From the NCBI GenBank assembly GCA_963848965.1, contig CAWKFG010000004.1:352001-416000 (forward strand): a stretch of DNA of 64,000 nucleotides, given 5' to 3'. Under the pieces are notes generated by a model. It was not told where the DNA came from and ran no database searches. It saw nothing but the letters and a program-made list of their open reading frames with translations. Both the position numbers and the translations under genes were made by a program. This document shows, one piece after another, positions 1-64,000 of this stretch (position 1 is its first letter; every line of letters begins with the position of its first letter). This stretch comes from an uncultured bacterium. Lineage in GTDB: Bacteria; Babelota; Babeliae; Babelales; Babelaceae.

Positions 1-741
1 TGTACGTTCTTCAAGAGGAATCAATCGACGGGGCCTTTTAGAAACAAGCTGAATAAGAGAGATACCTTCATCTGTTTCTTGCACTTGCGTTACACTGCCT
101 GGCTTTAGTTCTTTAATATATGCCTTCTCCGGTGCAAAGTCACTATCCTGCAATGTCACAGGTGGTGACCATTGAGTCATAGTATCAATAGTACCAGCTT
201 CTAATGCTTGTTCTATTAAAGCCTTTTTAATAGTACGAGAACTTCCTTTAAAAGGTACGAACCCCTGTGTTATAGTATAACCAGCTTCTTCATATACTGG
301 ATGCTCTTTATAATATTTTTCTATCTCCTCTGTTCCTACATACGCTTTATTTCTCACCTTATGATCTTTAATCTGCTCTGCCATCTGCATATTTCTTAAT
401 TGATTGCGCGCTTCTTCATATGAGTAGCCCATACTTTTAAAAAGCTCTTTTGTCTGCTCACGTGTTAACTTATGCTGCTCTTCTACCTTTGCTAAGTAGC
501 GGTCAATTTCTCCTTCAGATACCGTAACTTTCATTCTTTTAGCATCAGCAAGCATAAGGCGCTCAAGCACAGCTCCTTCAAGTGTCTTTGGAGCTCCATC
601 AAGACCTGGACGCAAATCAGATTGCAATATCAAACTTGTTTCTTCTGTCGTATAAACAAGCGCAAGCACTTTATCTACTGTATAACACAGTACTGTGCAT
701 GGTAGTACAATAAAGCTCCCTATAAGCAGATATACTTTCAT
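1..741 (-). CDS. SurA N-terminal-domain periplasmic chaperone/foldase (3' end runs off the window)
   Basis: Not in the ORF track. Manual translation from ATG at 741: MKVYLLIGSFIVLPCTVLCYTVDKVLALVY...ILQSDL...VLERLMLADAKRMKVTVSEGEIDRYL, matching the SurA_N pattern; lies downstream of a PrsA-like gene. Confidence 0.75.
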   Translation of the reverse strand, partial: MKVYLLIGSFIVLPCTVLCYTVDKVLALVYTTEETSLILQSDLRPGLDGAPKTLEGAVLERLMLADAKRMKVTVSEGEIDRYLAKVEEQHKLTREQTKELFKSMGYSYEEARNQLRNMQMAEQIKDHKVRNKAYVGTEEIEKYYKEHPVYEEAGYTITQGFVPFKGSSRTIKKALIEQALEAGTIDTMTQWSPPVTLQDSDFAPEKAYIKELKPGSVTQVQETDEGISLIQLVSKRPRRLIPLEERT

Positions 742-763
742 AAACACCCCTTTATATTGTATG

Positions 764-795
764 AAAAAGGGGATTACATATGTAATCCCCTTTTT
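764..795. terminator. Perfect 32-bp palindrome, intrinsic terminator-like
   Basis: aaaaaggggattacat|atgtaatccccttttt, just after the stop of 807..1889 (-). Confidence 0.75.
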
Positions 796-806
796 GTTGT
801 GCTTCG

Positions 807-1889
807 TTACGCAGCAGCTGCAGGAGCTGGTTGTGGAGTAGCAGGAACTGCTTGTTCTTCACCATCACCTGGTTGTTGCTGTTCTTGCAATGCTTTTAAT
901 TTAGCTTGCATTTCAGCTTGGCGTTTTTCTTGCTCTTTAGCAAAGAATTCTTTGTTTTCTACTGCGCCAAATTCTTTCTTAAGCTCTTCAACACGAGTAT
1001 TCAACTTATCTGCAAACTCAATTTGAGTTTTGGCTTGTTGAACTCCTTCTTTTACTTCAGCAAACGGAGCATATTTAGCTTCTTGCTCTTGACCTGCTTT
1101 AAGAACAAATGTTTGCTTCTTATCTGTTGTTGTTACCACTGCAGTATCACCCGGTTTCATATCACGAGCTTTAGATTTTACAGCAAAATCAACATTACGT
1201 GACTGAGCAGAAACGACACCAAGATCTTTAACATCTTTTTTCGCTGCTTTCGCTGCTGCTGCAATGTCTCTTCCTGCTTTTGCTAAGAAATCTTTAGCTT
1301 GTTTTTCGTCGCTAAATTGTACTGCTTGCAGTTTGATACCTTTAGGAGCTGCTAAGAATGGCTCTCTTTGGAAGAAGCTATTCTTATCTTTGTTTTCATT
1401 ATAGAATTTCTCTAGTGCAGCATCACTAGTATCAACATTCTTTAAAACATCCTCTTGGAATGCTTGTAAAGCAACCATACGTTGTGCAAGTTCTACTTGT
1501 TTCTTAAGTTTCTTTTGATATTCAGCATCTTTATCTTTTCCAGTTGCACTGATCCACTCTTGTACAAGTTTCTCAGTTACTGCATGCTCAAAGACTTTAG
1601 TACGAGCGTCTGGTACAAATGGAAGCATAGCCTCTGCTTGTGGATCATTCTTTAAAAGATCTTGCCAATATTCTTCAAAAGAAGCTTGTGTAATAACAGG
1701 CTTATTTCTCAAAGTAAGAAGAGTTTCTCCGGGTGCTGCAGCTTGAGTACCATAAGTACTTTCTTTTGCTGGCTCACATCCTGGGCAACTTACTTTGCTT
1801 TTAAACCAATCACACGCTGAAAGTAATGCTAACGTAGAAAGCAAAAGTGCTACGTTCACTACTGGACGAAGAGAAGAATAATTTTTCAT
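807..1889 (-). CDS. PrsA/PpiC-type foldase lipoprotein (degenerate parvulin domain)
   Basis: Lipobox LSAC; SurA_N-like helices; LEKFYNENKD; KDLGVV; PFAEVKEGV. Confidence 0.7.
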   Translation of the reverse strand: MKNYSSLRPVVNVALLLSTLALLSACDWFKSKVSCPGCEPAKESTYGTQAAAPGETLLTLRNKPVITQASFEEYWQDLLKNDPQAEAMLPFVPDARTKVFEHAVTEKLVQEWISATGKDKDAEYQKKLKKQVELAQRMVALQAFQEDVLKNVDTSDAALEKFYNENKDKNSFFQREPFLAAPKGIKLQAVQFSDEKQAKDFLAKAGRDIAAAAKAAKKDVKDLGVVSAQSRNVDFAVKSKARDMKPGDTAVVTTTDKKQTFVLKAGQEQEAKYAPFAEVKEGVQQAKTQIEFADKLNTRVEELKKEFGAVENKEFFAKEQEKRQAEMQAKLKALQEQQQPGDGEEQAVPATPQPAPAAAA

Positions 1890-1981
1890 AAAGTATCCCT
1901 TTAGTTAAAGAAATAATACGGTAAATTGTGTCCTATTGAATTTGAATATTACCATAGAAGAGAGCAACTTGCAAAAAATCC

Positions 1982-2623
1982 TTACATTACCCGGCACGCA
2001 ACAAATGCCAGAATTCTTTCTGGTTGTTGCTTGGCAAGCTCTTGTGCGACTGCTTGCAATGTAGCCCCTGTAGTCATAAGATCGTCTACTAAAATAAGTG
2101 TTTTTCCTTTACAACTTTCTTTTCCTTTATATAAAAATGAATCTGTTACATTTTGTTTGCGTTCTTGCGGTGACAGCTCTGACTGAAATCGTGTATGCCT
2201 TTTTCGTATAAGACCCTTAAGGACTTTTTTCCTACTTAAGGAACTTAGCTGACGTGCCATCACCTCTGTTTGATTATACCCTCTTATGGCATATCTTGTC
2301 CAATGCAAAGGAATAGGAACTATATAATCAAAAGAAATAGTATGCAACAAAGAACGTTGCCATATAAGATGAGCCAGCGCACAACTTGCTCTATAATCCG
2401 ATCTTTTCTTTGCAAGTACAAGTGGCTTTATCGGATCTTTATAAGAAGATAGAGCATGTACAATTACAGAATCTCCTGAAACTAGAGATAAGGTATAAGA
2501 AGGAACCAGTTCTATAAGATTTGTACAGGTATCACACAAAAATGCTTCTGGCTCTATAAAATTTCTGCAATATAAACAATATGATGGCAAGAAAAAGTTT
2601 CTTATATAGCTTAAGTATCTCAT
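1982..2623 (-). CDS. comF: ComF family phosphoribosyltransferase-like protein
   Basis: CxxC...CxxC zinc ribbon, VPIPLH, RGYNQT, LVDDLMTTGATL. Confidence 0.9.
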   Translation of the reverse strand: MRYLSYIRNFFLPSYCLYCRNFIEPEAFLCDTCTNLIELVPSYTLSLVSGDSVIVHALSSYKDPIKPLVLAKKRSDYRASCALAHLIWQRSLLHTISFDYIVPIPLHWTRYAIRGYNQTEVMARQLSSLSRKKVLKGLIRKRHTRFQSELSPQERKQNVTDSFLYKGKESCKGKTLILVDDLMTTGATLQAVAQELAKQQPERILAFVACRVM

Positions 2624-3060
2624 ATCACACGCATAAGTATATTAGCAAAGAGAGCTGCTACTATATCATCAAGCAAGATTCCCCAACTTCCTTTACATAC
2701 TCTTTCTATATACCAAATACCACCAATCTTTGTAATATCAAAAAAACGGAATAGAAGAAAGCAGAGAATAGTTGAATGTATAGTTAATGAAAGACCATAA
2801 AAAGCAACTGTACAGCCAATTACCTCATCAATAATAATTTCTCGTGGATCGCACGAAGAAAAGTAGTGTAATGTTTTTTTAATAATAAAAAAACCTGCCA
2901 CTACAAAGAGTCCGATACACCATGCTTGAGTTTTTACATCTAAAAAGTAATGCATCAAGCCTACAAGTACTAAACCTACTAGAGATCCACACGTTCCTGA
3001 TGCAGGAAAATAGCCTAACGGACCTACTGTTGCCACTGAAAGTAATTGCTTATTCTTCAT
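2620..3060 (-). CDS. pgpA: Phosphatidylglycerophosphatase A
   Basis: PASGTCGS, DPREIIIDEVIG, LFRFFDITK, GILLDDIVAA. Confidence 0.92.
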   Translation of the reverse strand: MKNKQLLSVATVGPLGYFPASGTCGSLVGLVLVGLMHYFLDVKTQAWCIGLFVVAGFFIIKKTLHYFSSCDPREIIIDEVIGCTVAFYGLSLTIHSTILCFLLFRFFDITKIGGIWYIERVCKGSWGILLDDIVAALFANILMRVI

Positions 3061-3091
3061 ATAAACTCCAGTAAGCGCGAATGAGCGCTCG

Positions 3092-3553
3092 TCAGACTTT
3101 ACGTTCTTTAGGGCGTGGTAATTGACTAAGCTGCTTAAAAAATAAAAGCGCTATACCTAAAACAACAGCACTATCTGCTATATTAAAGACAGGAAAATAC
3201 CAATCATTATACCGTACACCAATAAAATCTATAACGCCGCCATACCAGAATCTATCAATAATATTAGAAAGTGATCCTGCAAGTACAAGAAGTTCACCAA
3301 AAATAGGTACTCCACTTTTGAATTGCTGATACGTATACCACGCAAACCAGAGGGTAACTGCAAGCACGAGCGTTGTTACGAAAAAGAAGATACTCTTGTG
3401 AGAGTAATTCAATATACCCCACGAAATACCTTTGTTAAAAACAAGCTGAAAATACATATATTTATTTAAAGCAAAGCCTGGTAAAAAGTTGTGTAGCGCA
3501 TAAAGCTTTGTACTTCTATCTAAAAAGAGCACTATAAGAGGTATAAGTACCAT
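3092..3553 (-). CDS. lspA: Lipoprotein signal peptidase II
   Basis: LDRSTK, NKGISWG, GSLSNIIDR, GVIDFI, FPVFNIADSAV. Start placed at ATG 3553, just after the pheT stop. Confidence 0.93.
   Translation of the reverse strand: MVLIPLIVLFLDRSTKLYALHNFLPGFALNKYMYFQLVFNKGISWGILNYSHKSIFFFVTTLVLAVTLWFAWYTYQQFKSGVPIFGELLVLAGSLSNIIDRFWYGGVIDFIGVRYNDWYFPVFNIADSAVVLGIALLFFKQLSQLPRPKERKV
3109..3128 (-). repeat. Copy 1 of an exact 20-bp repeat (minus strand TAGTCAATTACCACGCCCTA), possible IS200/IS605-family end remnant
   Basis: tagggcgtggtaattgacta is identical to 12471..12490. Confidence 0.75.
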
Positions 3554-3561
3554 AGAGGCGC

Positions 3562-5904
3562 TTATCTGACTGTTCCTTGTGAGCTTATGTTTTTCACTAC
3601 AGCATTCCATACAGCATCAATCTCATCTTTCGTTAATGTTTTCTTCTCGTCATACACTATAAAACGGCAGGTAACAGATTTTTGGTCTTTCCATTCCGGT
3701 TTTTGATAAAAATCTAGTAACCGGACAGCTTTAATGCGCGGATCTGCCTTTTTAATAAGATCTTCTAGCTCTTTTACTGACACTTTAAGAGGTACCAGTA
3801 TACTAATATCAAGATGCACTTCCGGATATTTTTCAAGAGGCTTAAACTCTAGCAATGGTGATTCAACATTCAACAAGAAGTTACCATCAAGCTCAAAAAT
3901 AAATGCATCTCCTTCAAGTATTCTTTGTAAAAACTGCTGTGCTACCTTGCCTGCTCTACCTACAATTCTTCCTTGGTAGAAAAGCTCTGCAGTTTGATGC
4001 TCATTATACCAAGGATCAAGCTTCTGGGTAGGCTTTTGCCATACGACCTTTATTTTCAAAAGATCAAAGAGCGAAGAGAGCAATACTTTACACTCGTAAA
4101 AATCTACCGGTTTTTTATGTTCAAATAGTATTCCTGAGCATTCTTGAAGTTCTACAGGCTCTGCTTGATAAAACCATATTCTGTTAAATTCAAAAAAGCG
4201 CATTACTTCTGCTTTAGCCTGATTACTATACACACATTTAAGTATATTAGGAACAAGTGAAGTTATCAACCGCTGCCAATGTTCAGAAAGAGGATTAGCT
4301 ACACGCAATGCATCTTCAGGTTCATAGCGCAACAAACGCAAAAACTCTTCATCAAAAAAAGCATATGTCTGTGCTTCTTGCATCGAGAGCGCAAATGCTA
4401 AGTGCTTCTTTATAGCGCGTAATCGGTGTACCCACTGTGTATTGAAAGGAGCCATAACGCGCGTAGGCAAATGAGGAATAATAGTATCATATCCTACAAA
4501 ACGAGCTACCTCTTCGATAATATCCTCTGCAATGGTAACATCTTTCGTTCCTCGAAATGTAGGGACCGTCACTGCATACAAAAATGGCTCTTTTTGTTCA
4601 TCAATTTTTACTCCAAAACCTAAAGACGTAAGAGTGCGCTCAACGGTATCTGATGGTATATGCATACCTATCTTTTTATCAATAAGTTCTTGGCTTACTA
4701 TAATAATTTTTTCTTCACTTAATGGCCCAATTGAAGCAATAGCATCGCACGCAGTGTACCTTACATTCATTTCTTCTAAGACCTTTAAATATCTTAAAAT
4801 AGCTTGCGTATTTTGGTTAGGATCTAAACTTTTTTCAAAGCGAGCAGAAGATTCAGTTCGTTTTTTTATACGAGTAGAACTTTTTCTAATGATAATAGGA
4901 TCAAAATTAGCACTCTCTACATATAAAGCATGAGTATCTTTACTTATAGCAGTTTCTTTGCCTCCCATAATACCAGCAAGTGAAAGCGGTTTTACTCCAT
5001 CTGTAATAACATAATCGGTTGCTGTAAGTGTTATCTTTTCACCATCTAAAAGTTCAACTGTTTCTTCTTGCTTAGCACAGCGGCTCATAATAGTACGCGT
5101 TTTGATAGTACCTGCATCAAATGCATGCAATGGTTGACCAAGATCAAACATGACATAATTTGTAGGATCAACGAGTGCATTAATAGGCCGCGCATCTACC
5201 CGCACAAGCCGCAAGGCAACGTGCAGTGATGATGCTCTATTTTCAACTTTAGGAATATAAAGACCTGCAAGCCGCTTACATGCATGAGCACACATTCCAG
5301 TCTCCTGAGCAATTTCTAAAGTAAACGGATTGGTAGCAGAAACAGGTGCAACTCGCGCATAGTGCTTAATAGGTTTAGAGACTAAAAACATCTCTTCCGG
5401 CACTAAAGGTTTATGTAATATAGCCGCTATTTCACGCGCTATTCCTCTATGGCCCCAGAGATCTGGTCGATGCGTAAGCGATTTATTATCAATGACAAGG
5501 ATAAAATCTTCTTTTTCAAGTTTTTCTTTCCAAGCGCCTTTAAGCTCCTCTTCAGGACACCATACACTAGACATTAATCCATCTTTTGAAGAACCAAGAT
5601 CTATCATAGTTGCCCATCGATATGCTCTTCCTTCTTTCTTAAGAAGATATAAGGCACCTTCTTCAACCTCTTTACGTTCAGGCAGCTTAATACTTTTTTT
5701 AAGCTCTGCACTTTCAGCAGTAACACCGTGCTCAGTAACTTTTGTAATACGAGCAAGCGTAAAGTGTGCAGGATCTAGCGTAACGGGTACGACTTCTTCA
5801 ATTTCAGCAGTAGTTGCATCGAACTTCTCTATAAGACGCTCAATATCAACATCCTTAAAACTTAGTTTAAGATGATCAAATATCCAAGCAAGTGATAGTC
5901 TCAT
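3562..5904 (-). CDS. pheT: Phenylalanine--tRNA ligase beta subunit
   Basis: MRLSLAWI start, THRPDLWGHRGIARE, GQPLHAFD, SARFEK, EDIIEEVARFVGY, FDX-ACB C-terminus. Confidence 0.96.
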   Translation of the reverse strand: MRLSLAWIFDHLKLSFKDVDIERLIEKFDATTAEIEEVVPVTLDPAHFTLARITKVTEHGVTAESAELKKSIKLPERKEVEEGALYLLKKEGRAYRWATMIDLGSSKDGLMSSVWCPEEELKGAWKEKLEKEDFILVIDNKSLTHRPDLWGHRGIAREIAAILHKPLVPEEMFLVSKPIKHYARVAPVSATNPFTLEIAQETGMCAHACKRLAGLYIPKVENRASSLHVALRLVRVDARPINALVDPTNYVMFDLGQPLHAFDAGTIKTRTIMSRCAKQEETVELLDGEKITLTATDYVITDGVKPLSLAGIMGGKETAISKDTHALYVESANFDPIIIRKSSTRIKKRTESSARFEKSLDPNQNTQAILRYLKVLEEMNVRYTACDAIASIGPLSEEKIIIVSQELIDKKIGMHIPSDTVERTLTSLGFGVKIDEQKEPFLYAVTVPTFRGTKDVTIAEDIIEEVARFVGYDTIIPHLPTRVMAPFNTQWVHRLRAIKKHLAFALSMQEAQTYAFFDEEFLRLLRYEPEDALRVANPLSEHWQRLITSLVPNILKCVYSNQAKAEVMRFFEFNRIWFYQAEPVELQECSGILFEHKKPVDFYECKVLLSSLFDLLKIKVVWQKPTQKLDPWYNEHQTAELFYQGRIVGRAGKVAQQFLQRILEGDAFIFELDGNFLLNVESPLLEFKPLEKYPEVHLDISILVPLKVSVKELEDLIKKADPRIKAVRLLDFYQKPEWKDQKSVTCRFIVYDEKKTLTKDEIDAVWNAVVKNISSQGTVR

Positions 5905-6126
5905 AGTATACCTTGAAAAAAACAGAATTTTTTCTATAAGCATAAGCAAAAATAGTACTTTGAGCAACCTAAAAGTGATACATCACTCATTTTTGATTAC
6001 TTATGACGAATTCTGTACAGACTGCTTTCAATTTTTTATAGGTGATTTTCCAGCTACTTAAAGCAATAAGCATTTTTGTACCGATAGATCAAGACTACCG
6101 GTACTATCTTTATGTTGCTAATCACC

Positions 6127-9100
6127 TTATTTTTTACAGGCATCCTTATGACGTGTCCACTGTTTAATTTGGCACTCTATTGAACAATAGTATACTTTTT
6201 GACAATAGGTACATGGATAAAGTGTTTTATCTTTTGCTTTACACGATTGACATATATGCTCGTAGACAGTTACGTGTTTCTTTTGCTGTGCCTGAAACAT
6301 ATGCGCTATGATATCTTTGTAGTTTTTTCTTACCGCTATCTTTAAAGCAGTATCACCATTAAAGTCTTCAAACTTAACATCAGCACCAGCAGCAATAAGC
6401 ATTAACGCAATATCCTTATATCCTTTGTAGAGCGCTTTCATTAAAGCTGTTTCGCCGCAGGCATTTTGGATGTTAACATGCGCACCAAGTAATAAAAGAA
6501 GGTTCACCATATTTTTATCCCCTCTTTCTACAGCATGTATTAAAGGAGCATTACCTTCATTGTCTTGCATATCACCTTGAGCACCATGAGCTAAAAGCAG
6601 TTTTACTGCTTCACAATTACCCTTAGATGCTGCCAAGTTTAAAGGTGTAAGTCCATGTACATCGCACACATTAACTTGAGCACCTTTTTCTAGCAATAAT
6701 TTTACTATCTCATGATAGCCTCTCTGTACTGCTTTTATCAAAGGCGTTTGTTCATATCCATTGCGAACGTTAATCTGCGCTCCTGATTCTAAGAAGTGGA
6801 TTACGCGCTGTCTATCATTTCTATGTACTGCAAGAAAAAGCTCTTCTGCAAGATTTTTTTCCTTTTCTTGACTACCTAGTTTAGCTTGAATGAATTCTAT
6901 TATTTCTTCTTTGTTATCACCATCTGCAAGATCTAGGGCAGTTTTATTTTGGTTATTCTTGATAGTAACATCAGCACCATACTTATTAATAAGCATCACA
7001 ACCAACATTATATTTCCTTGTAATGCAGCATAATGTAAAGCAGTATTACCACTACCATCTTGCTTATTAACAGGTTCACCTTGAGCTACAAGTAGTTGAA
7101 TCATAAGAATACATTCTTTTTGTACTGCTCTAATCAAGGCGTTCGGATCTTTAACGGTAATACGTGCGCCATGATTCATAAGAAGCTTTGCTACGTCATT
7201 ATGACCATGAGAAAGAGCAAACTCTACAGCTGTTTCTCCTTGACGTGTAAGTGCATTAACATGAGCACCCGCTTTTATAAGCGCCTCTACCATAGGGATG
7301 TCTCTGTATTCTACTGCTTTAATGAGAGCAGTCTCCCCATGCTGATCTTGCATATCAACAGGTATTCCTGATTTTAGCAACGCAAGTACTTGTTGGATAT
7401 TTCCGGTTTTTGCCGCACTTATAAACTCATTACACAGCTTCTGATATGCTTCCTTATCCTTGTGCCCTTGCTCGAGGAGTGCAATTATGTCGCCATTGTT
7501 CATTCTTTCTGCTCTTTGCAGGGCAGTTACACCATCATTATCTTGCATAGTAACATCTGCTCTTGCGCTTAAAAGCATATTTACTATATCTTTATGGTCC
7601 TGTTCTACCGCTTTCATTAATGCAGTTTCACCACAAGCATTTTGAATGTTAACTTGTACACCATGCCTTATAAGTAACTCTACTATATTTGTATACCCTT
7701 TATCTGCAGCAATGAGTAAAGGGGTATCTCCTTTTGTGTCCTGGTTATTCATGCCAACTTGTTTACCTAAGAGCTGAGTCACTTGGGCCAAGCTTCCATT
7801 GCTTACAGCAGCAAAAAGCTTATTACTTAATTTTGAAGACTTTAGAGCCTTCTGTTGAGCTTCGTCTCTCTTTTTTACATTCTGAAGCATAAGAGCTGCC
7901 AATACCTTATTATTTTCCTGTAGAGCTCTTTGAAAAGCTGTTTTTCCACTAGCATCTTTCATAGTAGTATTAGCAGATGCAGCTATAAGTAACGCTCCTA
8001 TCTCTTTAAAATTTTTACTTGCTGCTTTCATTAAAGCTGTTTCACCATTGGTATTTTGCATATTAACATGTGCACCATGCTCTATAAGCACTTTTACGAG
8101 TTCAGTGTATCCCTTCTCTGCAGCAATAATTAAAGGAGTATTACCCCACTTATCTCGAGCATTGACATGAGCACCTTGACGCAAAAGAAGTGTCGCTATA
8201 TTTTTGTTACCATAAAGCATTGCATCCATCAAAGGAGTAGCCCCTTTTACATCTTTAGCATCAATAACTACATTATACTGCAAAAGCAATTTAACAATAT
8301 CTTCTTTATCACTACGTACAGCCCAATGTAAAACAGTACATTTGCCTTCATCCCTTACTGCAAGCAAGTCTTCTCTCATAACCTCTCTACTTATAGAATC
8401 CTGAGGATAGAAAGCCGGATCTAAAAGTATTTCTACTAAGCTTTTATAACCATTTGCTGCCGCAATCATTAAAGCTGTACAACCAGTACAAAGATCTCTA
8501 TCACAAACATTTGCCTTTCGCTTTAAAATATTTATTACCTGTTCATTAAGACCTTTCTGTGTCGCAAGCAGAAGTAGTGAATATCCATCTTCATTTTTCT
8601 TGTTAATATCGACACCTTCAAAAAAGAGCTGAACCGCAACTTCTACAAACCCCTTATTTAAAGCAAATGCAAATGCTGTCTTACCTGCACTATTTACAAT
8701 AGTCCTATCTGCACCTTTTGATAAAAGTAGGGTCACCGCTTGCTCATTGCCTCGCAATACAGCATGATGTAGAGCAGTATTACCTTGATTATCTTGAGCA
8801 TTAATCTCAGCACCTCTTTCTATAAGAAACTGTAGCACACCGATATTACCTATTTGTGCTGCAAGTATCAAAATAGTAATACCTTGAGCATATTGAATAG
8901 TGATATCAGCATGATTATTTATAAGAAGCATCATACCTTGCTGATTATTAGTTAATAGAGTAATAGCAAGAGCAGTCATTCCTTTCATATCTCGCATATC
9001 AATATGAGCACCCTTATTGAGTAATAGCTGCAACATCCCATTATCTTTTCTTTGTGCAGCAGCTATTAAAGCAGTAGTACCAGCAATAGTTTGCGCATTA

Positions 9101-9531
9101 ATATAACTATCATGAATAAGAATATCTGGCGCTAAAAGCCTACTTACTATATTTTTTTGTCCTGCAGAAACAGCAGCCAACAAAGCATTTTCTCCGCTCT
9201 CATTTTTTCTATAAACATTTGCATCAAAAGATAAAAGGAGGTCTACTACTTCTAGATGGCCATTACGAGCGGCTACTATCAAAGGGGTATCTCCTTTACT
9301 ATCCTGCTCGTTAATGTCAGCCCAGTTTGCAATAAGCGCTTTGACCTGAGATGCATTACCATCTTGAGCTGCTTTGATAAGCTCTCTTCTATGTAAGCGA
9401 GGACGAGACACAGGTCTAGGACTCTTTGAAGAATTTTCCTGTTCCTCTTGCTTGTGCTCTTTTTCCATTGAAAATGAATATGATGTGAATAAAGAAAAGA
9501 AGAAAAGTAAAATATAATAATAGTTCATCAC
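6127..9531 (-). CDS. Secreted large ankyrin-repeat protein with C-terminal MYND zinc finger
   Basis: Signal peptide; more than 20 G-T(P/A)L ankyrin repeats; C-terminal CQSC...CTYCQKVYYCSIECQIKQWTRHKDAC. Confidence 0.93.
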   Translation of the reverse strand: MMNYYYILLFFFSLFTSYSFSMEKEHKQEEQENSSKSPRPVSRPRLHRRELIKAAQDGNASQVKALIANWADINEQDSKGDTPLIVAARNGHLEVVDLLLSFDANVYRKNESGENALLAAVSAGQKNIVSRLLAPDILIHDSYINAQTIAGTTALIAAAQRKDNGMLQLLLNKGAHIDMRDMKGMTALAITLLTNNQQGMMLLINNHADITIQYAQGITILILAAQIGNIGVLQFLIERGAEINAQDNQGNTALHHAVLRGNEQAVTLLLSKGADRTIVNSAGKTAFAFALNKGFVEVAVQLFFEGVDINKKNEDGYSLLLLATQKGLNEQVINILKRKANVCDRDLCTGCTALMIAAANGYKSLVEILLDPAFYPQDSISREVMREDLLAVRDEGKCTVLHWAVRSDKEDIVKLLLQYNVVIDAKDVKGATPLMDAMLYGNKNIATLLLRQGAHVNARDKWGNTPLIIAAEKGYTELVKVLIEHGAHVNMQNTNGETALMKAASKNFKEIGALLIAASANTTMKDASGKTAFQRALQENNKVLAALMLQNVKKRDEAQQKALKSSKLSNKLFAAVSNGSLAQVTQLLGKQVGMNNQDTKGDTPLLIAADKGYTNIVELLIRHGVQVNIQNACGETALMKAVEQDHKDIVNMLLSARADVTMQDNDGVTALQRAERMNNGDIIALLEQGHKDKEAYQKLCNEFISAAKTGNIQQVLALLKSGIPVDMQDQHGETALIKAVEYRDIPMVEALIKAGAHVNALTRQGETAVEFALSHGHNDVAKLLMNHGARITVKDPNALIRAVQKECILMIQLLVAQGEPVNKQDGSGNTALHYAALQGNIMLVVMLINKYGADVTIKNNQNKTALDLADGDNKEEIIEFIQAKLGSQEKEKNLAEELFLAVHRNDRQRVIHFLESGAQINVRNGYEQTPLIKAVQRGYHEIVKLLLEKGAQVNVCDVHGLTPLNLAASKGNCEAVKLLLAHGAQGDMQDNEGNAPLIHAVERGDKNMVNLLLLLGAHVNIQNACGETALMKALYKGYKDIALMLIAAGADVKFEDFNGDTALKIAVRKNYKDIIAHMFQAQQKKHVTVYEHICQSCKAKDKTLYPCTYCQKVYYCSIECQIKQWTRHKDACKK

Positions 9532-9673
9532 AATGGATCCTTAAACAAAATGGTGTATAAATCTTTGTAAACTTTATGTAAGAAAATGTGAGAAAGTGAA
9601 ACTTTAGCCATCGGCAATTAATTACATGTTGAATTATTTTAGCATAAGGATGTAAGTTTAGCAAATATTCTTT

Positions 9674-10135
9674 TTACCCTGCTGTGCTTTCTATAACTTG
9701 TACTGAGCATAAGTTTTTTATAATAAGACTATACTTCTTACGCTCATGTTCTTCTATGTGGAGCAGCTGTATTTGCTTATCATCACAATATAATGTCCAG
9801 TAATAAAGATAGGGTAACCTTAATGAACGATGGTCGTAAAAGTAGGGGATATCACTAAGAGGATTTTCTTTATACTCAAATTGAGCTCGTACTGTCTTAA
9901 TCGGCTCCGTGCTCTGCGTGTTAGTAATGAGATACCCCTTTACAGGTTGATGTTCATATTTTTCTTGTGGTCCAAAAGAGAGTTCAAGGCTAGACACTTT
10001 TTGATAAGCAGGAATAGTTAAAAAAAGACTCTGTGAACTCGAAGAGCCAATTGCTGTAATAGAAAGAGAAAGCTCCTTATCTGTTTGATTCTCTAAGGAT
10101 GTGATAGTAAAAGCTGCTTCATAGTTTTGCTTCAC
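9674..10135 (-). CDS. Hypothetical protein
   Basis: 153-aa ORF with GTG start and GGGAG RBS filling an intergenic gap; no motif recognised. Confidence 0.55.
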   Translation of the reverse strand: MKQNYEAAFTITSLENQTDKELSLSITAIGSSSSQSLFLTIPAYQKVSSLELSFGPQEKYEHQPVKGYLITNTQSTEPIKTVRAQFEYKENPLSDIPYFYDHRSLRLPYLYYWTLYCDDKQIQLLHIEEHERKKYSLIIKNLCSVQVIESTAG

Positions 10136-10227
10136 ACTCTCTCCCTATTAACTTGTAAGCATTTTGACAATCAAAAATATAAGAGTTTTTTCTAGCAATG
10201 CAAAGTTCTCTCATACTTTCTAGAAAG

Positions 10228-12420
10228 TCATTTATGATGTGTATCCATATTCTCCAGAGCATGTAATAACTTTATGTTATTCAATTGAGTAGCATATTCT
10301 TTTGCTTTATTTTTTAGTTCCATTCTTTCAGATGATTGTTCTTGAAGGTTATTAATAACCATATAAATAATAGAAGCTTTACCACTTAAAAACGCATAGT
10401 CCAGAAATGTATCTCTATGCAATTTCATAAAAGGTATGGGAGTATGAAGAACTGATTCATCACCTGCTAAAAAACGGTGTAGAATGTGAGTATGGCCAAA
10501 TTTACATGCCCACGACAAAATTGTCATACTCCTTGCACTCTTTTTAGCTCCATAGTTATCATTATATAACTCTTTTGCAAGTTCTGGATTACAGTACTCT
10601 ACTGTACATGCAGTAGATTCTCTTTCAAGAGAATGTTTTTCTGCATGGGCCATTGCTTGAAAATGTTGTGTGGTATACATCTCAGGATCAGCAAGATAAT
10701 CAAAAAGATCTGGTGAGTATTTTTCACCCATCTGAAAAAAATGAAGAAGATATTTTTTTGTACTATGTTTAATACGACGATTGTTTCCATAAGGTATATT
10801 ATCGATTACTATAGTCGGTTCGTAAGTACTTTCATTTAAACATTTAAGCATTTCACACCCCTGGCCAAATCCAAGAGCGTAAGTAAGCGCTGTTTCACCG
10901 TCGTTATTTCTTACTCCAGGATCAGCACCTCTTTCTAGAAGTAAAGCTACTATCTCGTTATATCCTTCTGCTGTTGCATACATAAGCGCAGTAAAACCCC
11001 TCCAATTGCATACATTAACAGCAGTACCTACTTGTAGTAATGCCTCTACCAACTTATAATTGCCCATAAGCGCAGCAAGCATTAAAGGTGTATTACCAAG
11101 ACTATCTTGAACATGAGACTCTCGTATATAATTTTCTATACTACATAAGTTCTTATCTCTGATAATTGCTCGCAGAAAAGAGGCATATCCTTCAGTATTT
11201 TTTGCGAGCGTCTGTGCTAAAGTACATACCATTTTCCAATAAGCAACTCTTAAGGGCGAGAGGTAAGGAATAATTTTTACAGGAGCCGCATCTTTAAAAA
11301 ACCACATAAGATCATTACGTCCTTTCACGCGAGCAGCTGTTTCAAGCGTTTCTAAAGATATACCCAGCGTTTTACATGCATCAATAAGCTTACAACGGGA
11401 ATCTTCACGGGTTACTGCAAAAAGCTCTATAATCTCTTTGTTTGTAATTTTATCACTACGCTCACCTAAGGCTATAAGCCGCAAAAAAAGCTTATAGTTC
11501 TTTATGAGCAAAGCCATTTTAAGAAAGTCTTTATCTTGAAACTTTTGTAGAGAGGTAAGCAATAGTTCTATGAGTGAGTTTGGCTTAACATAAGAAAAAC
11601 AGGTTTTTTTATACTTATCTTCGCTATCAAATTGAGCACCTCTCTTAATGAGTGTATATGCTCCCTCAAAGCTATTTTCTTGCACTGCTCTCATAAACGC
11701 TGTACAACCGTCTGCATCTTGAAGATCTCTAGATGCACCATTATCAAGCAGAAGATTTATTACTTTTATGTGTCCATTAGATGCAGCTTCATGTAAAGCA
11801 GTACGCCCTTGGTTATTCTTCTTATTAACCTCTACTTCTCTTTTTATAAGAAAAGAGAGCATTTCTTTATCTCCTTGGCGTGCAGCATTAATAAGAGGGG
11901 TATCTCCCGCATTATCACTGCTTTCAATAGAAAGCTTCTCTTTTAAAAAACACTCTAATACTGCAATCGAACCTCCTTTTGCTGCAGCAAGCACAGCATT
12001 CTCTCCATATATTGTAGTACAGTGGATATCTGCTCCTGCTTTTACAAGTCGCTCTATAGTAGGTAAATAACCTTTACGAGCAGCAAAAATTAAAGCACTT
12101 GTGTGTTCGCTATCTACAGCATTCACGTCTGCTGAGTGCTTAATAAGAAGCTCTATCAGACTTTCATTGCGACCTTGAGCTGCTTCATGTAAAGCAGTAC
12201 GCAATTGCTTATTATGAGCATTAACATTAGCTCCTTGAAGTAAGTATACTCTAGCAAGTTCTAGTCTGCCATCTCTGACTGCACGAATAAGAGCTGTATC
12301 TCCATTTTCATCACTTGCAAATTCTATTATTTTCCTTGCTCTTTTTTGTACCTTTTGCATACCTTGTACTTCTTGCACAACGCCCATGCAGCACAAAAAC
12401 ATATAAAACATTAAAAGCAT
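10228..12420 (-). CDS. Secreted ankyrin-repeat protein (several ank blocks)
   Basis: GDTALIRA, RTALHEAA, GDTPLINAA, GNTPLMLAA repeats; hydrophobic N-terminus. Confidence 0.9.
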   Translation of the reverse strand: MLLMFYMFLCCMGVVQEVQGMQKVQKRARKIIEFASDENGDTALIRAVRDGRLELARVYLLQGANVNAHNKQLRTALHEAAQGRNESLIELLIKHSADVNAVDSEHTSALIFAARKGYLPTIERLVKAGADIHCTTIYGENAVLAAAKGGSIAVLECFLKEKLSIESSDNAGDTPLINAARQGDKEMLSFLIKREVEVNKKNNQGRTALHEAASNGHIKVINLLLDNGASRDLQDADGCTAFMRAVQENSFEGAYTLIKRGAQFDSEDKYKKTCFSYVKPNSLIELLLTSLQKFQDKDFLKMALLIKNYKLFLRLIALGERSDKITNKEIIELFAVTREDSRCKLIDACKTLGISLETLETAARVKGRNDLMWFFKDAAPVKIIPYLSPLRVAYWKMVCTLAQTLAKNTEGYASFLRAIIRDKNLCSIENYIRESHVQDSLGNTPLMLAALMGNYKLVEALLQVGTAVNVCNWRGFTALMYATAEGYNEIVALLLERGADPGVRNNDGETALTYALGFGQGCEMLKCLNESTYEPTIVIDNIPYGNNRRIKHSTKKYLLHFFQMGEKYSPDLFDYLADPEMYTTQHFQAMAHAEKHSLERESTACTVEYCNPELAKELYNDNYGAKKSARSMTILSWACKFGHTHILHRFLAGDESVLHTPIPFMKLHRDTFLDYAFLSGKASIIYMVINNLQEQSSERMELKNKAKEYATQLNNIKLLHALENMDTHHK

Positions 12421-12470
12421 TGAATCCTCTCTATATGTTCCCTAGTTTTATAGAAGTAATATCTCTCCTA

Positions 12471-12490
12471 TAGGGCGTGGTAATTGACTA
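12471..12490 (-). repeat. Copy 2 of the exact 20-bp repeat, intergenic
   Basis: Identical to 3109..3128, same orientation. Confidence 0.75.
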
Positions 12491-12613
12491 GCCACTGTTT
12501 CACTCAATATTTTCTGCCTCTTTTTCTTTTAATAAAGCTTATAGTATACTAGAATAATATATAACAAAATCAGTTATATGCGTCAAAAATTATAGCTTAA
12601 TAAGGAATCGATC

Positions 12614-13441
12614 ATGATAAGATCTTTTTTCCTCTTTTTCTTCTTCACTTTAACACCTTTTCTTTATACTATGAAAAAAGCACTCAATGAATGGCCAGAA
12701 AGTTTTTACAGTCATATTAGTCCAGGGCTCGTGTACGATTTTAAAACCAAAGAGAAACTGGAGCTTTATAAAAAGAATGCTACTGATCCTCATTGCACAA
12801 AAAGCACAGCTGATACTTCTTCCCTCTCTAGTAAAAGCAGAATAGTATATGATTGGCTTTATACACTCGAATGGTCAAAAAAATATCTTCTTTCAAAACC
12901 ATTTCAAACATGGACTGTAGAGGACCTCAATAACATCAATAAATGCTTAACTCGCTTAACCTCAGAAGAACCAGGGATATATCAAACTGAAGCACGCGAA
13001 TTTACAAAAGAGAAGCTTTCCGCGACTGAAGAGTTTGGTCTCCAGCTTTTAAGAACAGCAAGCACTTTAAACACTAATTTTAACCAATTACCGTTTAGAT
13101 ATATTCTTTATTTTTATGCACATCCAGGTCAGCTATCACACTTTCTTCAATCAGCTCTTAAATCATACCAAACTTCTTTATTCCAATCCAAAGACACTGT
13201 GCAAGAAATCTTAGAAGCTACAGCAGAATTTTATCTTAGTACTGTATTTTTGCGCCCTTGGAAAAATGCCTATGTACAGACCGCTTATCTTATTATAAAC
13301 ATCGTCTTAGCACAGCATAACATTAATTTTATTATGTTTAAAGATAATGACAGGTTAAACAAGGCCCTTTCAACATGTTTTGAAGCACAAAACTCAATTG
13401 CTATGCAAGAACTCTTTATCTCTACTCTCAAGCAAAGTTGA
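12614..13441 (+). CDS. Secreted Fic/Fido-fold protein with degenerate active-site motif
   Basis: WTVEDLNNINKCL...EPGIYQ, then FLRPWKNAYVQTAYLIINIVLAQHN where the HPFxDGNGRxxR motif is expected. Confidence 0.62.
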   Translation: MIRSFFLFFFFTLTPFLYTMKKALNEWPESFYSHISPGLVYDFKTKEKLELYKKNATDPHCTKSTADTSSLSSKSRIVYDWLYTLEWSKKYLLSKPFQTWTVEDLNNINKCLTRLTSEEPGIYQTEAREFTKEKLSATEEFGLQLLRTASTLNTNFNQLPFRYILYFYAHPGQLSHFLQSALKSYQTSLFQSKDTVQEILEATAEFYLSTVFLRPWKNAYVQTAYLIINIVLAQHNINFIMFKDNDRLNKALSTCFEAQNSIAMQELFISTLKQS

Positions 13442-13553
13442 ATGCTCCCTCCTAAAGGGGACATTTAAAAAAGAGATACACCTTTTTATGAATTTATGCT
13501 ATACTAGTGTATGCTATATAAGGAGAATATAACCACTTAAGATATTAAAAGTT

Positions 13554-14504
13554 ATGGGAAAGATTTTACTATATTATAAATACATAGATATTCAGAATCC
13601 AGTACAGCTTATGCACGAACAACGAAGGCTCTGTGAATCCCTTGGGCTTAAAGGGCGTATTTTGCTTGCCCATGAAGGTATTAATGGAACTCTAGGAGGC
13701 CCTTTAGAGGCTATTGAAAGCTATAAAGAGCATATGTACCAGCACCCTCTTTTTCATGATATAGACTTTAAAGAAAGTGAAGGAGCTGCTGACTACTTTC
13801 CACGCTTGCAAATAAAGGTAAAAAAAGAAATTGTTCACCTTGGACTTGATCCTCAAAAAGTACGTGCTTCACAAGGCGGGCTACACCTTAGTCCAGAAGA
13901 GGCTCATGCTCTTATTGGGTCAGAGTCTCAAAATCTTGTATTACTTGATACTCGTAACGACTACGAGTCCCGCGTAGGCACCTTTGAACATGGTAAAGTC
14001 CCTAACATTGTTCCTAATACAAAGACATTTAGGGAGTTTCCAGAATATATCGACCAGAATTTAGAACAGTTTAAAGACAAAGAAGTGCTTATGTACTGTA
14101 CCGGTGGCGTACGATGCGAACGAGCTTCAGCATATCTTAAACTAAAGAATGTCGCTAAGGCAGTCTACCAAATTAAGGGCGGTATACATCGCTATGTAGA
14201 AAAGTTCCCTGATGGGTACTTTAGAGGAAAGAACTATGTATTTGATGGCCGTGTAACAACACGTATAAACAAAGATATCCTTTCTACGTGCGAGCATTGC
14301 CACATATCGTATGATGAATATACTAACTGTATCAATGCAGAATGTAACAGACAAATTATTGTATGTACTACCTGCATTCATATCTATCATAATACTTGTA
14401 GTAAGCAATGCCTTGAGCTTGTACAGCAGAGTAAAGTTAATGTACGTACAGTACCTCATAAGGTTTCTCTTGAAGACAAAAATGGAGATACATGCAAAAA
14501 GTAA
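13554..14504 (+). CDS. trhO: Rhodanese-domain tRNA U34 hydroxylase (TrhO/YceA family)
   Basis: LYYKY, GRILLAHEGINGT, LDTRNDYE, MYCTGGVRCERAS, GKNYVFDGR. Confidence 0.92.
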   Translation: MGKILLYYKYIDIQNPVQLMHEQRRLCESLGLKGRILLAHEGINGTLGGPLEAIESYKEHMYQHPLFHDIDFKESEGAADYFPRLQIKVKKEIVHLGLDPQKVRASQGGLHLSPEEAHALIGSESQNLVLLDTRNDYESRVGTFEHGKVPNIVPNTKTFREFPEYIDQNLEQFKDKEVLMYCTGGVRCERASAYLKLKNVAKAVYQIKGGIHRYVEKFPDGYFRGKNYVFDGRVTTRINKDILSTCEHCHISYDEYTNCINAECNRQIIVCTTCIHIYHNTCSKQCLELVQQSKVNVRTVPHKVSLEDKNGDTCKK

Positions 14505-15499
14505 ATCCTTCTCTTATTGAGCACTATGTTACACTCAAAGATAAAAATTGGTTTCAAACGGGCGGATCCGCCCGCTTTTTTTGTGAGCCTACTACAGAGC
14601 AAGAATTTCAAGAAGCTCTTGCCTACGCTTATGCTCACCATCTTCCTCTCTTTATCTTAGGAGAAGGTGCTAATATTCTAGTAAGTGATGAAGGATTTGA
14701 TGGACTCGTTATACGTCCAAAACTCACTACCATAAAGCTTGTTGCTCAAGGTGATACTCATGCACTCGTAGAAGCAGGAGCTGGAGTATTGTTTGGTGAT
14801 CTTATTGCCTGGTGTCTTAATAATAATCTCGCTTGCCTTGAAGAATTTAGCGGAATCCCTGGTACTGTAGGTGGATCAGTATTTATTAATATTCATTACT
14901 TTGAGTTTCTTTTAAGCCAGTACTTAGTAAGTGCGCGTGTTATTGAAAAAGAGACAGGAAAAATTTTAGAAGTAGATACAAGCTGGTTTAAGTTCGGCTA
15001 TGACTACTCTCTTTTACATGAAGGTAATCACTATCTGGTACATGCAATCTTTAAACTAAAAAAAGTTGATGCCCTTACTGCTGCCTATGCAAAAGGAAGA
15101 CGTGATGAAATTATCAGGCACCGTGTAAAGCGGTATCCTAATTCACATACCTGTGGCAGCTTCTTTAGAAACTTTCATGACCATGAAGTAACACTTATGA
15201 GCGCAGGCAGAAAGCTTATTTTTGTTGCTTATTATCTTGATAAAATTGGTGTAAAAGGACAATTAGCAGTCGGTGACGCCATTGTTTCGTATCAACATGC
15301 TAATATGATTGTTAATAGAGGAAATGCAACTACCTATGACATTATTAGTGTAGCACAAAAAATGCAAGAGCTCGTCTATCAACATTTTGATATTATTCCT
15401 CAACCTGAGTGTCAGCTGGTAGGATTTAAAGAATATCCTCTCATGCCTGAACCAAAATACTTGAAGGAGTCTGTAACAATCCAGTATACTGAAAAATAA
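14492..15499 (+). CDS. murB: UDP-N-acetylenolpyruvoylglucosamine reductase
   Basis: GEGANILVSD, GIPGTVGG, CGSFFRN, HANMIVNRG. Confidence 0.93.
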   Translation: MQKVNPSLIEHYVTLKDKNWFQTGGSARFFCEPTTEQEFQEALAYAYAHHLPLFILGEGANILVSDEGFDGLVIRPKLTTIKLVAQGDTHALVEAGAGVLFGDLIAWCLNNNLACLEEFSGIPGTVGGSVFINIHYFEFLLSQYLVSARVIEKETGKILEVDTSWFKFGYDYSLLHEGNHYLVHAIFKLKKVDALTAAYAKGRRDEIIRHRVKRYPNSHTCGSFFRNFHDHEVTLMSAGRKLIFVAYYLDKIGVKGQLAVGDAIVSYQHANMIVNRGNATTYDIISVAQKMQELVYQHFDIIPQPECQLVGFKEYPLMPEPKYLKESVTIQYTEK

Positions 15500-15519
15500 T
15501 CAGTTTATGGATAGGTTGT

Positions 15520-16155
15520 ATGGATATCCCAATCTTTTTTAAAGGTATTATTATAGGTATATCAATTGCAGCACCTGTTGGGCCAATAGGAATTCTTTGT
15601 ATTAAAAGAAGTCTAACGCGAGGATATGCAGCAGGTTTTGCTACAGGATTAGGAGCAGCGCTTGCTGACCTTATTTATGCCATTATAGCGGGATTTGGGC
15701 TAACTGCAGTTTCTTCATTTTTGATAAAGCAGCAACCGTTTCTTTATTTTATTGGCGGCTTAGTGCTTACTGCACTTGGTTTTAAAACGCTTGCTTCTCC
15801 TTCTATCATTCAACCTCTTACAACCAAAGGTAAAAGCTTTATCTCTACTACTTTAGAGACAATGATCTTAACACTTACAAATCCATTTACTATTCTTGCA
15901 TTTGTTGCAGCATTTGCTGGCATTGGGCTAGGTGCTGAATCGCATGATTATAGTTCCGCACTTCTTCTCTGTTTAGGCGTATTTTTAGGATCTGCTTTGT
16001 GGTTTATTGCTCTCAGCACCACTATTGCCTTCTTTCGCTCAAAATGTAGCCCCTCTGTCATAGCTCGCATAAATACTATCTCTGGCTTCTTTTTAATAGG
16101 TGCCGGAATTGCTCTTATTCTTAATCTTTTCATTTCTCGCTTGTACCAAAAATAG
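15520..16155 (+). CDS. LysE family translocator
   Basis: IAAPVGPIGILCI, GLGAALAD, LTLTNPFTI. Confidence 0.92.
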   Translation: MDIPIFFKGIIIGISIAAPVGPIGILCIKRSLTRGYAAGFATGLGAALADLIYAIIAGFGLTAVSSFLIKQQPFLYFIGGLVLTALGFKTLASPSIIQPLTTKGKSFISTTLETMILTLTNPFTILAFVAAFAGIGLGAESHDYSSALLLCLGVFLGSALWFIALSTTIAFFRSKCSPSVIARINTISGFFLIGAGIALILNLFISRLYQK

Positions 16156-16271
16156 GTAACTATTCACCAACAAATAGCATATATAAAATATGCTTTTCCC
16201 AATTGCTAAATAGATACAATACGGTACACTAATCATAATTGATAATTTCTCTCTTATGTAAAGGATACTTT

Positions 16272-17396
16272 ATGAAATATACTTTTCTACCTCTTGCTTT
16301 ATGTATAGCAATTGTTACAACATCTCATACATATGGTATGGAAGAGGTAACTATGGGATTAGATATAGTACTAGATATATGCGGTCCTCGATTATCTTTG
16401 TTACCTTCCTTAACAGAATTAGCCAAAGAGCTTTCCCAAGGCAATAGTAATGCAATAAACCAATTTATAGAACGTAGTTATGATCAACAATCTGCAAAAA
16501 ATGATGTCTTATTTTTAGCTTCTTACATGAATGATACACAAGTAGCCTCGACTGCTCTTCAGTATGGAGCTGACATTAATGCTCGTAAACATTTAGAAGA
16601 AACACCATTAATGATCGCTACTCGTTGTGGCTACAAAAAGATGATTCAATACCTTTTAAATAACGAAGCTACCATAGATCTTAAAGATCAGTATGGACAT
16701 ACTGCTCTCTTTTTTGCTGCGGCAGAAGGTCATGCTTCAACCGTCTCTTTATTACTTGATAGAACTCTTAATTTGAATGTAGAAGATTGCAAAAGAGCTC
16801 TTTGTGCTGCTGCAATCAATGGTCATTTATCAGTAATTTCTCTTCTTATTAGTAAAACAGCACTACGACGCCTAAAAGATATATGTACTGGAGATACTTT
16901 ACATAACGTCGATGTTAAAGAGCGTTGTACTAAAGAGTTAAAATATACTATCATTAAACGTCTACTACAATTAAGTTTAGATCCGGCTGTACAATGCTAT
17001 CTTGCAAATCCTGTACAATACGTAGTAACAAAATGCCAACCTCATAACGAGTCATCGCTTTATATAGGGCAAGTACCTCTTCTTATGATAGCATGCATGT
17101 TCGGCCATACAAACGTTGTAGAGATATTAAAAAGTTACTCTATCTCATCAGGGTATCTTTCTTGGCACGAAGGCTATTATAGCTACATGCTCCGTACTTC
17201 TTTAGATGCATTAAATTATGCTTTTGCATGCGGCAACGACGATACTGCAGCTGCTTGCATTGAAGCATTTGGAGAGCACATTAGCTGGCTTAGCTGGAAA
17301 GGTGAACTTGATAGGCTTCTACAAGGAGCTCAACAACGTAAGAATCAAAAACTTATTAGTGCTCTCTTACATAAACAACATCGAGCGGCTTCGTAA
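16272..17396 (+). CDS. Secreted ankyrin-repeat protein
   Basis: Signal peptide from ATG 16272 (AAGGA RBS); ETPLMIA, GHTALFFAA repeats. Confidence 0.88.
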   Translation: MKYTFLPLALCIAIVTTSHTYGMEEVTMGLDIVLDICGPRLSLLPSLTELAKELSQGNSNAINQFIERSYDQQSAKNDVLFLASYMNDTQVASTALQYGADINARKHLEETPLMIATRCGYKKMIQYLLNNEATIDLKDQYGHTALFFAAAEGHASTVSLLLDRTLNLNVEDCKRALCAAAINGHLSVISLLISKTALRRLKDICTGDTLHNVDVKERCTKELKYTIIKRLLQLSLDPAVQCYLANPVQYVVTKCQPHNESSLYIGQVPLLMIACMFGHTNVVEILKSYSISSGYLSWHEGYYSYMLRTSLDALNYAFACGNDDTAAACIEAFGEHISWLSWKGELDRLLQGAQQRKNQKLISALLHKQHRAAS

Positions 17397-17431
17397 ACTT
17401 TGCTAAAGCTAAAATAGAAAGAATTACCTAC

Positions 17432-17454
17432 GAGGGCAGTATAAAACTGCCCTC
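17432..17454. terminator. Hairpin between convergent genes
   Basis: gagggcagt-ataaa-actgccctc. Confidence 0.65.
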
Positions 17455-17458
17455 TTCT

Positions 17459-18613
17459 TTAAACTTTTGTGGTACACTGCTGACCAGTCTTTTTTGTTTC
17501 TGCTGCAATATTCATTGCTCTTAAAAGAGCCGCTTCACTAATAAGAGACATTTTAAATAAAGCATTCTCTTTATAACCTGAGCGCCTATAGTTCCACTCA
17601 AAGATATATCTAGAGCCTATTACAGAAATAAGGTAGGAAAGATCTTGTGAGGAAGAAGAAAACGTCCCATGAGGCTTTTTGAGCAGCACGTACTTACGAA
17701 CAAGCTGCTCTCCTTGATACATCATAACCCGGCATGCAGCTGTATAGTTATAAAGTAGTGTATTTGAAAAGGCCGCAGAGTTACGTATATCATGCATTGA
17801 AAAGGTCATAGGTTTATGGAGATAGGGAATACCAGGAACTGCACTATGATAGTTCTTAGAATTGCCCTCTTCACAAAGTTTTATAAACGCTTCATTTCCT
17901 TGTAACATATCACATCTATTATAAATGCTTTGTAATTCTAAATATGCCTTAGCTGCTTGCAACGCATCTCTTGTATAAAGAACAGCTGCTTTCAGTGAAG
18001 AAATAACCTCATCCCAGTTTACAGGCTCTATCGTCTCTTCTAATTTACATAAGAAAGACTTTAATTCTTTCATAAATTGTGACCAGTTTCCTTCATCTAT
18101 AAGATTTTTATGATATAGATTTATCCGATACTTCTCATCGCGCTTCTTTATGAATGCACTTTTTAAAGACGCCTTCACCGTAGGCATACTTGAAAAACCT
18201 TCACAAATGCGCTCAACTCGTGTTTTTGTCAAACATGTTTCTAGCCACTTATGCACATCTTTTGAAGAGCTTTCTTGTCTGTTTAAGAACAGTTCAGCTA
18301 CGCTTTCTAAAACTGCCTCAGTAGGTTCTGCACAGGACAGTAGAGCATTGAGAATCGCGCTATCCAGGGCAACATAACACATAAGCTCTTTACGAAGCTC
18401 AAAAGGCAATGTACATAAATAATTGTTTTTATTATTTATTGGCTGGGAAGTCCTATAGGAAGTGATATACTCATAAAGAGTTGTAAATGATAACCATCCC
18501 GATTTGCTTTCAATTTTACTCTCAGTATGTGGCAATTCCATACAACTACTTTTTATACAAGACAATAAAAGTAGCGCTAAACACAAAACTTCTTTAAGGG
18601 ACTTTCTCTTCAT
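17459..18613 (-). CDS. Secreted hypothetical protein with F-box-like motif
   Basis: Signal peptide; YLCTLPFELRKELMCYV. Confidence 0.7.
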   Translation of the reverse strand: MKRKSLKEVLCLALLLLSCIKSSCMELPHTESKIESKSGWLSFTTLYEYITSYRTSQPINNKNNYLCTLPFELRKELMCYVALDSAILNALLSCAEPTEAVLESVAELFLNRQESSSKDVHKWLETCLTKTRVERICEGFSSMPTVKASLKSAFIKKRDEKYRINLYHKNLIDEGNWSQFMKELKSFLCKLEETIEPVNWDEVISSLKAAVLYTRDALQAAKAYLELQSIYNRCDMLQGNEAFIKLCEEGNSKNYHSAVPGIPYLHKPMTFSMHDIRNSAAFSNTLLYNYTAACRVMMYQGEQLVRKYVLLKKPHGTFSSSSQDLSYLISVIGSRYIFEWNYRRSGYKENALFKMSLISEAALLRAMNIAAETKKTGQQCTTKV

Positions 18614-18718
18614 ATCCTATTTTTCCTTCACATATGATGGTGCTTTAGTGCTATTTTATCATATCCTAAGAAAGCTCTTTATAATAGAACAGGTGGCTAT
18701 CTTAATACATAGAATGTC

Positions 18719-19135
18719 TTATAATTGAAGTTTCTCAACAAACGCTTTCATGAAAGGCGCTTGGTTACGGAGCTCCTTAAAAGCTTCTTCATAATGAATA
18801 AGTGTATTCGGTTCATAGAAAGCAATAGTATCACAGAGTTCTGAAATTAATGCGTGTACTTCTGCTTCTTCTTGAGAAAGCATCTGCTCTTGTACAAGAA
18901 AAGCTCTTATTATAGCAAAAGGATGTTCTGTGCCATTTGCAGTAAAATTAATATCCTTATTTAATATAATCTCAGATAAGAAAGTAACCCAAAAGAAAGA
19001 AAAACGTCTTAAAGCACCATAATAGAAGAGCTCTTGTACTTCCTTCGGTTGATTTGTTATATCTTCTGATAACAAAATCAAAAGATGTTCTAAGCTTTGA
19101 GCACTTACTATGTACTTATCACTGTTCATGAGCAT
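18719..19135 (-). CDS. HEPN/HI0074-like (nucleotidyltransferase substrate-binding) helical protein, degenerate
   Basis: GALRRFSFFW resembles DGxIQRFEF; HPFAIIRAF resembles SPRxVIRxA; no RX4H motif. Confidence 0.5.
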   Translation of the reverse strand: MLMNSDKYIVSAQSLEHLLILLSEDITNQPKEVQELFYYGALRRFSFFWVTFLSEIILNKDINFTANGTEHPFAIIRAFLVQEQMLSQEEAEVHALISELCDTIAFYEPNTLIHYEEAFKELRNQAPFMKAFVEKLQL

Positions 19136-19610
19136 GCTCTTTTTGTTTTTCTATCTGCAATAGTTGCCATATAAGGTGAGTCATTGTTCCTGCAAACTCT
19201 ACTATACATTGATAGTATCTTGGCAAATCACTAAGACTATCAATAAACGGCCCTGATTCCTGTGCATCCAGCCATCCTCTATCAAACCTAAAAATTTCCT
19301 CAGCTAGTGCCATTGTCGAAAAGCTACTATAGGCACCTTTATCAAGAACGGAGCTCGTGTATAAATCATGCAAAAAATCTACAAATGATTGATATCTTTT
19401 TTGCTCAGGATTAAATAACGTTTCAAGTAATGCTCTTAGAATAAGTACACATTCACAAAATGTATAAATTTGTGCATCGCAAGTAAGAGCTGCTCGAAAA
19501 GAATCACGGGATTTTAATGGAAATTTTAGTGTATTCTGATACCGTTCAAGTGAAGACTTTAAGTCTTCCAAATGCACTGCCGCTCTAAGAATTTGCTCTT
19601 GATTAAACAT
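19119..19610 (-). CDS. HEPN/HI0074-like helical protein, degenerate
   Basis: LKSSLERY...CDAQIYTFCECVLILRALL...LPRYY has the same layout; overlaps the next gene by 17 bp. Confidence 0.45.
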   Translation of the reverse strand: MFNQEQILRAAVHLEDLKSSLERYQNTLKFPLKSRDSFRAALTCDAQIYTFCECVLILRALLETLFNPEQKRYQSFVDFLHDLYTSSVLDKGAYSSFSTMALAEEIFRFDRGWLDAQESGPFIDSLSDLPRYYQCIVEFAGTMTHLIWQLLQIEKQKEHAHEQ

Positions 19611-19692
19611 AAGCTCCTTTCTTCAGCACTTCTTTATATCCATAATAGCACACTGGTAGGTTTCCACAACTGCTATAAACAGAGGCTTTCTC

Positions 19693-20025
19693 TTACTGAT
19701 ATAAAGTTAAAGCTTTTGTGCACTTATTTCTACCAAGCACCGTAGCAAAACTTTTTGCATGCAGAATATTTACCATAGATGCCTTTGCCTCTAGTATCTC
19801 ATACACAGTCTCTTCATCATCTTCTAATATAGCCGCGAGCAAGTGCTGTGTATAATAATTTTGACCTTGAAAGTAGTGTTTTAAAAAACGCATATTCTTT
19901 TGCTTTATAGCAGCACTGAGAGCTCTCGTAAAAGCTTCGGTTGAGATAGGATCTGGCATCTGCATACTATAGAGAGTATAAGTACCTATAACATGCATAA
20001 AGAGTATAAAAAATAACTTTTTCAT
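19693..20025 (-). CDS. Small secreted protein, possibly degenerate ankyrin
   Basis: Signal peptide; LSAAIKQKN and LLAAILEDD helices; GGGGGA RBS. Confidence 0.65.
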   Translation of the reverse strand: MKKLFFILFMHVIGTYTLYSMQMPDPISTEAFTRALSAAIKQKNMRFLKHYFQGQNYYTQHLLAAILEDDEETVYEILEAKASMVNILHAKSFATVLGRNKCTKALTLYQ

Positions 20026-20201
20026 GGTTCCCCCCGTTTAAAGTTACTTATCCTTAGTTTAATTATATTTAACAAATAGTCAATGAACCATGCATAACCT
20101 TAAATTTAGCCTGATTTACATAATCTACTAAATGTCCATCTATTGAAAATTATCGTTAAATGGTAGTAATATAATATAGATTTATTCAATGAAAGGAGCT
20201 T

Positions 20202-21275
20202 ATGAAAAAAATAATAATTATAGTTCTTTTAGTAGCATTAGTACATAAAGCACATAGTATGGAAGCACCGACTTTACCTTCTCACTGTAATCCTCAGCCA
20301 CATGTGCTTAAAAGACATGCCCATCTTATTACTGGAGCAGAAGGCTATTTAGTTTATTCAGGAGCCTTGAGCCCTGACGGCAGATATGCCTTAACAGGAT
20401 CTGCAGATCAGACAGCAATAATTTGGGACATAACCAATTTACCTTCTATTAAATCCTATAGATTGCGAAGTTCTAAAGGTTCAGTCCTTTCAGTAGCATT
20501 CAGCCCTGATAATAACTATATTATAACAGGGTTTCATAATGGGACTATACGACTATGGGATATAAGTGACTTAGATACTATTAAAGACAACGATTACTTG
20601 GAGCACAGACTCAAATATTATAATTTTGATGTACCGGAAGGCGGTGTTTACTCCGTAGCAGTAAGTCCTAACGGAAAATATATCTTAGCAGGATCTACCA
20701 GTTCTATTGTTATACTGTGGGATATACGTAATTTAAACAATAGTAAGTTCTATAGTCTCAAAGGCCATTACAATTCTGTCCTTGCAGTAGCATTCAGCCA
20801 TGACGGAAAGAAAGCTATAACCGGTTCTCTTGATAGAACTGCACAGCTATGGGATATTAGTAATCCTGCTAATGCTAAACTTCTTGCCGTTTTACCTCAT
20901 AAAGATGTGGTAACCTCAGTAGCATTTAGTCCTGATGACAAGCAAGTTTTGACAGGGTCTCGAGATAAGATTGCACGCCTTTGGAATATACAAGACCTTA
21001 ACAATATCACATCTTATCCTCTTGAAGGCCACAAACATACAATAAGTTCTGTAACATTTAGTCCTCGCGGAACTTACGCTCTAACAGGATCTTATGATGG
21101 TACTGTAAAAATATGGAAAATAAGCGCCTTATCTGCTCTGGAACCATATTCTTTGGAAGTACCTGATAGAAGACCAATTCATTCAATCGCATTAAGCTCT
21201 AGTGGGCACTATATCCTAGTAGGGTTGGGAAGCGGTAGAGCAGTGCTCTGGGATTTACAATGTAATCTTCAGTAG
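20202..21275 (+). CDS. Secreted WD40 beta-propeller protein (about 7 repeats)
   Basis: Repeated GH...V.SVAFSPDG...TGS.D.T..LWD; AAGGAG RBS; signal peptide. Confidence 0.95.
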   Translation: MKKIIIIVLLVALVHKAHSMEAPTLPSHCNPQPHVLKRHAHLITGAEGYLVYSGALSPDGRYALTGSADQTAIIWDITNLPSIKSYRLRSSKGSVLSVAFSPDNNYIITGFHNGTIRLWDISDLDTIKDNDYLEHRLKYYNFDVPEGGVYSVAVSPNGKYILAGSTSSIVILWDIRNLNNSKFYSLKGHYNSVLAVAFSHDGKKAITGSLDRTAQLWDISNPANAKLLAVLPHKDVVTSVAFSPDDKQVLTGSRDKIARLWNIQDLNNITSYPLEGHKHTISSVTFSPRGTYALTGSYDGTVKIWKISALSALEPYSLEVPDRRPIHSIALSSSGHYILVGLGSGRAVLWDLQCNLQ

Positions 21276-21284
21276 AAGAGCTGA

Positions 21285-21656
21285 TTTTATGAACAGCCAC
21301 CTACCGTTGCTCATTATGCTCTTAAGAAGTTAGCGCTTTATAAATCAGCACAGATAATAACTGAGAATTTTGATCTACTTCAACAAAGAACAGGTATAAC
21401 TCCTTTATTTATCGATGCTCCTACCTATAGTTCACAAATTACACCCGCTAATCTTCAAGAAATTAATAGTATCATATGTATAGGATTGAGCCATGATGAC
21501 CGAGGTCTTCTTAACTGGTACAAAACACATAATCCTCATGGAACTCTCATAGCTATAAATCTTAAAGCTCCTCTTTACCTTGACAACAATAACTTTATAA
21601 TTGAAGGTGATTTACAAAAGATTTTGGCAGAAGTTACAGCATTCTTAAAACTCTAA
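21285..21656 (+). pseudogene. 5'-truncated SIR2/sirtuin-family fragment
   Basis: Open 123-codon frame with no start: FYEQPPTVAHYALKKL...QIITENFDLLQQRTG...IICIGLSHDD...LIAINL...IIEGDLQKIL*. The N-terminal GAGxS motif is absent. Confidence 0.75.
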
Positions 21657-21719
21657 CTTCTTTACGCATTTCCTACCAAAGCAAAGATTGTTTAAAACAA
21701 AAAACATAGAGGTACTCTG

Positions 21720-23375
21720 ATGATCCGTTCAATTAAAACATATAGTGTTCTACTCCTTACACTTTGTAGCGCACAACCACATATTAATACAGGAAAAGAG
21801 GCTTCTACTGTAACTCTTGGCATAGGAGCAGCCTTATGCTTTACAGCAGGAATGATCGCACAACCACTGGTTAAAAAACTTATAGCATTCAAAAATTGGA
21901 CTACACCAGTTACTGTAGAAAAAACTCGCATAGGATTCCTTACTATAGATTTGAAGAAAAGCATTTGGGATTACATGGCATCTTTTGAAGAGCTTTTTAC
22001 GAATAAGAGCATTCAAGCAATTATAGTAATAGTTGAAGGCTCATCAGTTAATGAGTATGGTATAGCTACAGCACTTTTACAAACTATACGAGAACTAAGA
22101 CAGCTTTACCCTAAACCTGTCATTGCATATAGCGAAAAAGCTATGGAAGGAGCATACTACGTAGTAGCTTGTGCTGCAGATACTATTTATACCTCTGCAA
22201 TTGCAAAAAGCGGAGGTATTGGTGTTTTATGGTCATCACAACGCACACATGAAAAAGATAAAGAAGATGGTATTGATTACTACTACTCTTTTAAAGGAGA
22301 TTATAAACCAGCAGGTATGGTCAGGATTCCCCTTTCACAACCACACAGAGCTATGTTGCAACAAGTCGTTACTGATCTTCATGAAGAAGTAACTAAAGAT
22401 ATCATAGAAGCTCGACCTTCCATAAAGGATACTCTACAGCTTTGGCAAGATGGCAAAATCTTTAGCACTCAAGAAGCTCACCTACAAGCACATTTAACTG
22501 ATGGAATAGCAAATAAATTTGAACTTATAGGAGCTATTTGTAAGCGTATTCATAAGCCATTTGATCCGGCTACCATCGAACCAGTTGTAAAACAGGTCGT
22601 GCCACTTTCTCTTACTCCCGCCCAACACCCAATTCCTCCTCATAAAATAGGCATAGGTATCTACAAAATAAACAATCTAGAGAAATTAAGCTCTGGATGG
22701 GATTATATGCCAGATCTGCTTGAGCTTTTTACTCGTGCTGATATCAAAGGAATTATACTGGCTATAAACAGCGTAGGTGGCTTTCTTTGGATAGCACACT
22801 CTTTTCACGAAGATCTTCAACTGTGCAAAAAATATTATAAGAAACCTGTTATTGCATATATAGAATCCAAAGCTCTCTCTTCAGCATATACTATTGCTTC
22901 TGCATGCGATTATATTATAGCAGCCCCTGCTGCAGAAGTTGGCAGTGTTGGTATCTTTTTAGAAAGACTAGACCAGAGCAAAAAAGATCTTAAAGAGCAT
23001 ATACTATATGAGACTGTCAAATCGAATGAATATAGTGATACTTTTGATATTCACACCTCATTAAACGAGCAAAAAAAGCGTCTTTTGGATCATCTTGTCA
23101 CTGAAGAATATAACTCTATTATAGAGAAAATAAAAAAAGCTCGACCCTGTCTTACTACTTTAGATGATTCCCAATGGAAAGAAGCTCAAAGGTTTGCAGC
23201 ACCTCAAGCTTTAAAATTAGGGCTCATTGATTCTATAGGATCTCCTCTTGATGCTCTTGCATATATCAAGCAACAGCTTAAGCATACCTCTCTTTACAAA
23301 AAAAGCCTTGAGGATATTTGTTTTATTGTAAAAGACATCAGTACACCAAGCCCAAAAGCTCAACAAAAAAAGTGA
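21720..23375 (+). CDS. sppA: S49 family signal peptide peptidase with two tandem domains (SppA-like)
   Basis: Two copies of KPVIAY...AY..A.A.D.I...G(G/S)(I/V)G. Lys in domain 1 (GDYKPAG) and Ser in domain 2 (ALSSAY), as in two-domain SppA. Confidence 0.75.
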   Translation: MIRSIKTYSVLLLTLCSAQPHINTGKEASTVTLGIGAALCFTAGMIAQPLVKKLIAFKNWTTPVTVEKTRIGFLTIDLKKSIWDYMASFEELFTNKSIQAIIVIVEGSSVNEYGIATALLQTIRELRQLYPKPVIAYSEKAMEGAYYVVACAADTIYTSAIAKSGGIGVLWSSQRTHEKDKEDGIDYYYSFKGDYKPAGMVRIPLSQPHRAMLQQVVTDLHEEVTKDIIEARPSIKDTLQLWQDGKIFSTQEAHLQAHLTDGIANKFELIGAICKRIHKPFDPATIEPVVKQVVPLSLTPAQHPIPPHKIGIGIYKINNLEKLSSGWDYMPDLLELFTRADIKGIILAINSVGGFLWIAHSFHEDLQLCKKYYKKPVIAYIESKALSSAYTIASACDYIIAAPAAEVGSVGIFLERLDQSKKDLKEHILYETVKSNEYSDTFDIHTSLNEQKKRLLDHLVTEEYNSIIEKIKKARPCLTTLDDSQWKEAQRFAAPQALKLGLIDSIGSPLDALAYIKQQLKHTSLYKKSLEDICFIVKDISTPSPKAQQKK

Positions 23376-23407
23376 AAATACTAAAAAATTGCTGATACTT
23401 CTATCAT

Positions 23408-23430
23408 AAGCAGCCCGTTATGGGCTGCTT
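23408..23430. terminator. Hairpin between convergent genes
   Basis: aagcagccc-gttat-gggctgctt. Confidence 0.7.
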
Positions 23431-25061
23431 TACATAAAGTACCCACTACCTACTACAAATCTTTTTACTTCACCATTCTCAAGAGCTTTTTCTATTGGTT
23501 TTGCATAAACACGGCGCATAGCATTATGTATTCTGTACTCAACCCAACCACCACCTCGAGAGGCAGCTGCAATAACATTACTAATCACTGTTCTGCCTTC
23601 TTGATCTGCATTGCTCATAAAATTACGCCATGTCTGTTCAGTTTGTATACCATTAACTAAACGAGTTCCTCTGATATCATAGACAAACATATGAAGATCT
23701 CCTCGATAGAATTCGCTTCCTTGAGTAGAAAATAAACGAAATGCCTCTGGGGTAGTTTTTTCACGAATAGTCTCTAGTGCTCTATTGACCAGTGCTTGTG
23801 TAGATTGAATCTTAGAATCTGGATAGTACATAGCAGTTACAACAAAATTGCCCTCAGGAAGATCTACTCTTTCAACATACGCTATAGCACGTGTATTATA
23901 ATCCTGTAATGCTACAAGCCCTTTACCATATTTACGCGCAGTTCTAATTATATCGCGTACATAAAACTTGCCTAACCCATCAGTTACATTACTAAGATTT
24001 TGTCCTACAAAGCTTGGATTCTCTCCACTAGCTACACAGATACCGGCAAAATCGAAAACCGTTACACCAAGGCCTCCTCGAGCAAATTTACCTACTTGAT
24101 TTGAAAACTCTCCAAATGCCTCTTGTGTACCATGAGTTTTTATGTATCTTATAGCTTTTCTTACGTATTGTTGCACCACTGATAAGGTAATATTTGGATA
24201 ATATCCTGCTGCAATCAAATAGGGCGTTTTTGTCTTAGGATCAACCACACGCTCTACATACGATCGCTTAAATTCATTGCGCCAATAATAATCAACCCAG
24301 CCCTTTCCTTTTGTACGAGCAATTCTAATCAGCTCCTTAATTAAAGGCTTTCCCTGCGAGTCCACTTGATCAATAAGGTTCTGACCAACAAGAGCAGCAT
24401 TCTGTCCATGAGCTACAACTACTCCGTTAAAATCATAAGCAAATGTATAAATATCACCTCTAACAAAAGGCCCTTTAGGATTATTAATAAGAGCAAATGC
24501 AGCTTCTTTTCCATTTTGATTAAAATAAGCAACTGCTGTTTTGACAATACGCTTGGTAACAAATTCATCAGCTATAGGATAAAAACCAGAACCTATAATA
24601 TAGGTTATTCCGTTTTTAACGACCTTTTGAATATACGCAGATTTATAAGCATTATCCCAAAGAAAACTTATACTTCCAGCCGATTTTCTTATAGTAAGCA
24701 ACTCTTGAATAAGAGGAACTCCTGCGGTACCTTTTATACCAGAGATATTTTTCCAAATAAGATGGGTATCATCTCCATGCGCTAAACAAATGCCATTTTG
24801 ATTAAAAACAAATACAAAGAGTTCTCCTTTACGCCAGCGTGAACCATGTACAAAGTCATTGCACGCAACTTCAAGAGAAGACCTTAAAAAATGGCGTGCT
24901 GCATTACGAGTCAACTGTTTAATTTCTCGGTACTTACGATTAATATCTGGCTCAAGTTGCGGATTAAGCTCTATATCATCCATAGCAGATCTATCAAACT
25001 CTTGAGCCCACACTCTTCCTATTACTAGCATTGCCATAAGGAAAAAGGCACCTATTCTCAT
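23430..25061 (-). CDS. Exported protein made of four tandem single-Cache (sCache_2-like) domains
   Basis: Signal peptide VWA-QE; four repeats of A..F....F..G..(Y/F/M).F.(Y/F)D..G...AHG.N...G.N...D..G...GW.Y...GxY. Confidence 0.85.
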   Translation of the reverse strand: MRIGAFFLMAMLVIGRVWAQEFDRSAMDDIELNPQLEPDINRKYREIKQLTRNAARHFLRSSLEVACNDFVHGSRWRKGELFVFVFNQNGICLAHGDDTHLIWKNISGIKGTAGVPLIQELLTIRKSAGSISFLWDNAYKSAYIQKVVKNGITYIIGSGFYPIADEFVTKRIVKTAVAYFNQNGKEAAFALINNPKGPFVRGDIYTFAYDFNGVVVAHGQNAALVGQNLIDQVDSQGKPLIKELIRIARTKGKGWVDYYWRNEFKRSYVERVVDPKTKTPYLIAAGYYPNITLSVVQQYVRKAIRYIKTHGTQEAFGEFSNQVGKFARGGLGVTVFDFAGICVASGENPSFVGQNLSNVTDGLGKFYVRDIIRTARKYGKGLVALQDYNTRAIAYVERVDLPEGNFVVTAMYYPDSKIQSTQALVNRALETIREKTTPEAFRLFSTQGSEFYRGDLHMFVYDIRGTRLVNGIQTEQTWRNFMSNADQEGRTVISNVIAAASRGGGWVEYRIHNAMRRVYAKPIEKALENGEVKRFVVGSGYFM

Positions 25062-25316
25062 ACCTACTCCTTTTTATATAATTCGTTTTCCTAAGCTTAG
25101 AGAACTGTCAAGATCATCAGCAACAGTTTCCCTGAAAAAATACAGCTTCTTATCTTAATCTGCTATTTAGCAGCCCAAAACTCCTTGCTGAAAATAAATT
25201 TCCTAATTTTATATATTTTTATACTAAGGAAAAATTATACTGAAAGAGATTAGATTTTTTTTGAGTTTCTGGTATAGATAAAAGAAGTCTGTCTTTTTAA
25301 GGTTGAGGAATTATCT

Positions 25317-25634
25317 ATGATTATTAGTATAAATCGGCATAATTTTAAGCAAGAGGTAGAACAAGCCTCAAAACCTGTAGTAATTGATGTATATGCTACA
25401 TGGTGTGGTCCCTGCCAACATATGGCTCCTATTTTTGAAGAACTGGAAAAGCAGTATGGTGATAAAATTACCTTTGCTAAACTTAATGTTGATGAATCAA
25501 GAGAAATTGCTATCTCTTATGGCATAACTTCAGTTCCTACCTTTCTCTTTATCAAAAGTAACGACGTAGTTGATAAGGCTATTGGCTACATGGGCAAAGA
25601 TGACCTTGAATCAAAAATTAAACAACTTCTTTAA
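25317..25634 (+). CDS. trxA: Thioredoxin
   Basis: WCGPC, SVPTF. Confidence 0.96.
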   Translation: MIISINRHNFKQEVEQASKPVVIDVYATWCGPCQHMAPIFEELEKQYGDKITFAKLNVDESREIAISYGITSVPTFLFIKSNDVVDKAIGYMGKDDLESKIKQLL

Positions 25635-25641
25635 CGTATGT

Positions 25642-25676
25642 TATGTCGTTCGCTGAAACCTTGTGCGAACGACATA
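25642..25676 (+). terminator. Stem-loop after trxA
   Basis: tatgtcgttcgc...gcgaacgacata followed by a T-rich tract. Confidence 0.65.
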
Positions 25677-25840
25677 GATTTCTTTCTTACTATTTTTCTT
25701 ACAAGTAAATTCCTCAGGTATCCTTACCCAATAATATCTTTTGTAATTTTTTGAAAAAAATATATACTAAGTACTGCTATTCAAAACAAAGAAATATTGT
25801 GATAGATATCCTTCTTCTGTAAATGAACAGAGATTTCATT

Positions 25841-26911
25841 ATGAAATTTTATTTTTTAATCAGTATGCTTTTTTGTTTAGGGAGTCAATCTCTTTTTCCA
25901 ATGGAAAAATCTACAGAGCTCACTCCTTTGCTAAGCAAGAAAAATGCCCAAGTTACTTATAATAGTCTATCAACAACACTGCCAGAAGATACTAAAAATC
26001 TACTTGCTTATCTTATCCTTCAACTTCCTGTTGATGTTGTAGCAGAGCTTGCTGACTATCTTCCAGGTAACAACTATTTTCTTAATTACTTTCTCTCACG
26101 TCGTATCAAGCCTACTACCAAAACAGCACAAAAGATACTGAGAGCGTTTATGACGCACCTTATACACAAAACTCATCCAAACAATCCAAAACGCATACCT
26201 CTCCCTTTTGCATTAGAAAAAATAAACTTATTTTTTAAAACAACTAAATTGAAACATGAAGACGATATTCTTTTTCATTATTGGGATTCAATACGAGATA
26301 TTATACAAGCAATTAAAACATATAATGTAAATGAAATTCACAATGCACTTGAAGAACACCTTAAAAAATATATGGAAAACGTATCGCAGCCTCTACAAGT
26401 TTTTTCTAACCTACAAGAAGAAATATCTTTCGATCGATTCATACTCACTTGTTGTAGTGCCGTACTCAAAGAAAGATTTAGCAGCGCCCACGTAATAAGC
26501 GAAGGCACAAACTGCATTTATGCAGACTGCTGGTATGACAATGTTATAAAAGAATATTGGTGTATTAAAGCTGCACGAAATCCACATACACGTTGTGCCA
26601 CCTATCAGGTCTCTTTTCTTCCTTGCCTCTGTGGTATACCAGGACTTATCTGTGTACTAATAGCAGTACTATCTAACAATCACACAGCCGCTGTAGCTGG
26701 AGGTTTTTTGCTAGTGTGTACTCTTATAAGTTGCTGCAGCTCTTTTTGTGCACTAATCAAAGAATGCAATAAGGATGTTTTCGAGTTCGGTAACATACAA
26801 GCAGAATACAAAAATGATGTCCAAGCTCTTTTTAAAGTGCTTATAGATGCTCATCATTTTTTACAAGAGCATCTTGAAAAGCATACTGCCTCTGCCCAAG
26901 AAATAGTATAA
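25841..26911 (+). CDS. Secreted hypothetical protein with F-box-like motif and Cys-rich C-terminal hydrophobic hairpin
   Basis: Signal peptide; LILQLPVDVVAELADYL; two hydrophobic segments near the C-terminus. Confidence 0.7.
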   Translation: MKFYFLISMLFCLGSQSLFPMEKSTELTPLLSKKNAQVTYNSLSTTLPEDTKNLLAYLILQLPVDVVAELADYLPGNNYFLNYFLSRRIKPTTKTAQKILRAFMTHLIHKTHPNNPKRIPLPFALEKINLFFKTTKLKHEDDILFHYWDSIRDIIQAIKTYNVNEIHNALEEHLKKYMENVSQPLQVFSNLQEEISFDRFILTCCSAVLKERFSSAHVISEGTNCIYADCWYDNVIKEYWCIKAARNPHTRCATYQVSFLPCLCGIPGLICVLIAVLSNNHTAAVAGGFLLVCTLISCCSSFCALIKECNKDVFEFGNIQAEYKNDVQALFKVLIDAHHFLQEHLEKHTASAQEIV

Positions 26912-26915
26912 GGTC

Positions 26916-28271
26916 TCAAAGCTTTTTGTCTTGCACTTCTACACCAAGCTTTTTAAGCTGATCACGCAACTCATCTGCCCGTTTCCAATCTTTTGCTTTA
27001 CGTGCAGCTTCTCGTTCATCAATAAGCTTTTGAATCTCTGGAGTAATAACTACTTCTTTTTCTGGTAATGGTTCAAGAGGCAATCCTAATACTTGCTCAA
27101 TGAGCGCTTTAACAATACTTGCCTGTGTTGAATCTTCTTGCAGATTTTTAAGATTATCAAAAATGATACCAAAAAACTTTGCAACGTTAATGTCGTCACA
27201 CAGCGCCCCAATAAGCTCTGCTACAATAGGCGCTTCTTCAAAACATAATTCAGAACTTTCTAGTGCATCAAATGGTTCAAAGAATGTACATAAGCGTTGA
27301 TAACTTTTTGTAGCTCCTACAATATCATCATGAGAAAAATCTAAAGGGTTACGATAGTGATGTAAAAGGTAATAGTAGCGTACTACCATAGGATGATATT
27401 GCTTACATATATCATGAAGAGTCACGAAGTTGCTAAGCGATTTAGACATCTTTTCCTGATTAATACGAACAAAAGCATTATGGAGCCAATAACGTGCAAG
27501 AGGCTTGTGATGTAACCCTTCTGATTGTGCTATCTCATTTTCATGATGTGGAAAAATAAGATCCATACCACCACCATGAAGATCAATTGTTTTACCTAAA
27601 TAAGTATCAACAAATGAAGAACATTCAATATGCCATCCTGGACGCCCAAAGCTCCACGGGCTTTGCCAACCCGGTGCTTTATCTGCCTTTTTCCATAAAG
27701 CAAAATCAAGTGGATTAACTTTTTCTTCTCGAATAGAAACGCGAGCACCTGCTTGTAATTCACTTAAATCACGCTTTGAAAGTTTGCCATACTCTGGAAA
27801 ACTTTCAATACTAAAATATACATCCCCGTCTTCAGTAAGATATGCATTACCAGAAAGAATGAGAGAGTGAACGAAATTAATAATCTGAGAAATATTAAGC
27901 GTAACACGGGGCTCATATGCCGGTGGTAAACAATTAAGCGCTTTCATATCTTCATGAAATGCTTGAATAAATTTGTTAGCTAGCGAAAGATATTCTTCTG
28001 GATTACCAAGCTCTTTTTCTGCACGCTGAATAAGTCTATCATCTATATCAGTAAAGTTTCTGCAATACGTAACTTTATAACCAAGAAGCTCAAGTAAACG
28101 GTAGAGAACATCAAAGGTAACATAACAACGCCCATGGCCAATATGAGCATAATCATAAGGAGTAATACCACAAACATACATGGTAACATGTTCTGGATTT
28201 GCAGGTTCAAAAGGACGTTTTGTTCCTGAAAGAGTATCTGTTAACATAAGTGTGTAAGAATGATGTTCCAC
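26916..28271 (-). CDS. cysS: Cysteine--tRNA ligase
   Basis: MYVCGITPYDYAHIGH, GRPGWHIECS, HGGGMDLIFPHHENE, KMSKS. Start placed at GTG 28271 (GAAGGAAG RBS). Confidence 0.97.
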   Translation of the reverse strand: MEHHSYTLMLTDTLSGTKRPFEPANPEHVTMYVCGITPYDYAHIGHGRCYVTFDVLYRLLELLGYKVTYCRNFTDIDDRLIQRAEKELGNPEEYLSLANKFIQAFHEDMKALNCLPPAYEPRVTLNISQIINFVHSLILSGNAYLTEDGDVYFSIESFPEYGKLSKRDLSELQAGARVSIREEKVNPLDFALWKKADKAPGWQSPWSFGRPGWHIECSSFVDTYLGKTIDLHGGGMDLIFPHHENEIAQSEGLHHKPLARYWLHNAFVRINQEKMSKSLSNFVTLHDICKQYHPMVVRYYYLLHHYRNPLDFSHDDIVGATKSYQRLCTFFEPFDALESSELCFEEAPIVAELIGALCDDINVAKFFGIIFDNLKNLQEDSTQASIVKALIEQVLGLPLEPLPEKEVVITPEIQKLIDEREAARKAKDWKRADELRDQLKKLGVEVQDKKL

Positions 28272-28404
28272 AAGAGCTTCCTTCTTATAATGAGAAGATT
28301 TTTTACGTTCTTTATTACTATCAAGGCTAGTCAATTTTTTTAAAAATAGTATCATAGAATCACTTATACTCAAAGCAATTTGTTTTAGGGACCCTGGAGT
28401 AAGC

Positions 28405-30906
28405 ATGCCATATCTTACAGAGACTCTTAAAAAAGTCACTTTATTTTTCTGTATCCTCATAGTGTTCATTATTAACCTAGGAGGATCGTTCTTGTCTGCG
28501 CAAGAGCTCAATGAAGAAACGTCTCAAGAAGTGAACGATACTGTAGATGACGATATGCAAGAGGAGGAAGAAGCACCACAACATAAAATTATTCGATCAA
28601 TTATCATTGAAGGTAATACACTTATCTCCCGTGAGGCACTCCTTATAAGGATTCCTTATACAGAAGGAGAAGTATTTAACCCTACAAAAACAGGCGATCT
28701 TATTAGGAATTTGTACGCTTTAAACTATTTTAATAATGTTACGGTAGATATTGAAGATGTATCCCCTACTGAACTTGATCTTTATATTAGAGTACAAGAG
28801 AAAAGAAGAATTGAAGGGGTTACCTATGAAGGAAACAGAAATCTTTCTTCAGATGAAATTGAAAAGAAATTACATCTATCAGATATACCTACCATGGATG
28901 AAGAAGAGTTAGAGCTATACGCCGAACAAATTAAAAGACTCTATATAGAAAAAAACTTTCATTCAGTTTCTATTACAACAGCATTACGACCTACTGAGCG
29001 TGGTACATTTATAGCAACTTTCACGATCTGTGAAGGAAGAAAAGCTCTTGTAAAGCGCGTATATTTTAAAGGGAATAAGTGTATAGCAAGTAGAACCTTA
29101 CGTAAAATGATCTTTACTCGTGAAGATTGGCTTTTTGGCTTTGCTGATAAAGCAGGAACGTATCAACCGGAAGCATTGGAATATGACAAGTATGTTATTG
29201 AAACATATTATCAAAGTAATGGATTTTTAGCCGCTCGAGTAACCGATATTAAAGTAGATGTCGATCCGGTAACACAGCATATTGCAGTAACATTCTGTAT
29301 AGAAGAAGGAGATATTTATACCATAAAATGTGTATCCGCTCCAGGTAATCAACTGCTCTCTGAAGCACAGCTTCTTTCACTTATTCTTATTCGTCCAGGT
29401 CAGCTTTACTCTCGTGAGCTTATTAGACAATCTCTTGAACGTCTTCGTACTGCGTGGGGAAGCTTTGGTTATATTTACGCAGATATAGAACCGATTGTAC
29501 AGCCAAATTTTGAAACAAAAACGGTTGATCTTACTTTTAATAGTGAGCTCGGTACTCAAGTACTTCTTAATCGCGTAAATATCGTTGGTAACTGTAAAAC
29601 GCGCGATTATGTTATTCGACGGGTACTTACTCTTAATGAAGGAGAATTACTTACAACACCTGCTATGGATCTTTCAAAAAGCAGAGTAGAAGCATTGGGG
29701 TTCTTTGATCCTCGTAATGGCGTAGAGTGGAAAATTAATAAAGTATCTGAAGGGCTCGTTGATCTTGATCTTATGCTTAATGAAATAAAAACAGGAAAAC
29801 TATATGGTCAAATTGGCTATGGCGGTGCAGATCCACAGTCACCTTCACGCTCATTCCGAGTAAGTGGTGGTGTCTCTGATAGAAACTTTTTAGGAACAGG
29901 GATACGTTATAACGTTAATCTCAGTTGGTCTCGTGAAGATCGCTCTATTATACTCAACTTGTTCCAGCCATGGGTCTTTAATTACCCTATAGGAGCGGGT
30001 ATTGATGCTTATCATAGAAAGTCTATCTATGAAGATTTTGTAAATATAGCACAAGATGCACCAGAAGAGCGAGTAACAGGAGTTAACGGTCAGTTAGTAT
30101 TTGCACCGCAAAGCTATCCTGATTTGGGTATGGTATTTAACGGTGGTACAGAAAAAATAACGTACTCAAAAAACGTTTTAGCAGCTCCAACTGGAAACAA
30201 AGAACAAAACGTTGCTTTACAAGCGCTTATAAATAGACGGTTTCAACCAGGAATACTTAACTGGCTTGGAGGCAGTATAGGACAAGATCTTCGCAATCAC
30301 CCTGTATTTCCTAGCAGAGGATATAATTGGAGCTTTTCTACCAAAGCTGGTTTAGGACCTCGAACGGGACAAGAGCCAACCTGTTTACCCTATGGTTTCT
30401 TTAAATTTGACTTTGATGCTACCTGGCTTACACCGCTTATTGGAGAATATGATCTTATTTTCCTGCTTCATGGTCACTTTGGATGGGTAAAACCATTTAA
30501 TAACAGCATTGTTCCTTATCGCGAACTATATCATATTGGAGGACCAGCTACAGTACGTGGCTTTAACTACGGTCAAATTGGGCCACAAATTCAGTGCGAT
30601 TCAATAGGTGCTCAAAAAGCATTCTGGGTAAACGCAGAGCTTATATTCTCTATTACGAAAGATCAGTCAATTAGAGGAGTGCTCTTCTACGATGGCGGTG
30701 CTGGCTGGGATACCCCAAATGCTGCTCTTTTCAAGGATTTGCCGTTACAAAACAACAGATTCAAGTACCGTCATTCTATAGGATTTGGTATTCGGCTTAC
30801 ACGCCCTGCACCAATTAAAGTTGATTGGGGCTTCAAGCTTGACAGAAATAAGAAATTAGGCGAAAAATTCTACGAGGTGCATTTTACGATGGCTCAAGAA
30901 TTCTAA
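28405..30906 (+). CDS. bamA: Outer membrane protein assembly factor BamA
   Basis: POTRA repeats (IEGN, YEGN, FKGN, IVGN), TVRGF, terminal Phe. Confidence 0.94.
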   Translation: MPYLTETLKKVTLFFCILIVFIINLGGSFLSAQELNEETSQEVNDTVDDDMQEEEEAPQHKIIRSIIIEGNTLISREALLIRIPYTEGEVFNPTKTGDLIRNLYALNYFNNVTVDIEDVSPTELDLYIRVQEKRRIEGVTYEGNRNLSSDEIEKKLHLSDIPTMDEEELELYAEQIKRLYIEKNFHSVSITTALRPTERGTFIATFTICEGRKALVKRVYFKGNKCIASRTLRKMIFTREDWLFGFADKAGTYQPEALEYDKYVIETYYQSNGFLAARVTDIKVDVDPVTQHIAVTFCIEEGDIYTIKCVSAPGNQLLSEAQLLSLILIRPGQLYSRELIRQSLERLRTAWGSFGYIYADIEPIVQPNFETKTVDLTFNSELGTQVLLNRVNIVGNCKTRDYVIRRVLTLNEGELLTTPAMDLSKSRVEALGFFDPRNGVEWKINKVSEGLVDLDLMLNEIKTGKLYGQIGYGGADPQSPSRSFRVSGGVSDRNFLGTGIRYNVNLSWSREDRSIILNLFQPWVFNYPIGAGIDAYHRKSIYEDFVNIAQDAPEERVTGVNGQLVFAPQSYPDLGMVFNGGTEKITYSKNVLAAPTGNKEQNVALQALINRRFQPGILNWLGGSIGQDLRNHPVFPSRGYNWSFSTKAGLGPRTGQEPTCLPYGFFKFDFDATWLTPLIGEYDLIFLLHGHFGWVKPFNNSIVPYRELYHIGGPATVRGFNYGQIGPQIQCDSIGAQKAFWVNAELIFSITKDQSIRGVLFYDGGAGWDTPNAALFKDLPLQNNRFKYRHSIGFGIRLTRPAPIKVDWGFKLDRNKKLGEKFYEVHFTMAQEF

Positions 30907-30917
30907 GGAGGTGCACT

Positions 30918-31649
30918 ATGATCACATTACGTCACTATGCTCTCATTTTCCTCTGGATTGGATGTATTTTAGGGAGTATTGCCATACTCCCCTATGCTTT
31001 CAGCCTAGCACATCAATCTTTACATGCGCTGTCTTATTCAAAGATTTCTCTTGTAGTCGTACAAAGTGCTCTTCTGTATGGAGCACTTATTATTCTTGGC
31101 TACATTTTTGCACAAAAGATAGGATTTCAAGTTTTTCTCTTTGATCGGTCTGAATATAACTTTTATAATGAACTGCTTATTGGAGTAGCTGCAGGCACCG
31201 TACTTGGTTGTGGCTTATTAGTATTTGATATCTCTTTCTTTACTACTGCACTGCAAGCAACGTACTTGTCTGTTTCACTGACGCTTTTGCAGCCACTGCT
31301 TGCCTCTTTCTATGGAGGAATTAATGAAGAGGTGCTTATGAGGCTCTTTTTACTCCCATTGTGTATATTTATTCTTTCAAAAGCACTAAAAACAGAGCCT
31401 CATTATTGGATCATCTGGGCAAGTATTGTTATCACCGCCTTCATCTTTGGTATCTTACACTTACCTGCTATGCTTCAAGCTGTAAGTCCAAGCCCTTTTG
31501 CTATCTTACGAATTATTATTCTTAATAGTATTGGTGGCATCGTTTTTGGATGGCTCTTCTGGAAAAAGGGGATAGAAATAGCAATGGTCGCTCATTTTAC
31601 TACCGATATTATCATTCATGTACTTCCACGACTTGTGCTTATTTTTTGA
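30918..31649 (+). CDS. CPBP (CAAX/Abi) intramembrane metalloprotease
   Basis: EEVLMR, FGILH and AH motifs; multiple TM segments. Confidence 0.9.
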   Translation: MITLRHYALIFLWIGCILGSIAILPYAFSLAHQSLHALSYSKISLVVVQSALLYGALIILGYIFAQKIGFQVFLFDRSEYNFYNELLIGVAAGTVLGCGLLVFDISFFTTALQATYLSVSLTLLQPLLASFYGGINEEVLMRLFLLPLCIFILSKALKTEPHYWIIWASIVITAFIFGILHLPAMLQAVSPSPFAILRIIILNSIGGIVFGWLFWKKGIEIAMVAHFTTDIIIHVLPRLVLIF

Positions 31650-31656
31650 TACACCC

Positions 31657-31687
31657 AGCTTCTCTTTTTATCATAAAAAGAGAAGCT
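31657..31687. terminator. Hairpin after the CPBP gene
   Basis: agcttctcttttta-tca-taaaaagagaagct. Confidence 0.6.
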
Positions 31688-31729
31688 TATTATCTAGATG
31701 GCAAGCAAAAAAGTTATAAAAATTATTAA

Positions 31730-31749
31730 GGGTTGCATTACTGCAACCC
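31730..31749. terminator. Hairpin after 31779..32171 (-)
   Basis: gggttgca-ttac-tgcaaccc. Confidence 0.55.
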
Positions 31750-31778
31750 CTCTATATAGATTTACTATATCAAGAAAC

Positions 31779-32171
31779 TTAAATAAATCTTTTCACTTCA
31801 GGATGATGGCTTAAGAGCTCTTCTAAAGCTTTTTCTGCACGGACTCGTTCTTGCAGAGTTTTTGCCTGCTCTATGCGCTCTTTTTTTTGTTTATAGAGCG
31901 CTCGAGACTTACTGGGACTAAAAGGTAAATCTAGTGAAAATTCAGAATATCTTTTTGCAAGTTCTTCTATTTGACGAGCTATTTTAAAATATTCTTCATC
32001 TGTAGTGACTGCAGAGAGCTGATTCATTAACTGATCTAAAACTTCTCTCACTTTGATAATTTCTTGAATATGCTTTTGTTTTTCAAAAGTACTTTGTTCT
32101 TCTGCCATCCCAAAAGTCTTAAAACAACCTAAGGAAACAAGGCCTAGAAAAACTATTATATGATATCTCAT
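31779..32171 (-). CDS. Secreted coiled-coil hypothetical protein
   Basis: Signal peptide TFG-MAEE; E/K/Q-rich helices; AGAGG RBS. Confidence 0.7.
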   Translation of the reverse strand: MRYHIIVFLGLVSLGCFKTFGMAEEQSTFEKQKHIQEIIKVREVLDQLMNQLSAVTTDEEYFKIARQIEELAKRYSEFSLDLPFSPSKSRALYKQKKERIEQAKTLQERVRAEKALEELLSHHPEVKRFI

Positions 32172-32351
32172 AAATCCTCTAGAATATTTTTAACGCATTA
32201 AGATATTTCCATAAATCATAACAGAAATAAATATTAAGATAAAGTATTTTTTCTCAAAAATTTAAAAATCAAAGGAGCTAATATAGCACCAGCTACACTA
32301 GCTCCTCCAACCATTTGCCTATAACATCTAGAAACGCTCGTAACTTAATTT

Positions 32352-32930
32352 CTATACAATCTTAAGTAGCTTTTGTGCTTGCTGATTATTGTTAAATGTA
32401 GCCCAATACAAAGGAGTATTACCGCTAAAGTCTGCTATATTCTTTCGAGCACCCGCTTGTAGAAGTAATGTGATTGCTTCTACATGGTTATGCCGAGCCG
32501 CCCAATGTAATGGTGTATAGCCGCTTTTATCTTGCCTATTAATATCAGCCCCTGATGCAATAAGAATTTTTAAAGAAGTTGGATCGCCATGCATGGCTGC
32601 AAGGTGTAATGCACTTTGTCCTAATCTATTAAGAATGTCAAGAGAAGCTCCTGATTCTACAAGCAATTCCACCAAAGCTGAATATCCTTCAAGAGCTGCT
32701 CTATGAAGTGGCGTGTTACCATAGATATTTTGAGCATTGCTATCTACACCTTGTTTAAGGAGCTCCTGAACACGTTGTTTATCTGCCTTATAGACTGCTT
32801 GGTGCAGTGCTGTCTCTTCTTGTTTATGGTGCTTGACTTTGTGGTCATAGCTACTTTTGAAAAAGTAGATACTAGAAGCTATCCCGATAAGAATTAATAC
32901 AGTAGCAAGAAATCGAAATGGCCTTATCAT
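32352..32930 (-). CDS. Membrane-anchored ankyrin-repeat protein
   Basis: N-terminal TM segment, then ETALHQA, GNTPLHRAA, GQSALHLAA, GYTPLHWAA, GNTPLYWA. Confidence 0.92.
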   Translation of the reverse strand: MIRPFRFLATVLILIGIASSIYFFKSSYDHKVKHHKQEETALHQAVYKADKQRVQELLKQGVDSNAQNIYGNTPLHRAALEGYSALVELLVESGASLDILNRLGQSALHLAAMHGDPTSLKILIASGADINRQDKSGYTPLHWAARHNHVEAITLLLQAGARKNIADFSGNTPLYWATFNNNQQAQKLLKIV

Positions 32931-33063
32931 AAAACCTGTCCTTTATCTGTATAGTGGTGCTCTTAAGAAGCATAGTACATTCTAATTTTTCTGCCATAGA
33001 ATATTCTTATCTTTGTAGTATACTAGGATAAAGATAGAAAAATTCATTGTAGTAATAAGGCAT

Positions 33064-34632
33064 ATGAAATATTTACCTACTGATGTAAGCACCTTTAGTC
33101 TTATGATTGAAGGCAATTATCTTTACATAGATAAAACAGAGTATATTTATAACCTTTTTAAAGAAGGTGAATCTCGATACTATTTCTTATCTCGACCACG
33201 TCGATTTGGCAAAACGCTGCTTATATCAACGTTAAAGGAACTGTTCTCTGGCAATAAAGAGCTATTTAAAGATCTTTGGATTTATAAAAGTACCTATAGA
33301 TGGGATACCTATCCTGTTATTCACCTTGATTTTTCGACCATGGATTATGCAACTGTTGAAGAACTGAAACTAAGTTTATCATGGACTTTATCACATATTG
33401 CACAAAGCTATGATATTGATATCTCACAAGCACCCACACCAAGCACTAAACTTACCTTATTAGTAGAACAGCTTTCAAAGAAAAATAAAGTAGTAATACT
33501 TATCGATGAATACGATAAGCCTTTATTAGACAATTTAAAAGATTATGAAAAAGCAGAAGCTCAAAGAGATGCTCTCAAATCCTTTTATGGCACTTTAAAA
33601 GGTCTTGATATTTACTTACGAGCTCTTTTCATAACTGGGGTAAGCAAATTTGCAAAAACATCAATATTCTCGGGGATCAACAATCTTAATGATATCAGCC
33701 TTAAACCAGAAGCAGCACAATTATTAGGATATACCGCACATGAAATAAACTATTATTTTAAAGAATACATACTACAATTTACTCGAGATCAACAGAGAAC
33801 TCCTGAAGCAACCATTCACGAGATGCAGAGATGGTATAATGGTTACAGGTTTTCGGAAAATCCTATAAAAGTCTATAACCCTTTTTCAGTACTTTATTAC
33901 TTAAAAGATCATAAGCTAGCAAACTATTGGTTTGAATCTGGAACCCCTTCATTTTTAATTAAACTCTTACAAAAACAATACCAATCACTTGAAGATCTTG
34001 CCTTAGTCGAACTGAGTTCTGATTCTTTAGGAACATTTACTATTGATAACATACCTCTTATTCCTCTTCTCTTTCAAGCAGGTTATCTTACTATTGCTGA
34101 TTATAATTCAGTAACAAGAAAATTTACGCTTAATTATCCTAATCTAGAGGTTGAGGAATCGTTCAAAAAATATCTTGTAGCAGCTCTTGCCTATAGCAAT
34201 CCAGTAACGGTTGATACTATGCTGTCTCGACTGCTTAGTGCTTTACATGCAGAAGATTTCAACACTTTTTGTACTTACTTGCAAAGCCTCTTTGCTCATA
34301 TTCCCTATACACTTCATATACCACGAGAAAGCTATTATCACTCACTATTTCAATTTCTTATGAGTCTTCTTTCTTTAGAAGCAAGTTCGGAAATTTTAAC
34401 CGATAAAGGCAGAATTGACTCAGTTATTTCTACCAAAACTACTATCTATATCTTTAAATTTAAATACAATACCGATCCAGAAAAAGCCCTTAAGCAGATT
34501 CAAGAACAAAAATATTATGAACCATATATAATTAAAGGAAAGCCTATTATAGCCGTTGGGCTTGCTTTTCATGATGAAAAAGAGAAGCTCATTATTAGAT
34601 GGCAATCAAAAGAGTTAGCATTCACGCAATAA
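33064..34632 (+). CDS. AAA-ATPase-like protein with C-terminal PD-(D/E)XK nuclease domain
   Basis: YIDKT, SRPRRFGKT, LIDEYDKP, WYNGY, YNPFS, YWFESGTP, GRID...IFKFK. Confidence 0.92.
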   Translation: MKYLPTDVSTFSLMIEGNYLYIDKTEYIYNLFKEGESRYYFLSRPRRFGKTLLISTLKELFSGNKELFKDLWIYKSTYRWDTYPVIHLDFSTMDYATVEELKLSLSWTLSHIAQSYDIDISQAPTPSTKLTLLVEQLSKKNKVVILIDEYDKPLLDNLKDYEKAEAQRDALKSFYGTLKGLDIYLRALFITGVSKFAKTSIFSGINNLNDISLKPEAAQLLGYTAHEINYYFKEYILQFTRDQQRTPEATIHEMQRWYNGYRFSENPIKVYNPFSVLYYLKDHKLANYWFESGTPSFLIKLLQKQYQSLEDLALVELSSDSLGTFTIDNIPLIPLLFQAGYLTIADYNSVTRKFTLNYPNLEVEESFKKYLVAALAYSNPVTVDTMLSRLLSALHAEDFNTFCTYLQSLFAHIPYTLHIPRESYYHSLFQFLMSLLSLEASSEILTDKGRIDSVISTKTTIYIFKFKYNTDPEKALKQIQEQKYYEPYIIKGKPIIAVGLAFHDEKEKLIIRWQSKELAFTQ

Positions 34633-35782
34633 ATTCTTTATAAGGTACAGCAAGAATTTGATCTCTACGCTCTAAAATATCTATGAAAAATTCTGGCGTA
34701 CAAGAATCCAATCCTTCTTTGAGAGCATCTTCATAAATCATACTTAGTACTTCATAAGTAAGTTGTGTATACTTCTCAAGAGTGGATTTTGAATAAATAT
34801 TTGTAAAGTTAATACGTGGCTTTAGAGTATTATCAGGATTTTCGGAAGAGCTCTTATAAAATTGAATCCATAAAGCATTATGCCACAAAACGATAGGCAA
34901 CTGCGAAATACCTAGATTGTTCCAACCTTGGACAAATCTTATAGGAACGGTATACTCTTTTCCTTTAAGTCGCTTACTTGAGCATTCCAGCGTATCTAAA
35001 GATACCATAGGTGACTCTGATAATTTTCTTTTACGGGATTCACTTTCTGATACTAACTCACCTCTCTTTATCTCTATACACACGGGAAGTGTTATCCAAA
35101 ACTCTTCTTCAAAAGGGAATGTTCCTTTATAAGAAAAGTGAGGCTCAAAACCAATCTGACGAATAAAAGAATGGTACCCATACCGTGTCTTACTCCAGGT
35201 TATTATTGCAGCGTTATCAATAAGCGCCAGCTTTGCTCTCCCCTTATGGTAAGCAATAATTTGGTTTCCTGCATGGTTATCCCATTGACCAAAAATGAAA
35301 TAAAATAAGTACATATCACTTTTTTCTTTTTCAGAAAGCAGAGTAAATGCAGTTTTGTTGTGCCGTGATTTTAAAAGGTCAAAAGGTGATTCTACAAAAA
35401 ATTGAAGGCTTCCTCGCTTTCCTTGATACTCTCTTAACACCGTAGGCGGTACTAAGCGCTGCCCTAGCCAGATGCTCGCTTTATATGCAGCAATCTCACC
35501 ATAAGAAAATCGTAACTCATCTTCAGGCTTAAAAACAGCTTTAAGACCGTTTGCAAGTGTAGCAAGATAGACCTTTTTAGTGTAATGTGCTTTTTTATTT
35601 TGTTCGCTTAAATATTCTCTCATATCTTTAAGCGCTACAATAGGCTGAGTTCTCAGTTGTTCTTCAATGCTCTTAAGGTCTAAAGTATCGTCCCATAACG
35701 GTTGTACTCTATCAGGAGCTTCCATACCATATGCCAAAGAGAGAGTACCTAGTATACTGATAAAAGAGAGACATCTTATCAT
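34622..35782 (-). CDS. Secreted atypical kinase, PI4K-II/FAM20-like, catalytic motifs intact (array copy 4)
   Basis: AVFKP, YGEIAAY, LVPPT, GSLQFFVE, GQWDNHAGN, LIDNA. Confidence 0.8.
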   Translation of the reverse strand: MIRCLSFISILGTLSLAYGMEAPDRVQPLWDDTLDLKSIEEQLRTQPIVALKDMREYLSEQNKKAHYTKKVYLATLANGLKAVFKPEDELRFSYGEIAAYKASIWLGQRLVPPTVLREYQGKRGSLQFFVESPFDLLKSRHNKTAFTLLSEKEKSDMYLFYFIFGQWDNHAGNQIIAYHKGRAKLALIDNAAIITWSKTRYGYHSFIRQIGFEPHFSYKGTFPFEEEFWITLPVCIEIKRGELVSESESRKRKLSESPMVSLDTLECSSKRLKGKEYTVPIRFVQGWNNLGISQLPIVLWHNALWIQFYKSSSENPDNTLKPRINFTNIYSKSTLEKYTQLTYEVLSMIYEDALKEGLDSCTPEFFIDILERRDQILAVPYKEFIA

Positions 35783-35891
35783 AGCTTATACCTTTCCTTT
35801 ACACAGTATTACAGGTGACTATCAAAAACAGCTTTAAAGCTATACAGCTCTGTATAAACCAGGATACTACTGTTATAAAAACAAGCAAGAG

Positions 35892-36737
35892 TTATGGTAC
35901 AAGCACTTTGTGCGATGCTGCGAGTATTTGGTTTTTTCGCTCTAAAATATCATTAAAAAAAGCTGGTGTACAATCAGCAACATTATGCGTTAATGCATCT
36001 TCAAATATCCAATGCAAAACATCAAGAGAAAGCTCTTTATACCGCTTGAGTGTCTGTTTTGAATATACAAATGGATACAAGAGCAACGAAGAATCTTTTT
36101 TATTCTTTGCTACTATTTTATTCCACACTATATGTCTCTTTCTCTTTACAAGAGAAGAGCTATCGATGATAGCAGCATGCCCTTTGCCATTTTTATCAAT
36201 TGCTATAAGCTTGTTACCCCAATGAGCAGAGATTCTTCCTCTAAAAACAAAGTAAAAAAGAGCCATATCACTCTTAGTTTTAGCAGAAAGCAACTTTAAA
36301 GCACGCTCTCTATCTTCTTGCTTAAAGAGGTCAAAAGGAGTCTCTACAAAAAATTGTAAACTTCCTCGTTGTCCTTTATAGTCCCGCACTACTGTTGGAG
36401 GCACTAACTGTTGCCCCAGCCACAGACTCGCTCTATATGCAGCGGTTTCTCCGTAGGGCGATTGTTCTTTACTCTCTGGCTTAAAAACAGCCTTAAGACC
36501 ATTTTCGAGTGTCACAAGATACACAGCATGCTGAAAAGAATCCTGTTTCTGATTCTCTTTCAAATATGCTCTCATCTCTTTTGACGAAACTATAGGCTGC
36601 GTTTTTAATTGCCTTTCAATTTCATTTATGTTTAAAGCACTATCCCAAACAGGTTGCTTTGTATAGTTTTCACCATTGACGTAAAACATAGAAAAAGCAA
36701 ATATACTACAGAAAAGCCAAGAACTATAAGAGAGCAT
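35892..36737 (-). CDS. Secreted pseudokinase paralog (array copy 3)
   Basis: AVFKP, YGETAAY and GSLQFFVE retained; catalytic loop is RGRISAHWGN (no Asp); IIDSS. Confidence 0.75.
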   Translation of the reverse strand: MLSYSSWLFCSIFAFSMFYVNGENYTKQPVWDSALNINEIERQLKTQPIVSSKEMRAYLKENQKQDSFQHAVYLVTLENGLKAVFKPESKEQSPYGETAAYRASLWLGQQLVPPTVVRDYKGQRGSLQFFVETPFDLFKQEDRERALKLLSAKTKSDMALFYFVFRGRISAHWGNKLIAIDKNGKGHAAIIDSSSLVKRKRHIVWNKIVAKNKKDSSLLLYPFVYSKQTLKRYKELSLDVLHWIFEDALTHNVADCTPAFFNDILERKNQILAASHKVLVP

Positions 36738-36767
36738 ACTATTTCCTTTCGTAATAAAGATGTGTTC

Positions 36768-37619
36768 TTAAGGTACAAGTTTTTTATGTGGAACCGCAAG
36801 CATGTAGTCTCTTCCTTTTAGAAGAGCAGCAAAAAATTCTGGTGTACAAGAGGGAACTTTGTCTTTAAGCGCATCAATAAAAATTTCTTGAAGCACTTCA
36901 AGAGAAAGCGCTTTATAACGTTTAAGAGTAGCTTTTGAGTAAACAGAAGGCCATTCACTCTCTAGCTTTCTTGTTTGCAGCACAGGTGGCATCTGCCTTA
37001 AATGCTGTGTCATAATAGAAGCATTATCAATCAATGCAAGATGCGCTTTACCATCTTTGCCAAGAGCTACAAGTTGGTTACCAGAGTGCGATCCTTTATG
37101 TTTAAAAATACAACCAAAAAGCTGTGCATCACTTAACACTTTAGGCGATAACATACGAAAAGCCTTTTTTTCGTGTTTTGGATTTACAAGATCAAAGGGA
37201 GATTCTACAAAAAATTGGAGACTGCCTTTTATACCTTTATGCTCTCTTAATACTACAGGAGGAACTAAGCGTTGCCCAAGCCAGAGACTTGCCCTATAGG
37301 CAGCAAGCTCTCCATAGTGATAATTTTTTGGGCCACCTGGCTTAAACACTGCTTTTAAGCCATTTGCAAGCAGAGCAACATATACCTTATTGTGAAACTT
37401 TGCTTCTTTTCCTTGTTTTTTTAAATATTTACTCATGCTCGTAAGCCTAGCAATAGGCTGTGATGCTAAGTGCTTTTCTATCACAGCAAAATCAAGCGTA
37501 TTATCCCAGAGAGGCTGTTTTACGTAATGCTTCTGATCACTTGTAGCATATACAGAAGCACACATAAGAAAATATAAGTAAAAGTGTTGTCTTATAAGCA
37601 TAGTACTTCTTTTCAACAT
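36768..37619 (-). CDS. Secreted pseudokinase paralog (array copy 2)
   Basis: AVFKP, YGELAAY, GSLQFFVE and LIDNA retained; catalytic loop is KHKGSHSGN (Asp replaced by Gly). Confidence 0.75.
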   Translation of the reverse strand: MLKRSTMLIRQHFYLYFLMCASVYATSDQKHYVKQPLWDNTLDFAVIEKHLASQPIARLTSMSKYLKKQGKEAKFHNKVYVALLANGLKAVFKPGGPKNYHYGELAAYRASLWLGQRLVPPVVLREHKGIKGSLQFFVESPFDLVNPKHEKKAFRMLSPKVLSDAQLFGCIFKHKGSHSGNQLVALGKDGKAHLALIDNASIMTQHLRQMPPVLQTRKLESEWPSVYSKATLKRYKALSLEVLQEIFIDALKDKVPSCTPEFFAALLKGRDYMLAVPHKKLVP

Positions 37620-37646
37620 GAATTAACCTTTCAATGAGTAGTCTTC

Positions 37647-38798
37647 TTATTTAAGAAGAGCAAGTAATTGGTCTCTTCGTTTTAGTATGCTACTAAAGAA
37701 ATGAGCACTACAATAACGAGTATGGCTCTTTATTGCCTCTTCAAACATCCAATGTAAAGCTTTAAGAGAAAGCTTTTTGTATCGCTTTAAGCTTTCAGGT
37801 GAATGGATATGAACTTGAGAAATAGAGATACCCTTATGCACTCTACTTAGCACATCGCAGGAATTCCAGTCATATTGAACCCATAAGCTATTTTTCCACA
37901 TTACAACTGGCAAATGCGTTACATTGAGGGTATTCCAGTATAAAATATAATCGAGTGGAACAACATAGTGGGCTTCCTTATTAGTAAACTTTTTATAAGC
38001 ACATAGTTCATTAAGACATAATCCAACATTTTTACGATGTTGCTGCAATAAGACAGTACCATTCTTCTCATCTTGCCCAAGGGCAATAGGAAGAGAGATG
38101 TAAAAGACTTCATTAAACGGAAAAGGTTCATTATATAAATCATCATCACCGTATGCAATTTCCTGAATAAAAGGAGGTTCGCCACTACGCACTCGTGCTG
38201 GTACAATAAAAGCAGCATTATCAATAAGCGCTAAATATGCTTTTCCATCTTTATCAAGAGATACAAGTTGATTTCCTGGATGCGGATCCCATTGCCCAAA
38301 AATATAATAAAAAATTTGCCTATCACTCTTAGTCTGCTCTGATAGAAGGCTGAAAGCATGATCTCTTTCGCTATCTTTTAAAAGATCAAAAGGAGATTCT
38401 ACAAAGAACTGGAGACTTCCTCTCATTTTTTTATGCGTTTTAAGCACAGTGGGGGGAACAAGACGCAATCGAAGCCATTGACTTGCTCTATAAGCTGCTA
38501 CTTCCCCATAAGCTTTAAAAAGGCGTCCAGCTTCTGGCTTAAAAACTGCTTTTAAGCCATTTGCAAGTGTAGCAACATATACTTTAGTTTTATAAAAAAC
38601 GACTCTTCCTTTTTCTTTTAAATAATCTTTCATCTCTTTTAATTCAACAATAGGCTCTTTACGTAATTGTTCTTCAATACCAGCAAAATCAAGGTGATCA
38701 TCCCAGACTGGCTGCTTCGTATGTGTAACGCCTTTAATACCATAAGTGCAAAGAGTAAAAATCATTAACAAAAGGTAGAGAGATCTATAAAAACACAT
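37647..38798 (-). CDS. Secreted atypical kinase, PI4K-II/FAM20-like, catalytic motifs intact (array copy 1)
   Basis: AVFKP, YGEVAAY, GSLQFFVE, GQWDPHPGN, LIDNA. Start placed at ATG 38798 (AGAGG RBS). Confidence 0.8.
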   Translation of the reverse strand: MCFYRSLYLLLMIFTLCTYGIKGVTHTKQPVWDDHLDFAGIEEQLRKEPIVELKEMKDYLKEKGRVVFYKTKVYVATLANGLKAVFKPEAGRLFKAYGEVAAYRASQWLRLRLVPPTVLKTHKKMRGSLQFFVESPFDLLKDSERDHAFSLLSEQTKSDRQIFYYIFGQWDPHPGNQLVSLDKDGKAYLALIDNAAFIVPARVRSGEPPFIQEIAYGDDDLYNEPFPFNEVFYISLPIALGQDEKNGTVLLQQHRKNVGLCLNELCAYKKFTNKEAHYVVPLDYILYWNTLNVTHLPVVMWKNSLWVQYDWNSCDVLSRVHKGISISQVHIHSPESLKRYKKLSLKALHWMFEEAIKSHTRYCSAHFFSSILKRRDQLLALLK

Positions 38799-38899
38799 AC
38801 TTTCCTCTTTTATACTAACATACGTTGAATATTGCATAATCTTGCTTTTTTATTCTATGCTTTTTCAGACAATCTTTACAAGAGAAAAAAGGAGATTCT

Positions 38900-39175
38900 A
38901 TGAAGAGAAAACTTTCGCTTACTCTCTTTGTGGGCATTCAGCTCTTCTTTGTCTTCTTCTACATTTATGATCAAAGTCAAAAAATTCAATTATCTTATCA
39001 AAAGCAGAAATATGAAAAACTCAAAGTAGAACTCCTTGATAAACGGCAAACATTAAAACAGGCATTACATGCAACTCATAATCTTACAGCAATTAAAGCG
39101 TTTGCCATAAACTCGAACATGCACAAAGTAAAACTTCACCAAATAAAGACGTTAAATCATGAATGTACAGCATAA
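38900..39175 (+). CDS. FtsL-like cell division protein
   Basis: Small bitopic protein (TM plus coiled coil) overlapping the start of ftsI. Confidence 0.6.
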   Translation: MKRKLSLTLFVGIQLFFVFFYIYDQSQKIQLSYQKQKYEKLKVELLDKRQTLKQALHATHNLTAIKAFAINSNMHKVKLHQIKTLNHECTA

Positions 39176-40796
39176 CAGCCGACTAAGCATTATTTTTATG
39201 TGCTTTATTACACTTTACGTTCTCGTACTCTTTAATCTTTATATTTTGCAGATCAGAAAGTCGGGCTTTTATAAAACATTGGGAAACCAACAATACCATG
39301 TAACTGTTACTATTATGCCTCCTCGTGCAGAGGTTTATGATCGTACTGGGATACAACCTCTTGCTATGAACAAAGAAAGCCTTTCTGCTTTTATTATGCC
39401 TTCACGACTTGAACATGTTAAAGCAGTTAAAACATTTTTAGCGCGCCATTTTCCGCTTGCTCATGAACGTCTTAAAAAAAGTAAGCATCTTCACTTTATG
39501 TACATCAAACGACGATTGAGCCCAGAACAATTGACAGCAATTGAAAAAAGCGGCCTTACTGATATTAAACTTTTAAAAGAACCAAGTCGCTTTTATCCTA
39601 TTCCCTCTGTAGGGCCTCTTGTAGGTATTACAGACATTGATAACCACGGCATGTTTGGTATTGAGTTGCTCTACAATACACAGCTTTCAGGAAAACCTTC
39701 TACCTATCTTTTACAAAAAGACTGTCGGTCCGGTCACTTTTATTTTAAAAGGGAAACAAAAGTACAAGGAGCACAAGGAGAACCAGTTACTCTTTCAATA
39801 GATAGCGTCCTACAATTTCTTGCATATGAAGAACTTAAGGAAACTGTTGAGCAATTAGGCTCTCAAGAAGGATCTGTGCTTATTACTAATCCAGATACCG
39901 GCGAAATTATTGTAATGGCTCACTATCCTGATTTTAATCCTAATGAAACCGAACAACTTGATGTAGCTCATACAAAAAATCGTAGTATTACCGATGCCTA
40001 TGAACTAGGTTCTGTCATAAAAGCATTTCTTGCCCTTGCTGCACTCGAAGAAAAGGTTGTCTCTCCAAATGAATATATTGATTGTGAAAATAAAACAGTT
40101 GCAACTTTAGAAGGCATTAAGTTTTCTACATGGAAAGCACATGGCGTTATTCCATTTTCTGAAGTTATTCAGTTTTCTAACAACGTTGGTGTTGCAAAAG
40201 TAGCACAGCGAGTAGGGACAAAACTCTATGACCATTATAGAAAGTTAGGATTCGGACAAAAAATTGGTATATTTCCTGGTGAAAATAAAGGATTTATTAA
40301 CCCTCCAACCCAATGGTCTAAAGCATCTTTAATTTCTCTTTCCTTTGGTTACGAAATAAGCGCTACATTAGTACAACTTGCTCAAGCATTAAGCATCATT
40401 GCAAATGATGGTTACTTGATTCGTCCTCGTCTTCTTAAAATAGGAGATAATGAAGTAATTCAAAAAGAAGGACCACTATATAGTAAAGAGGCTATCACAC
40501 AAATGAAAGAGATATTGCACAAAACAATTACTGAAGGAGCCGCAAAAAAAGCGAACATTCAAGGATACGATATTATGGGTAAAACAGGAACAGCACGCTT
40601 ACTTACTAATGGTACCTACGACCCTAACCGTCATATCTTTACCTTTATGGCAATTGTACAGAAAGGAACATACAAACGTATTGTTATAACATTCTTAAAA
40701 GAAACAACGAAAAAGGGACTTTTAGCATCGAGCATTGCAGCTCCCCTTTTTGAAAAAATTGCTCATAAAATGCTTATCCATGACAAAATAGTATAG
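39159..40796 (+). CDS. ftsI: Class B penicillin-binding protein (PBP3)
   Basis: RAEVYDRTG, RFYP, GIE, SVIK (SxxK), SNN, KTGT. Confidence 0.88.
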   Translation: MNVQHNSRLSIIFMCFITLYVLVLFNLYILQIRKSGFYKTLGNQQYHVTVTIMPPRAEVYDRTGIQPLAMNKESLSAFIMPSRLEHVKAVKTFLARHFPLAHERLKKSKHLHFMYIKRRLSPEQLTAIEKSGLTDIKLLKEPSRFYPIPSVGPLVGITDIDNHGMFGIELLYNTQLSGKPSTYLLQKDCRSGHFYFKRETKVQGAQGEPVTLSIDSVLQFLAYEELKETVEQLGSQEGSVLITNPDTGEIIVMAHYPDFNPNETEQLDVAHTKNRSITDAYELGSVIKAFLALAALEEKVVSPNEYIDCENKTVATLEGIKFSTWKAHGVIPFSEVIQFSNNVGVAKVAQRVGTKLYDHYRKLGFGQKIGIFPGENKGFINPPTQWSKASLISLSFGYEISATLVQLAQALSIIANDGYLIRPRLLKIGDNEVIQKEGPLYSKEAITQMKEILHKTITEGAAKKANIQGYDIMGKTGTARLLTNGTYDPNRHIFTFMAIVQKGTYKRIVITFLKETTKKGLLASSIAAPLFEKIAHKMLIHDKIV

Positions 40797-40853
40797 TAGC
40801 TTTTTATACACTTTTATCGTAAGATAAAAAAGTACTTCAACCAGAAAGGCTTT

Positions 40854-41357
40854 ATGATGATACGCTTTCTTTATCTTTGTATCTTTATGAGTTATGTCTT
40901 TTCGCTTTCTGCTTTGGACACCATTGAGCAAGCTATATATACAAGTAATCCTAGTCTTTTAAGTTTTCTTGAAGAAACTCCTGAATATACTGTTACTGTA
41001 TCTGAAAAGTCTAAAAATCAATACATTGCACAAGTTGATGAAACAATTACTAAGTACAAAAAAGCTTTGAGTGACCCTCTCTTGACTAGTGCACCTAGCC
41101 TCATAGAACGGTATATAACATTGCTCTTAACAAGTAGTGCCTTCATTTATATTACGTATATGATTAACAATCAGAACGTAAGATTACCAGTAACCGGTCT
41201 TTTTTTGGCTTGCACGTGGATTCATAGCATCTTTAATTTTATACAGATAATTAAAGCACACACCACTCTTCAACCAGAAGAGCTGTTGAAAAAAGCACAA
41301 AAAATTAAAGAGGTTCTCACTGCATTACCAGCATCTCCAGCATCGAGGAGAAAATAG
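40854..41357 (+). CDS. Hypothetical membrane protein (paralog A)
   Basis: Signal peptide plus two TM segments; similar to the next gene. Confidence 0.65.
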   Translation: MMIRFLYLCIFMSYVFSLSALDTIEQAIYTSNPSLLSFLEETPEYTVTVSEKSKNQYIAQVDETITKYKKALSDPLLTSAPSLIERYITLLLTSSAFIYITYMINNQNVRLPVTGLFLACTWIHSIFNFIQIIKAHTTLQPEELLKKAQKIKEVLTALPASPASRRK

Positions 41358-41358
41358 C

Positions 41359-41826
41359 ATGAAGAATATTATAGCTATTTTAAGTATCTGTATACCATTT
41401 TCAACAGCTCCTTATGTAATAAAAACAGCAGTTGATACGCTTAATCCGGAGCTTCTTTACTTTCTTGAAAATCAAAATGGTTATACCATAAAAATAAACG
41501 AAAAGCTTAAACAGCACTTTATACAAAAGCTTGATACCCAACTTCATGAATCAAAGGAGCTCCTTCATTCTCCTTACTCACAAGCAGAAACAATTGCACT
41601 TGTAATTGCAGGGCTCTTCTTTGGATCTTCACTCTATGCAATAAAGACCCTCATTGAAGATCCTATGCTGGCTCCGAGTGTACGGTATAGTACACTTGGA
41701 GGGTGGCTTACTATAAGTGCGCTCAGTACCGCAATGAGTTTAAAGCTTCTTAATCGCTCCGGCGTTAAAGGAATAGCTAAACGGTGTAAAAAATTAAAAA
41801 TGCTTATTAATAAGTGTAATACATAA
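41359..41826 (+). CDS. Hypothetical membrane protein (paralog B)
   Basis: Same layout as the previous gene; shared NP.LL.FLE...YT. Confidence 0.65.
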   Translation: MKNIIAILSICIPFSTAPYVIKTAVDTLNPELLYFLENQNGYTIKINEKLKQHFIQKLDTQLHESKELLHSPYSQAETIALVIAGLFFGSSLYAIKTLIEDPMLAPSVRYSTLGGWLTISALSTAMSLKLLNRSGVKGIAKRCKKLKMLINKCNT

Positions 41827-41835
41827 AGAGATGTT

Positions 41836-42762
41836 ATGGAGCATACTACCATTCCAGCTGATATACCATGCACTATGCATGAAGAGTATGTCAAAAATTA
41901 TCTTGCGCTTACTAAAGGTACTGATCGTCTTTTACTATTTGCTGCAGATCATAAGATTGAGCATTTAGATAAAGATTTTCTTGGCCCTTCTATCGCTTCA
42001 GAAGCTCATAACCCCGAATATATCTTTAAAATTGCTCATCAAGGAACAATTGGCGCACTAGCAACACAGCTTGGGCTTATAGCGCGGTATGGAAAAAAAT
42101 ACCCTCATGTTAACTATATTGTTAAGCTTAATTCTAAAACAAACATAGTAGGTACTGAACATAAGGATCCCTTTAGTAGACAGCTCTGGCATGTTGAACA
42201 AGTAATTACATTTAAGCAGTTTTCTGGCCTTCTTATCCGTGGTATTGGCCTTACTGTTTATCTTGGAAGTGAATATGAAGATCTTATGCTTGAACAAGCA
42301 GCACAAGCTATATATAAAGCTCATCAACATGGTCTTATTTCCATCTTATGGATGTACCCTCGAGGAAAATACGTTCAAGATCCAAAAGACGGAGCACTTA
42401 CTGCTGGAGCTACTGGAGTTGCAACTGCATTAGGAGCCGACTTTACAAAAATTAATGTTCCTCATCCAACACACGAGCACTCGCGTACAGCACTCCTTAA
42501 AAGAGCTGTAGAAGCTGCAGGAACTACTAAAGTACTGTGTGCAGGTGGCCAAACACAACCGATTAACCAGTTATTACATGACGTTTATGAACAACTTACT
42601 AATGGGGGTACTGCAGGATTGGGTATCGGTCGCAACATTTATCAACGTCCATTCGACACAGCTATCGCTCTTACACAGGCGCTTTCTGCACTCATTTACG
42701 ATCACGTTGATACTACCACTGCTCTGCATATGGTAAAGAATCACCTCTCTACTCAACTATAA
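41836..42762 (+). CDS. fbaB: Class I (DhnA-type) fructose-bisphosphate aldolase
   Basis: FAADHKIEH, VKLNSKT, LWMYPRG, LGADFTK (Schiff-base Lys), AGG, IGRNIYQ. Confidence 0.85.
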   Translation: MEHTTIPADIPCTMHEEYVKNYLALTKGTDRLLLFAADHKIEHLDKDFLGPSIASEAHNPEYIFKIAHQGTIGALATQLGLIARYGKKYPHVNYIVKLNSKTNIVGTEHKDPFSRQLWHVEQVITFKQFSGLLIRGIGLTVYLGSEYEDLMLEQAAQAIYKAHQHGLISILWMYPRGKYVQDPKDGALTAGATGVATALGADFTKINVPHPTHEHSRTALLKRAVEAAGTTKVLCAGGQTQPINQLLHDVYEQLTNGGTAGLGIGRNIYQRPFDTAIALTQALSALIYDHVDTTTALHMVKNHLSTQL

Positions 42763-42840
42763 GAGTATCATCAATCAGTGATAACTTATTTATTTTAATG
42801 AAGAAAACTCTATACATAAGTATTGAACAAAAGTAAGCGA

Positions 42841-42876
42841 GAGGATTCCTCCAGCTTCTGTAAGTGGAAGATGAAT
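42841..42876 (-). mobile_element. Possible IS200/IS605-family end remnant (solo hairpin)
   Basis: Minus strand ATTCATCTTCCACTTACAGAAGCTGGAGGAATCCTC, an imperfect hairpin between convergent genes. Family resemblance is from recall only. Confidence 0.35.
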
Positions 42877-42942
42877 CTGGTTAGGTGTTATAAGCGTTGC
42901 ACAAGAGAGCAGCAAGCTTCCAATCTTCTTAACCATTACTTA

Positions 42943-44145
42943 CTAACGAATTGATTGGTACCCTCCTAAAACTCCTTTTTTAGAAAGAACAAGCTGCCAT
43001 AGTTGGGCACCACGTGCTCGGAAAAGTCCAGCACATGAAAGTAAATAGTATTTCCACATACGATAAAACTTGTCTCCGTAGGTATCTCTTAACGTTGGCC
43101 AGTTTCTGTCAAAATTTTCATACCAACTCATGAGCGTTTTATCGTAATCTGCACCAAAATTATGCCAATCTTCCATAACAAACAGATTTTCAAGTGCTGT
43201 ACCCACTTGAGCTATTGAAGGAATGAGACCATTAGGGAAAATATATTTTTCAATCCATGGATCTGGTACTGTTGTAGATATATTACCACCAATGGCATGC
43301 AGTAAAAAGAGTCCATTATTTTTAAGCACTTGATGTACACGCTCCATAAATGTTTTATAATTTTTGTATCCTACATGCTCAAACATGCCTACGCTTACAA
43401 CTCTATCAAAGATATCGTCTACATCTCGGTAATCTTGGAGCCTAATCTCTACAGGAAGACCCTTACAATAGTCTTGTGCAGTACGAGCTTGTTCTTTAGA
43501 AATGGTAACTCCCACTACTGAAACATTATACTTTTCTGCCATATAGCGAGCAAGTCCTCCCCAGCCACAACCAATATCAAGCACTTTCATACCTGGTTTT
43601 AGATATAGCTTCTTGCAAATAAGCTCAAGCTTATGCTCTTGAGCTTCATCTAAATGAGATGCATTTTTCCAATAACCGCATGAATAGATCATGCGCTTAT
43701 CAAGCATAGCTTTAAACAGATCATCTCCTAAGTCATAGTGTCGCTCGCCTACCTCAAAGGCCCGTGTTTTTGTTTGTAAATTCATAAGTTGTGCCTTAAG
43801 ATAAGCCCATAACCACGGCCATGTTAAAGAAATCTTATTGTAGAGCTCTGCACGCAAAATGCGAAAAAAGAAATCATCAAGCGCAGGGGTATCCCACCAG
43901 CCTTCTATATAAGCTTCACCAAGTCCAAGTGATCCTTGGCTCAATACACGATCATAGAGCTTATCATTATAGACAAGCATATCCCATGGGCGTGTTCCAT
44001 TAATACGTATATCTGCTTGTTCTAAAAGGTTTTGTGCTAATTTTTTTGAATCATTTTGTGAAAAACCCCGGTTTTTTATTACCACCAAAGAAAAAATAAA
44101 TACTAAGGTTGCTCCCCACCATACTGCTCGTACTCGTGTAGCCAT
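42943..44145 (-). CDS. cfa: Cyclopropane-fatty-acyl-phospholipid synthase
   Basis: GSLGLGEAY, HYDLGDDLF, YSCGYW, LDIGCGWG, SVGMFEHVG, RMWKYYL. Start ATG 44145 (44187 is an alternative). Confidence 0.94.
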   Translation of the reverse strand: MATRVRAVWWGATLVFIFSLVVIKNRGFSQNDSKKLAQNLLEQADIRINGTRPWDMLVYNDKLYDRVLSQGSLGLGEAYIEGWWDTPALDDFFFRILRAELYNKISLTWPWLWAYLKAQLMNLQTKTRAFEVGERHYDLGDDLFKAMLDKRMIYSCGYWKNASHLDEAQEHKLELICKKLYLKPGMKVLDIGCGWGGLARYMAEKYNVSVVGVTISKEQARTAQDYCKGLPVEIRLQDYRDVDDIFDRVVSVGMFEHVGYKNYKTFMERVHQVLKNNGLFLLHAIGGNISTTVPDPWIEKYIFPNGLIPSIAQVGTALENLFVMEDWHNFGADYDKTLMSWYENFDRNWPTLRDTYGDKFYRMWKYYLLSCAGLFRARGAQLWQLVLSKKGVLGGYQSIR

Positions 44146-44332
44146 AATACTTGACCCTTTTCCGCTCTCATTTTTATGTGTCTTCATGTACCATACAAAA
44201 ATTTATTTCCTCGGTGCTATAAAATAATCACAAAAAATTCTTGTCTGTATGTTTTGCTGGTTGTATTTTCTTGCCAAGAACAACAGTTTTCTTGTAAAGT
44301 TTTAGTAAGAACCTATAAAGTAAAGGGCCCTT

Positions 44333-45382
44333 GTGAATAAAAACTATACTTCTCTTTTCTTTTTTACTGTCTTTACCCTTACTACATCAGCAGTTCCTCT
44401 GCCCTTAAAAAGAAACATTGTTATAGGTTTTATGGGCGATGTCATGATTGGCAGAACTGTTAATGAAAAAATAGAGCAAACGTCATATGCATACCCCTGG
44501 GGTAACATAAGATCCTTACTGCACAGCAACGACTTTAATATAATCAATTTAGAAACTACTCTTACTACAAGTACGACCAAAGTACCTAAAGTGTTCAATT
44601 TTAAAGCTAATCCCGATAAAGTACAAACATTGCTAGCAGGTTCTATTCATGTCGCTAATGTTGCCAATAATCATATCCTAGACTTTTCTCTAGAGGGTAT
44701 GTTTGAAACACTCGCTACACTAGATCAAGCAGGTATTAAGCATGTAGGCGCTGGGAAAAATGAATATGAAGCACGCACTCCTGTTATTTTAGAAAAAAAA
44801 GGCATTAGGATAGGAATTTTAGGATACACAGATAATGAACCAACATGGGCTGCAGAACCAGACAAACCAGGAACAAATTACATTAAAGTAGGTGACCTTA
44901 CTACAATCAAAGAAGATATTCAAAAACTCAAGAGATATGTTGATATCATTATAGTTTCGATCCATTGGGGCCCTAATTTTAGAGAAAAACCAAATCCCTA
45001 CTTTAGAGACTTTGCTCATAAAATAATAGAAAGTGGAGCAGATATTATTCATGGCCATAGTGCTCATATTTTGCAAGGTATAGAAGTTTATAAAGAGAAA
45101 CTTATTATGTACGATACAGGCGATTTTATTGACGATTATGCAGTACATTCTTTCTTACCAAATAACCAGTCTTGTTTATTCTTAGTATGCGTAAGTAAAG
45201 AAGGAGTACACAGGCTCCAGCTTGTTCCCGTTGTAATAAAAAATATGCAAGTTAATAAAGCCTACGCAAGAGACTATCATACTATTATAGAGAGAGTTAA
45301 AAAACTTTCCCAAGAGTTAGGAACACAGGTAACTGATACTGGAGAAGCCTTTATTAAAAAGCAAAACTATACCTTTTTATAA
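44333..45382 (+). CDS. CapA (PGA_cap) family metallophosphoesterase
   Basis: GDVMIGR, INLE, ANNHILD, SIHWG, GHSAH, YDTGDF. Confidence 0.9.
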   Translation: MNKNYTSLFFFTVFTLTTSAVPLPLKRNIVIGFMGDVMIGRTVNEKIEQTSYAYPWGNIRSLLHSNDFNIINLETTLTTSTTKVPKVFNFKANPDKVQTLLAGSIHVANVANNHILDFSLEGMFETLATLDQAGIKHVGAGKNEYEARTPVILEKKGIRIGILGYTDNEPTWAAEPDKPGTNYIKVGDLTTIKEDIQKLKRYVDIIIVSIHWGPNFREKPNPYFRDFAHKIIESGADIIHGHSAHILQGIEVYKEKLIMYDTGDFIDDYAVHSFLPNNQSCLFLVCVSKEGVHRLQLVPVVIKNMQVNKAYARDYHTIIERVKKLSQELGTQVTDTGEAFIKKQNYTFL

Positions 45383-45411
45383 AAAAAGGGGTCAGGAAAT
45401 CCTGACCCCTT
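45381..45411 (-). terminator. Intrinsic terminator of groESL
   Basis: aaaaaaaggggtcagga-aa-tcctgacccctt; U-tract on the minus strand. Confidence 0.8.
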
Positions 45412-45421
45412 CGTTAAAAAC

Positions 45422-47062
45422 TTAGTACATTTCAGGCATACCCATACCACGGCCATGACCATGTCCATGAGCTGCTTCTTTCTTCTCTTCCGGAATCTCT
45501 GTAATAAGAGCTTCGGTAGTCAAAAGAAGACCTGCAATAGATGCAGCATTCTGCAATGCAGAACGTACTACTTTAGCAGGATCGATGATACCAGCCTTGA
45601 TCATATCAATAAATTCACCGGTCTTTGCATCAAACCCAAGAGCACCTGTCTCAGTGCGCACTTTGTTGACAATCACAGAAGCTTCATAGCCTGCATTTGA
45701 AGAGATAATACGTAGTGGCTCTTCAAGCGCACGAACAATTATTTGTGCACCAAGTTGCTCATCACCTTCAAGCTTGAGTTTGCCTACTACTTCTTGTGCC
45801 CGAAGTAATGCTACACCACCACCTGCTACAATACCTTCTTCTACAGCAGCACGAGTTGCATGCAATGCATCTTCAATACGATCTTTCTTCTCTTTCATTT
45901 CAGTTTCAGTAGCAGCACCAACTTTAATAACCGCTACACCACCAGAAAGCTTAGCAAGACGTTCTTGAAGCTTTTCTTTATCATAATCTGAAGTTGTATT
46001 CTCAATTTGAGCCTTGATTTGCATAATGCGGCCTTTAATAGCATCTGGGCTACCAGCACCTTCAATAATAGTAAAGGTATCTTTAGTAATAACCGCTTTC
46101 TTTGCACGACCCAAATCGTGAATCATGATATTTTCAAGCTTAACTCCAAGCTCCTCTGATACCATTTTGCCACCAGTAAGGATTGCAATATCCTCAAGCA
46201 TCGCTTTACGTCTATCACCAAATCCAGGAGCTTTTACAGCAACTGCATTAAGCGTTCCACGAAGCTTATTTACCACTAAGGTTGCAAGAGCTTCACCTTC
46301 AATATCTTCTGCAATAATAAAGAGCGGACGACCTGCTTTTGCAATTTGCTCAAGTACAGGCAATAAGCTCTTCATACTTGATATTTTTTTGTCATAAAGC
46401 AAGATAAATGGATCTTGAAGCACTGCTTCCATCTTTTCAGCATCCGTTACAAAGTAAGGAGAAATGTACCCACGATCACATTGCATACCATCAACGAACG
46501 CAATTTCACTTTCCATACTCTTTGCTTCTTCAACGGTAATAACACCATCTCGGCCTACACGTTCCATTGCTTGAGCAATTTGCTCACCAATAAACGTATC
46601 AGAGTTTGCAGAAATAGTAGCTACTTGCTGAATCTCTTTTTTATCACTTACTTTCTTTGATTGATCTTTAATATATTCAACTACTGCAGTAACTGCTTTA
46701 TCAATACCGCGCTTTACTTCCATTGGATTTGCACCAGCAGTTACAAACTTATTACCTTCTCTAAAGATCGCTTGTGTAAGCACTGTCGCCGTTGTTGTTC
46801 CATCACCAGCTACATCAGCAGTTTTGCTTGCAGCTTCACGAACCATTTGAGCACCCATATTTTCAAGTGAATCTGGAAGCTCAATCTCCTTTGCAACACT
46901 CACACCGTCTTTGGTAATCGCAGGAGCACCAAACTTTTTTTCATAGGCAACATTACGACCACGGGGCCCAAGAGTTACCTTTACTGCATTTGCTAGTGCA
47001 TCAACACCTTGTGCAAGCTTTTGACGAGCATCAGCACCATACAAAATTTTCTTTCCAGCCAT
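45422..47062 (-). CDS. groL: Chaperonin GroEL
   Basis: [35 protein letters not shown]. Confidence 0.98.
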
Positions 47063-47089
47063 TGTTTTCTATCCTATTTCGATTAATTA

Positions 47090-47374
47090 TTATTCAACAA
47101 TACCAAGAATTTCTTCTTCTCTGATAATAACAAGTTCTGAACTTGCTTCAGTACCTGCATACTTACCAAAGAAGACAACATCGCCTACTTTTACTTGCAT
47201 AGGCATCGTTTTGCCATCGTTGAGCACTCGCCCTGTTCCTATGGCAAGCACTTTTCCTGTCTGGCCTTTCTCTTTAGCCACATCAGGAATAATAATTCCA
47301 GCCGCTGTCTTTTCCTCATGAGGAATTCGCTTGACCAATACTCGATCAAGAAGCGGACGAATTTTCTCTACCAT
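47090..47374 (-). CDS. groS: Co-chaperonin GroES
   Basis: [25 protein letters not shown]. Confidence 0.98.
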
Positions 47375-47569
47375 GCATCCTCCTTATAGATACACAAGGT
47401 TATTACTTCTACTATATTTTTAGTATACCTGATAGGAAAAATTATGCAATATTTTATAGGAAGTGACTCATATTTTCTTATATAGTAGAGCTCAAAACTT
47501 ATTTACGTAGATATAACTCCTCTAGACAATAATAAAAGACCTCGTTCACAATCTTATGAAAGAGACTTA

Positions 47570-48817
47570 TCAATTATCCCGCGCAGTACGCAAAATACTA
47601 CTAATAGCAGAATGCTTTTTCTCTTCTGCCATATCCAAAGCCGTCTTACCAGAAGAATTTCTACAATCGACACGAGCACCATAAGCAAGAAGTATTTTTA
47701 CAATATCTTGATAGCCAAGTCTAGCTGCATATATTAAAGCAGTATTGCCACTATACTTTTCTTGAATATCGGCAGCTGCGCCTCTTTCTAAAAGTATTTG
47801 CACTACATCTTTATGGCCCTTTTGTACAGCTTCAATAAGTGCCGTTCTGCCTTCCGCTTGATTGTATAGCTTTTGCGTATAATCTAATATATACCATTGA
47901 GCATTACTATCAGCATTGTAAGCAAGCAGTAGTTCTACTATAGCTGTCTGGCCATTTTTTGCAGCCACCATTAGAGGAGTATTACCATTGTTGTCTCTGC
48001 TATTAGGATCAACGTTAACATCCAAGAGCATCTTTACAAGCTCTTCGTACCCATCATAAGCTGCCTGAGTTAAAGCAATACTTTTACTCTGAAGATCAAT
48101 ATGAGCATGGTACATCAAAAGGACCTTTACTACATTTATACATTTACCCTGTACTGCACGAACTAAAGCAGTCCCATAATTATTATCTTGTACATTAATA
48201 TTGACACCTTGCTCAAGTAAATTTTGAACTATAGCTGCGTTGCCCTCTGTTGCTGCCTTTAAGAATTGGTTTTGTTGATTATTTCTTTTTAACCATATAC
48301 GAGCTCCCTCAGTCTCAAGAGCCTTCATATAATCTTCTAATATATAGGCTGTATTTCTTCTATGCGTATTTAGAATGCATTTGGTAAGGAGTCTCGCAAA
48401 GTCTGGGCTATTAAAAAAAGGAGCAAGTACCTTATAGTCTGCTACTTCTTTTACTTTTTGCAGTGCTTCCTGAATGCTTTTAGTTTGTTTTATAAGTTCT
48501 GGTAACGAAAAGAGATGCTGAAACTCCGGCTCGCTAAAAAAAGGCACACATAGCTTAAGTTTCGCTATTTTTTGTAATGAGGTGAGTGCTTCTTCAAGTG
48601 AAGATGCTTGTATAACCGCCTGAGGAATGTAAAGAACGAGCAATTTCTTAAGATCTTGCGGCAGAGCTGCTAAAAAATCGCTTGGACAAACATATTCTTT
48701 TTTCTTATTAAAAGCACCTACAAAAAGCGAAAACCAACTAGTAGCTTGAGGCTCTTGGTGCTCCATTGCCTTAAGCTGTATAAAAGTAATAAGAAATAGA
48801 GCTATAATCTTTCTCAT
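47570..48817 (-). CDS. Secreted ankyrin-repeat protein with N-terminal F-box-like motif
   Basis: LKA-MEH; FLAALPQDLKKLLVLYI; about 6 ank repeats. Confidence 0.9.
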   Translation of the reverse strand: MRKIIALFLITFIQLKAMEHQEPQATSWFSLFVGAFNKKKEYVCPSDFLAALPQDLKKLLVLYIPQAVIQASSLEEALTSLQKIAKLKLCVPFFSEPEFQHLFSLPELIKQTKSIQEALQKVKEVADYKVLAPFFNSPDFARLLTKCILNTHRRNTAYILEDYMKALETEGARIWLKRNNQQNQFLKAATEGNAAIVQNLLEQGVNINVQDNNYGTALVRAVQGKCINVVKVLLMYHAHIDLQSKSIALTQAAYDGYEELVKMLLDVNVDPNSRDNNGNTPLMVAAKNGQTAIVELLLAYNADSNAQWYILDYTQKLYNQAEGRTALIEAVQKGHKDVVQILLERGAAADIQEKYSGNTALIYAARLGYQDIVKILLAYGARVDCRNSSGKTALDMAEEKKHSAISSILRTARDN

Positions 48818-49129
48818 CGTAAATATACCTTTCTTTAGTAATCTTGAGCAAAAAACTATTTATAAACAGAGAGAGCATACCTTAGCAGTATACTTAGTAG
48901 TATAATTGTATTATATAATAGAAATAATTCAAGTTAAATTGCACCAAAAAATAATTTTTTAGAAGAGCTATTACCTTATACTACAATTCAAGCTTTTAAC
49001 CTATGAAAAGCAACAAAGAACCATTTCTAGGAGATACAAAAAACAAAATATTAAAATAAGTTCTCCTTTTTTTTCAATTCTGGTGTAAACTTAAAAAAAA
49101 GATCTTTCAAAACCTTAACCAACTATACC

Positions 49130-49777
49130 ATGAATGCCATCTATCCATCACTTATTTCAGCCAATCTCTTGTGTTTAGCAGAAGAAATAGAAACATTAGA
49201 GCCATATGCAGCCGGATTTCATCTTGATGTTATGGATTTTCATTTTGTTCCTAATCTTACCTGGGGTCCTGATTTTATCAATGCTATTAGAGCAAAAGCT
49301 GCCAAGCAGTTATTAGTTCATCTTATGGTAGAATACCCAGAAAAATATTTTGACCGTTTTAAGCTCCATCCACAAGATATTATTTCAATTCATTTAGAGA
49401 GCCCTTCTTTATATTCTTTACCAGAACTTTATAAAGAAATTACCTCTCGTGGCTGGATACCAAGTATTGCCATTAATCCTTACACACCTCTTGAGGCACT
49501 TATTTCTCTTACTATACCTCTTAAGCACGTGCTTTTGATGTCTGTTGAACCAGGCTTTTCTGGCCAAAAGTTTTTACCCTTTATCCTTAAAAAGCTTAAG
49601 GCTTTAAATGACTTTCGTGCTGCACATAATCTTTCTTTTACTATTAGTGTCGATGGTGGTATTACCACCGATATAGCCAAAGAATTAGCCAAAAATGGAG
49701 CAAATCAGCTTGCTATAGCCTCGGCAATATTTCAAGCGCCAAACCCAGTAAAAGCTTTAGAGCAACTTTCACAATAA
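49130..49777 (+). CDS. rpe: Ribulose-phosphate 3-epimerase
   Basis: HLDVMDFHFVPN, HLMV, MSVEPGFSGQ, VDGG. Confidence 0.95.
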   Translation: MNAIYPSLISANLLCLAEEIETLEPYAAGFHLDVMDFHFVPNLTWGPDFINAIRAKAAKQLLVHLMVEYPEKYFDRFKLHPQDIISIHLESPSLYSLPELYKEITSRGWIPSIAINPYTPLEALISLTIPLKHVLLMSVEPGFSGQKFLPFILKKLKALNDFRAAHNLSFTISVDGGITTDIAKELAKNGANQLAIASAIFQAPNPVKALEQLSQ

Positions 49778-49851
49778 ACCCTTGCTACACTCTTTGAATT
49801 TTATTTATAATTGAATTAATAAAAGTATCGTATATAAACAAAGGGTGTTTT

Positions 49852-50268
49852 ATGAAAAAATTATTAGTAGTTGGAGTATCATTACTTACTATTTCTGCCT
49901 TACAAGCACAAGATACTACTCCTGGATTCTGGGAAAGAACGAAAGAGGCTTTTCGTAGAGGGGTAGAAAAGGTAACTCCTGAGGAACATGGATCAGCAGA
50001 TAGTGGCACAATAACCTCAGGGTCATATGGCACTTACGAGCCTACACATGTAGCATATGGCGCACCTACCACAGAACGAGCAGAAAAGGCTGTAGAACAT
50101 GGCTGGGAGAAGACTAAAGAATGGACTCGAGAAGCATGGGAAAAAACTAAAGAAGCATTTAGAAATCTTGCTCAACGTACTAGAGAAGCATTTGGTGCAA
50201 GAGGAGAAAGGCACACTACACCTGTAGCAACTCCAGTTCCAACACAAAGACCTACAGATGCTCGATAA
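49852..50268 (+). CDS. Exported low-complexity protein with WExTKE repeats
   Basis: Signal peptide LQA-QD; FWERTKEAF, GWEKTKEW, AWEKTKEAF. Confidence 0.75.
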   Translation: MKKLLVVGVSLLTISALQAQDTTPGFWERTKEAFRRGVEKVTPEEHGSADSGTITSGSYGTYEPTHVAYGAPTTERAEKAVEHGWEKTKEWTREAWEKTKEAFRNLAQRTREAFGARGERHTTPVATPVPTQRPTDAR

Positions 50269-50281
50269 CATAAGCTCACTG

Positions 50282-50308
50282 AAACTGCCCGTAGAAAGCG
50301 GGCAGTTT
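50282..50308. terminator. Bidirectional terminator-like hairpin
   Basis: aaactgcccg-tagaaag-cgggcagttt between convergent genes. Confidence 0.75.
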
Positions 50309-51364
50309 TTATTTTTGCCACTTTTCTAAGAATGCCATAATCTTTAGACGTAGTTCTTCAGTAGTTGGATTATCTGGATTTGGATGAGCTATAGCATGCA
50401 TAACTTCTCGCAATCGTAGAGAAAGTAAAAGTTTGAATGTACTATCCGCCCGCATTAAAGGTGTATACCCTTGATCATCTATAAGCTGTGGGTTCGCTCC
50501 TGCTGCAAAAAGCAACTCAACAATAGTAAGGTGCTGAAATTCAAGCAAATGAGAACCTGCTATAATGTGTAAAGCAGTTTGATTACCATTGGCACGAGCG
50601 TTGGGATCAACTTTATATAAAAGTAGTAATTCAACTATTTTCGTATGCCCCTGATGCGCTGCCCATGTTAAAAGAGGATAATGCAAAGTATCTGTTTTAG
50701 GAGTAATAAGGGGATCTGCTCCGTACTCAAGAAGTGTTTTTACAATTTCGACCTGTCCATCATAAACAGCCTCAAAAAGAATAGTTCTTTGATCCGGAGT
50801 TTGAACATGTGTAAGAAACTTTAAAAATGAATTATCCTTTATCTTCCTTGCATAAGCAATAAACTGTTCAATACATGACCAATGGCGCATACGCCATTTT
50901 TCTTTACCAAGTGATCTAAATGAAGTACTTGTTGGCTTTTCAGAAGGACCTTGATACTCTTCTAAAAGAATAAACCAGAGAATTTTAGGAGCAATACCCA
51001 TTAAAGATCCTGCCTCAATAGGATTTATAGAAAATCTCGTACAAAAAGCAGTGAGAAGCTTCTCAAGATACTCAAAATCATACCTGAGCCTCATTTTAGA
51101 ACTTCCTACAAGGCCATCATGAGCCTGCATATATGCTTTAATAGTTTCTGCAACAACCTCACGTTCAGAAGAAGCTAATCTTAGAAACCTCTGAAACTTC
51201 TGACTAAATGTACTTTTACCCCAAACTATATCCACAAGAAGCTGCCCTCTGAGCTCATAAGGTAGTCTCATTAGAAAACTTGAATCATTCCTAAGTTTTT
51301 GTCTTTGCATACTAAAAAGTGAGCAGGGAAGAAACAGCAAAACTAATAAAAAGAATCTCATCAT
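50309..51364 (-). CDS. Secreted ankyrin-repeat protein with N-terminal F-box-like motif
   Basis: LFS-MQR; FLMRLPYELRGQLLVDI; C-terminal ank repeats. Confidence 0.85.
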   Translation of the reverse strand: MMRFFLLVLLFLPCSLFSMQRQKLRNDSSFLMRLPYELRGQLLVDIVWGKSTFSQKFQRFLRLASSEREVVAETIKAYMQAHDGLVGSSKMRLRYDFEYLEKLLTAFCTRFSINPIEAGSLMGIAPKILWFILLEEYQGPSEKPTSTSFRSLGKEKWRMRHWSCIEQFIAYARKIKDNSFLKFLTHVQTPDQRTILFEAVYDGQVEIVKTLLEYGADPLITPKTDTLHYPLLTWAAHQGHTKIVELLLLYKVDPNARANGNQTALHIIAGSHLLEFQHLTIVELLFAAGANPQLIDDQGYTPLMRADSTFKLLLSLRLREVMHAIAHPNPDNPTTEELRLKIMAFLEKWQK

Positions 51365-51520
51365 AGCTATTATCCACATTTAATTAATAATAGAAAATTA
51401 TAATATAAGTTTAGCTATTTTTAAGCATCAGTCAATACTAAATAAAATGACTTTTTGAGAAATCCCATAAAGCCACTCTAGAGCTGTACATCGAAAAATA
51501 AAGATTTTCTTCGTGCTCAT

Positions 51521-51548
51521 TTGACAAACACGAAATAAAGCTTAAAAT
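51521..51548 (+). promoter_or_regulatory. Sigma70-type promoter
   Basis: TTGACA-16 nt-TAAAAT. Confidence 0.55.
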
Positions 51549-51662
51549 ATATAAGTGAAAATGCTTAATATAATGAAAAACTCATTCTGATCAGAGTTTT
51601 GATACACTGTATAGTTATTTATTAGCTTTATGAAACATATACTACATAATAAGGATAATTTT

Positions 51663-52466
51663 ATGTCATATATAAAGCTCTTTGCTTTTTTTACTTTTTT
51701 AATCCCTCATGTAGGACTTTTAGGAAGAATGTGCAGTACAAAGCTCAGCTCAAGAAAATCCCTTACATTGCCCTTTCCTGCTTCTTTAGAGAAACAGCAT
51801 GTAAAGAGGTTACGAAGCTTCTTAGTACAAGATGACGATTGGTCATGTGCTCTACGCTCCGTTTTTCATATACAAGCTATTGAAGATGCTCTTAAAGATC
51901 CTAAACATTTTGAAGAACGCCTTAAGGCTAATTTACAAAAGAAAAAAACTCTTCATGCTCTTGACACTTCTTATGGAATAGATCAAGGGTTTTTACCTCA
52001 TGAGATTTACGCAGTAGCCAAGAAAGCAGGTCTTAAAGGAAAAGTTATCTGCTTAGATCTTGAAGAGTACTCTCAAGAAATATACTGTCCATTACATTGT
52101 AAACGTAAAAAGCCTCTCCAGGAGCTTCTTACACATCTTACTAACTGTGCTCAAAAACCACCGTGCGCTGTCTATGTTATAGCAGGAACAGACTATCATG
52201 CAATTTTATTTGCTTTTGTAAATCTTCCACAAGAACCAGCACGTCTCTATATGATAGATTCAATCAATACGGGCCTTACACCAGATAGAAAACAATACAT
52301 CAAGCTTTTTCTTCCTTATCTTAAAAAGATAAATAAAGCTAAAAAAGAACATGCACAACTCAAAACATTTGCAGCAAAAAATAGTATGGATCACCCATTA
52401 CTTTACGCTCTTTATCAACCTTATAGAGAGCTGAACACTGCACCTATGTCTGAGAAAGCCCCTTGA
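51663..52466 (+). CDS. Secreted papain-like cysteine protease (predicted Cys-His-Asp)
   Basis: VQDDDWSCALR ... AGTDYHAIL ... LYMIDS; paralog of 53435..54499. Confidence 0.65.
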   Translation: MSYIKLFAFFTFLIPHVGLLGRMCSTKLSSRKSLTLPFPASLEKQHVKRLRSFLVQDDDWSCALRSVFHIQAIEDALKDPKHFEERLKANLQKKKTLHALDTSYGIDQGFLPHEIYAVAKKAGLKGKVICLDLEEYSQEIYCPLHCKRKKPLQELLTHLTNCAQKPPCAVYVIAGTDYHAILFAFVNLPQEPARLYMIDSINTGLTPDRKQYIKLFLPYLKKINKAKKEHAQLKTFAAKNSMDHPLLYALYQPYRELNTAPMSEKAP

Positions 52467-52488
52467 CAATTGACAATTATGCTATAAT
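52463..52488 (+). promoter_or_regulatory. Sigma70-type promoter (extended -10)
   Basis: TTGACA upstream of TGcTATAAT. The spacer is only 14 nt, so the extended -10 may dominate. Confidence 0.45.
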
Positions 52489-52587
52489 ATATATTTTAGT
52501 TGATTATATATTTTAAGTTGAACTGACAAGGGCCATTAAAGCTCTTTACACAGTTACTCATAACCATTTTTACAAAGGATTAGTATT

Positions 52588-53124
52588 ATGCAAATACGAT
52601 CACTCTTATTACCAGTATTGCTACTTGTAGGAGCAAACTTAGTAGGCGAAACTAACCAAGGATGTTCTGGTGGTGTATGCTCTCTTAAAAGAGCACAACC
52701 AGTAAGAACCGTTAAACCTGCAGCACGGCCGCAATCTTGTACTACGTGTGTTGTTCGTACACCACAACGTACACAAAAACCTGCAAAGAGATCTGCTCGT
52801 AGAAAGCATACCCAACGTAGAGCTTCACGATCATCTTGTAACAGCAAAGCTTGTAGAACAAAAAGAGTAACTGCACGTCCAGTACAAGCAAAGCCAGCGC
52901 AACAACCTGTAGTAGCTCCAAAAGCACAAAAATCAGGAGTACATCCAATTGCAGCAAAAGCACTTTGGTTTGCGCTTAACAATAAAAAGGCAATTGTTCC
53001 ACCACAATCAGTACAATGCCCATTTGCACAACAACGTTTAGCAGCTCAAAAATCAGCTAATACCTGCAAGGCTTCAAATTCTTGCAAGATTGGTTCAGCA
53101 ATCGCTGCAAAATATAGCCGCTAA
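52588..53124 (+). CDS. Secreted basic, Cys-pair-containing low-complexity protein
   Basis: Signal peptide; K/R/P/Q-rich; C-terminal motifs shared with the next gene. Confidence 0.7.
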   Translation: MQIRSLLLPVLLLVGANLVGETNQGCSGGVCSLKRAQPVRTVKPAARPQSCTTCVVRTPQRTQKPAKRSARRKHTQRRASRSSCNSKACRTKRVTARPVQAKPAQQPVVAPKAQKSGVHPIAAKALWFALNNKKAIVPPQSVQCPFAQQRLAAQKSANTCKASNSCKIGSAIAAKYSR

Positions 53125-53132
53125 AAACTATC

Positions 53133-53159
53133 GCTCCCGCTTGAAGCGGGAGCTTTTTT
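53133..53159 (+). terminator. Intrinsic terminator
   Basis: gctcccgctt-g-aagcgggagc-tttttt. Confidence 0.85.
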
Positions 53160-53261
53160 CTTTCATAGGAATCCCCCTCTACAACCTCCTTTATATGCCT
53201 CTTTAATAATCCTACCAGTAAAGTTTCTTTGGATTTCCCCTGTTCTTATATTTTTAGCTTA

Positions 53262-53289
53262 TTGACAGATAAGAAATATTAGTTAAAAT
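53262..53289 (+). promoter_or_regulatory. Sigma70-type promoter
   Basis: TTGACA-16 nt-TAAAAT. Confidence 0.55.
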
Positions 53290-53434
53290 ATATTATACTT
53301 AAGCATATTTTTCAAAATGCTTACACGTAAAATTTCTTTGAAGGGTACACGGGGGGAATATGTTACCGTTTATCTCTTTATACGTTATATCACTCATGTA
53401 TTAAATCTTAAACATTTAAACAAGGATAACTATT

Positions 53435-54499
53435 ATGAATTTAAGATTATTGGTATTACCGCTTCTTTTAGCTATTGGGTCAGGTACGCTGGCTCGTGTA
53501 ACTAATAGAGTACTTGATTCTCGAGAGAGTCTTGTGCTACAACAACACCAAGATGTTACACAACTACGTAGCTATCTTGTTCAGCATGATAATTGGTCAT
53601 GTGGACTGAGATGTGTATTTCATGTTATGGCCTTTGAAAAAGCATTACAAAATCCAAACAATTTCGAAGCTACTCTTAAACACCATCTTCAAGATGCAGC
53701 ACTATTGAACACGCTCGATAGTAAGTACTGCAATAACCATGGCTTATCAAATAGAACTATTATGCATATGGCAAAAGAGCTTGGCTTTGGAAACAGATTG
53801 CTTTGTTTAGCAATGAATGACCGTAATAACATTCTTTATATGGATACCGTACGCATTCCCTGGGGAGCGTCAAAGGCTGATATTGAACATGCAAGAAACC
53901 AAAAGCTTAAAGAAACGCTTAACGATTTTACCTCTCGAGTAAAAAGAGCACCGCAAGCAGTTTATTTTATAGCAGGAACAGAAGGTCACTGGATCTTGTA
54001 TGCTCTTGTAAACTTACCAAATAAACCTGCTCAATTATATCTCATTGATTCTTGTAACGTAGGACTCAGAGTACAAAGAAAACTATATGTTGATTTCTTT
54101 AAGCCATATGTACAAGAAGTTAACAATGGCAAACATATTCAACCAGCTCCTGCAAAGCCTGTTATAACTCCTGCTATTGCAGCACATATTGTAAAGAAGG
54201 TTAAGCCAGCTCAACAAGCACAACAGAAGAAGCAACAAAAAAGAGTTCCTAACAAGAAGCGTCCTGCAAAAAAACATATTCGCAGGCCAAAAACAACTCG
54301 TAAACCAAAACGGCATGTACATCGTAGACCTATAGCTAAACCTGCTCCACGTCCTGCACAAAGAGTGCAAGTACGAGTACATCCAGCTGCTGCAAAGGCG
54401 CTATGGCTTGCTCTTAATAAGCAAAAACCAGCACAAGTACAAAGAAATTCTTTAACTCCTTTTGCTTATGCAATCTTTCAAAAATATAGCAATCGATAA
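53435..54499 (+). CDS. Secreted papain-like cysteine protease with K/R-rich tail
   Basis: VQHDNWSCGLR ... AGTEGHWIL ... LYLIDS; tail KKRPAKKHIRRPKTTRKPKRHVHRR. Confidence 0.7.
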   Translation: MNLRLLVLPLLLAIGSGTLARVTNRVLDSRESLVLQQHQDVTQLRSYLVQHDNWSCGLRCVFHVMAFEKALQNPNNFEATLKHHLQDAALLNTLDSKYCNNHGLSNRTIMHMAKELGFGNRLLCLAMNDRNNILYMDTVRIPWGASKADIEHARNQKLKETLNDFTSRVKRAPQAVYFIAGTEGHWILYALVNLPNKPAQLYLIDSCNVGLRVQRKLYVDFFKPYVQEVNNGKHIQPAPAKPVITPAIAAHIVKKVKPAQQAQQKKQQKRVPNKKRPAKKHIRRPKTTRKPKRHVHRRPIAKPAPRPAQRVQVRVHPAAAKALWLALNKQKPAQVQRNSLTPFAYAIFQKYSNR

Positions 54500-54538
54500 A
54501 TAACCTGTCACCAACTATACTGTTGGCTTTCACAAAAT

Positions 54539-54568
54539 AAAAAAGCTCCCGTTTTCGGGAGCTTTTTT
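54539..54568. terminator. Bidirectional intrinsic terminator
   Basis: aaaaaagctcccg-tttt-cgggagctttttt between convergent genes. Confidence 0.85.
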
Positions 54569-54578
54569 TGTAGTTAAG

Positions 54579-55979
54579 TTACTTAATAATTTTACCTTCT
54601 TTAACGAGCTCTGTATTCTTTTTACCAACATAGAATGCTGCTAGGAGCCAAGCTCCTATAAGACCAAAGCCAAAAAAAGAGCCATAAGTCATAAGGTCTT
54701 GTGCGCTATGTTTAAACGTATTTGTCACTTGTGCTCCCGCCGATTTTGCAAAGCGACTTCCAAAAGTATCAATCCAGCCTTTAGATTTAAACTTAGCATC
54801 TTTGCTGGTTGGTATATACATCATCTCTTTTGTAGGATTATTAACTGCATAGCCTATACTCTTAATAAGTACCATAGCTGCAAAAGTTACCCACAATAGT
54901 ATAGTAGGAGTGTACGTTCCTAATTGGAAATACCCCAAGAGAGCCCCGAGTGTAATTGCAAAAGCAACCGGATAGATAAGAAGGCTTACACGAACACCAA
55001 AACGCTTAATGATATAGCTTGTGCCAAGTAATGCTATAAGTAATGAAATAACATTAATACTTACGCCGTACCACGCTTGAAACTGAGCAAAGGCAACATC
55101 ACTTACGTAAGTTGGCGACATACAAGCTTGTGTGTACATCTGATATTCTATAATCTGAGCAATCGCTTCATACACGGTAGAGACAACGAGCACTCCAAGC
55201 AAGTAAGGCCGTGTTACCAAAAGCGTAAAACCAGAGATAAACCCTTGTAGAAAGCCCTCTTTTTCCTTCTCAGTTGCCGTTGCTTCTTTATTACCTATAA
55301 GCTGTTCCGGGGGTATAACATGCATAAAATAACGAACAGAAGGAATTACAGCAAAAACAAAAAAACTTGCAAGCAATAGAATAGGCCATAATGTTCCAAT
55401 ATAAGGAGAAAAAAGCAACGTAGCAGAACCTGCAACTGCACCCAGTTGAGCCATTGCTACAATAAAGGGAAATCCTCTTTTAGCAGCCTCAGAAGTAGTT
55501 ATACTGTTAGTAAACGACCAAAAAAGCGTTACAATAAGAGATCCAAAGCTTTCTATAGCAAAATAGCTTATCCATCCTGCTAGTGCTAGAGATAACTTCC
55601 CTACTGCTTGAACTCCAAGCCAATCCTTTGCAAGTAATACTCCAGCTGTTCCTGCAAATATAAGTCCATACAGCGTACATAGCACATAAAATAGCTGATG
55701 TTTCTTAAATATATCAACCAACTTTGAATACACCAGTACCAAAATAAGTACCACAAACGGAGACCAGAACTTAGCAACAGGTTGTAATAAACGGCCTTGA
55801 TCTGGCAACCATCCTAAACTTTCTGGAAACGCTACTTTCAAGAAAATAGTATTCTTCAGTAAGCGTAAGAGCCAGTAAGTGCCAATAATAAGAAAAAATA
55901 TAAAGGAAAGTAAACTGAATTTACGAAGATCTTCGTCTTTAAGATCAGGGTAAAAATACCGTGTAATATGCCCTATCAT
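54579..55979 (-). CDS. Npt1/Npt2 (TLC) family nucleotide transporter, ATP/ADP translocase-like
   Basis: YWLLRLLKN, ESFGSLIVTLFWSF, NNPTKEMMYIPTSKDAKFKSKGWID, RFAKSAG; about 12 TM segments. Confidence 0.9.
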   Translation of the reverse strand: MIGHITRYFYPDLKDEDLRKFSLLSFIFFLIIGTYWLLRLLKNTIFLKVAFPESLGWLPDQGRLLQPVAKFWSPFVVLILVLVYSKLVDIFKKHQLFYVLCTLYGLIFAGTAGVLLAKDWLGVQAVGKLSLALAGWISYFAIESFGSLIVTLFWSFTNSITTSEAAKRGFPFIVAMAQLGAVAGSATLLFSPYIGTLWPILLLASFFVFAVIPSVRYFMHVIPPEQLIGNKEATATEKEKEGFLQGFISGFTLLVTRPYLLGVLVVSTVYEAIAQIIEYQMYTQACMSPTYVSDVAFAQFQAWYGVSINVISLLIALLGTSYIIKRFGVRVSLLIYPVAFAITLGALLGYFQLGTYTPTILLWVTFAAMVLIKSIGYAVNNPTKEMMYIPTSKDAKFKSKGWIDTFGSRFAKSAGAQVTNTFKHSAQDLMTYGSFFGFGLIGAWLLAAFYVGKKNTELVKEGKIIK

Positions 55980-56227
55980 AAGGGGCCCTTTCTCATTAAG
56001 TATGATTCTAGCCTCTCGGCTTTTTAAAGCTTAATAAGGATATCCCTATATAAAACAGGAGCATGCTGCATTGTTAGCATCTCACAAAATTAACATTTTG
56101 TCAAAAAAATCTTTGCCTGCCATTAGAATAATCGATCTTTCTCAACAAGCATGCTTATACAAATTGAAATTTAATCAGTATGTAGTATACTAATAAGTGT
56201 TAATGAATTTCTTAATCGGAGTATAGT

Positions 56228-57388
56228 ATGAAAATCAAACTACTTATAAGCACTCTTCTTTGCTTTTCTTTACAAGCAATGGAAAGTAATCAAGTTCAAG
56301 CTAAAGAAGTAAAAACAGTCTTTGCTCGAACACCACTTGTTCTTCATTTTTCACACATTTACGCTCAAGGTATAGCAACACACATTCTACAAGACAAGGC
56401 ACTAAAGCTGGTAAAAGGATGCCCTTTAGCTCTAGAGCTACCTGCAGATAAAGAGCACGCTATAACTGCTGCCTTTACCTCTTTAGCTCAAAAAATGCCT
56501 GAGGGGCTTGTAAGAAAGATAGCCTTAATGCTCGCTTTTCATATACTCTTTAGTAAAGAGATATCGAGTGAAAAAAGCTCTCTTCTTTCATTAGTAATTC
56601 CTTACCTTACTCTTTCACAACAAACAATGTTTGACCATATTCGAATAACTATTTTAAGTACTTTATCGGTAGAACATCCAGATACTCTTTTGCCTATTGC
56701 CTTAACACAGCATACTACAACGCTTTTACATTTGGCTGTTACTATAAAAGATAAAGAGGTACTTCAAGCTCTGCTATCCTTTAACTGCACTGTTGATATA
56801 CAAGACTCGCGAGGATATACCCCTTTACATTATACACAAGGAGAACATGAAACACTTAAATTGCTTCTTGAACATGGAGCAAACTGTACCATAGCTAATG
56901 GAACAGGTACCTATCCTATTGAAGATGCATTTAATAGAGAGGACTTTGCAGGCATAAAGCTTCTTTTGCAAAAATCAGTACTTACAAAAAATAAGGATTT
57001 ACTTTCAAAAATAGCTTATCGTGCTAGCTTTATCCCTGAGCCCGAGATACCATCTCTTATTGAACGAATGTTCAAAGACAACGGCGTTTATGAAGAATTA
57101 CCATTTTCACTAAAAGTATATCTTGCTATTGCAGCTCATAATCCTTATTTATTTAAGCTCTTTGATGGTTCTTATCATGAACCAGATGCCTTTTCGGTTT
57201 TGCCATTTGGCGATACTTTGCTTCATCTAGCAGTACGATCTGGCAACAAGCAAGCAGTAGAGTATTTCTTAAAAAATGGCTTTGATACAAATAAAGCAAA
57301 TGAATATGGAAGAACGCCTTTGCATGACGCAAGAGCATTAAATAATACAGAGATCATTGAATTGCTTACACAAGCAATAGACGTATAA
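56228..57388 (+). CDS. Secreted ankyrin-repeat protein
   Basis: LQA-MES; TLLHLAV, GYTPLHY, GDTLLHLAV, GRTPLHDA. Confidence 0.88.
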   Translation: MKIKLLISTLLCFSLQAMESNQVQAKEVKTVFARTPLVLHFSHIYAQGIATHILQDKALKLVKGCPLALELPADKEHAITAAFTSLAQKMPEGLVRKIALMLAFHILFSKEISSEKSSLLSLVIPYLTLSQQTMFDHIRITILSTLSVEHPDTLLPIALTQHTTTLLHLAVTIKDKEVLQALLSFNCTVDIQDSRGYTPLHYTQGEHETLKLLLEHGANCTIANGTGTYPIEDAFNREDFAGIKLLLQKSVLTKNKDLLSKIAYRASFIPEPEIPSLIERMFKDNGVYEELPFSLKVYLAIAAHNPYLFKLFDGSYHEPDAFSVLPFGDTLLHLAVRSGNKQAVEYFLKNGFDTNKANEYGRTPLHDARALNNTEIIELLTQAIDV

Positions 57389-57438
57389 GCTTTGTAACTG
57401 GCTTTTAAGTCAGAGCCATAACCATGGTTTTGCTACGG

Positions 57439-57462
57439 GCTATCTTGCCGATGTAAGATAGC
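57439..57462. terminator. Hairpin between convergent ankyrin genes
   Basis: gctatcttgc-cgat-gtaagatagc. Confidence 0.55.

Positions 57463-64000: not shown

Follow-up and report, generated by a model that had tools for sequence, protein, structure and literature searches.

Predicted PI4K-II/FAM20-like kinases and conserved Asp-less pseudokinases in a four-gene tandem array from a member of the Babelota

The locus analysed here, part of a window of 64,000 nucleotides (the whole stretch of DNA under study) from an uncultured member of the Babelota, raises the question of what two kinase-like proteins without a catalytic Asp contribute between two paralogs that have retained it. Four co-oriented paralogs with gaps of 27–109 bp had been noted in the original prediction, and the ORF calls agree: K1–K4 all lie on the minus strand (Table 1), spaced by 109, 30 and 27 bp, and local identities of 45–59% (E down to 1e-110) in pairwise comparison are far above chance. 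A Shine-Dalgarno-like motif precedes every start; the K4 frame is open up to 38837 (396 aa), and the ATG at 38798 (383 aa) has the better such motif. K4 is likely the first gene of an operon running from K4 to K1, and a scan for promoter-like (12 vs 15.0 expected) and terminator-like elements (2 vs 3.1 expected) returned chance-level counts. An FtsL-like gene and a gene for a penicillin-binding protein lie head-to-head with the array. Recent foreign origin was rejected on composition (GC 0.36–0.38, matching the genome), and a search for further family copies elsewhere in the genome found none, leaving K1–K4 as the sole members detected there. One sequencing run is listed, with two 151-base pieces that match the window exactly, and no RNA data set, which bears neither way on expression.

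Table 1. Features of the K1–K4 array (window positions).
Feature	Position	Strand	Description
K1	34622..35782	-	386 aa, long form, predicted active kinase; Lys85, Glu96, Asp168, Asn173, Asp189 present
K2	35892..36737	-	281 aa, short form, predicted pseudokinase; without catalytic Asp, DN changed to DS
K3	36768..37619	-	283 aa, short form, predicted pseudokinase; without catalytic Asp, DN retained
K4	37647..38798	-	383 aa, long form, predicted active kinase
K1 catalytic loop GQWDNHAGN	35264..35290	-	Asp codon 35279-35281; from sequence and profile alignment to the FAM20 GNMDRHH loop
K1 post-DN segment, residues 193-328	34799..35206	-	beta-rich subdomain in the model
K2 altered catalytic loop FRGRISAHWGN	36213..36245	-	from sequence; same letters in ortholog P0008
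K3 altered catalytic loop FKHKGSHSGN	37077..37106	-	from sequence; same letters in ortholog P0006
K4 catalytic loop GQWDPHPGN	38271..38297	-	Asp codon 38286-38288; from sequence and alignment

Confident structure models of K1 (pLDDT 91.9) and K3 (pLDDT 92.1), searched against 48,161 chains, both gave PI4KIIα and FAM20 as the top-ranked matches. The fit to PI4KIIα (PDB 4pla/4hnd; rmsd 3.1–3.4, 220–227 residues aligned at 14–18% identity over both models) reached Z 16.7 for K1 (rmsd 3.1, 220 aligned) and Z 17.2 for K3, and that to FAM20 reached Z 14.9–16.4 (K3, 16.4); values of 15–17 over ~220 residues are well above those of unrelated entries. FAM20 headed the Foldseek list for the K3 model (best FAM20C, E 3e-8), and in a profile search of the PDB FAM20 proteins were the sole matches with E <0.01 (FAM20A, E 8e-5), the Asp of the family WD motif aligning on that of the FAM20 DRH. 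Pfam and PDB searches with single sequences returned nothing meaningful. The PI4K-II/FAM20-type kinase fold predicted for K1–K4 is supported by the K1 and K3 models, Foldseek and the FAM20 profile match. The comparison that had been proposed alongside it recovered PI4KIIα, FAM20C and, at lower Z, CtkA; LepB, like AnkK, was not among the 50 fold matches listed, which still allows for kinship. The family belongs to no Pfam or NCBIfam entry. PF00454 did not match K1–K4 and gave weak matches, below the curated cut-off, to 5 of 97 homologs (best E 0.0023); it labels 38% of the members of the nearest Atlas cluster having a Pfam label. Weak matches to TIGR03843 occurred in 74 of 75 family members (best E 2.4e-7), K3 scoring 18.9 bits over ~50 residues, short of the cut-off of 172.4 bits, and distant loci (L036–L042) carry NxDRKxGH and IDHG motifs.

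Among known systems, type II PI 4-kinases have ATP Lys, catalytic-loop Asp and metal Asp in the same order as the K family, and the GSxQxFVE hinge presumably resembles theirs as well. In PI4KIIα these elements are Lys152, residues 308–315 as catalytic loop, and Asp346, with the insertions I1 (palmitoylation, CCPCC) and I2 (RK-rich) positioned as in the same account (PMC3974213). The insertions form a membrane anchor and part of the PI pocket in PI4KIIα, whereas the K family is without both (the corresponding spacings are 11 and 13 aa, and none of 239 proteins has a CCPCC-like motif); it further differs by its ~97-aa post-DN segment, its signal-like N-terminus and the rarity of Asp-Arg. The FAM20 kinases FAM20C and FAM20B together with the pseudokinase FAM20A are secreted and combine active with pseudo paralogs (PMC7948968), as the K set is predicted to do. 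However, the FAM20 Mn-binding Glu (helix-C Glu −5) is present in 40 of 234 family members and absent from K1–K4, the FAM20 loop ends in HHYE where the K family keeps Asn at Asp+5, and FAM20A is inactive through a Glu-to-Gln change with its DRH Asp intact, whereas K2 and K3 have lost the Asp itself; binding of the pseudo to the active form is proven for FAM20A/FAM20C and is a proposal for K2/K3 with K1/K4. The SCO1664 family (TIGR03843) and bacterial PF00454 proteins have DRKxGH, in contrast to the WDxxxxN, signal-like N-termini and post-DN subdomain of the K family. Helicobacter CtkA, HipA/HipT, CotH, actin-fragmin kinase and Legionella MavQ belong to the same atypical-kinase clan (Z 9–13), all clearly below PI4KII/FAM20 in Z and with no PDB sequence match from the K family. 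Unlike HipA/HipT, the array has no toxin-antitoxin context; a His at catalytic Asp+2, found in 100 of 234 members, we take to resemble the HipA loop. Four Legionella families cluster with FAM20/CotH (PMC9758233). Toxoplasma ROP5/ROP18 are eukaryotic-type kinases of a eukaryotic parasite and offer the K set an analogy only; in the available part of PMC3682881 they belong to a secreted, lineage-expanded kinase family of this intracellular parasite, with a pseudokinase helping an active member.

The motifs QP(L/V)WD, NGLKAVFKP, YGExAAY, LVPP, GSLQFFVE(S/T)PFDL and (L/I)ID of the original prediction are all present in the K1–K4 alignment, as is the proposed difference between outer loops with Asp (GQWDNHAGN in K1, GQWDPHPGN in K4) and inner loops with neither Asp nor Glu (RGRISAHWGN in K2, KHKGSHSGN in K3). 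The order active, pseudo, pseudo, active, read from these motifs, holds in the alignment and in the residue counts of 238 homologs (Lys 232, Glu 232, catalytic Asp 227, Asn 237, metal Asp 236). That the inner copies keep the ATP-binding Lys and Glu and open frames was likewise found in alignment and ORFs; they also retain loop Asn and metal Asp, and K2 additionally carries DS where the others have DN. The suggested motif series with DRxxxN stands as a series but not in its D-R, the outer copies having D-N or D-P and just 19 of 234 family members an Arg directly after the catalytic Asp. With all five catalytic residues in place (ATP Lys, helix-C Glu, catalytic Asp, loop Asn, metal Asp), and with 39 of 39 (K1) and 38 of 39 (K4) family-conserved columns kept, K1 and K4 are, on their sequences, likely to be active kinases. 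K2 and K3 fall within the sequence definition of a pseudokinase, that is, a kinase fold without at least one catalytic residue (K3 as modelled, K2 by homology).

The view that the inner copies are not neutrally evolving is supported at the protein level, from one ortholog pair per gene rather than from dN/dS. K2 is 80% identical to its ortholog P0008 over 251 mature residues and K3 75% identical to P0006 over 246 residues, equal to or higher than the 75% and 72% of the active copies (K4 vs P0004, 72% over 349 residues). The altered loops are letter-for-letter the same in the orthologs, and substitutions are depleted at conserved columns in both pairs (K2, 3/75 vs 46/137; K3, 11/74 vs 46/134). 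DNA of a related four-gene set was not returned by the metagenome and GTDB scans. Judged from these protein comparisons, K2 and K3 appear to be maintained under constraint and not decaying; because the Asp-less copies are as conserved as the active ones in a related organism, a set of kinase plus pseudokinase appears likely. The roughly 100-aa segment after the DN motif is, as initially described, present in the outer copies (136 aa in K1, 134 in K4) and mostly deleted in the inner ones (28 in K2, 24 in K3), but it is not "extra": with a family median of 97 aa, it is an ancestral-looking family norm that the inner copies have lost. Since 15 of 21 short forms retain the catalytic Asp and 5 long forms are without it, segment loss is separable from Asp loss, and equating short form with pseudokinase is ruled out.

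Within the family, catalytic Asp loss arose several times, well-supported branches of the tree forcing at least four state changes; a single origin was rejected (p-AU 6e-51), and the quick first tree still included catalytic-loop columns. All 11 Asp-less proteins keep Lys, Glu, loop Asn and metal Asp. The altered loops of independent losses have no common new residue and vary among lineages, so that they reveal no partner-binding motif in common. Every Asp-less copy with visible context accompanies an intact copy: all eight Asp-less proteins with contig data are on a contig of the same length as an intact copy's, vs 9 of 112 intact proteins, and an independent intact/intact/Asp-less array was observed directly (L058). 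Contigs of at least 4.5 kb carry a single listed copy in 66 of 73 cases, always an intact one. Tandem pairs of two intact copies also occur (L002/L027, L004, L056). Co-location of Asp-less and intact copies is, however, also expected from duplication followed by functional change, without contact between the products. Within this bacterial family, the pairing of kinase with pseudokinase genes is recurrent.

The N-termini of K1–K4 pass a hydrophobicity criterion (2.08–2.91 vs a cut-off of 2.0) that is a heuristic only; by the same heuristic, hydrophobic N-termini are found in 182 of 212 homologs vs 43 of 1195 internal windows. It is also passed by 716 of the 1187 ORFs of the genome (60% of long ORFs), and the genome has 59 tandem paralog clusters, so signal peptides and tandem layout are weak evidence for a module. 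Of the exported kinase–pseudokinase module originally put forward, fold, motif pattern and inner-copy constraint are supported; its catalytic activity, export, co-transcription, physical partnership and action on phosphoinositides are proposals. A type III export gate and VirB4 had no match in the genome (89% complete), and delivery to the host cytosol is therefore not evident; three secretin matches and ATP/ADP translocases are present. The source organism is likely a protist parasite. In Dependentiae/Babelota, a large share of the proteome is exported and the known host-manipulating proteins are mostly ankyrin repeats, proteases and unknowns; the word kinase is absent from the available part of that account (PMC6561590).

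Based on this evidence, we tentatively understand K1 and K4 as active kinases, and K2 and K3 as conserved Asp-less pseudokinases that are co-exported with them as non-catalytic partners, at slightly less than even odds (about 0.47). A single transcript would extend from K4 through K1, and N-terminal signal peptides would direct Sec export; release into a protist host compartment with ATP would then use a type II-like secretin channel or vesicles. In K1/K4, Lys85/Glu96 and Asp189/Asn173 (K1 numbering) are predicted to hold Mg/Mn-ATP, with Asp168 as catalytic base. K2 and K3 would bind nucleotide through the retained Lys, Glu, Asn and metal Asp, without phosphate transfer; their basic replacement loops and pI of ~9.7 may give them affinity for an anionic target or membrane, and they would thereby position or tune K1/K4, like FAM20A for FAM20C and ROP5 for ROP18. 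The substrate is in our judgement a host protein (~45%), a phosphoinositide or other lipid (~35%), or a glycan or small molecule (~20%).

It is possible, if rather unlikely, that K2 and K3 are selected pseudokinases independent of K1/K4, serving as substrate traps or as effectors that bind a ligand or membrane, and adjacent only through tandem duplication. The ortholog conservation fits this equally, exported proteins are routinely duplicated in tandem in this genome (the 59 clusters), K2 and K3 have lost the post-DN subdomain and have basic loops unlike each other, and most active family members are without a pseudo partner; but a lone Asp-less copy was found on 0 of the 66 single-copy contigs and in none of the GTDB loci examined, and yet intact short forms do stand apart from long forms (L025, L026, L029). 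Decay of K2 and K3 into pseudogenes, suggested by their missing catalytic Asp and ~110 aa and, for K3, by a terminal branch of 0.22 vs 0.09 in the ortholog and the loss of a conserved Arg, is very improbable in view of frames kept open despite 20–25% amino-acid divergence, identity at least that of the active copies, the constrained substitution pattern with identical loops in orthologs, the compact and confident K3 model and the Shine-Dalgarno-like motif at each start.

SelO and SidJ are kinase-fold proteins that transfer another group. K2 and K3 could similarly remain enzymes of non-canonical chemistry, by ATP hydrolysis, base-free transfer or transfer of another group, which would agree with the Lys, Glu, loop Asn and metal Asp of all 11 Asp-less proteins, with loops invariant between orthologs and with the movement of groups besides phosphate by kinase folds noted in the available part of PMC7948968; we consider this improbable, neither loop having an acidic residue left and independent losses sharing no new loop residue. 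If K1–K4 never reached the host but acted within the bacterial periplasm or envelope, for example on a glycan, a lipid or a protein of the envelope, this would account for the Sec-type signals seen alone, the unmatched injection system and the head-to-head FtsL-like and penicillin-binding protein genes, and would have a parallel in the glycan kinase FAM20B. It is less probable still: the periplasm is generally without ATP, and the family's patchy spread in the phylum (25 of 261 genomes) with lineage-specific expansions suits host-directed proteins over housekeeping.

Beyond the array, a previously undescribed Sec-exported FAM20/PI4K-II-like family in protist endoparasites, with repeated, independent Asp-less offshoots next to an active gene forming heteromeric complexes that regulate host membrane or protein phosphorylation, is a wider picture that we hold to be doubtful. 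If true, the bacteria would have converged on the arrangements of FAM20A/FAM20C and ROP5/ROP18. Bacterial pseudokinases are experimentally largely unexplored, according to the available part of PMC12599244. The several independent transitions from kinase to pseudokinase in a compact PI4K-II/FAM20-like core help to ask why pseudokinases emerge beside active paralogs, and the family bears on what a minimal PI4K-II/FAM20 ancestor phosphorylated. The Babelota, for their part, gain a defined enzyme family whose catalytic residues can be put to the test.

K1 to K4, four paralogs with a predicted kinase-like fold (K1 and K4 long, with the catalytic Asp; K2 and K3 short, without it), form an array that is a real feature of the DNA. 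The four open reading frames, their spacers of 109, 30 and 27 bp and all motifs cited in the original prediction are present in the window sequence or alignment, and a purine-rich, Shine-Dalgarno-like motif is found at every start. Given that all four lie on the minus strand, the transcription order would be K4, K3, K2, K1. No further copies were found by tblastn or the family profile in the 1.73-Mb genome (89% complete). Head-to-head with K4, about 100 bp off (38900-40796, plus strand), are a 91-aa membrane/coiled-coil ORF without Pfam match, which we read as FtsL-like by position and shape, and a penicillin-binding protein gene, so that array and likely cell-division genes share a short divergent intergenic region. 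An AAA-ATPase-like plus PD-(D/E)XK nuclease gene (33064-34632, plus strand) converges on the K1 3' end with an 11-bp overlap.

Kinase-like genes of the array and their catalytic loops
Gene	Coordinates	Strand	Type	Loop
K1	34622-35782	minus	ORF	GQWDNHAGN
K2	35892-36737	minus	ORF	FRGRISAHWGN
K3	36768-37619	minus	ORF	FKHKGSHSGN
K4	37647-38798	minus	ORF	GQWDPHPGN

The PI4K-II/FAM20-type fold proposed originally is supported by several lines of evidence. The family profile matches FAM20A (E 8e-5) and FAM20C, aligning GQWD on FAM20 GNMD and IDN on LDN. Predicted models of the mature proteins (pLDDT 91.9 for K1, 92.1 for K3), compared with 48,161 chains, gave Z scores of 16.7 (K1; rmsd 3.1, 220 aligned) and 17.2 (K3; rmsd 3.4, 227 aligned) to PI4KIIalpha, 14.9-15.1 and 15.8-16.4 to FAM20, and 12.1 and 13.2 to CtkA, respectively; Foldseek with K3 placed FAM20C/A on top. 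Profile and predicted models together thus position the family between PI4K-II and FAM20, as a member of neither. PI4KIIalpha has three insertions, of which I1 provides membrane anchor and lining of the PI pocket (described in PMC3974213); the K1-K4 family, judged from spacing, is without them and has no CCPCC, hence is not PI4K-II. FAM20 uses a Mn-binding Glu (PMC7948968) that is not conserved here, whereas the canonical loop Asn is retained, which argues against FAM20. The substrate cannot be read from the common fold.

No curated family accommodates these proteins. Pfam gave no match for K1-K4; PF00454 matched 5 of 97 homologs weakly, and TIGR03843 matched 74 of 75 members weakly, with K3 far under the cut-off. 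The closest Atlas cluster is labelled 'hypothetical protein', and in the next set 38% of members carry PF00454. A K1 protein search returned 169 homologs, none with a precomputed Pfam domain among the at least 120 matches listed; the few named ones include Ca. Dependentiae and Alphaproteobacteria. With a 97-sequence profile, representatives numbered 287 for E values up to 1e-30 and 924 at 1e-10, with 150 listed. With occurrence in 25 of 261 genomes of the phylum and in 10 of 10 in one genus of the same family, the distribution is patchy, with local expansions. A divergent subfamily, loci L019-L023, has the loop GQYDR, in which the residue following the Asp, R, is nearer to PI4K/FAM20; it occurs in 4 of 10 f11-family genomes and in one f8 genome. 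No paper on the family was found among main texts mostly outside subscription journals; it might be included in PMC9758233 (supplementary kinase-family tables) or in KINtaro, a database.

Among the 238 of 239 proteins spanning the catalytic loop, Lys and Glu are each kept in 232, the catalytic Asp in 227, Asn in 237 and the metal Asp in 236. Of 39 strongly conserved columns, K1 retains all, K4 38, K2 28 and K3 26, the losses of the latter two falling mostly in the catalytic loop and a deleted segment. That segment, which follows the DN motif and had been regarded as extra in the outer copies, is indeed absent from K2 and K3; its family median of 97 aa makes it the norm, which K2 and K3 lost, and K1 and K4 carry a longer version. 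The Asp is present in 15 of 21 short forms and missing from 5 long ones, so segment loss and Asp loss are separable.

The pseudokinase assignment of K2 and K3 stands, with added support from ortholog conservation and recurrent Asp loss. In the tree, K1, K2, K3 and K4 each have their own partner among the database orthologs, P0002, P0008, P0006 and P0004 respectively, which all have a longest contig of 30,847 bases and so probably lie on one contig. Mature identities are 266/356 (K1), 201/251 (K2), 184/246 (K3) and 251/349 (K4). At the protein level, with one ortholog pair per gene, changes are depleted in all four genes at columns conserved in other homologs; there versus elsewhere they number 3/75 versus 46/137 for K2 (p 2e-7), 11/74 versus 46/134 for K3 (p 0.003), 8/87 versus 59/179 for K1 and 11/86 versus 67/176 for K4. 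The altered 13-residue loops of K2 and K3 are the same as in their orthologs (in itself a chance of about 0.055 and 0.024 at mean identity). The 53-row tree, built without loop columns, comprised 50 of the 239 proteins, picked to cover all 11 Asp-less ones and neighbours, plus three from locus L058; on it the 12 rows lacking the Asp imply 6 changes, of which well-supported branches force at least 4, and one common clade for these rows was rejected. The L058 DNA, which belongs to a different family within the order, carries an independent array of three tandem copies (1294-4484, minus strand; loops GQHD, GQWD, GQWS), two with Asp and one without, adjoining a gene that by eye resembles an F-box/leucine-rich-repeat protein.

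The genome is small, with 37% GC, and carries ATP/ADP translocases and three secretin matches; ankyrin-repeat proteins make up 10 of 46 window proteins scanned. These traits fit what has been published on Dependentiae: parasites of protists that have translocases, type II secretion components including duplicated gspD (PMC4776705) and 44% signal-peptide proteins (PMC6561590). FHIPEP and VirB4 had no match in the genome (89% complete). Other genes of the window encode a 1134-aa ankyrin-repeat protein with a terminal MYND zinc finger, a eukaryote-type domain (6127-9531, minus; E 7.5e-9), a WD40 beta-propeller protein, also eukaryote-like in fold (20202-21275, plus), a 543-aa protein of three Cache-type sensor domains in which no signalling output domain was detected (23430-25061, minus) and a TLC-family ATP/ADP translocase (54579-55979, minus; more matches on contig C1, 278658-281556). 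Three adjoining secretin-domain genes (C4:767163-774663) have unusually long frames of 796-1153 aa. A hydrophobic N-terminus occurs in all of K1-K4 and in 182 of 212 homologs, versus 43 of 1195 internal windows. The same test is, however, passed by 716 of the genome's 1187 long ORFs, and 59 tandem paralog clusters exist, of which 8 comprise at least four genes, so arrays of this kind are commonplace there. Two seven-gene paralog clusters (C1:234096-241863, several members with near-identical leaders, and C4:304020-316582) have mostly signal-like N-termini. What sets K1-K4 apart is how their catalytic residues are distributed and that this pattern is conserved. Strongly basic character is not peculiar to Asp-less short forms (median pI 9.84), intact short forms being basic too (9.63; long intact forms 8.24).

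Both functional module and substrate are hypothesised. Among at least 120 homologs listed, 8 of 8 Asp-less proteins match an intact one in contig size versus 9 of 112 intact ones, and an Asp-less copy is present on 6 of the 7 contigs with several copies and on none of the 66 that are at least 4.5 kb long and have a single copy, counts that come from related sequences, not independent trials, with Asp-less P0136, P0156 and P0179 outside them. Some loci carry two copies that both retain the Asp, and most family members are single, which counts against obligatory pairing; that K2 and K3 are under selection yet act as independent effectors is the main rival, itself rather unlikely. Non-canonical chemistry of K2 and K3 seems improbable, and an envelope role for the proteins slightly more so. 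Copies broken by stop or frame change (L017, G026:C5:44346-45346; G030:C2:1305810-1306317) point to genuine decay, or else faulty assembly, elsewhere in the family; for K2 and K3, with their conserved loops, decay is very improbable. The most likely reading, held tentatively (probability about 0.47), is that K1 and K4 would be exported and act as kinases within the host compartment, and that K2 and K3 would bind nucleotide and serve as their non-catalytic partners.
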